Source of the DNA: Candidatus Lindowbacteria bacterium RIFCSPLOWO2_12_FULL_62_27
GTDB taxonomy: Bacteria; Lindowbacteria; 2-12-FULL-62-27
Assembly: GCA_001784175.1 (NCBI GenBank)
Contig: MFPR01000037.1
Coordinates: 87,959-123,643 of the forward strand
Direction of reading: 5' to 3'
DNA length: 35,685 bases
Numbering within the stretch: the first letter of the stretch is position 1; the number at the start of each line of letters is the position of its first letter. Of this stretch, positions 1-35,685 are shown piece by piece. The notes beneath the pieces are model-generated. The model saw only the letters and a program-made list of their open reading frames with translations, had not been told where the DNA came from and ran no database searches. A program made the position numbers and the translations under genes.

Positions 1-1
1 G

Positions 2-166
2 GCCACATTCATTGTGGATCCCGAGGGAGTCATCCGCTGGGTCAGCGTGAATGATCTGAACGTGGGCCGAAACATCAACGAGGTGTTGCGCATCCTGGAC
101 GCCCTGCAGACCGGCGAACTCTGCCCGTGCAATTGGGAAAAGGGCCGGCCGACGCTGAAGGTGTGA
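2..166 (+). CDS. ahpC: Peroxiredoxin (AhpC/TSA family), C-terminal part; runs off the left edge
   Basis: Manual translation from position 2 gives ATFIVDPEGVIRWVSVNDLNVGRNINEVLRILDALQTGELCPCNWEKGRPTLKV*, with the GRN..E.LR.LDALQ and resolving CP.NW motifs. Confidence 0.9.
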   Translation, partial: ATFIVDPEGVIRWVSVNDLNVGRNINEVLRILDALQTGELCPCNWEKGRPTLKV

Positions 167-222
167 ACCGCCGGGCTATCGGGACACGGTCTGCATGGTC
201 GCCGCCCAAAAATAGAGCGGCG

Positions 223-1866
223 CTATTTCAAGCGGTAAAGGTAAAAGGGCGGGAACGCGATTGTAATCTGCCCGGCCTGATCCAGCGTCCGCCGGATCTC
301 GGCTTCGCGTCCTGGCGGCAGGCTCATGCCTTCCACGAGGAGAAAATACCGTTCCGGCAGATCCGAAACAGTTTTCCATGAGTCGTAGGGCTGGATGTCC
401 TCAAATCGGTAGATGGCCTGCCGGCGCGGCTCGTTCCCCATTTCCTCCAGCGTCTTGCCGTCCATGTATCGCATCTCGTAGCAAGGAGCATCCGGGTCGG
501 ATTCGACGACTTTCAGCATGAACTCATAGAAATGGACGTTGCCCAGGTTGTATTCGAGTCCGGCGTATTCGGCCGGTTGTTTGAATCGATCGAGGCGTTC
601 GCGGATGCGGTCCGGCGTCAAAAACAGCCGCCCTTTCCACACGTCGCCGCTCATCGCGGCGATCGACTCGCCTCGCGGTAAATTCCTTCGAACCCAGACA
701 ATCATATCATGCGCGGGCGCCTTCGCGGTGAAGTAATATGCGGCTTGTTCATACAGCGGCGTGTAACCTGACAGAAAAAATGTGGAGGACACGATCCCGA
801 TCGCGCCCAAGGCCGGCCCGGCCATGCGGTGAAGGTTCGCGCTGATCCAGACCACGCCAGCCGCCGCCAACGCGATCAACATGGGCCAGATGGCCATCGC
901 ATAGAGCGGCCCGATGCCCCAGCCGTGGCCGAGCACGGCCAGAAAACCCACGATGGGGCAAACCGCCAGCGGCCAGAGGCGGCGCCGAACCTCAGGCGGC
1001 GAGAAAATCCCCAGAATCGCCGGCAACGCCACAAGATACCCGAGCATCTGGCCAAAGATCATGTGGAGGGTCGTCCACAGCCCCTGCCGTTCGGTGGCGC
1101 TTTGACGAAGTTCGACATCGCGCGTGAAGGATGCCAGCGAAAGCTGGAGGTTCGAAAAGACGTACGGGTTCATCCCCGCGTAACAAACGCTGAATACGAC
1201 GACCGCCAGTCCCGCGCGGCGCCATTCCCGGCCGGCCAGAAGAACGGCCAGAACAGCTACCAGCGCCAGTCCCCCCGGGATCTTCGAGGACGCCGCAAGG
1301 GCCGAACACAGGCACGCGAGGAGCAGGTCCTTCAATTGCCTTGAATCCTGATACAGCGTCATGCGATCCAACGTCAGAATGACAAACAGGACGGCCAGCA
1401 TATCCTCCGACGCGTGCCGGCTGATTTCGGCGTGAACGGCCGAAAACACGCCGAAGGCCAGAGCCCAGAAACCACCGGCGTCCCCCAGCCACCGCCGGCA
1501 GAGTCGGAAAAGAAGCCAGAGCGACAGCACCGCAAGGATCATCTGGCCGATCCGGTCGATCAGATAGAGTTCCGTATGGTCGAGAAAAAAATCCCTGGCA
1601 AAATCAAAGGACGATTCGTACCGGCCGATCGCCCGGCCGACGAGATAATAAATTCCGAATTCCGCCAAGAGCACGTACCAGATCACGCCCTTGCCGATCT
1701 GCTGCGGATTGAGGTCCCGCGCGGCGGCCATTTTCAGCGCCGTGTTGACGTTTCGCTGTTCCTTTTCCGACTGCGAAAACGGCAGTCCGTAGGTGATGCT
1801 GGTGGCGCGAATGCCGAACGCGACAAGAAGCAGCAGCGCCAGCCCGATCCATGATGCCCTTGTCAT
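223..1866 (-). CDS. Polytopic membrane glycosyltransferase, ArnT/PMT-like (GT-C fold)
   Basis: 547 aa with about 11-12 hydrophobic segments, an N-terminal R....YGLP......E loop, ED and LAASSK.PG motifs, and a soluble C-terminal domain. Confidence 0.7.
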   Translation of the reverse strand: MTRASWIGLALLLLVAFGIRATSITYGLPFSQSEKEQRNVNTALKMAAARDLNPQQIGKGVIWYVLLAEFGIYYLVGRAIGRYESSFDFARDFFLDHTELYLIDRIGQMILAVLSLWLLFRLCRRWLGDAGGFWALAFGVFSAVHAEISRHASEDMLAVLFVILTLDRMTLYQDSRQLKDLLLACLCSALAASSKIPGGLALVAVLAVLLAGREWRRAGLAVVVFSVCYAGMNPYVFSNLQLSLASFTRDVELRQSATERQGLWTTLHMIFGQMLGYLVALPAILGIFSPPEVRRRLWPLAVCPIVGFLAVLGHGWGIGPLYAMAIWPMLIALAAAGVVWISANLHRMAGPALGAIGIVSSTFFLSGYTPLYEQAAYYFTAKAPAHDMIVWVRRNLPRGESIAAMSGDVWKGRLFLTPDRIRERLDRFKQPAEYAGLEYNLGNVHFYEFMLKVVESDPDAPCYEMRYMDGKTLEEMGNEPRRQAIYRFEDIQPYDSWKTVSDLPERYFLLVEGMSLPPGREAEIRRTLDQAGQITIAFPPFYLYRLK

Positions 1867-1896
1867 TGGATCATCATATCCTGCGGCGGTTGCGGC

Positions 1897-1925
1897 TTGA
1901 CAGACCTACAAATGTAGGTTATCCC
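1897..1925 (+). promoter_or_regulatory. sigma70-type dinB promoter with a 16-bp palindromic operator in the spacer
   Basis: TTGACA(1897-1902)-N17-TATCCC(1920-1925); ACCTACA-AA-TGTAGGT at 1904-1919; ATG 6 nt after the -10. Confidence 0.6.
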
Positions 1926-1931
1926 GCCGGC

Positions 1932-3194
1932 ATGGGGAACAGGGTTATTGCCCTCATGGACGCGGATGCGTTTTTCGCGGCGTGCGAGCGGACAGTCGAT
2001 CCGCGCCTGGCGGGCCGGGCGGTGGTGGTGGTGGCGGACGCGAAGCGGCGCAGCGTGGTGCTGGCGGCCAGTTACGAGGCGCGGCCCCATGGCGTGCGGA
2101 CGGGGATGGTGCTGCACGAGGCCAGAAAGCTCTGCCCGCAATTGGCGGTGGTGGAAAGCCATCCGCCTCTGTATCTGCATCTCTCCGCGGAGATAGAAAA
2201 AATTCTGCGGGATTTCAGCGACCGGGTTGAAATGGCGTCGGTCGATGAGGCGTATCTGGATCTCACCGGCGTCTTGGATTACTTTCGTCTTTCCGCCCTT
2301 GATCTTTGCCGGATGGCCCAGCTTCGCATCCAGCGGGAGCTGGGCCTGCCCGTCACGTTCGGCGTCGGGCCCAACAAACTGCTCGCAAAACTTCTGGCGG
2401 ATCTCGCCAAACCCGAAGGCATCCGCGAAATCCGGACCGTGCCGGACGCCTCCGGCGATCCGTCGCCCGTGGAGGCGCTCCTGGAAACGATGCCGGTCGA
2501 AAAACTTTGCGGCATCGGTTCGCGATTGAGGGAGGCGCTGGCGGAGATGGGCGTCCGAACGGCGGGAGAGCTTGGCCGCGCCCCGCTTCAGGCGCTGACC
2601 GCCCGGTTCGGCGTGATCGGCTGGACATTGAAGCGCATGGGGCAGGGATTGGACGACCGCCCGGTTCTTGCGTGCGCATCCGGCCCGGAGGAAGTCAAAT
2701 CGGTCGGGCATGCGCACACGCTCGCAGCCGACACATCGAACCCGTTGGTCGTCCGCTCATTTTTGTTTTTTCTGTCCGAAAAAGTGGCGGCGCGTCTTCG
2801 CCGGTACGGCCTTGCCGGGCGGGTGGCGCACGTCACGATCCGGACCGCCGGCTTTGAAACGTTCGGCCGGCAGAGGAAGATGAGCGTGCCGGCGTCCAGC
2901 GGCCCGCAGATTTACGGCGTGGCGCGCGGCCTTCTGGACGAGCTCTGGCCGTGCCCGCGAACGCCGCTCCGGCTGATCGGCGTTTCGGTTTCTGACCTTT
3001 CTGCCCGCTCCGCCCAGCCGCCGCTTTTGGCGGCTGAGCGCCGGCGGCTTGAGCTGGACGACGTCGTGGATCAAATCAACGCCCGGTTCGGCCGCTGGAC
3101 GATCCGACCCGCGGCGCAAATTCCGGCCGAACGGTTCGGCATTCTCACGCCGCCCGTCCCGCCGAAACTCGGACCCCTACACAGAACGCTTTGA
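1932..3194 (+). CDS. dinB: DNA polymerase IV (Y family)
   Basis: MDADAFFAACE, AASYEAR..GV..GM, SVDEAYLD, NKLLAKL, GIG and KSVG motifs; start moved to ATG 1932 just before the first motif. Confidence 0.92.
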   Translation: MGNRVIALMDADAFFAACERTVDPRLAGRAVVVVADAKRRSVVLAASYEARPHGVRTGMVLHEARKLCPQLAVVESHPPLYLHLSAEIEKILRDFSDRVEMASVDEAYLDLTGVLDYFRLSALDLCRMAQLRIQRELGLPVTFGVGPNKLLAKLLADLAKPEGIREIRTVPDASGDPSPVEALLETMPVEKLCGIGSRLREALAEMGVRTAGELGRAPLQALTARFGVIGWTLKRMGQGLDDRPVLACASGPEEVKSVGHAHTLAADTSNPLVVRSFLFFLSEKVAARLRRYGLAGRVAHVTIRTAGFETFGRQRKMSVPASSGPQIYGVARGLLDELWPCPRTPLRLIGVSVSDLSARSAQPPLLAAERRRLELDDVVDQINARFGRWTIRPAAQIPAERFGILTPPVPPKLGPLHRTL

Positions 3195-3213
3195 CGATAG
3201 TACGATCCGCCCC

Positions 3214-4440
3214 GTGATGGATTCATTGGCGATCAAAGCTGGCCGGGCGCTGGATGTGCGGTCGGGAAAGATGATGGAGGACGTAACCATCCTTGTGGAG
3301 CAAGGCCGGATTGCCGGCATCGGGCCTGGCGTGGGCATTCCGAAAGGAACGCCCGTTGTGGATGCGGGCGGGCTCACGCTCATTCCGGGCCTCCATGACA
3401 ATCACTGCCATCTCATGCTGGAGCCTCGCAATTTTGACGAACTCATTTACAAGCGCGCCTCGGCCGCGATGGCGCTGGATGCGTGGATCAACGCCTCCAA
3501 GGCGCTTCAGTCGGGATTCACGACGGTGCGCGATCCGGGGGACTGTGACCGCGAATACGGGCTGGTGGATCTTCGGAAGGCGATCGATCAGGGGAAACTG
3601 CCGGGCCCGCGCGTGATCGTCGCGCCGCATTTTCTGTCGCCGACCGGCGGCCATGGCGACGCGAACGATTTTGCCCACGACCTGCGCATGGCCGGCATCG
3701 GCCGGATCGTGGACGGGCCGGACGGGATGCGGAAGGCGGTGCGGGAGGAGATCAAGTACGGCGCGGAGTGGATCAAAGTTTTCGTCAGCGGCGGCGTATT
3801 GTCCAAGGGCGACAATCCCGCGCATTCGACCTACACGATCGAAGAGGTCCGCGCGGCCGCGGAGGAGGCGCACCGGCTCGGCCGGAAAATCACCGCGCAC
3901 GCGCACGGCGCCCAGGCCATCCGGTACTGCGTCGAGGCCGGGTTCGACGGCGTCGAGCATTGCACGATGGTGGATGACGACACGATCGGCCTCATGAAAC
4001 GGAGCGGCACGTTCTGCGTTCCCACGCTCTACGTGCTCGATTTTCTGGTGAAGGAGGACAACGGCCTGGACCTGACGCCGGATCTGGTCGAAAAGGCCCG
4101 CGTGATGCGAAACGTCCAGCGCGAGCGGTTCCGCAAAGTGGTGGAGGCCGGCGTGCCGGTCGCGTACGGCACCGACATCGGCGTGTTTCCGCACGGCGAA
4201 AACTGGCGCGATTTTTCCGTGATGGTCGAGTGCGGCATGACGCCGCTGGAGGCCATCCGAACCGCCACGCTGAACTCCGCGCGGATGAATGGCATCGACC
4301 ACGAAGTCGGGACGCTGGAGATGGGCCGGAAGGCCGACATCATCGGCGTCGACGGAAACCCTGTCGACGACGTTTCGAGTCTCCGCCGGGTGCGGCTCGT
4401 CATGCGGGATGGAAGAATTTTCAAAACGCCGGCCGAATGA
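3214..4440 (+). CDS. Metal-dependent amidohydrolase (Xaa-Pro dipeptidase-like)
   Basis: PGLHDNHCH, GFTTVRD, GGHGD, WIKVFVSGG, AHAHG, EH and YGTD motifs; start GTG 3214 or ATG 3217. Confidence 0.88.
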   Translation: MMDSLAIKAGRALDVRSGKMMEDVTILVEQGRIAGIGPGVGIPKGTPVVDAGGLTLIPGLHDNHCHLMLEPRNFDELIYKRASAAMALDAWINASKALQSGFTTVRDPGDCDREYGLVDLRKAIDQGKLPGPRVIVAPHFLSPTGGHGDANDFAHDLRMAGIGRIVDGPDGMRKAVREEIKYGAEWIKVFVSGGVLSKGDNPAHSTYTIEEVRAAAEEAHRLGRKITAHAHGAQAIRYCVEAGFDGVEHCTMVDDDTIGLMKRSGTFCVPTLYVLDFLVKEDNGLDLTPDLVEKARVMRNVQRERFRKVVEAGVPVAYGTDIGVFPHGENWRDFSVMVECGMTPLEAIRTATLNSARMNGIDHEVGTLEMGRKADIIGVDGNPVDDVSSLRRVRLVMRDGRIFKTPAE

Positions 4441-4476
4441 GCCGGCCGGACAATTCAAACGGGAGGTGAGAGTGAC

Positions 4477-4947
4477 GTGATCCGCCGCATATCCAGTCGG
4501 TTTCTTTTCACATCTTTGGCTGTCGGACTGCTCTTTGCCGCGTGCCGGGAAGGTGCCGATCGGGGTGAGTCTTCTCCGAAACCGGAGGGGAAACCCGTTC
4601 AGGTGATCACAACACGAAGCGGAATGAAATATCAGATATTGAAAGCCGGCGCCGGAGCGGAGGCCCGGCCGGGCCAGACCGTCACCGTTCATTACACGGG
4701 CTGGCTCATGAACGGGAAGGAGTTCGACAGTTCCCGGGGACACGAACCCTTCGTGTTCCCGCTGGGCGCGGGCCAGGTGATCAAGGGATGGGACGAGGGC
4801 GTGGCCGGAATGAAGGTCGGCGAGACGCGGCACCTCACGATCCCGCCGGAACTGGGATATGGCGCGCGCGGCGCGGGCGGAGTGATTCCTCCCAACGCGA
4901 CATTGATTTTTGAAGTGGAACTTTTGTCCATAAAGGAGCAACCATGA
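4477..4947 (+). CDS. FKBP-type peptidyl-prolyl isomerase, probable lipoprotein
   Basis: [29 protein letters not shown] and [13 protein letters not shown] motifs; signal peptide with LLFAAC lipobox. Confidence 0.93.
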
Positions 4948-5954
4948 GCAAAAACGATTTTCCCCGTGTGGCGATCTATCTTCAGGACAAGCATTCCCTG
5001 CAGGATGGGATGGACTACGTGAAGTATGCGGAATCGCGCGGATTCGAAGCGGTATGGCAGGCCGAGTCGCGGCTGGTGCGCGACGCGATCGTGCCGATGG
5101 CCGCGTTCGCGGCGGTCACGCGGAAACTCAAGGTCGGCTCCGGCGTCATCAACAACTGGACCCGCAACATCGGGCTCCTCGCGTCGACGTTTCTCACGCT
5201 CGACGATCTGGCGCCGAACCGCGTGATCTGCGGCATCGGGGCCTGGTGGGATCCGCTGGCGGCCAATGTCGGCATCAAACGCCACAAGCACCTTCTGGCC
5301 ATGCGGGAGACCGTGACGGTCCTCCGCCGCCTGTTAAATATGGAGAAGGTCACCTTCGAGGGGGAGTTTCATCAAGTCAAGGGGATTGAACTCGACGTGG
5401 TCCACGGCCGGCGCGAGCCGCGCAGCGTCCCGATCATGATCGGCGCGACGGGGCCGAACATGATGGAGCTGACCGGAGAGATCGCCGACGGCGCCGTACT
5501 CAACTATTGCGTTGCGCCGGAATACAACGACGAGGCGATGGAGCTTCTGGAAAAAGGCGCCCGCAGAGCCGGCCGGAAGATCGAAGACATCGACCGGCCC
5601 CAGCTCGTCGTCTGTGCGGTCGACCGCGACGAGAACAAGGCCCGCAACGACGCCAAGTGGCTTCTCACCCAGTACCTCGCCCAGCAGCCGCACATCGCCA
5701 AGGCCAGCAACACGCCGCAGCACATCGTTGACAAAATCCAGTCCATTCTCGGCTGGCCGGCCACGAAGGAACAGATTTCAAAAGCCATGCAGTACGTGCC
5801 CGATGACCTGGTGGACCGCATCACCGCGAGCGGAACGCCGGACCAGGCGCGGGCCAAGGTCCAACAGTATGTCAAGCGCGGCGCGACCTGTCCGATCCTC
5901 TACCCGATGTCCGACGACGTCAAACTGATGATCGATACCTTTGCGGTTGTGTAG
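4944..5954 (+). CDS. LLM-class (luciferase-like) flavin/F420-dependent oxidoreductase, Mer-like
   Basis: [20 protein letters not shown] and [21 protein letters not shown] motifs; ATGA overlap with the FKBP gene. Confidence 0.85.
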
Positions 5955-5969
5955 AGGCGCGCTTCGGAT

Positions 5970-7181
5970 TTACGCAAGCAAGCGGATCAAACGCGAGATC
6001 GCATAGGCGACAGACCGTTCCCGGACCGCCTCACGGTCGCCGACGAACCGCTGGCGCTCGGTCTGAACGGCATTCCCCCGCACGGCGAACCCAAACCACA
6101 CGGTGCCGGCCGGTTTCCCGCGCGTGCCTCTGGTGGGTCCGGCGATTCCGGTGATCGAAACGGCGATGTCGCCGCCCAACTTTTTCAGCGCGCCCGATGC
6201 CATTTCTTTCGCACACTCACGGCTGACCGCCCCGGCCCGGGCCAGCGTGTCCGGCCGCACTCCCAGGAATTTCCGTTTCAGCGCGTTGCTGTACGCGACC
6301 ACACCGCCGATGAGGACGCGGCTGGCGCCGGGGACATTCGTGATCGTCGCCGCGAGAAGTCCCGCCGTGCAGGATTCGGCCAGCGCGAGCCGGCGGCGGC
6401 GCCTCCGAAGGAGCCGCACAAGTTTCTCTTCCGGCGCGGCATCGCCTTCGACCACCAGAAATTTTTCGAGATGGGCCCGGACCGTTTTTCGAAACTCCGT
6501 GCGATCCCTCCCTTGGTCCGTTCGAAGGATGACGTCCACGCCCCGGAGTTTGGGGTAGATGCCGTACCGGGTTCTCAAATGAACGGGCAGTCGCTCCTGC
6601 AGGATCGTGTCGAGGGTTGATTCGGGAACGCCGGTGAACTGATAGACGTCGGCGTATTCCGCGCGTGCGGCCGACCGTTTCGGCCGGCGGCCGCCCCTTG
6701 CCACGTGGCGCGTGACCATCGCGCGAAATTCCTTTGGAACGCCCGGGAAAAAGTAGTACCGGGTTTTCGCCCGGCGCACCGTAAATCCGACGGCGCCGCC
6801 GACCGGGTTGTCCAGCGGCGCGGCGGCGGCCGGATACAGCGCCTGGGCCGCATTGTTGGGCGTGATGTCTTTAATGCCGGCGCGGTGAAGTTTTCCCGTG
6901 AACTTGCGCAGCGTCGGCCGGTGCTGTTGGACGCCGCATCGAAGCCACCGGCATGCAAAGTCGCGCGTGAGGTCATCGACCGTCGGGCCAAGCCCGCCTG
7001 AGACCACGACCACGCGGCACCGGCTTAAAAATCGCAGCGCCGGCAAAACTTCCGCCGCGTCGTCCCCCACGGCCATCGCGATCGTGCGGCCGAATTGCCG
7101 GCCGAACCACCGCGCATTGTCGTTGTCGACCCGGCCCTCGGCCACCTCGTTGCCGATGGCGAGCATGCCGAACGGTATCAC
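5970..7181 (-). CDS. cinA: CinA-like protein (molybdopterin-binding-like domain plus PncC NMN deamidase)
   Basis: IGNE...G, SGGLGPTVDDLT, PGVPKE, AESCTAG, GAVS.E.A.EMA and SITGIAGP motifs. Confidence 0.9.
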   Translation of the reverse strand: MIPFGMLAIGNEVAEGRVDNDNARWFGRQFGRTIAMAVGDDAAEVLPALRFLSRCRVVVVSGGLGPTVDDLTRDFACRWLRCGVQQHRPTLRKFTGKLHRAGIKDITPNNAAQALYPAAAAPLDNPVGGAVGFTVRRAKTRYYFFPGVPKEFRAMVTRHVARGGRRPKRSAARAEYADVYQFTGVPESTLDTILQERLPVHLRTRYGIYPKLRGVDVILRTDQGRDRTEFRKTVRAHLEKFLVVEGDAAPEEKLVRLLRRRRRRLALAESCTAGLLAATITNVPGASRVLIGGVVAYSNALKRKFLGVRPDTLARAGAVSRECAKEMASGALKKLGGDIAVSITGIAGPTRGTRGKPAGTVWFGFAVRGNAVQTERQRFVGDREAVRERSVAYAISRLIRLLA

Positions 7182-8861
7182 TTAACTGCGGATGAGTTTC
7201 CGGTATCGGATCCGGTGGGGCTGGTCGGCCTCGCCGCCGAGACGCTTCCGGCGGTCCTTCTCGTAGTCGGAATAATTTCCATCGAACCACACGCACCGGC
7301 TGTTGCCTTCGAACGCCAGAATGTGCGTCGCGACGCGGTCCAGGAACCAGCGGTCATGGCTGACGATCACCGCGCACCCGGCGAACTGTTCCAGCGCCTC
7401 CTCCAGCGCCCGCACGGCGTTGACGTCCAGATCGTTCGTCGGCTCGTCCAGCAAAAGAACATTGGCGCCGGATTTGAGCATCTTCGCAAGGTGGACCCGG
7501 TTTCGCTCGCCGCCGGACAGCGTGCCGACGGGTTTCTGCTGGCCGGGCCCGACAAAATTAAAATGCGCGACGTAGGACCGGGAGTTCATCTGGACGGCGC
7601 CGAGGTTCAGAATCTCCTCGCCGCCTGAAATCTCCTCCCACACGGATTTGCGGCCGTCGAGCGCGTCGCGGCTCTGGTCCACGTAGCCCGGCTTGACGGT
7701 GTCCCCGATCTCGATTTTTCCGCCGTCCGGCCTTTCCTGGCCGACGATCATGCGGAACAGCGTCGTCTTGCCGGCGCCGTTCGGGCCGATCACGCCGACG
7801 ATCCCGCCGCGGGGAAGCTTGAACGAGAGGGATTCGAAGAGAAGGTTGTCGCCGTAGGATTTCGACACGCCCTCAAAATCGATCACCGTGTCGCCCAGCC
7901 GGGGACCGGGCGGGATGTAGATCTCGAGTTCCTGCAATTTTTCCTTCTGGGTCTGGCCGTACAGGTCCTGATAGGCGCTGAGCCGGGCCTTGCTTTTGGT
8001 CCGCCGGGCCTGCGGCGTGGTCCGGATCCATTCGAGTTCCCGCGCCAGGACCCTCCGGCGCTTGCTCTCGGATTTTTCCTCGACCCGGAGCCGTTCCTGT
8101 TTCTGCTCGAGCCACGACGTGTAATTGCCCTTCCAGGGGATGCCTTCGCCGCGGTCGAGTTCCAGAATCCAGCCGGCGACGTTGTCGAGGAAATACCGGT
8201 CGTGCGTGACGGCGATGACGGTGCCCTGGTATTGCTTGAGATGTCTCTCGAGCCACTGGACCGATTCGGCGTCCAGGTGGTTGGTCGGCTCGTCGAGGAG
8301 AAGGATATCGGGTTGCTGAAGCAACAGCCGGCACAGCGCCACGCGCCGGCGCTCTCCGCCAGAAATGACCTTCACCGGCAGATCGCCGGGCGGGCACCGC
8401 AGTGCCTCCATCGCCATCTCGAGGCGGCTGTCGAGGTCCCACGCGTTCAGGCGGTCGATTTTTTCCTGAAGCTCGCTCTGCCGGTTGATGAGTTTGTCCA
8501 TCTCGTCGGCCGAGAGATCCTCGCCGAGCCGCGCGCTGACGTCTTCGAATTCCTTGACGAGATCGACCAGCGGCTGCACACCCTCCTGCACGATCTCCTT
8601 GACCGTCCTGCCGGAATCGAGAAGCGGCTCCTGCTCGAGAAAGCCGACCGAGTATCCCTTCAAAAGGTTGAACTGCCCGTCGAAATCCTTCTCGACGCCG
8701 GCCATGATCCGCAAGAGCGTGCTCTTGCCGGAGCCGTTCAGCCCCAGCACGCCGATCTTCGCGCCGTAAAAATACGACAGCGAAATGTCTTTCAGCACCG
8801 CCTGGTTCGGCGGATAGGTCTTGCCGACCCGGAGCATCGAACAAATGATCTGTTCAGCCAT
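7182..8861 (-). CDS. ettA: ABC-F translational throttle EttA
   Basis: 559 aa with two ABC domains; GAKIGVLGLNGSGKSTL, SGGERRRVALCRLLL, GIPWKGNY.SWLEQK, SGGERNRVHLAK. Confidence 0.96.
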   Translation of the reverse strand: MAEQIICSMLRVGKTYPPNQAVLKDISLSYFYGAKIGVLGLNGSGKSTLLRIMAGVEKDFDGQFNLLKGYSVGFLEQEPLLDSGRTVKEIVQEGVQPLVDLVKEFEDVSARLGEDLSADEMDKLINRQSELQEKIDRLNAWDLDSRLEMAMEALRCPPGDLPVKVISGGERRRVALCRLLLQQPDILLLDEPTNHLDAESVQWLERHLKQYQGTVIAVTHDRYFLDNVAGWILELDRGEGIPWKGNYTSWLEQKQERLRVEEKSESKRRRVLARELEWIRTTPQARRTKSKARLSAYQDLYGQTQKEKLQELEIYIPPGPRLGDTVIDFEGVSKSYGDNLLFESLSFKLPRGGIVGVIGPNGAGKTTLFRMIVGQERPDGGKIEIGDTVKPGYVDQSRDALDGRKSVWEEISGGEEILNLGAVQMNSRSYVAHFNFVGPGQQKPVGTLSGGERNRVHLAKMLKSGANVLLLDEPTNDLDVNAVRALEEALEQFAGCAVIVSHDRWFLDRVATHILAFEGNSRCVWFDGNYSDYEKDRRKRLGGEADQPHRIRYRKLIRS

Positions 8862-8917
8862 GCCGACCTTGTACCATAAGTCCGCGCGGTTGTGGACAGG
8901 GGGTCATTCGCCCCGCG

Positions 8918-9982
8918 TCACGGGGCGTAACCGTATTTTTTTGCCGTCTCCTTCTCCATGAACGGAACGCCCCAAGTATTGGCGCGTTCTTCAATCGGAT
9001 GCGTGTTCCGGGTTGCAGGGCCGGGCGCCGGGGGGCCGGCTCCACTCCGCGGCGTGAATTTGACGCGGGCAATCTCTTCCTCCGTGGGCCCTATTTTTTC
9101 GCCCAACGTCTCCTCTGTCGCCTTGAGCATCTCGGCCTCCAGGGCCGGCGCCTTTGCGCCGTTTCGTTCATAGGCAACGATCGAGGCTGCCGCCCGCCTG
9201 GCGCGGCCCCGCATGACCTCCTCCATTTCGTCGGCCACGTCGTCCTTGCCTTCCTTCCTCAAGGATTCTATCCACTTCATCTCACCCGCGATCATTTCCT
9301 TCGGCCCTTCATAGGCGCCGCTGAACCCGCGGGCCACCACGTCCGTTTTCTCCGCGCGTGCCCTGTAGCCGCGGTTGGACGCCCCCAGCACGTCGATTTT
9401 CTCATCGTGCCGGTCGTATGCATAAGGCTTGCCGCCGGGACTCCCGAAATTCAGAACTTTGTCCGGATCAACGCCCAGACGGTCCATTTCCTCGATGCTC
9501 TCGCTCATGCCCGGCAATTTCTTGAAATTTTTCTGAAAATGCTCTTGGATGGCCTGGTTGGCCAGACGCTCCGCCTTTTCCGGTTCCTTCTCGACATCCA
9601 CCCCCTTGAGGGCGTCCCGGATGGCCGCTTCGCTGCTTTCAACATACGCCTGCATCTGCGCGTCATAATTTTCAGCGGCCTTGGCTTGCCGTTTCGAGGA
9701 TTCATAGCCCCGGTCGAACTGGCTGAGAACGTCATCCAGCGGCATCATAAAATCCGCCGCGGAAACCGCGCCGCCTCCGCATCCGGCGGCTGCGAACTCC
9801 GCGATCCGGCTGGTGATGAATTCATGCTCTGTGCCGTCCGATTCCGAATATTCGACGCCGAAGGAGGCGATGGGTGCCAAAGCAAATGCCAGCACGGCGC
9901 AGGATGTCGAAAATAGAATGCAAGCTGTGCGCGGCACATGCCCCGGCCCCGGGTTTGTTTCCGATCTTTTCATTGACGGCAT
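8918..9982 (-). CDS. Hypothetical exported, charged helical protein
   Basis: 354-aa ORF with a hydrophobic signal-like N-terminus and E/A/K-rich body; own TTGACA-N18-TACACT promoter; no family recognised. Confidence 0.65.
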   Translation of the reverse strand: MPSMKRSETNPGPGHVPRTACILFSTSCAVLAFALAPIASFGVEYSESDGTEHEFITSRIAEFAAAGCGGGAVSAADFMMPLDDVLSQFDRGYESSKRQAKAAENYDAQMQAYVESSEAAIRDALKGVDVEKEPEKAERLANQAIQEHFQKNFKKLPGMSESIEEMDRLGVDPDKVLNFGSPGGKPYAYDRHDEKIDVLGASNRGYRARAEKTDVVARGFSGAYEGPKEMIAGEMKWIESLRKEGKDDVADEMEEVMRGRARRAAASIVAYERNGAKAPALEAEMLKATEETLGEKIGPTEEEIARVKFTPRSGAGPPAPGPATRNTHPIEERANTWGVPFMEKETAKKYGYAP

Positions 9983-9987
9983 GCCTT

Positions 9988-10017
9988 AGTGTATTGGCAC
10001 TGATCATACAATGTCAA
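9988..10017 (-). promoter_or_regulatory. sigma70-type promoter, leaderless, for the 8918-9982 gene
   Basis: Minus strand reads TTGACA-N18-TACACT-N5-ATG. Confidence 0.6.
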
Positions 10018-10026
10018 GATCATTTT

Positions 10027-10668
10027 TCAGGGTCGCGGCGGCGGCCGGACCGTGAGGAATGCGCCCAGAATGTCGAGGAGGCCCGAGTCGATGCCGGGCA
10101 CGCGCGTGAGGTCGGCCAGTCGCGTGAACGCCCCGCGCCGGCGCCGCATGGCGACGATGGCGCGCGCACGGTCGGCCCCCACGTAGGGGGCGGCGGCGAG
10201 TTCCGTTTCGGAGGCGGCGTTGACGTCGATCCAGAACGTGTCGAATCCGATCTGGGCGGCGGCCGGCATCCCGGTATCGCCGGGCTGGACGCGGCCGGTC
10301 AGTTCGAAGAGCAGGGGCATGGCGGAATCGTGGCTGGAATAGACGGTGACGTATTTGTGGGCCTCGCCGGGGAATCCGGCCGTCCGGAACGCCACGTCGA
10401 CCGTCGCGGTTTCGCCCGGCCGCAACCGGCTGTCCGACACGGAGGCCGATGAACAGCCGCAGGATCCGACGACGCGATAGAAATCGACGGTATCGGCGCC
10501 GGTGTTGTGGATCGGAAATGATACTCTGACCACGTCGCCTTCCTTGGCCGTGCCGAAATCGAGCGCGCGGGTTTCGGTTTCAATCGTGGATTTCGCAGAA
10601 ACCGGCCCTGGAAAGATCGCGGCCCACATGAGCAATATCCAGCCGGCAAGCGAGCGTGAGCGAGTCAT
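10027..10668 (-). CDS. Exported DUF1573 (Ig-like) plus ComEA helix-hairpin-helix fusion protein
   Basis: Signal peptide; DFG......V...F...NTG.......V..SCGC........L.PGE, then IDVNAAS..EL...PYVG..RA.AIV..R...G.F....DL..VPGI; the ORF-track start lies inside tRNA-Leu, so the start is moved to ATG 10668 (alternative 10677). Confidence 0.8.
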   Translation of the reverse strand: MTRSRSLAGWILLMWAAIFPGPVSAKSTIETETRALDFGTAKEGDVVRVSFPIHNTGADTVDFYRVVGSCGCSSASVSDSRLRPGETATVDVAFRTAGFPGEAHKYVTVYSSHDSAMPLLFELTGRVQPGDTGMPAAAQIGFDTFWIDVNAASETELAAAPYVGADRARAIVAMRRRRGAFTRLADLTRVPGIDSGLLDILGAFLTVRPPPRP

Positions 10669-10698
10669 CGCGGACATCCTACCATACGAGAAGCGTCG

Positions 10699-10784
10699 TG
10701 CCGGGGGCGGGAGTTGAACCCGCACGGCCCTTTCGGGCCACAGGATTTTAAGTCCTGAGCGTCTGCCAATTTCGCCACCCCGGC
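10699..10784 (-). tRNA. tRNA-Leu(TAA)
   Basis: GCCGGGG acceptor, D-loop TGGCAGAC, anticodon arm CAGGA-CTTAAAA-TCCTG, long variable arm GGCCC-GAAA-GGGCC, GGTTCAA T-loop; no encoded CCA. Confidence 0.96.
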
Positions 10785-10794
10785 CTGCTTTGAG

Positions 10795-10827
10795 AAAAAA
10801 ACAGTCCCGACGAGTTTGTCGGGACTG
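10795..10827 (-). terminator. Intrinsic terminator after the cold-shock gene
   Basis: Minus strand CAGTCCCGAC-aaactc-GTCGGGACTG followed by T7. Confidence 0.85.
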
Positions 10828-10859
10828 CGGTTGTTCGTTGGTGAAGATCAGCTTGAACC

Positions 10860-11069
10860 TCAGGCCATCACTTTCTGGACATTCAACGCCTGCTTGCCTT
10901 TTTTGCCTTCGCCAATTTCAAACTGGACTTTCTGGCCTTCTTCGAGGTTCTTGAATCCCTCGCCGGCAATGCTGGTGAAGTGGACAAAAATGTCTCCGGC
11001 TCCGCCTTCGAGCTCGATGAATCCATAGCCCTTTTTGGAGTCAAACCATTTGACTTTGCCCTGCGCCAT
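10860..11069 (-). CDS. cspA: Cold-shock protein
   Basis: [18 protein letters not shown] and DIFVHF motifs; strong SD AAGGAGGT upstream of ATG 11069. Confidence 0.95.
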
Positions 11070-11370
11070 CTGCTCCACCTCCTTCTCAATGTTCAGCCTC
11101 AATCAGGAACGCCTTTCATTTTCCGCTTCTCACTGTTATCGGCTGACGCACTCGCGTGGAGAACACTTACCGGCACAGCTTACGGGACAATCCTGGCTTC
11201 CTCACCCGCGTCGATGTCCATGCATCTGGCGGGCCAAGGCATTATGAACCAACGCTCATATCACATTATAATCTTCCACCTGTCAATCTCAGCGCTCAAA
11301 TTTAATCGCGGCGTCGGCCTGCGGCCCGTCGATGGCGTCCCTCCCTGCCTGTTTGTCCGGAAATGTTGGA

Positions 11371-11444
11371 AGGCGGCGACCGGATTTGAACCGGTGAGTC
11401 GCGGTTTTGCAGACCGCTCCCTTGGGCCTCTTGGGTACGCCGCC
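11371..11444 (-). tRNA. tRNA-Cys(GCA)
   Basis: GGCGGCG/CGCCGCC acceptor, anticodon arm GCGGT-CTGCAAA-ACCGC, GGTTCAAATCC, U discriminator. Confidence 0.95.
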
Positions 11445-11474
11445 GAACACATGGATGTGTCCGAAGTTACATGA

Positions 11475-11909
11475 CTACCACCGAATGTTGATATAATTCT
11501 CCAGTTGCTCAATTACGAATTTCTGGTCCTCGATGATCGCCTTCACCAGGTCCCCGATCGAAACGAACCCGACGGGCTTGCCGCTTTCGAGGACCGGAAG
11601 ATGCCGGATCCGCTTGTCGGTCATGAGCGCCAGCGCCTCCGCAACCTTGATGTCGGGCTGAACGAAGAGAACGCGGTCCGTCATGATGTCCTTGACCGGC
11701 GTGTCCTTCGAGCTGCGGCCCTTCAGAATCACCTTCCGCGCGTAGTCCCGCTCGGACAGAATGCCCACCACCTCATCGCCCTTCATCACGAGGAGCGCGC
11801 CGACATTCTTCTGGGCCATGTAGTGCAGCGCGTCCAACACCGGCGCGTCCGGACCCACGACCCATACCTCCGGTCCCTTTTTGGCCAGAATATCGCGTAT
11901 CGTTTTCAT
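11475..11909 (-). CDS. CBS-domain pair protein
   Basis: NVGALLV, VGILSERDY, VKDIMT, RIRHLPV and VSIGDLVK motifs. Confidence 0.93.
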   Translation of the reverse strand: MKTIRDILAKKGPEVWVVGPDAPVLDALHYMAQKNVGALLVMKGDEVVGILSERDYARKVILKGRSSKDTPVKDIMTDRVLFVQPDIKVAEALALMTDKRIRHLPVLESGKPVGFVSIGDLVKAIIEDQKFVIEQLENYINIRW

Positions 11910-11935
11910 CGGCCCATGCCTTTCCTTGATAAAAA

Positions 11936-12008
11936 AGCCGAGGATCGGAATTGAACCGACGACCTACTCCTTACCATGGAGTTGCTCTACCGACTGAGCT
12001 ACCTCGGC
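11936..12008 (-). tRNA. tRNA-Thr(GGT)
   Basis: GCCGAGG acceptor, TAGCTCAGTCGGTAGAGC, ACTCC-ATGGTAA-GGAGT, GGTTCAATTCC; upstream TTGTTT-N17-TAATAT promoter-like motif. Confidence 0.95.
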
Positions 12009-12064
12009 AGATCGGATGCCAATATTACATCCGTCTGTTTCGATAAACAACAACGCGCCGAAAA

Positions 12065-14161
12065 TCATTCGGCGTTCACAGGCGCGCTCCTATTGCGCGT
12101 CTGTTTGGATCGGATTTTTTCGGCGCGGGACCTGTAATATTCGGCCGAGAGGTTGCCGGTTTTTCGGTAGAGTTTGGCGAGGTTTTCCAAAATGGCGAGC
12201 AAATCGGGATGCTCCGGTCCAAGGAGGGTTTCTTTAATCTCCAGCGCCCGGCGAATCAAGGGTTCGGCGTCGGCATACCGGCGCTGGCTGTAATAGACGG
12301 CGGACAGATTCACCAGCGTCGTCGCCAATTCACCGTCGGTTTTCCCCCGCGCCCCTTCCTGGATGGCCGCCAGGCGTTTGAACACCACCTCGGCATCCGG
12401 ATGGCGGCGCAGATTCAGGTACAAATCTCCCAAATTGGCCAGGACATTTTCCATCAGCGGATGATTCGAACCCAGTGATTTCTCTCTGATCGCCAATGCC
12501 TGCTTGTAAACGTCTTCGGCCTCTGCGGAGCGTCCCTGATGGGCGTACATCCATCCCAGATTACTGAGCGCCGAAGCGATCTCGACATACTCGGGGCCGT
12601 GGGCCTTCTCCCACATTCTCGCCGCCCGCTTGAACATGACTTCGGCTTGCACGTACTGTGTGCGATCCCGATGGATCACGCCGAGGTTGTTCAACCTGCG
12701 CGCGGTGTCCCGCTCGTGCCCCGGCGGCCAATGGGCCGACATCTCGACCAATCTTCCGTAGACGGCTTCCGCTTCCTTGTTTCTGCCCGGTTTGCTGTAG
12801 ATGACCTCCAAATTTTGCAGGATCATTAATATATCCGGATCATTCGGATCGGGCCTGCGGTCTTTCTCCTTGACCTCCAACGCGCGCCTGTACAGGATTT
12901 CCGCGTCGTCCTGCCGTCCCTGTTTCATATGGAGACTTGCCAGGTTCAAGAGACACGCGACCCGCCGGTCCGGCCGGCCCGGGAAGCGTTCCTGGATGGC
13001 CAGCGCCCGCTGGGAGAAGGACAACGCCCGGTCGAAACGATTCTGGTTCATGTAAAAGCCGGAGATGTCGAGAAGGAGCGGCGTGAGGGCCGGGCTGTCC
13101 GGACCGGACAGGCCCTCTGACATTTGCAAAGCTTCCGCGTAAAGCAACTCGGCGCGGCCCGGGTCCCGGGTGGTGTACAGTCCCGCCAGCGCGACCATGC
13201 TCTCCATCACCAAGGGGTGGGCGGGTCCGAGCGACTTCTTTCTGAGTTCCAGCGCCCGCGACAGATGTTGATGCGCGTCTGAATAGCGTTCCATTGAAAC
13301 ATCCGTTCGTCCAAGTCGATCGAGGGCGTCCGCGTCGTCCGTCGCGGCCGACGCGCGGGTGACTGTGTCCCCCGGCCTCTTTTTCCGTGTTTGCGGCGCG
13401 GGGACAGACTTGTCCGTGACAATCCACGTGTCCGACGTGAACTGCAAATCATACGACACGCTCGAATGGGCTTTGAGGACCAGTTGCAATCCCCTGTTTG
13501 CATGGTTGGGCGGATAAACGCCGTCCTCCAGGCGGAATATTCTTTCGTACGGGACACCGGTGTCAAAGATCGCGGCGATTTCATGTTCCCCCGTCCGCCT
13601 GTGGCGGATCGTGACCCGCCGGAGGGTCGCGACCGGATTCGATGGGATCCAGTACGAGTTCAGTTTTTGAAGCCACCCTGTATCATTCCTGTAAAAGAGA
13701 ACCTCGTTTGTGCCGTCGCCGTGCCGCAGAAATCGAATCACATAGCCCGTCCGGTCGCCCGTCCGCTTGTTGGCTCTGGGACCGTAGGGGAATGGGGTCA
13801 GCAAAAAGCCGCGGCCCGGGCCCGCCGCATAGCAGACAAATGCGCTGTTCGACACGTCCGCTCCGCCGCCCATGAAGTTCATCTCGATATCCCGCTCGTC
13901 CGGAATGGCGGATGTGGCCGGCAGGGCGCACTCGAGGCCCACGGGTTCGCTGTTGGGGGCGGTCGTGTAATGGAACACGATCCGGCCATTTTCGATTCGA
14001 TGGTTCGAGAAGTCGGACCGATAGAGGTCCTTGTTCAGCGGATGATCCGTGTCGAAATCTTCCCGGAAAATGACGCCCGCTCCCGCCCGGCTCGCGAAGA
14101 AAAGAATGCCGCATACAAGAACCAGGCAAGGGATGTGACGAAAGAGACCCAGTTGATGCAC
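12065..14161 (-). CDS. Exported protein with a beta-rich N-terminal domain and kinesin-light-chain-type TPR array
   Basis: Signal peptide ending AGA, then VIFREDFD; about 9-10 repeats of ~42 aa such as LNNLG..Y..QG.Y.EAE..Y.RAL.I.EK.LG..HP. Confidence 0.85.
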   Translation of the reverse strand: MHQLGLFRHIPCLVLVCGILFFASRAGAGVIFREDFDTDHPLNKDLYRSDFSNHRIENGRIVFHYTTAPNSEPVGLECALPATSAIPDERDIEMNFMGGGADVSNSAFVCYAAGPGRGFLLTPFPYGPRANKRTGDRTGYVIRFLRHGDGTNEVLFYRNDTGWLQKLNSYWIPSNPVATLRRVTIRHRRTGEHEIAAIFDTGVPYERIFRLEDGVYPPNHANRGLQLVLKAHSSVSYDLQFTSDTWIVTDKSVPAPQTRKKRPGDTVTRASAATDDADALDRLGRTDVSMERYSDAHQHLSRALELRKKSLGPAHPLVMESMVALAGLYTTRDPGRAELLYAEALQMSEGLSGPDSPALTPLLLDISGFYMNQNRFDRALSFSQRALAIQERFPGRPDRRVACLLNLASLHMKQGRQDDAEILYRRALEVKEKDRRPDPNDPDILMILQNLEVIYSKPGRNKEAEAVYGRLVEMSAHWPPGHERDTARRLNNLGVIHRDRTQYVQAEVMFKRAARMWEKAHGPEYVEIASALSNLGWMYAHQGRSAEAEDVYKQALAIREKSLGSNHPLMENVLANLGDLYLNLRRHPDAEVVFKRLAAIQEGARGKTDGELATTLVNLSAVYYSQRRYADAEPLIRRALEIKETLLGPEHPDLLAILENLAKLYRKTGNLSAEYYRSRAEKIRSKQTRNRSAPVNAE

Positions 14162-14233
14162 GCGCGCATCCTAGCATGAACCGCGGAACGCCAATAGAAG
14201 CTGCGAACGGAATGTGGTACGAAGGGGGCGCAG

Positions 14234-15148
14234 ATGAAGAAGCGCATTGTTTGCGCCGCATGTATATGGATTTTAGCGTGGTCCGTCGTGGTCGAGTCAG
14301 GACGGGTCCGGGCTGACGACGAAGGCCAGCTCCGGCGGGTCGAGGACAAGGCCAACCGCCCGAAGGAGACGTCGCCGGAAGAGGCGGCGCGGCAGGCCGC
14401 GGCCGAACGCAAGGAACTGGAACGGCAGCGGCGCCGGGAAGAGGAGCGGGAACGGTGGCGGCGCGCGCATCCGGGCGAGCGGACGCCGGAGGGGGTGGGG
14501 GGCGACGGGTCCGACTGGATCTGGAGCGACCTCGCCATGATCGGGCTGATCGCGCCTTTTGCCGGGCCTTATTATCTGCTGGACGACCGTTACGATGAGC
14601 CGGTAGGGTTCGAAGCCTATCCGTTCGCCGATGACGCGGAAGGGTGTACCCGCCGGGACGGCCGCGACTGGCTGATGCAGACCCATCTTTCGATCCAGAG
14701 CGTTTCCGGAAACATTCTGGCGACGCGCGCCGACGGGTCTCTGAATTTCTGGCAGCGGCTGGCCCTCGAGGGCGCGTACAGCCGGTATGAGGAGCGGCTG
14801 AAAAATCACACGGAGATTCTGCGCCTCCGCGAGGCGCTCGTGACGTTCATGTTCGCGCAAAACGAGTTTCTGGATTTTCGTGCCGGCGTCGGATCCCAAG
14901 CCATCGATGGCCGGAATTTGAACACGGGCGTCAAGTGGGTTTACCGGATCCGGTGGTTTCACCGGCCGTTTCAATTCAATCTTGACCTTGGCGTCACGAC
15001 GAATCTGGGGGCGTCGACGCTGTCCGAAATCTCACCGGGCGTGGGCTGGCACGTAGGCCGCTTCGAGTCGCGCCTGAGTTACCGGCGCCTCAAAATCTCC
15101 GGCGACCGGCTCGCCGGGCCTGAACTGTCGGTCCGGGTCTGGTTTTAG
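14234..15148 (+). CDS. Hypothetical exported protein, possible outer-membrane beta-barrel
   Basis: Signal peptide, R/E-rich coil, then alternating amphipathic strands ending in ELSVRVWF with terminal Phe. Confidence 0.6.
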   Translation: MKKRIVCAACIWILAWSVVVESGRVRADDEGQLRRVEDKANRPKETSPEEAARQAAAERKELERQRRREEERERWRRAHPGERTPEGVGGDGSDWIWSDLAMIGLIAPFAGPYYLLDDRYDEPVGFEAYPFADDAEGCTRRDGRDWLMQTHLSIQSVSGNILATRADGSLNFWQRLALEGAYSRYEERLKNHTEILRLREALVTFMFAQNEFLDFRAGVGSQAIDGRNLNTGVKWVYRIRWFHRPFQFNLDLGVTTNLGASTLSEISPGVGWHVGRFESRLSYRRLKISGDRLAGPELSVRVWF

Positions 15149-15155
15149 CGCAAGC

Positions 15156-18100
15156 CTACTCCAGATTCGACACGTGTCGCGTGTGCCAGACGCGATCGTC
15201 GTGTTTCCGCCGGGCGCCGTCGGGTGGCCGGGGAGGCGGATAGGCCGTCATGTTGTGATACGGCATGGGATCGACGGAATCCGGGAAGGCTGTATATAGG
15301 TCCATATCCTTGCAGTATCCGTCGGAATGCAGGACGAACGTGCGTGTCCAACCCGGCGGAATCGCCGGAAGGCCCGCCGCGTCAAAGGACAGAACGATTT
15401 CCTCGCCGCGCCCCATGATCACAAACCGGTCGTCCACGTCTTTCAGCAGGTCGCGCACGTCGCCGAACCGGGTGAATCGTCCTTCCATGTTTTTGAACGG
15501 CACGCCCTGATCGATTCTGTCATAATCGTACAACGTAGGGTCGTCGCCGTCGGGAGAATACTCGCGCGGATAGCCCAGATATCTGAGATCGGCGGAAACG
15601 GGCCGGAGAACGCGCCGCCGAATGGCTGCGGCGGGGGTTTCCGTCCCGACGAATATCTGGTCCCAGTAAATCTCCATGTTCGTGTGGATGCGCATCCGCG
15701 CGTCTGCGCGGAACGGAAGGGCTGTGATGTCGAACGTCATCATTCGCGGCAGGCCCGCGGGGAACCCCATATCGGCCACGGCCGTTTTCCAGCCGCCTTT
15801 CCCGTCCGGTATTTCGATCCTCGGCGGTGACATCGCAAGGCCCGCCTGATGGGCGGCGTAGTTGACATGCGAGTAGGTGTACTCGACCCATCCATGGAGA
15901 CAGAGCACCAGCGTGTCTGCTGGAGACAGGCGCCGCAGTTCATCGCCGAAATTCACTTCGATCCAGTGGTCGTGGGCGTATCCGACGAACCGGCTGTCTT
16001 TTGGAGGCTCGGCATAGCGGCGGTCAACGGAACGAATCCTGTCAAGGACATCCCCGCCGCCTGACGCTCGCGCAGAGACGGGAAAGATTCGCCGGGACAA
16101 CAGAATCGGCCGGCCGGTCGGCGCGGGTTCCACGCCGCCGAACCGTTCATCCGGGAAAATCTCAATGTTTTCCGGATGGTCGTAGGCGATCAAATAGAGC
16201 TGATCCATCCAAGTGACTTCTTCGAGAGGTTCTGCGACTCGCAGAAGATACCGGCCGTCCCGCGGGGCGATCATATCTCGCGGAATGAGCACCCGCTCCG
16301 TGGGATCAGGTGGGCCGTAGACGCCGGGAGACAGGAAGAATCCGACGCCGCCCACGCCGAGGAAATCGGTGACGAACGAAAATCGAGCGCCATCCCACGC
16401 GAAGAGAATCGGGCAGGACGAAGGTTTTCGATGGATCTTGACGATGCCCCACCGCTGGTTCGCCGGCACCTCCAGCTCGCTTTGAATGACCCCGTCCGGC
16501 CACGCGAGCCGCACGTAATCGGCCTTGACGCGCGCCCCCAGCCCGAAATGAACCTGAGGCGGCGGCGATCCGAGATAGCCGGCCGACTGCGTCACCTGGG
16601 CCGCTTGAATCGACCTGCCGGTTTTGATCTCGACTCCGAGCCCGGCCACGCCTGCATCCGGACAGCGCACATCGTCTTCCGAGGATTTCAACGGCACCAC
16701 CGTCAGCCAGTGCCCGTCCGGTTTGGTTTGCGCACGCCATATCTCAGGGCGCATGCCGGCGCGGGCCGTGACGATTTCGAGTACGCCGTCGCCGTTCAGA
16801 TCCAATGCGAGCGCTCCGCGCGCCGTGGGCGTCGCGCGGGTTGATCCCAATCGCGCCGGCGGCGCGAATTGGCCCATCCCCGCATTCATGAGAATGCGGT
16901 GGGCGTAACTTCTCTTCGAGCCGGCGTCGAGCAATACGATGTCCGCATCGCCATCGAGATCAAGATCAGCGGCCATGGCGCCTGCCGATCCGCCGAGTTC
17001 CGCCGCCCGTTCAGCAAACACCCTGTCTTCGACGAACCGTCCACGGTCCACATTCAAGAACAATCGCGGAGGCGCCGGGCCTCGGATCAAAAGGATGTCC
17101 AGCCGCCCGTTTTGATCGACGTCGGCTGTGACCGCGCCCATGGACGGCGCGGCGTCGGACAAATCAGGGAAACGGTCTGTCGCATCGGTGTACTGGCCGA
17201 CGCGATCGTTCAGATAAATGCGGTTGGGGGAGCCGGAATTGAGGAGGCAAATATCCAGGTCCCGATCGTCGTCCATATCGAAAAACAAAACGCCCACCGT
17301 CACCGCCTGCCCGCCCTCGAGGCGCGCCTCGGGGGCAACGTCCGTGAATGTGCCGTCGCCGTTGTTTCTCCAGAGCGTGTTGGGAGCGCCGGCAGACAAT
17401 CCGGCCGCGGAACGCGCCGCGGCGTTCGCCACGTACAAATCAAGATCCCCGTCATGGTCGGCGTCGGCCCATGCGGCGCCGACACTGAGGGTCTGTCCGC
17501 CTGCCGTCCGGGTTTGCGCGGTCACGTCCGTGAATCGGCCGGCGTCGGAGACGCCGGCACTTGGGGCGTCGGAGACGCTGACCCGGCCGGCGTCGTTTCG
17601 GTACAACCGGTTGGGGCCATCACAGGTCAGATAGAGGTCGGGATCTCCGTCGCCGTCATAATCTCCGAAAAATGCGCCCACGGCGTTCCTGCCGTCGATT
17701 CCGCTGTTCGGAACAATGGAGAAACGCCCATTTTGAAGACGGTACAACGCGCCTACATGATCGGGGCCCGCGCCGGGAATGTACACCGACAACTCTCCGC
17801 GCCCCTCCAGATCGGATGCTGCGAGACCTGGCCCGAAGGCGGGTGCGTCCATTCGGCTGGATTCCGCAGGCATGCCGGGGACGGCGCCGTTATCAGCATT
17901 CAGTTGCGCATCGGCGGAGATGTCGGCGTAGTCGGGCGGCTCATCCCGTCCCTGCGATGGTTCCGGCGAAAAAGCGCGAAGTATGTCGGCGTACCGGCCC
18001 ATTTCTCCATATTTCATTCCCGCAGCGACGCCGGCCCCGGCCGTCTTGAGCGCCCGAAATCTCTGCATAAGCTCACGGGCCCTCTCGATTTCTCCGGCTT

Positions 18101-18713
18101 CACGGAGAAGGGTGACGAGGCGGTAGCAGGCGGATTCGTGGTGCGGCGCCTGGTCGAGAGTTTGCTCAAAGTGCCTCCGCGCCGCCGCCGGATCGCGGTC
18201 GGTCATGAGGACGCCCATCTGATAGTGCGCGTCCGCGTCGCCGGAATCCACCGCCAGCACTGCTTCAAACTCCCGCGCGGCCTCGCGCGCCCGGTTCAGA
18301 TGCTTGAAGAGCATGCCGAGAGCGAACCGGGCGTGGGCGTCGGAGGGGTCGATGCCGATGAGCCGGGACAATTCCTGTTCGGCCCTGGCGTAACCGGATT
18401 CTGTCTGGGTGTTGAGAAGCGCGACGCCAAGATTCAATCGCCCGGCACTCCAGTCAGGGGCGATTCGTACGACCTCCTCAAAGGCCTTCACCGCCTCCTG
18501 CGGGCGGTACTGGTCCATCAGCGCGACGCCGCGATTAAAGGGCGAGAAGATGCTGTCGATTTGGGCGGGCGGAATGCCCACAGTGGATGGATCGAGTCTC
18601 CCGGCCGGTTCAGGAGGATGCTCATGTTCGTACGAGGACGGCTCTCCACAGCCCGCCATGGCGATCCCAAAGATCAAGACGATCATCGCCGAAGTTTCAT
18701 TCGACCTGCTCAA
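15156..18713 (-). CDS. Lipoprotein with TPR repeats, FG-GAP/CRTAC1 propeller, ASPIC/UnbV domain and an uncharacterised ~420-aa C-terminal domain
   Basis: IAMAGC lipobox; TPRs; GDYDGDGDPDLY, ADADHDGDLDLY, DLNGDG repeats; GY......VHFGLG....ADYVRLAWPDG; start TTG 18713 (GGAGG SD, TTGA overlap) or ATG 18686. Confidence 0.85.
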   Translation of the reverse strand: MSRSNETSAMIVLIFGIAMAGCGEPSSYEHEHPPEPAGRLDPSTVGIPPAQIDSIFSPFNRGVALMDQYRPQEAVKAFEEVVRIAPDWSAGRLNLGVALLNTQTESGYARAEQELSRLIGIDPSDAHARFALGMLFKHLNRAREAAREFEAVLAVDSGDADAHYQMGVLMTDRDPAAARRHFEQTLDQAPHHESACYRLVTLLREAGEIERARELMQRFRALKTAGAGVAAGMKYGEMGRYADILRAFSPEPSQGRDEPPDYADISADAQLNADNGAVPGMPAESSRMDAPAFGPGLAASDLEGRGELSVYIPGAGPDHVGALYRLQNGRFSIVPNSGIDGRNAVGAFFGDYDGDGDPDLYLTCDGPNRLYRNDAGRVSVSDAPSAGVSDAGRFTDVTAQTRTAGGQTLSVGAAWADADHDGDLDLYVANAAARSAAGLSAGAPNTLWRNNGDGTFTDVAPEARLEGGQAVTVGVLFFDMDDDRDLDICLLNSGSPNRIYLNDRVGQYTDATDRFPDLSDAAPSMGAVTADVDQNGRLDILLIRGPAPPRLFLNVDRGRFVEDRVFAERAAELGGSAGAMAADLDLDGDADIVLLDAGSKRSYAHRILMNAGMGQFAPPARLGSTRATPTARGALALDLNGDGVLEIVTARAGMRPEIWRAQTKPDGHWLTVVPLKSSEDDVRCPDAGVAGLGVEIKTGRSIQAAQVTQSAGYLGSPPPQVHFGLGARVKADYVRLAWPDGVIQSELEVPANQRWGIVKIHRKPSSCPILFAWDGARFSFVTDFLGVGGVGFFLSPGVYGPPDPTERVLIPRDMIAPRDGRYLLRVAEPLEEVTWMDQLYLIAYDHPENIEIFPDERFGGVEPAPTGRPILLSRRIFPVSARASGGGDVLDRIRSVDRRYAEPPKDSRFVGYAHDHWIEVNFGDELRRLSPADTLVLCLHGWVEYTYSHVNYAAHQAGLAMSPPRIEIPDGKGGWKTAVADMGFPAGLPRMMTFDITALPFRADARMRIHTNMEIYWDQIFVGTETPAAAIRRRVLRPVSADLRYLGYPREYSPDGDDPTLYDYDRIDQGVPFKNMEGRFTRFGDVRDLLKDVDDRFVIMGRGEEIVLSFDAAGLPAIPPGWTRTFVLHSDGYCKDMDLYTAFPDSVDPMPYHNMTAYPPPRPPDGARRKHDDRVWHTRHVSNLE
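17536..17595. repeat. In-frame degenerate tandem repeat with 24-bp period
   Basis: GGCGTCGGAGACGC at 17541 and 17565; CGGCCGGCGTCG at 17536 and 17584. Confidence 0.7.
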
Positions 18714-20389
18714 TCCGGTTCCTCCATCACCACCAGCGTGCCGGCCGCCGCCGGAGCCGAAGAGCTTTTGCCCGACGGCCAGATCACGTCGATCGAGGCC
18801 GCGGATTCGTCGGCCCGAAGACCCACATGGACGGTGGGATCGCTCGCGCTCAGATACGAAGCGGCGGTTCTGACTTCGTTGTGAATGGCGCGCGTATCGG
18901 TCCGGACGACCACTTTCGCGCCGATGCCCTGCGTGTTGGGCGCGCGGCCATGCAGTCGGATCTTGAGCCATCGCGCGCCGGCGGGGGTTTCATTACGCAA
19001 AAGTTCCGCCCACGATCCGGAATTGGAGGCCAGGATGTCGATGTCGCCGTCGTTATCATAATCTCCGAAGGCCGCCCCGCGGCCGACGCGTTTGCGCACG
19101 AAACATTCTCCGCAGCGGTCGGCGGCGTTTTCGAAGGTCCCGCGTCCGGTGCCGACAAACATCATCTTTTGCTGCGGATAGGTGATCTCCTGCGAGAATC
19201 CCTCTATGTCATCCACCACATGCCCGTTGGCCACAAAGCAATCCAGGTGGCCGTCGTGATTGAAATCGGCGAATCGCGCGGCCCAGCCCACGTGCCGGTA
19301 GGTGTCCTCATCGAGGCCCAGGGCGCGGGTCAGATCCGCGAAGAACCCGTTGCCCCGGTTCACGTAGAGATTGTTGAATTCAAACACCATGTTCGTGACG
19401 AACAGGTCCTGAAGGCCGTCGCCGTTCACGTCGACGACGTCGACCCCCATCGCCGCCGTGACGACGCCGTCCGGATCGTATGCCACTCCGGCCTCAACGC
19501 CGATTTCCACGAACATGCCTCCCTCATTCCGATACAGGAAGTTGGGCGTGGCGTCGTTCGCGACAAACACGTCCTGGTCACCGTCGTTGTCGAAGTCCAG
19601 CGCCACGGCCGTCAGGCCCTTGCCGTTCGCGGAGAGTCCCGCGGACGCGGACACATCGGTGAACGTCCCATCGCCGTTGTTGCGGTACAGAACATCCTCC
19701 TCGCCCTCAAAATCGCGCGGGCCGGGGAAGGATCGGAATCCGTATTTTTTGGAGAGCGTTGAGACATGGACGTCCTTGCGGTTGACGAGAAATTTGAGGT
19801 AATTCGAGACATAGAGATCGAGGTCGAGGTCCCCGTCGTAATCGAAGAAGACCGCGCCGGCGCTCCACCGCGGGCAACCTACGCCCGCCCGGTCGGTCAC
19901 GTCCTCAAACGTCCCGTCGCCGCGGTTGCGGTAGAGGGTATTGCGGCCGAAGTTCGTGATGTAGAGATCGACGAATTCGTCGGCGTCGTAGTCGGCCGTC
20001 GCAACGCCCTGCCCGTAGCTGGCCGCCGTGATCCCCGCCGTTTCCGTGACGTTGCGGAAGGTCCCGTTTCGCTCGTTGTGAAACAGGGCGTGAGTCGCGG
20101 CATTCCTGCGGTCCATCAACCCATGTTTGTCGAGTTTCGCGCCGTTGACCAGGAATGCGTCGAGCCGGCCATCGTTGTCGTAATCGAAAAAGGCGCACCC
20201 TGAACCCGTGGTCATAAGGACATTCTCGTTTTGTTCCGCCCCGAAGGTATGCCGGAACACGATCCCGGCCGATCGCGCGATGTCCGTGAATTTCGGCGGC
20301 GGGTCGGCGGCGGCCGTCGCCGCACAAACCGCCGTGATGGCGACCGTCATCCACAGCCATCGAAACCCCGCGATCCTCATTCCTTTCAC
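18710..20389 (-). CDS. CRTAC1-family protein (FG-GAP/VCBS repeats plus ASPIC/UnbV), Sec signal peptide
   Basis: Seven D.D.DG..D repeats, YRN.GDGTF.DV, GRGAAFGDYDNDGDID, GIGAKV, SYLS......HVGL, WPSG. Confidence 0.92.
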   Translation of the reverse strand: MKGMRIAGFRWLWMTVAITAVCAATAAADPPPKFTDIARSAGIVFRHTFGAEQNENVLMTTGSGCAFFDYDNDGRLDAFLVNGAKLDKHGLMDRRNAATHALFHNERNGTFRNVTETAGITAASYGQGVATADYDADEFVDLYITNFGRNTLYRNRGDGTFEDVTDRAGVGCPRWSAGAVFFDYDGDLDLDLYVSNYLKFLVNRKDVHVSTLSKKYGFRSFPGPRDFEGEEDVLYRNNGDGTFTDVSASAGLSANGKGLTAVALDFDNDGDQDVFVANDATPNFLYRNEGGMFVEIGVEAGVAYDPDGVVTAAMGVDVVDVNGDGLQDLFVTNMVFEFNNLYVNRGNGFFADLTRALGLDEDTYRHVGWAARFADFNHDGHLDCFVANGHVVDDIEGFSQEITYPQQKMMFVGTGRGTFENAADRCGECFVRKRVGRGAAFGDYDNDGDIDILASNSGSWAELLRNETPAGARWLKIRLHGRAPNTQGIGAKVVVRTDTRAIHNEVRTAASYLSASDPTVHVGLRADESAASIDVIWPSGKSSSAPAAAGTLVVMEEPD

Positions 20390-21558
20390 CGCCCGTAATA
20401 GACGAACGTGAGATACACCGCGTCGCTCTTCGGCGCCATGACGCGGTTCGCCTCCTCGCGATAGGCCAAAAAAACGCTGACGGCGTTGGTGAACGAGTAA
20501 CTGAATTGATAGAGGGCGGCGGTGTCGTCGGAGTTGTGAGTGGAGGTGTCCCTTCGAACCGATTCAACCTGCCATGAGAGACCGGCATTTTGAAACCGCG
20601 GGATGATCCACTCCAGCGTCGCGCGCACGCCGAGCACGTTCGATCTTTGCCCGCCGGTGACCGCGACATACTGCGCGTCGTCGCCGAATCCGTCCTGTCC
20701 GCAGGCGACTTGGCCGCTCAGGATCAGATAATCTCCGGACCGGCGGAAAAGGTCATACGCGACGCGCCAGCGCGAGATGGACGCAGCGCCGAACACGGAC
20801 GGCCCCATGATGGCCGGCAAATCGCCGACCAGGATCGACAGGCCGTTTTGAATGTCCCAGTAGGTCGGCGCGCCCAGCCGGGCTGTGAGCAGGAAGCTCG
20901 TGCGTTCGGAAGCCGTCGACAGGCGCGGCGAGTGCAGCCCTTCGCCCAGACCCAATGTCGCCGCCGCCTCCCAGTCCAATTTTCCGAGCGGGCCTTTGAT
21001 ATTCAGCCCCCAGTCCCATTTCAGCCCGAGGTCGGCGGCCTCGAGCGGCAGAAGAAACCGGTGCCGGGGCGCCGTCATCGGATTCATGCCGTACGGAATG
21101 ACGAACTGTCCGAGCCTCAGGCTCAGCCGCTGCGAGCCGCCCGGATTCCATCGGATCCAGAAATCCTGCGGCGCGAACTTCACGGCGTTCATGCCCCGGT
21201 TGTCCTGCATCCGGTCGTACACGATGCGCGGGTGAAGTGTCATGGCCTCCAGCGGCATCCAGCCGCCGAATATCCGGCGATTGAGGAGTGACTCGGTTGA
21301 GAACGTCCTGACGTAGTCGAGCCCGATGGAATTACCCGGCGGTCGAGGCGACAGCTCAACGTAGTCTTTCGACCGGTCGCCCGGCGGCAGGCCTGTCGCG
21401 CCGTCGAGCGGGAACACGGCTGAGGACACGAATTCAAGGTACAAAAACGATCGACGCACTCCCTCCTCATCCGCCGGAACCGCAGCGCAGGCCGCATGGA
21501 CGACCGCCGCGATCAGAAGAACGGTTGTCACAGGCCGTGCGTGCCGGACTTTCGTCAT
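20386..21558 (-). CDS. Hypothetical exported protein, putative outer-membrane porin-like beta-barrel
   Basis: Signal peptide; LSLRLGQF..PYG segment typical of porin-like proteins; many amphipathic strands; C-terminal VYLTFVYY. Confidence 0.6.
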   Translation of the reverse strand: MTKVRHARPVTTVLLIAAVVHAACAAVPADEEGVRRSFLYLEFVSSAVFPLDGATGLPPGDRSKDYVELSPRPPGNSIGLDYVRTFSTESLLNRRIFGGWMPLEAMTLHPRIVYDRMQDNRGMNAVKFAPQDFWIRWNPGGSQRLSLRLGQFVIPYGMNPMTAPRHRFLLPLEAADLGLKWDWGLNIKGPLGKLDWEAAATLGLGEGLHSPRLSTASERTSFLLTARLGAPTYWDIQNGLSILVGDLPAIMGPSVFGAASISRWRVAYDLFRRSGDYLILSGQVACGQDGFGDDAQYVAVTGGQRSNVLGVRATLEWIIPRFQNAGLSWQVESVRRDTSTHNSDDTAALYQFSYSFTNAVSVFLAYREEANRVMAPKSDAVYLTFVYYGR

Positions 21559-22394
21559 GGCGCGACTCGGACGGGTTGGCGCTCGCGGATGGAATGCAGA
21601 AACCAGTCGAGCCGCCGGTATTCGTCGTCCACCTTGATTTTTGTGACACCGGTTTCCTCCCAGCTCGATATCCCGGACCAGTACGGCGTCAGGAGACTCA
21701 AGCGGCCGGCGCCTTCGGCCGGAGGCGCGGACTCTCTTCCCGCTTGGATGGCGCGCTTAAGGCGGATTGCAGCCGCAACCGCGTCTCCTTCCAACCAGAA
21801 CAGGTAGCCGGCGAGGTAAAATGCGCCGCCGCATTTGGAATTCGATGCGGCCGCCGCCTCAAGATAACGCCGCGCGCGGGATATGTTTCCGCGCAAAAGG
21901 GCGATCTCCCCGATCCTGAGCACGGCGCCGGACTCCTCCTTGTTGATATCGAGCGCCTTCTCGAATTCCCTTTCCGCCTCCGCCGGCTCGAAGGGCGCGC
22001 CCGCAACGCCGCATGAGAAGAGCGCGCCGAGCTGGGCATGCGCCCTGGCGCTGGACGGATTGATTTCCGCCAGCCGGCGCCATGTCTCCGCCGCCTCGGC
22101 GAATCGCCCGAGTTCGAACAGAACATTGCCGAGGTTATACAGGGAATCTTCGTGCCCGGTGTCCAGCCCCAGCGCGGCGTGGTACGCAGCGTCGGCGCCG
22201 GGCCAGTCGCCTTGCAGCCGAAACCGGGTGGCCTGATCATACAGCTTCCAAAACTGCAGAACTTCCGCCTTTCGGTCCGGCGACCACGCCGGGGAAGGAA
22301 CGGGATCAACTGCGGATGGCCGCATTTTGAGAATGGTCAGAATGATGAATCCCGTGGCAAACCCCAGAGCGAGAAACCCCGCCGCGCGCTTCAC
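21555..22394 (-). CDS. Membrane-anchored TPR protein
   Basis: GTG 22394 (GTGA overlap) gives MKRAAGFLALGFATGFIILTIL anchor; TPRs such as SLYNLGNVLFELGRFAEAAETW. Confidence 0.82.
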   Translation of the reverse strand: MKRAAGFLALGFATGFIILTILKMRPSAVDPVPSPAWSPDRKAEVLQFWKLYDQATRFRLQGDWPGADAAYHAALGLDTGHEDSLYNLGNVLFELGRFAEAAETWRRLAEINPSSARAHAQLGALFSCGVAGAPFEPAEAEREFEKALDINKEESGAVLRIGEIALLRGNISRARRYLEAAAASNSKCGGAFYLAGYLFWLEGDAVAAAIRLKRAIQAGRESAPPAEGAGRLSLLTPYWSGISSWEETGVTKIKVDDEYRRLDWFLHSIRERQPVRVAP

Positions 22395-24250
22395 GGCCCG
22401 TCCATGCCAATCGCCGGCGCTCGGCTGCCCGGCTCCGTGATCGTCACGATCTGATCGGCGCTGACCCATTCCAGCGTCTGCGTCCGTCCGCTTGGCCATG
22501 CGACGTCGATCGCGTCGACGCGGTCCGCCGAACCCAGCCCGACCAGCACCTCTCTCGCGGCATTCTGAGAGCAGTACGAGGATCCGGCGCCAGATTCGCG
22601 GAGGTAGATATGCGTTCCCGCGCGGAACCGCAATTTCGCGCCGACGCCGTCCCTGTTTCCCTCCGTTCCTCGCAGACGGACTTTGATCCAATGATTGCGG
22701 TCCCCCCCATCATTTCGGAGAAGAATCGGGGCGTCACCGTGGACAACGATGAAGGCGTCCGGGTCGCCGTCATTGTCATAATCTCCGATCGCCAGCCCCC
22801 GGCCCACGCGCCGCGCCCGGAAGATTTCACCCGATACGGAGCCCACCTCATAGTAACCTCTTCCGGCCCCGGCATTCCAGAACAGCAGATTATTCATCGG
22901 CGCAAGCAGGGTGGAGTCGTCTTCGCGCGGAAAGGTGCTGCCATTCACGACCATGAGATCGAGCAGGGCGTCGTTGTCGTAGTCAAGAAACGCCGTGCCC
23001 CAGCCGATGTAATCCAGCGCGATCTGTCCAAGGCCATACTGGTCGGCAACATCCACGAATGCCAGCCCGCGCGATTTGCCCTCCATGCGCAAGTCCGCGT
23101 AATCGGAGGACATGTTGTTGTAGAGCGCGTTTTCCTGGGCAAGCCAGTGGGTGATGAAGATGTCCTGATCTCCGTCTACATCCCAGTCTCCCACCGCCAG
23201 ACCCATCGCGCCGCGGTAGTCGGCCACCCAGGCTCTGTGGCTGATGTCCTCGAAGGTTCCATCACCCCGGTTGCGGTACATCGCGTTGTCGGAAACATCA
23301 TTCGCGACGTAAAGATCAGTCCGGCCGTCATTGTCGAAATCCGCCCAGGACGCCGAAAGACTTCGCCCGGCGGGATTGTCAACGCCGGCGTCCCGGGCCA
23401 CTTCCGTGAATGTGCCGTCGCCGTTGTTGTGGAACAGAAGATTTCGCTCCGGCTTGTAGGTGGAAGGATTGAGAGACGCGGGAAGCACGGCGTCATATTG
23501 CCGGCTCTGCGTGTAGAGGTGCGCCTGCTCGAAACGGTACTGCACGTATCCACAGACGTACAGATCGAGCAGGCCGTCACTGTCATAGTCACCCCACGAC
23601 GCGCCGGTCCAGAAGCCCTCGAAACGGCCGATGCCCGAACGATTCGAGGCGTCGGCGAAGGCGCCGTCACCGTTGTTGTGAAAGAGGAAGGTGTGGCCGT
23701 AGTTTGTCACAACAAGATCGAGCAGACCGTCATTGTCGTAATCGCCCCATGCCGCTCCCTGGCCGACGCTTCGGACATCCAGTCCCGCCCGGAGCGTGAC
23801 ATCCGCGAACGTGCCGTCGCCGTTGTTCCGGTAGAGCGCGTGCCGAGCCGGCGATCGGGCGAACTCTTCCGGCGTCATGGTCAGGCTTCCGGCTTCGTTC
23901 ACGATAAAAAGATCGATCCAGCCGTCGTTGTCAAAATCGCCCCATGCCGCGCCCGATCCCATGTCTTCCGGGAGCTGGGTTGACCGGGTTCCGTGAAAAT
24001 GCCGAAACCGGATGCCCGCCGATTCGGTCACATCCAGGAAGGACACGCGCGGATAATTCGCCGGGGGATCGCGCGAAAGGGAATCGATGAGGCCCTCCAT
24101 TTTTTCGCCCGGCACATACGGTTTCGGCGCAGGTCCCCGCCATATCGCGACGGCGCTCGCGGCGATCGCCAGTCCGCCCAGTACCGCCGTCCGCATCAGA
24201 AGCCGCCGGCGCGGCGTGGGTTCTCCGGGACGCAAGGTCTTCCGAGTCAA
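22391..24250 (-). CDS. CRTAC1-family protein (FG-GAP repeats plus ASPIC/UnbV) with N-terminal membrane anchor or signal
   Basis: GAAWGDFDNDG..D repeated; GRGLAIGDYDNDGDPD; NRDGVGAK; SYCSQ......GLG; WPSG; start TTG 24250 inferred from TTGA overlap. Confidence 0.9.
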   Translation of the reverse strand: MTRKTLRPGEPTPRRRLLMRTAVLGGLAIAASAVAIWRGPAPKPYVPGEKMEGLIDSLSRDPPANYPRVSFLDVTESAGIRFRHFHGTRSTQLPEDMGSGAAWGDFDNDGWIDLFIVNEAGSLTMTPEEFARSPARHALYRNNGDGTFADVTLRAGLDVRSVGQGAAWGDYDNDGLLDLVVTNYGHTFLFHNNGDGAFADASNRSGIGRFEGFWTGASWGDYDSDGLLDLYVCGYVQYRFEQAHLYTQSRQYDAVLPASLNPSTYKPERNLLFHNNGDGTFTEVARDAGVDNPAGRSLSASWADFDNDGRTDLYVANDVSDNAMYRNRGDGTFEDISHRAWVADYRGAMGLAVGDWDVDGDQDIFITHWLAQENALYNNMSSDYADLRMEGKSRGLAFVDVADQYGLGQIALDYIGWGTAFLDYDNDALLDLMVVNGSTFPREDDSTLLAPMNNLLFWNAGAGRGYYEVGSVSGEIFRARRVGRGLAIGDYDNDGDPDAFIVVHGDAPILLRNDGGDRNHWIKVRLRGTEGNRDGVGAKLRFRAGTHIYLRESGAGSSYCSQNAAREVLVGLGSADRVDAIDVAWPSGRTQTLEWVSADQIVTITEPGSRAPAIGMDGP

Positions 24251-26280
24251 CGCCTCACGATCAGTATCGTTTTTGTGTCCTCCGCCATCGAACTGACGGT
24301 CGCCGTCAGTCCGGACGTTTCGCCCATGAGAAAATTGAGGAGGAACTGGTCGATCTTGCGGTAGAGCAGTCGGGCGTTCACGTGCATGCGGCCCGGAGAA
24401 TCGGGGGGCGAAGGAAAGCTGTACCCGGCGGCGTCGGCAAATCCGGGGAAGACCGACCGCCTGAACCGCACACCGACCATCTCCCACAGATTGTGCCGGT
24501 CGATCAGGTTTCCGTACTGGTCCACCGCCTCGGCCTTGAAGATGAACGAGCCGGGTTTGATGAAATGCCGGGTGTCCAGATCGCCCGATTTGTACACGAT
24601 CCCGCCGCTGTCGTCCGTCACGGTCAGCTCAACCCACGACTGGATGATGTCGAGCGGGCCGGTCGGAAAATCGTGGCCGACCTTGTTGTTGGTGATCACC
24701 ACCCGGACCGGTGTCTGCTCGCCGGGGGCGACGCGGTCGGGAGCAACCAATTCGATGGGAGTGGCGGGTCCCTCGCGCCATTTATGCGCGATTTCGTTCA
24801 CCGGGATTTCCCCGCGCAGCCAGCGGACCGTGAGGTCGTGGTGCTCGTCGGCGCCCGGGAGGGCAAGGAGTTTCGGCATGAACTGGTTGGCGCCGAGGAA
24901 ACGGTGACTTCGGTGTTTGCCGTCCGACGCCGAGCGGTTGTAGTCGAGATCATCGCCGGCGGCCGGCTCGCGCGAGCCGTCCACCAGGGGCATGTGACAC
25001 TCGCGACATTCGATGGTGCGCGCGGCGTCTTTCCCGTGGTTCCACCGGCTCTTGCGCCAGTTGTCGTACTGGTTCTGGAGCTGGACCCATCCGACGTTGT
25101 TGATTTCAGCGTCAATGAACTGCTTGTGGCATGCTGCGCAGAATTCGGGGCTCTTGAACAGCCGGTGACTCAGGCTCTCCGTGTGCTGCCGCGGATAGGC
25201 GCGAATCAAGAAGTCCCGCAGGAAGCGCGACGCCGTCCCCTGCTTCAATTCATACATATACCGCGGCGGCTGAACGATCACGTAATTCGCGTTGCCCTTG
25301 ATGTCCGTTTTCCGGATGGAATGGCAGACCAGACAGGAGACGCCCTCCTGGTAGCCGGCAAGATTGGTCAGATTTTCCGAAAAGACGTTTTTCGCGCCGG
25401 AAAACAGCGAGATCGGATCGTGACACCCGCCGCAGTAGCGCGTCGATTCCGGACTGTTCTGTTTTCCCATGACAGCTTGCACCGCCTGAAACGCCGGGTC
25501 CATCGCCGAATATCGGTGGGCGCTCGGCTGCCACTCGCGTACGATCTGGTCGTGACAGCGTGCCGTGCCGCACGAGAGAGACCCGGAGATCGAGCGTGCG
25601 TCGAATGCGCCGCTGTCGGAGGTCGTCGCGAGGCTCGGGCCGAACGGGCGGTCCCTGCCGTACTTGTAATTGTAATCCGCCGGAAACTCGTTCTTGAACT
25701 TCACTTCATCGTAACCATAGGTCCATAGCCCGACCAGACATACGCCGGCGGTTGTCACCAGCACAACGCCCTGCCCGAACCGCTTTTGCGATTCACCGAC
25801 CGGCGTCCCATGTCCGGCGCCCCGTGCCTTCCGGTCCCTCGTGATAATCAGCGTGACGTGGGGAACGATGGCGGCGATCAGGGCGAACGTGCTGACCAGG
25901 TGAACGCGGTCCCAGAAGTGGCTGATCCGCGTGAGAAAGAGCGCCTGAATCATCACCACGATACCCGACGCGCCGCAGACGGCCGCGGATGCCAGGGAAA
26001 AGTATCCCGTAAGCTTGAAATGACTCATCAGGGCGGGCTGGTACACCCGCCAGTGCCGGATCTGGTACACGACGTAAAGAACCGCAAACCCGACGCTGGC
26101 GATCGTGTGGACCAGTACGGAGACTTGGGCGACGAAACTGAAGGGCAGAAAGGTGATGGCGAGTCCCGTCAGAGTCTCGAGGAGCAGCAGTCCCGATACG
26201 AGGATCGCAAGAGGCGAATCCCATTCGGCCGCGCGGTCGACGGTTGAAACATACCTTTCATCGTTCATGACCGCTTCCAT
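24247..26280 (-). CDS. Membrane-bound multiheme c-type cytochrome (c554-like) with His-bearing N-terminal transmembrane domain
   Basis: Five hydrophobic helices; CGTARCH, CGGCH, CLVCH, CAACH, CRECH; SHRFLGAN and GHDFPTG motifs. Confidence 0.88.
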   Translation of the reverse strand: MEAVMNDERYVSTVDRAAEWDSPLAILVSGLLLLETLTGLAITFLPFSFVAQVSVLVHTIASVGFAVLYVVYQIRHWRVYQPALMSHFKLTGYFSLASAAVCGASGIVVMIQALFLTRISHFWDRVHLVSTFALIAAIVPHVTLIITRDRKARGAGHGTPVGESQKRFGQGVVLVTTAGVCLVGLWTYGYDEVKFKNEFPADYNYKYGRDRPFGPSLATTSDSGAFDARSISGSLSCGTARCHDQIVREWQPSAHRYSAMDPAFQAVQAVMGKQNSPESTRYCGGCHDPISLFSGAKNVFSENLTNLAGYQEGVSCLVCHSIRKTDIKGNANYVIVQPPRYMYELKQGTASRFLRDFLIRAYPRQHTESLSHRLFKSPEFCAACHKQFIDAEINNVGWVQLQNQYDNWRKSRWNHGKDAARTIECRECHMPLVDGSREPAAGDDLDYNRSASDGKHRSHRFLGANQFMPKLLALPGADEHHDLTVRWLRGEIPVNEIAHKWREGPATPIELVAPDRVAPGEQTPVRVVITNNKVGHDFPTGPLDIIQSWVELTVTDDSGGIVYKSGDLDTRHFIKPGSFIFKAEAVDQYGNLIDRHNLWEMVGVRFRRSVFPGFADAAGYSFPSPPDSPGRMHVNARLLYRKIDQFLLNFLMGETSGLTATVSSMAEDTKTILIVRR

Positions 26281-26283
26281 TCG

Positions 26284-26298
26284 TGACAGATGTTGTCA
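26284..26298. promoter_or_regulatory. Candidate operator palindrome next to the cytochrome start
   Basis: TGACA-gatgt-TGTCA, 3 nt upstream of ATG 26280. Confidence 0.3.
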
Positions 26299-26394
26299 TC
26301 ACGTGCAACGGCGGTAAACGACGTATTTTGCGCATGAAATTCGCGTTATAGGTAGATTTGAAGCGCCCCCTCGCGCAAAGTCAGGATCAAGCCG

Positions 26395-27654
26395 CTAGGT
26401 TAACTCCATCACTTCCCGCCGCTCTGCCTGCGCCATCCGCCGCGCGCGCGCCAGATCGGCGGGGGTGTCGATGCCGATCGAATCATGGGGCGTGACGGCG
26501 ATGGCGATCGATTGTCCGTTTTCGAGGATGCGCAACTGCTCGAGTTTTTCCGCCTGCTCCAACGGCGTCTCGCGCCACTTGGAAAATTCGACCAAAAACG
26601 ACCGGCGAAAGACATAAAGGCCGATGTGTTTGAACCATTTCGCCGCCTTCGACCTCTGCGTGTCGCGGTAGAATGGGACCGGGCTTCTCGAGAAATAGAT
26701 CGCGCGGCCCTTTGAGATCGCCACTTTCGCGACGTTCGGATTTTGCAGATCTTTGACGGGGCACCTCGCCGCCAGCGTCGAGACAGGGCAAGCGGAGGAG
26801 AGGAGCGTTCGGACGGCGAGGCGAATGTTGAATGAGGGCTGAAACGGCTCGTCTCCCTGGAGGTTCACGACCACCGGATACGCCGGAAAATACTGCGCCG
26901 TTTCCGCGCACCGGTCGGACCCGCTCTTGCACGTCCTGGACGTCATGACCGCCGTCGCGCCGAATCCATGGGCCGCCTTGAGGATCCGCCGGTCGTCCGT
27001 GGCCACCACCACCTTCCAGTCCGGCAGGGCCGCCTGGCAGGCTCTTTCGTAGACATGTTGAACGATCGGTTTGCCGTCCAGGGTCGCCAGAGCCTTGCCG
27101 GGGAATCGCGTCGATCCGTATCGGGCCGGAATGACGATGAGCGTTGGCTGCGGCAGGCGGGCTCGCATGGGATAAACCTGCGGGACGGCCCGGACCTTCT
27201 CAATGATGCTCGAGGTGCTTCGCCCCGGTGTGAGCTGCACGCGGACGACTTTCCCGCCATAGGACCGGGCCACATCGGCCCCCACGATGTCTTTTTCGCT
27301 CCAGTCCGCGCCTTTGACGAGGACGTCCGGCCGGATGGCCTGAATGAGTTTGAGCGGTGTGTCCTCCGAAAAGGGAATGATGTAATCGATCATCCGCAGC
27401 GCCGACAGGATCGCCGCGCGATCCGCCAGCGTCGCCACCGGCCGCGCCGGTCCCTTGAGGCGGCGGACGCTGTCATCGGAGTTCAGGCCGAGCACGAGAA
27501 TGTCTCCGCACAGTTTGGCCTTGTTGAGATACTCGACGTGTCCCCGGTGGAGGATGTCGAAACAGCCGTTGGTGAACACGACTTTCTTTCCGGCGCGCTC
27601 GGACTTCAGCCGCCGGGCCAGTTGCGGCAGGTAGTAGAATATTCTCGCGGACAT
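26395..27654 (-). CDS. kdsB: Fusion of heptose-1-phosphate adenylyltransferase (HldC/RfaE2) and CMP-Kdo synthetase (KdsB)
   Basis: VFTNGCFDILHRGH, GLNSDDSV.RLKG..RP, LVKGADW, STS.II; then IPARYGSTRFPGK, VATDD, SGSDR, VNLQGDEP, YFSR, KHIGLY, EKLEQLR.LE, IDTP.DL, all in one ORF. Confidence 0.9.
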   Translation of the reverse strand: MSARIFYYLPQLARRLKSERAGKKVVFTNGCFDILHRGHVEYLNKAKLCGDILVLGLNSDDSVRRLKGPARPVATLADRAAILSALRMIDYIIPFSEDTPLKLIQAIRPDVLVKGADWSEKDIVGADVARSYGGKVVRVQLTPGRSTSSIIEKVRAVPQVYPMRARLPQPTLIVIPARYGSTRFPGKALATLDGKPIVQHVYERACQAALPDWKVVVATDDRRILKAAHGFGATAVMTSRTCKSGSDRCAETAQYFPAYPVVVNLQGDEPFQPSFNIRLAVRTLLSSACPVSTLAARCPVKDLQNPNVAKVAISKGRAIYFSRSPVPFYRDTQRSKAAKWFKHIGLYVFRRSFLVEFSKWRETPLEQAEKLEQLRILENGQSIAIAVTPHDSIGIDTPADLARARRMAQAERREVMELT

Positions 27655-27677
27655 TCAGCGGGCGTGGGGCGGGAGGG

Positions 27678-28652
27678 TCAAACCGCCTCGAGGATTTCCT
27701 TCGGCGACGCCACCGCCGTGCCGATTTTCCCGACCACGATGCCGGCCGCGAGGTTCGCGATCTCGAGCCCTGTTCGGAGATCCAGCCCGGCGGCCAGCGC
27801 GAGACCGCAGACGGCGGTGACCGTGTCGCCGGCGCCGGTCACGTCGAACACCTCGCGCGCGCGCGTCTGAATGTGCGTCACGCGGTTGTTCGGCTCAAAA
27901 AGACTCATGCCCTGCTCGCCGCGGGTGATGAGAAGCGCGTGGAGGTTGAGTTTCTTTCGGATGGTTTTTCCGGCCGACTCGATCTCGGCCTGGGTCCGGA
28001 GTTTCCGGCCCAGCGATTCGCCGGCCTCCTTGGTGTTGGGCGTGAGGAGCGTGACCTTCTGATAGGACCAGAAATTCTGGAGCTTGGGATCGGCGACGAC
28101 CGGCAGGTTCAGCCGGCCTGCGTGGCGGATCAATCTATTGAGAACAGGCTGGCAAATGGCGCCCTTGCCGTAATCCGAAATCACGATCGCGTCGGTGCTC
28201 TTCATCGCCTCCACCAGGCTCCGGCACATCGACTCGATCGTTTCCGCTTCCGGCCGGCCCCGCACTTCGCGGTCAATCCGCACCATCTGCTGGCTGCCGG
28301 CGATGACCCGCGTCTTGCGGATCGTCGGCCGATCGAGGGACATGGAGGCGCGAAGAACAATTCCGATCGACTCGCACTGCTTTCGGACTTGATCCGCAAA
28401 GCCATCCTCTCCGAGAACTCCGATCGCGGTGGGCCGGCCGGCCAGCGCGGCGATGTTGGCCGCCACGTTCAGCGCGCCGCCCAGCCGGTACGACTCCTCG
28501 CGAACTTCAACCACGGGCACCGGCGCTTCCGGCGATATGCGCTCCACGCCGCCCCACACGTAATGGTCGAGAATGAAATCGCCGACCACCAGCACGCGGC
28601 GGTTCTGAAACCGGGCCAGAATTTTTGAAACTGCAGTGCGTGTCAATTTCAT
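27678..28652 (-). CDS. rfaE1: D-glycero-beta-D-manno-heptose-7-phosphate kinase (HldA)
   Basis: VVGD.ILD.Y.WG...RISPEAPVPVV, GGA.NVA.N, SDYGKG, TPN..EA, TRGEQGM, DVTGAGDTV. Confidence 0.93.
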   Translation of the reverse strand: MKLTRTAVSKILARFQNRRVLVVGDFILDHYVWGGVERISPEAPVPVVEVREESYRLGGALNVAANIAALAGRPTAIGVLGEDGFADQVRKQCESIGIVLRASMSLDRPTIRKTRVIAGSQQMVRIDREVRGRPEAETIESMCRSLVEAMKSTDAIVISDYGKGAICQPVLNRLIRHAGRLNLPVVADPKLQNFWSYQKVTLLTPNTKEAGESLGRKLRTQAEIESAGKTIRKKLNLHALLITRGEQGMSLFEPNNRVTHIQTRAREVFDVTGAGDTVTAVCGLALAAGLDLRTGLEIANLAAGIVVGKIGTAVASPKEILEAV

Positions 28653-28678
28653 TCGGGGGACTGTAGCACGAAGGTCAA

Positions 28679-28840
28679 GCGACTGTCCATATTCCGCGGC
28701 GCAGAAAAAGGGTCGGGAGGCCCACGTTCAAATGTGTGGTGCGGGCAATCGCCCGCGAGAGGGTGGTGTGATCGTAAGGTGGCATAGCACCCACTCGAAC
28801 GTGAGCCTCCCGTGCTCGCAAGAGGTCGTATGGATGTCGT
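28679..28840 (-). ncRNA. Candidate structured RNA with rod-like, 6S-like architecture; strand uncertain
   Basis: Closing stem 28680-28691/28829-28839, central bubble, long inner stem 28714-28735/28792-28812; AT-rich -10-like motifs directly upstream on the minus strand. Confidence 0.45.
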
Positions 28841-29047
28841 AATATAATATAGAATAGCAAATAGCAGTCCCGCCGGAGATGGATTTTCATAACTTCGCTG
28901 TTGCTAACAAGTTAAAAAAATAGGCGGGAAAAGGCTTGCGAGTCGACTGTGTAAAATATGCTGCTGTTACCCACCGAATTGCCCAGTTCAGATTTCTTAC
29001 GCAGGTGAACTTGACCTGCATGATCAAAATAGATAAACATACCGCTT

Positions 29048-29584
29048 ATGAAGACGTATCTTCCTTCAGGAACAGTCTCTGATATGCGGAACTGGTATGT
29101 GGTGGACGCGGCCGGGCAGGTTCTGGGCCGGCTGGCCACGCGGCTTGCCACGATGCTGATGGGCAAGCACAAGGCGACGTATGTTCCGAACGTGGACATC
29201 GGCGATTACGTGATCGTCGTGAATGCGTCGAAGATTCGCGTGACAGGCCGGAAGGTCCGGCAGAAGATATATTTTCGGCACAGCGGATATCCGGGCGGGC
29301 TCAAAGAGCGGACGTTCGAAGAGCAGATGGCCCGGGACAGCAGGCAGGTGATCCGGCTCGCCGTGAAAAATATGCTTCCCAAAAACGCGCTGGGCCGGAA
29401 ACGGCTCGGCAAGCTCAAGGTCTACGCGCGCGAGGACCATCCTCATGAGGCGCAGTGTCCGAAGCCGCTCGAGATCGGCCGGGCCTGGCCGGTGATGCCG
29501 GCGCCAAGGATGTCGCCGTCCCCGCCGTCCGCGACGCCAAGGATGGCGGAGCCTCAGGCGGGGGCACAGGAGGAGAAGGCATGA
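29048..29584 (+). CDS. rplM: 50S ribosomal protein L13 with Pro/Ala-rich C-terminal tail
   Basis: WYVVDA.GQVLGRLA, GKHK, GDYVIVVNA, HSGYPGGLK, MLPKN.LGR, HPHEAQ. Confidence 0.97.
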   Translation: MKTYLPSGTVSDMRNWYVVDAAGQVLGRLATRLATMLMGKHKATYVPNVDIGDYVIVVNASKIRVTGRKVRQKIYFRHSGYPGGLKERTFEEQMARDSRQVIRLAVKNMLPKNALGRKRLGKLKVYAREDHPHEAQCPKPLEIGRAWPVMPAPRMSPSPPSATPRMAEPQAGAQEEKA

Positions 29585-30153
29585 TGGCGGAAGAGCAGGA
29601 GCCGACGGCGGCGAACGCGCAGACCGGCGTGCCGGCCGGTCCGGCTGCCGCAGAAGTTGTGGCGCCCGCGTCTCCGGCCGCGCCTGCCGACGTGCCTGTC
29701 GACGCGCCTGCCGCCGAGCCGGCTGCGCTGTCCGCGCCGGTCGCGACGTTGCCTCCGCCCGCATCCGGAATTTTTCTGGGGACGGGCCGGCGAAAGACGT
29801 CGATTGCCCGCGTGCGGTTGATCCGGCCGGGCACTGGAAAAATCATGGTGAACGGCAAGCGCCTGGATGAGAGATTCCCGAGGCTCCTGTTGCTTGAGCA
29901 TATCCGGGAGCCCCTCAAAGTGACCCGGCTTGAGAATGCCGTGGATATCGACATCAGTGTCCAGGGCGGCGGTGTCAGCGGTCAGGCCGGAGCGCTCCGG
30001 CACGGGATCGCGCGGGCCCTCCTGGCATTTTCCCCCGACCTTCGGAAGTCCCTTCGCCGGGCAGGATGTCTCACCCGTGATCCGAGAGCTAAAGAGCGAC
30101 GCAAGTGTGGGCTCAAAAAAGCACGCAAAGCTGAGCAGTATTCCAAGCGATAA
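29581..30153 (+). CDS. rpsI: 30S ribosomal protein S9 with Pro/Ala-rich N-terminal extension
   Basis: GTGRRKTSIARV, GGGVSGQAGA.RHGIARAL, LTRDPR.KER, QYSKR; SD AGGAGG and ATGA overlap with rplM. Confidence 0.96.
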   Translation: MMAEEQEPTAANAQTGVPAGPAAAEVVAPASPAAPADVPVDAPAAEPAALSAPVATLPPPASGIFLGTGRRKTSIARVRLIRPGTGKIMVNGKRLDERFPRLLLLEHIREPLKVTRLENAVDIDISVQGGGVSGQAGALRHGIARALLAFSPDLRKSLRRAGCLTRDPRAKERRKCGLKKARKAEQYSKR

Positions 30154-31180
30154 GCGAATTGCCGTCGGTGTGGTCGGCGCAACCGGCTATACCGGGCAGG
30201 GGTTACTCCGAATTCTCGGCCGGCATCCGCGGGTCCGGCTGGCGGTGGCGACGTCCGTCCGGGAGGCGGGCCGGCCCGTCGCGGAGGTACTGCCGGAATT
30301 TGACGGGCTTTACGATCTGCGGCTGTGTTCGCTCGATGAGGCAAAACGGCGGCCCGTGGACGTACTGTTTCTGGCGGTGGGGCATGGCGAGGCGATCTCA
30401 TTTTTGTCCGACTACCCGTATCTCTCGAAAACACGCGTGATCGACCTTTCGGCGGATTTCCGGTTTCGAGATCCGGCGGTCTATCAGTCGGTATACGGCA
30501 AGGCCGTGCCGGCCGGCCTCAATCGGAAATTCGTCTACGGGCTGACCGAGGTATTCCGAAAACAGATCCGGCGAGCCCGGTTTGTCTCCAATCCCGGCTG
30601 CTACGTAACCAGCGTGCTCCTGCCGCTCTATCCGCTTCTGGCCCGCCGTCTTCTCCGGCCGGACGGCGCGATCGTCGTCACGTCGGCCAGCGGGGTGAGC
30701 GGCGCCGGAGCGACGCCCAAGAGCGAAACGCATTTCTGCGAAGTCGCCGGGGATTATTCTCCGTACAAGCCGCTTCGCGAGCACCGGCACCTGCATGAAA
30801 TCGAGGCGTATCTGTCGCGGTTCGGCGCAAAGCTTGTGTTCACGCCGCACCTTTTGCCGATCAAGCACGGCATCCTGTCGGACATCGCCGTCCGGGTGAA
30901 GGATGCGCCGAAATTGCTGGAAGAGAAAATAATGAGCGCATGGCGGAACGCCTATCGCGGGTGCGCGTTCGTCAAACCCGTTGCGCATCTCGTCCGGGTC
31001 GCGGAAACCGCCGGGACCAACCTCGCGAAATTTGCGGTGCGGGTCGATCCGGAGACGCGGACCGTTCTGATTTTTTCGGCGCTCGACAATCTCCTCAAGG
31101 GCGCGTCGGGCCAGGCCGTTCAGAACCTCAACGTCATGATGGGCTGGCCGGAAGAAACCGGGCTGCTCGGCAGAATCTGA
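30107..31180 (+). CDS. argC: N-acetyl-gamma-glutamyl-phosphate reductase; start uncertain
   Basis: GATGYTG, IDLSADFR, YGL.E, NPGCY, SGVSGAG, HRH..EI, FTPHL.P, DNLLKGASGQAVQN.N. Confidence 0.93.
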   Translation: MGSKKHAKLSSIPSDKRIAVGVVGATGYTGQGLLRILGRHPRVRLAVATSVREAGRPVAEVLPEFDGLYDLRLCSLDEAKRRPVDVLFLAVGHGEAISFLSDYPYLSKTRVIDLSADFRFRDPAVYQSVYGKAVPAGLNRKFVYGLTEVFRKQIRRARFVSNPGCYVTSVLLPLYPLLARRLLRPDGAIVVTSASGVSGAGATPKSETHFCEVAGDYSPYKPLREHRHLHEIEAYLSRFGAKLVFTPHLLPIKHGILSDIAVRVKDAPKLLEEKIMSAWRNAYRGCAFVKPVAHLVRVAETAGTNLAKFAVRVDPETRTVLIFSALDNLLKGASGQAVQNLNVMMGWPEETGLLGRI

Positions 31181-31182
31181 CC

Positions 31183-32406
31183 ATGCCGGAAAAAACCATC
31201 GAGGTTCTGCTGTCGCCGAAATTCGGCGATGTGCGGGGCTTCGCCTCCATCGGGATGGCGGTGGGTCTCAAGCGGTCCGGCAAGCCGGACTTGGGAATCA
31301 TTTTTTCCGAACGGGCCTGCTCGGCCGCCGGCGTGTTCACGACCAGCCGCATGGCGGCGGCGCCGGTGGACCACGACCGGGCGGTGCTCAAAAAAAATTC
31401 TTCCGGAATCCGCGCCGTGGTCGTCAACAGCGGCCACGCCAACGCTGCCACCGGCGCCGCCGGCCGGGCGCTGGCGCGGCTCATGTCCGAAACCGCGGAA
31501 CGGAGCCTGCAGGTTCCTCCGAGGTCCGTCCTCGTTTGTTCGACGGGGATCATCGGCGAGCTTCCGAACATCGTTATTCTCCGGCGGGGCATTGAACTGG
31601 CGGCCCGGCGGCTGACGGCGGCCGACCGCGATTTTCAGAAGGCGATCCTGACGACCGACAAGGTCGAAAAAGTGGCCGGCGTGAAAGTGCGGCTGGCGGC
31701 CGGCCGATCGGCGTCGATCGTGGGCGTGGCGAAGGGCAGCGGGATGATCGCGCCGAACATGGCCACGATGCTGGCCTTCATCGTCACCGACGCGGCCGTC
31801 CCGCCCGCCGCCCTCCGCGGCATGCTGCGGGCCGCCGCGGCCGGCACGTTCAACGCCGTGACCGTCGACGGCGACACGTCCACCAACGACACGGTCCTCG
31901 CGCTGGCCAACGGCATGAGCGGGGTTGGAATCTCCGCGCGGGCCCGCCCGATTTTTTTCGAAGGCCTTCGACAGGTCTGCGAGCGCCTCGCGTGGAAACT
32001 GGCGGAGGACGGCGAGGGCGCGACCAAGGTGGTTGAAGTGCTCGTGCGCGGCGCGCGAACCGCGCGGTCGGCCGCGCGCGCGGCGAAGACGGTGGCGGAG
32101 TCGCTCCTGGTCAAGACCGCCATGCACGGCGAGGACCCGAACGTCGGCCGGGTCCTGGCGGCCCTGGGCCGAAGCGGTCTAAAGGAGGTTCAAGCCGACC
32201 GCATCGACGTTTCGTTCAACGGTCTTCGCGCCGTGTCCCGCGGCGTGCTGGACCGGACGCATCCGGCGCCGGCGCTCAAGAACGCGCTGCGGCCCAAACA
32301 GGTCCGGATCGAAATCGATCTTCACGCCGGTCCGGGCGCCGGCCGGTCCGTCACGTGCGATTTGTCGGCCGAGTACGTCCGCATCAATGCGGAGTATCAT
32401 ACGTGA
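31183..32406 (+). CDS. argJ: Ornithine acetyltransferase ArgJ
   Basis: NSG.ANAATG, STGIIG, KGSGMIAPNMATML, VDGDTSTND, DGEGATK, CDLS.EYV.INAEY. Confidence 0.96.
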   Translation: MPEKTIEVLLSPKFGDVRGFASIGMAVGLKRSGKPDLGIIFSERACSAAGVFTTSRMAAAPVDHDRAVLKKNSSGIRAVVVNSGHANAATGAAGRALARLMSETAERSLQVPPRSVLVCSTGIIGELPNIVILRRGIELAARRLTAADRDFQKAILTTDKVEKVAGVKVRLAAGRSASIVGVAKGSGMIAPNMATMLAFIVTDAAVPPAALRGMLRAAAAGTFNAVTVDGDTSTNDTVLALANGMSGVGISARARPIFFEGLRQVCERLAWKLAEDGEGATKVVEVLVRGARTARSAARAAKTVAESLLVKTAMHGEDPNVGRVLAALGRSGLKEVQADRIDVSFNGLRAVSRGVLDRTHPAPALKNALRPKQVRIEIDLHAGPGAGRSVTCDLSAEYVRINAEYHT

Positions 32407-32412
32407 TGACGC

Positions 32413-33216
32413 ATGGCCCGCCTCCTCGTCCTCATCCTGACGTTTTTTGTCGGATTCATTCCCCGCATCCGTAAGATCGCGCATACCAACCTCCGAATCG
32501 CCTTTGGCCCCGCCGGCCGGCGGATCTACGCGCGGTCCCTCCTCCGGCTGGCCGACAACGTCTGCGCGCTTCTCAGCGCCTGCCGGAAAAATCCAGCGCG
32601 GCAGCCCCCGATCCGATTTGACGCGCAGGCGCTCGCGAATGTGCCGGCCCCGCCGCCGTGGATTTGCGTCACCGGCCATCTGGGACCGATCGACCTGCTT
32701 TCAAAATTTTCCCGGGTCTTCAACAGTCCCATGGCCGTCGTGGTTCGCCCGCCGGACAACTGGATTTTCCGGAAGATCCTGTCGTGGGCTCGCCGGAGGA
32801 TCGGCGTCGAGACCATCGAAAAGCGGGATGTGATCCGGGCGGCGTATCGCGCCGTGAAAGAGGGGAAAACGGTTGCGATCATCGCGGACCACAATGCCGG
32901 CTACCAGGGCGTGTTCCTGCCGTTCCTCGGGTTCCCCGCGTCGACCACGCGCCTGCCGGCGGTCCTCGCGCTGCGGTTCAACAAACCCATGGTCATGGGA
33001 TTCATTCGCAGGGACGGCGCGGAGTTTCTGGCTTGGATCGAAAAGGTCATCGTGCCGGACCCGGACGCGGACCCGAAGGAGGAGGAGCGGCGGCTCCTGA
33101 GCGAAATGAACGCCGTCTTCACCGACGTCATCCGCCGGTATCCCGACGAATGGTTCTGGTTTCACCGCCGCTGGAAGACGCGCCCGGGCGACCGCGAGGC
33201 CAGCATCCTCAGATGA
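32413..33216 (+). CDS. Lipid A late acyltransferase (LpxL/HtrB family)
   Basis: GHLGPID (HX4D), ADH, PFLG.PA.T, IRRYPDEWFWFHRRWK. Confidence 0.85.
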   Translation: MARLLVLILTFFVGFIPRIRKIAHTNLRIAFGPAGRRIYARSLLRLADNVCALLSACRKNPARQPPIRFDAQALANVPAPPPWICVTGHLGPIDLLSKFSRVFNSPMAVVVRPPDNWIFRKILSWARRRIGVETIEKRDVIRAAYRAVKEGKTVAIIADHNAGYQGVFLPFLGFPASTTRLPAVLALRFNKPMVMGFIRRDGAEFLAWIEKVIVPDPDADPKEEERRLLSEMNAVFTDVIRRYPDEWFWFHRRWKTRPGDREASILR

Positions 33217-33938
33217 CCGCGGCCGGCCTCTCGGTGTTCGTGCTCGCCAAAAATGCCGAGCGGGACCTCGCGGACTGTCTGGCCACCGTGCGGGAAATCG
33301 CGGACGATACGGTGATCGTGGTCGACGCCGCCACCCGCGACGCCACCGCCGACGTTGCGCGATCGATGACGCCCAAGGTCTTTGTCCGTCCCTTCGACGG
33401 ATTTTCGGCCATGAAAAGTTTTGCGCTGTCGCAATGCGCCGCCGAATGGGCCCTGAACCTTGACACCGACGAGCGGCCGACGCCGGATTTGACGGCGGAA
33501 ATTCGGCGGGTCAAGGAGGGCGGGGGCCGGTCGGTGAACGGCTACTGGGTCAACCGGCTGCCCTTTTTTTTGGGCAAGCCCATCCGGCATGGCGGCTGGT
33601 TTCCGGACTGGGTGATCCGTCTGGTCCGGCGCGAATTCGCCGCGTATCCTCACCGGTCGGTCCACGAGCGGTTGGAAGTCTCTGGCCGGACGGAGCGGCT
33701 CGGCGGATTTCTGAATCATTATACGGCCGCCACATGGCGCGGGTTTCTCGACAAACAGCGCCGGTTCGCCGGACTTGCGCCGGTGGTGCCGTCGGCCCTG
33801 GCCCGCTGGACGCGCCCACCCGCCGCGTTCCTGAAGAGTCTCGTGTTTCGGATGGGCCTTCTGGACGGCTGGCGCGGGTGGGCGGTCGCGTATGCGCAGG
33901 CGTATCATGTCTATTACAAGTACGGTCCGCGCGGATGA
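33213..33938 (+). CDS. GT2 glycosyltransferase (WaaE/KdtX-like)
   Basis: LSV..LAKN.E..L..CL, D.T, LDTDE, I.HGGWFPD...RL, VHE, G.LDG..G; ATGA overlap at 33213. Confidence 0.88.
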   Translation: MTAAGLSVFVLAKNAERDLADCLATVREIADDTVIVVDAATRDATADVARSMTPKVFVRPFDGFSAMKSFALSQCAAEWALNLDTDERPTPDLTAEIRRVKEGGGRSVNGYWVNRLPFFLGKPIRHGGWFPDWVIRLVRREFAAYPHRSVHERLEVSGRTERLGGFLNHYTAATWRGFLDKQRRFAGLAPVVPSALARWTRPPAAFLKSLVFRMGLLDGWRGWAVAYAQAYHVYYKYGPRG

Positions 33939-33964
33939 ATATAATTTTTAATTTTGTCTGAAGT

Positions 33965-33993
33965 TTGCCGAAGGGTTATTTGGAGTGTATAAT
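33965..33993 (+). promoter_or_regulatory. sigma70-type promoter of the beta-lactamase-like gene
   Basis: TTGCCG-N17-TATAAT with an AT-rich upstream tract; ATG 11 nt after the -10. Confidence 0.7.
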
Positions 33994-34004
33994 TTAAAAT
34001 ATTC

Positions 34005-35087
34005 ATGACAGGCATGGATCGGATTTTGAAACTTCTTAAAATTGCTTCGCTGACCGGCGTGGCGCTGGCGTTGGGATTGATCGTCGGAAAAGGCATCTCC
34101 GCCTACACGGGCGCCTCCGCCACTGTTTCGGCCACGGCCGAACCGGCCGATACGTCCGCCCTGCCGTCGTCCGTCATGGCGGCGCCGGAGTCCCCTGCGC
34201 CGGACACCGCAGCCGCAACGTCGCGCCCGACCATTTCGAGCAAGGATTTCGACCGCATGAGCCAGGACATGCGCCGGGCCGTGCGGACATTTCAGGGCGG
34301 GGTTTCCATCTACGTGAAGAACCTGGAAACCGGCAAGGAATGGGCGTACAACGCGGACGAAAAAATGCCGAGCGCCAGCCTCATCAAACTGCCGATCATG
34401 ATCGGCGTGGTTGAGAAAATCGGCAAGGGAGAACTCAGTTTGGACCACCCGATGGTACTCACCCGGGAAGCCCGCCGGTCCGGTTCGGGCCACATCAAGT
34501 GGCGGCCGAACGGCGAAGTCTTCACGATCGGACAACTTCTCGAAGAGATGATGGCCTACAGCGACAACATCGCGCAGGAGTTGCTCATCCGGGCTGTCGG
34601 GATGAAATATCTCAGGGAGCGTTTTGCCGCGTTCGGCCTGACCGCCACCAACATCACCCGCGAGGGATTGTCGCTGGCCCCGAGGACCCGGATAGAAAAT
34701 TACACAACCGCCCGAGAAATGGGAATGCTCCTGGAACAGATATATCGCGGCCAAAAATTCGGCGGGGACTCCAGCGCGCGGATGATTGAGCTCATGAAGC
34801 ATGCCAAGTACAACGACCGCCTGCCGAGGCAATTGCCGGCGGGCTGGACGATCGCCCACAAGACGGGCCTCCTGCGGCGCGCCTGCCATGATTGCGGCAT
34901 CGTCTATTCCCCCGCGGGCGACTACATCATCTGCGTTCTGACAAGGTCCGGCCGCAGTTACCGGGACGCCAAGCGGTTCATCTCCAAAGTCGCCGCGATC
35001 AGCTACCGGTATTTCGAAACGCCCACCGGCGCCGTCGCCTCCACCTCGGGCTTGCCGTCCCGCGCCGTCTTCAAACCCGCCTCCTGA
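34005..35087 (+). CDS. Class A beta-lactamase-like serine hydrolase / PBP-like protein, membrane-anchored
   Basis: SASLIK (SxxK), SDN and HKTG motifs; N-terminal hydrophobic helix and A/S/P/T linker. Confidence 0.85.
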   Translation: MTGMDRILKLLKIASLTGVALALGLIVGKGISAYTGASATVSATAEPADTSALPSSVMAAPESPAPDTAAATSRPTISSKDFDRMSQDMRRAVRTFQGGVSIYVKNLETGKEWAYNADEKMPSASLIKLPIMIGVVEKIGKGELSLDHPMVLTREARRSGSGHIKWRPNGEVFTIGQLLEEMMAYSDNIAQELLIRAVGMKYLRERFAAFGLTATNITREGLSLAPRTRIENYTTAREMGMLLEQIYRGQKFGGDSSARMIELMKHAKYNDRLPRQLPAGWTIAHKTGLLRRACHDCGIVYSPAGDYIICVLTRSGRSYRDAKRFISKVAAISYRYFETPTGAVASTSGLPSRAVFKPAS

Positions 35088-35147
35088 CCCGCCCGCCCGT
35101 TTGACGGGCGTGTGGTTTCTTAGTATATCCGATACGTTCTTCTTTTC

Positions 35148-35221
35148 GGGCGCATAGCTCAGCTGGTTAGAGCGCCTGCTTCACACGCAGGAGGTCCGAG
35201 GTTCGAGTCCTCGTGCGCCCA
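35148..35221 (+). tRNA. tRNA-Val(CAC)
   Basis: GGGCGCA/TGCGCCC acceptor, CCTGC-TTCACAC-GCAGG anticodon arm, GGTTCGAGTCC; upstream TTGACG-N17-TATATC. Confidence 0.95.
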
Positions 35222-35685
35222 TTGATTCATACCAACTTACGTTTTCCGCTGTTTGCCGCTTTTCGCCGTTTTTGGCCGTTTTTTGAACATCCGGCTTAGG
35301 CCACGCTTAGGCAAGATTCCCCCAACGGCAATGAATAAAGGCTGGATAACCGGTTGACGGATACCTGGCTGTCAGCTTTCAATTCGTCACCCATTAGTGA
35401 CATGTTGGTCGGAACGCCGATTCTCCACCCGTCGGGTGGGGAATCCGCCGAATTGGCGAGGGCAGGAAAAAGATCATTCCGTGGGTAACCTGACGTCGGC
35501 TGGGAATTCCTACCAATCTATGGGGTTTTCTATCCAGCCTCCATGTTTGTTTGACACATGCTTGTCGTGCGTGAACAGAGTGGATCAACTTTTATGGGTC
35601 TTCCGGTTTTCCTGTGGGTAAAAGAGAGGCATTTTATCGGGAGACGCGCCCCCTCTCCCGAACCCTCTACCCCACATTCCCCCTT
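35222..35685. mobile_element. Possible edge of an element integrated at tRNA-Val
   Basis: GC drop right after the tRNA, no credible ORF, GCTTAGGC direct repeats, several hairpins; no integrase in the window. Confidence 0.35.

Follow-up and report, generated by a model that had tools for sequence, protein, structure and literature searches.

The six genes that fill positions 15156 to 26280 of the window (the whole 35,685-nt stretch of DNA analyzed here) are a mosaic of two separable units. Genes A, B, and C form a widespread membrane cytochrome unit with its own propeller partner. The pair formed by D, a porin, and E, a soluble CRTAC1 protein, is rarer, occurs mostly in A-carrying genomes, and is the new element of the locus. 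Taken together, the six genes appear to encode a periplasmic redox enzyme that has not been studied before, with an entry channel as an option, rather than a wire carrying electrons to the surface of the cell.

Organization of the operon and distribution of its two units

The six ORFs are all on the minus strand and tightly coupled. A 4-nt NTGA stop/start overlap is possible at all junctions; alternative ATG starts lie 9 nt further on in E and 27 nt further on in F. The genes are, in the order of transcription:

A, 24247-26280, minus strand: predicted inner-membrane b/c cytochrome, c554-like (Pfam), PHC/c552 family
B, 22391-24250, minus strand: membrane-anchored CRTAC1/ASPIC-UnbV propeller; FG-GAP_3 and UnbV_ASPIC (Pfam)
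C, 21555-22394, minus strand: anchored TPR protein; TPR (Pfam)
D, 20386-21558, minus strand: outer-membrane porin, predicted to have 16 strands and distantly OprO/P-like; no Pfam family
E, 18710-20389, minus strand: soluble periplasmic CRTAC1/UnbV propeller; FG-GAP_3 and UnbV_ASPIC (Pfam)
F, 15156-18713, minus strand: lipoprotein combining TPRs and a CRTAC1/UnbV propeller with a conserved C-terminal domain of about 420 aa; TPR, FG-GAP_3, and UnbV_ASPIC (Pfam)

The preliminary description of this DNA had read these genes as six co-oriented ORFs with export or anchor signals, and had listed their parts and compartments; the Pfam domains and the N-termini, assigned by eye and hydropathy, agree with it on both counts. 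At their N-termini, B and C have a basic stretch followed by a hydrophobic anchor; those of D and E resemble signal peptides, and that of F carries a lipobox (MAGC). The N-terminal signals of B, E, and F are kept in their orthologs. With GC3 values of 0.73-0.79, the six genes do not depart from their neighbors (0.73-0.84), and GC3 gives no sign of recent transfer. Scanning for promoters and terminators yielded no signal exceeding that of shuffled sequences, and Rfam identified only four tRNAs, each outside the operon. The palindrome preceding A is not conserved: its exact form was found in none of 73 upstream regions, with a single other pattern match.

Coupling within the A-B-C core is directly observed. 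B follows A in all 76 informative loci, as expected from the proposal that the cytochrome co-occurs with CRTAC1 proteins, C is nearby in 63 of 64 loci, and B and C are fused in 22 of 80. Conservation of the core, at 55-68% identity, extends over numerous phyla of bacteria, most of them uncultured.

The distribution of D is different from what a single complex of six fixed subunits, as first proposed, would require. D is present in 1 of 80 A loci and in none of the 43 that extend 9 kb or more downstream; of 50 genomes with A, 4 have D and 46 lack it. We therefore rejected a fixed six-gene complex and consider D as accessory. The suggested association of the cytochrome with the barrel holds at the genome level, where D was found in 5 of the 34 genomes that have A and in 0 of the 366 that lack it, a test that overstates the co-occurrence because the genomes compared are related and mostly incomplete MAGs. 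Among seven strong D genomes, found regardless of A, six carry a full-length A-family gene; in genome G683, D-E is present and A was not found. Neither A nor D was found in three genomes of the same family, which are 81-91% complete. Across genomes, D depends on A, but the two units may be no more than markers of a CRTAC1-rich lifestyle. Of the 16 D loci that extend 6 kb or more to one side, only 3 contain A and six contain F; D-E is away from A in the other 13. D-E, A-B, and F also cluster in three further loci (L045, L083, and L118), with differing gene orders and, in L083 and L118, an A paralog at 37-40%. At least two independent arrangements besides that of the window gather these genes, with two different A paralogs.

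The propellers and the porin-propeller pair

B, E, and F all exceed the Pfam cutoff for FG-GAP repeats and a C-terminal UnbV_ASPIC domain. They harbor six, five, and four strict DxDxDG motifs, respectively, and also match the PDB sequence of murine CRTAC1 (9ETN). In a quick tree of 67 rows, for which only the first 18 B orthologs were kept and the rest dropped, the propellers fall into distinct B-type, E-type, and F-type clades (SH-aLRT 99-100), each tied to its partner gene. In none of the three did we identify a catalytic residue. CRTAC1/UnbV proteins are very common in bacteria, as all 8000 of 8000 scored candidates match. In the literature searched, we found neither an assigned role for the bacterial proteins nor a porin-capping role or a b/c-cytochrome partner. 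For the C-terminal domain of F, a Pfam comparison of 27 members gave no family (one match at E 0.035); the domain matches no PDB entry (best E 0.14), and its Atlas cluster is unnamed.

The product of 20386-21558, which had been predicted to be a barrel, was modeled as one with confidence (pLDDT 89, pTM 0.84), with 16 strands and an inward constriction loop. Its fold matches are tied between chitoporin (Z 22.7, rmsd 3.8, 301 residues aligned), Omp-Pst1 (Z 22.5), and OprP (Z 22.3). General porins and OprP match at Z 20-23, whereas MtrB (6R2Q_B) ranks 50th with a Z of 10.4. According to this model, D is a 16-strand porin of the general or OprO/P type and not an MtrB. Its family, which comprises 100 clusters in a cluster search, is unnamed. 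D itself has no Pfam match to Porin_O_P (PF07396) or to any other family, and NCBIfam returned no match for the 36 sequences of D and its relatives. Among 60 distant relatives, three match Porin_O_P weakly, one of them over the cutoff, and the Atlas neighbors of D are mostly Porin_O_P clusters.

The gene coupling of D and E is also directly observed, as E follows D in 26 of 28 loci; L084 and L086 carry D without E. The modeled D-E complex scores 0.79 and the best control 0.00, the mark for this score being reached by 116 of 157 solved pairs and 2 of 215 mismatched pairs. At least 89% of the contacts recur between runs, and the partner pLDDT is at least 90. In the model, 44 of the 47 interface residues of D are at the periplasmic strand ends and the other three on the constriction loop. 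All 20 D-linked rows have the long docking loop of E (residues 208-217), which in the 8 others is either short or missing. This suggests that E is the cognate partner of D and would cap its periplasmic mouth via clade-specific loops.

Cytochrome A and related systems

A contains five hydrophobic helices, one CX4CH motif, and four CxxCH motifs, laid out as a putative four-helix bundle, a fifth helix, a periplasmic pentaheme c domain, and an Ig-like C-terminus. With five heme-c motifs followed by an Ig-like beta-sandwich, it is a cytochrome of the PHC/c552 type. The heme c motifs, of which CX4CH is the first, are invariant in 50 of 50 sequences. H58, H76, H127, and H141, which probably bind two b hemes, are also invariant. 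HyaC/FdnI-like quinone-reactive diheme cytochrome b anchors are characterized by a four-helix bundle whose four conserved histidines bind two b hemes; the fold matches of the transmembrane part to hydrogenase cytochrome b (4GD3; Z 11.0, rmsd 3.1, 128 aligned) and to 1KQG_C (Z 9.4) are both under the helical-bundle bar. The periplasmic part, whose heme domain gave a poor, low-confidence model, best matches the pentaheme c552 of Thermochromatium tepidum by both sequence and fold (5ZE8; Z 12.5, rmsd 4.4, 241 aligned). Similarly, the pentaheme cytochrome PtdA is encoded with a porin, PtdB (bioRxiv 10.1101/2023.11.21.568154), a pairing shared with the window operon. Neither c552 nor PtdA is described as carrying a fused membrane b domain like that of A, and neither has propeller partners.

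The Geobacter ExtHIJKL-S cluster encodes the pentaheme polysulfide/selenite reductase MccSep/ExtKL (bioRxiv 10.1101/2025.11.18.688581; PMC5877670), together with a cytochrome b and ExtI, a porin of phosphate-selective-like type (PMC5877670). Both this cluster and the window operon bring together a b-type cytochrome, a pentaheme c domain followed by an Ig-like C-terminus, and a porin that weakly resembles phosphate-selective porins. The product of the Geobacter cluster is a periplasmic enzyme rather than a wire, as A may be by analogy. Conversely, in A the b cytochrome is fused to the pentaheme domain, and the window operon encodes no further multiheme or Rieske proteins, the partners being CRTAC1 propellers and TPR proteins. 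The hallmark of MccSep/ExtKL is a distal Cys ligand on heme 2 and a Sec/Cys from the Ig domain. A has no counterpart of this catalytic pair: its only conserved cysteines are the ten of the heme motifs (50 sequences), and MccSep chemistry therefore does not transfer. As A also scores 23 bits against a cutoff of 250 (NF040886), we rejected its membership in MccSep. Our search of the openly accessible literature found no paper on the module described here.

A candidate periplasmic redox pathway

The reading we favor, to which we give slightly less than an even chance, is that two cognate CRTAC1/UnbV-propeller pairs serve one periplasmic redox pathway, as a quinol-linked enzyme and an optional substrate channel. 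We infer that A would trade electrons with the quinone pool in the inner membrane through two b hemes, and pass them along its five c hemes. B, anchored beside A, would dock on it by variable top-face loops and complete or gate the active site, most likely at heme 2, the catalytic heme of MccSep. C may be a TPR adaptor. D would be a small-solute porin with its periplasmic mouth capped by E, and would admit, select, or hand on the substrate; the two units may be in contact. F may be a lipoprotein scaffold on the outer-membrane side or a second enzyme. Most likely, the compound reduced (or oxidized) in the periplasm would be small and soluble, and either inorganic or of the C-N type.

It is less probable, but still a serious possibility, that the CRTAC1/UnbV proteins have no catalytic role and act as partners in docking or assembly, that A-B-C and D-E are separate complexes sharing a regulon or lifestyle and no substrate path, and that E merely plugs or stabilizes the porin. 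The partners of these propellers are indeed very diverse, including cytochrome A, porin D, an RnfD-like protein, and the HZS-like subunits between whose genes CRTAC1 genes stand (PMC12758564); the usual separation of D-E from A and the clade-specific loops at the modeled D-E interface point the same way. However, the near confinement of D to A-carrying genomes and the repeated gathering of D-E, A-B, and F with different A paralogs argue against this reading.

Somewhat less likely again is a periplasmic biosynthetic or tailoring cluster. The propellers would act like the UnbV protein E4, which has a role in oxidative enediyne chemistry, A would supply redox power, C-N enzymes would build a metabolite or an envelope modification, and D-E would export the product. 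Some E relatives are labeled "enediyne biosynthesis protein E4" by JGI. Recurring neighbors include a RaSEA-like radical SAM enzyme (nine loci), an AsnB-like protein (seven), a formamidase-like nitrilase (five, 80-90% identical), an RnfD/UnbU-like protein with a CRTAC1 protein (five), and an FAD halogenase-like protein (three). Nevertheless, each is found in a minority of loci, several of which are from related genomes; none is present in the window, and no close ortholog was found in the genome.

A broader extension of the favored pathway, which we regard as improbable to about the same degree as biosynthesis, is that bacterial CRTAC1/UnbV proteins are a general docking module, the top-face loops of each clade capping one membrane partner. 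E under the porin, B on the cytochrome, and F would then join into one envelope-spanning, substrate-channeling redox machine, in which a propeller completes a heme active site in trans.

The comparison with MtrCAB made in the preliminary description is weak. Such a conduit for extracellular electron transfer is very unlikely, and we rejected it, although one operon encodes a cytochrome of the inner membrane and a barrel of the outer membrane, cytochrome and barrel genes also being joined in MtrCAB operons, locus L115 has a distant D-E pair after a large multiheme cluster, and other multiheme proteins of the genome could act in trans: D differs from MtrB in barrel size and fold class, no decaheme periplasmic or surface cytochrome is encoded alongside, B to F contain no CxxCH motif (the operon, as already noticed, has no second cytochrome), the modeled occupant beneath the pore is a heme-free propeller, and most A genomes lack D. 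MtrB-type barrels have 26 strands.

The favored pathway is best regarded as analogous to Geobacter ExtI/ExtKL. The accessory porin indicates that the substrate or product of A-B-C is a small solute that passes through the outer membrane. D-E provides a concrete two-protein case, with a residue-level interface in the model, in which a calcium propeller would cap a porin on its periplasmic side.

Gene content of the operon and its cytochrome

Six minus-strand genes fill 15156–26280 of the window, and a 4-nt stop/start overlap is possible at every junction:

A, 24247–26280 (−): putative b/c cytochrome of 677 aa; its five hydrophobic helices are accompanied by five haem-c motifs, CX4CH being the first
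B, 22391–24250 (−): anchored CRTAC1 propeller with FG-GAP repeats and a UnbV_ASPIC domain (Pfam)
C, 21555–22394 (−): anchored protein with TPRs (Pfam)
D, 20386–21558 (−): predicted porin-like barrel, no family match in Pfam or NCBIfam
E, 18710–20389 (−): soluble CRTAC1 propeller with FG-GAP repeats and a UnbV_ASPIC domain (Pfam)
F, 15156–18713 (−): lipoprotein with TPRs, FG-GAP repeats and a UnbV_ASPIC domain (Pfam)

The preliminary description of these genes was accurate. Judged by eye, a basic stretch and membrane anchor are retained in B orthologues, a signal-peptide-like start in those of E and a lipobox in those of F. Around the operon lie:

26284–26298: TGACA-N5-TGTCA palindrome directly before the A start, present twice in the genome and not conserved upstream of homologues
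26395–28652 (−): LPS precursor genes (fused cytidylyltransferase-like/KdsB-like gene, PfkB kinase) upstream of A on the same strand, ending 114 nt before it
14234–15148 (+): exported protein, charged in an N-terminal stretch and beta-rich at the C-terminus, unmatched in Pfam and NCBIfam; convergent with F, the two genes lying 7 nt apart
12065–14161 (−): exported protein, long TPR array fused to an N-terminal domain without assignment
34005–35087 (+): class A beta-lactamase-family gene
10699–12008 and 35148–35221: four tRNA genes in all

Among 8000 scored candidates, 3460 match A; identity is 58–68% in the best 120 matches, self-match aside, and H58, H76, H127 and H141 do not vary across 50 sequences. 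The modelled membrane bundle aligned with hydrogenase cytochrome b (Z 11.0) and FdnI (Z 9.4), a likeness that is suggestive, both scores being under the bar for helical bundles. The periplasmic part, modelled with low confidence around the haems, matches pentahaem c552 (PDB 5ZE8); the family name PHC is taken from PMC11976967. Its best-studied relative is MccSep/ExtKL, for which bioRxiv 10.1101/2025.11.18.688581 describes polysulfide reduction at haem 2 with a distal Cys and Sec. As no Cys is conserved in A beyond the haem motifs, A is not a MccSep. Elsewhere, a paralogous cytochrome–TPR fusion of ~1000 aa stands in tandem with A–B–C at three loci (L019, L026, L065), accompanied by an F-like gene and a CRTAC1 clade of its own. 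An open frame with 42 CxxCH motifs lies near other multihaem genes in genome G000 (contig C30, near 138120, −).

Conservation and co-occurrence of A–B–C and D–E

The six genes had been proposed to form one system. Of 533 A loci confirmed in GTDB genomes, the best 80 were examined, and in these this held for A–B–C but not for D: B follows A in 76/76 loci that extend 300 nt or more downstream and C is present in 63/64 with at least 3.2 kb, whereas D occurs in only 1/80. In 22 of these 80 loci B and C form one fused gene, and 26 have an F-like gene nearby. Thirty-two loci carry a D match; after removal of three having no more than 122 nt of downstream sequence and of a distant 24% match without E (L111), E follows D in 26 of 28, the exceptions being L084 and L086 (L045/L085 and L090/L091 are near-duplicates). 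The E search returned ~85 close relatives ahead of a drop in score. In exact length, 23 of the 35 long D contigs agree with an E contig, which is circumstantial.

D was found in 4 of 50 A-carrying genomes, taken from the best 80 A loci, with two more distant matches. For each of two phyla, the first 200 genomes sampled were used, leaving out centre genomes (nesting of samples inferred from handle numbers); D occurs in 2/18 and 3/16 A-positive genomes and in 0/182 and 0/184 A-negative ones (pooled Fisher p = 3e-6, overstated as the genomes are related). A third phylum, with D in 1/200 and A in 1/150, in different genomes, is not part of the pooled figures. Conversely, of the seven genomes identified by a strong D match irrespective of A, six encode a full-length A-family gene, which is missing from G683 (strong D) and from G374 (distant D). 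Sixteen D loci extend 6 kb or more to one side; three of them contain an A-family gene and six an F orthologue. A–B–C lies back to back with D–E–F in L045; L083 has the order D–E–A'–B'–nitrilase–F and L118 the order D–E–A'–B'–F, A' being a 37–40% paralogue of A. From these counts and clusters, D–E is therefore an accessory unit largely dependent on A, and A is independent of D.

Upstream of the L118 cluster, 10618–18000 holds genes for a large HZS-alpha-like protein and for another c554-like pentahaem protein. In L115 (1–13511), a distant D-like/E-like pair directly follows a cluster encoding a cytochrome b and cytochromes with 9, 16, 9 and 18 haems. Cys-bearing Rrf2 regulators, not present at this locus, occur within 11 of the best 80 of 533 A loci and three D loci, which is consistent with redox or iron control.

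The modelled D–E complex

The putative beta-barrel of the preliminary description was borne out by modeling, which predicts 16 strands (pLDDT 89). The D–E complex model scored 0.79 (best control 0.00); the score mark, only roughly valid for the alignments used here, is reached by 116/157 solved complexes and 2/215 mismatched pairs. Model runs share at least 89% of contacts, with partner pLDDT of at least 90. The modeling thus supports a putative D–E interaction. Sequence searching gave murine CRTAC1 as the sole solved structure related to E, so recall of a similar complex by the model is unlikely.

In the model, D contributes 47 interface residues: 44 at strand ends assigned to the periplasmic side on the premise that porins keep their termini there, and three on the constriction loop. 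E would dock through loops 208–226 and 393–405; the former is long in 20/20 D-linked rows and short or absent in the eight others. Interface conservation is only modestly above average (D 0.75 vs 0.70; E 0.82 vs 0.78). The sequence of B differs from E at the same loop positions, which suggests that B may dock on A in like manner.

Proposed function and relation to known systems

We tentatively favor a scheme in which A–B–C would be a quinol-linked periplasmic redox enzyme, fed by D–E as an optional propeller-capped porin, F being a scaffold or second enzyme. In a quick tree, B-, E- and F-type propellers fall into separate clades, each linked to its own partner gene. A reading as independent docking pairs seems rather doubtful.

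A biosynthetic tailoring cluster, an unlikely reading, draws on recurrent nitrilase, RaSEA-like, AsnB-like, RnfD-like and halogenase-like neighbours at other loci, but no close orthologue of these, the nitrilase included, was found in this genome. The nitrilase, cytoplasmic and formamidase-like, forms an insertion immediately ahead of F or following E (L001:15024–16031, L008, L083, L090, L096) and is 80–90% identical across distant genomes. A RaSEA-like radical SAM gene adjoins A–B–C or D (L035, L047, L050, L051, L052, L057, L069, L077, L097), usually accompanied by a further CRTAC1 gene and an AsnB-like one. At L046, L055, L057, L060 and L070, a CRTAC1 gene next to A–B–C has as its partner a gene for an RnfD/UnbU-like membrane protein, sometimes with an FAD halogenase-like gene as well; we take this pair to be reminiscent of enediyne E4/E5.

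An Mtr-like conduit is highly improbable, D matching general porins and OprP at Z 20–23 and MtrB at Z 10.4.

The D family is small (100 clusters in one search; 30 representatives with E of 1e-30 or better in another), with phosphate-selective-porin-like Atlas neighbours. D thereby resembles Geobacter ExtI, which, according to PMC5877670, is weakly similar to phosphate-selective porins, implicated in selenite uptake, encoded together with ExtKL and a cytochrome b, and closest among characterised porins to the amide/urea porin FmdC. The FmdC likeness of ExtI and the nitrilase neighbours are a possible hint of a small amide substrate. PtdAB is a further pentahaem–porin pair, of unknown function according to the accessible text of bioRxiv 10.1101/2023.11.21.568154.

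Literature searches found no published work on this module; in the portions available, PMC12758564 places CRTAC1 genes between hydrazine-synthase-like haem subunits and PMC3174227 merely lists ASPIC/UnbV paralogues. A pentahaem enzyme with a small porin and a quinol link is a known kind of arrangement; the new part is the porin–propeller pair and its dependence on the cytochrome.
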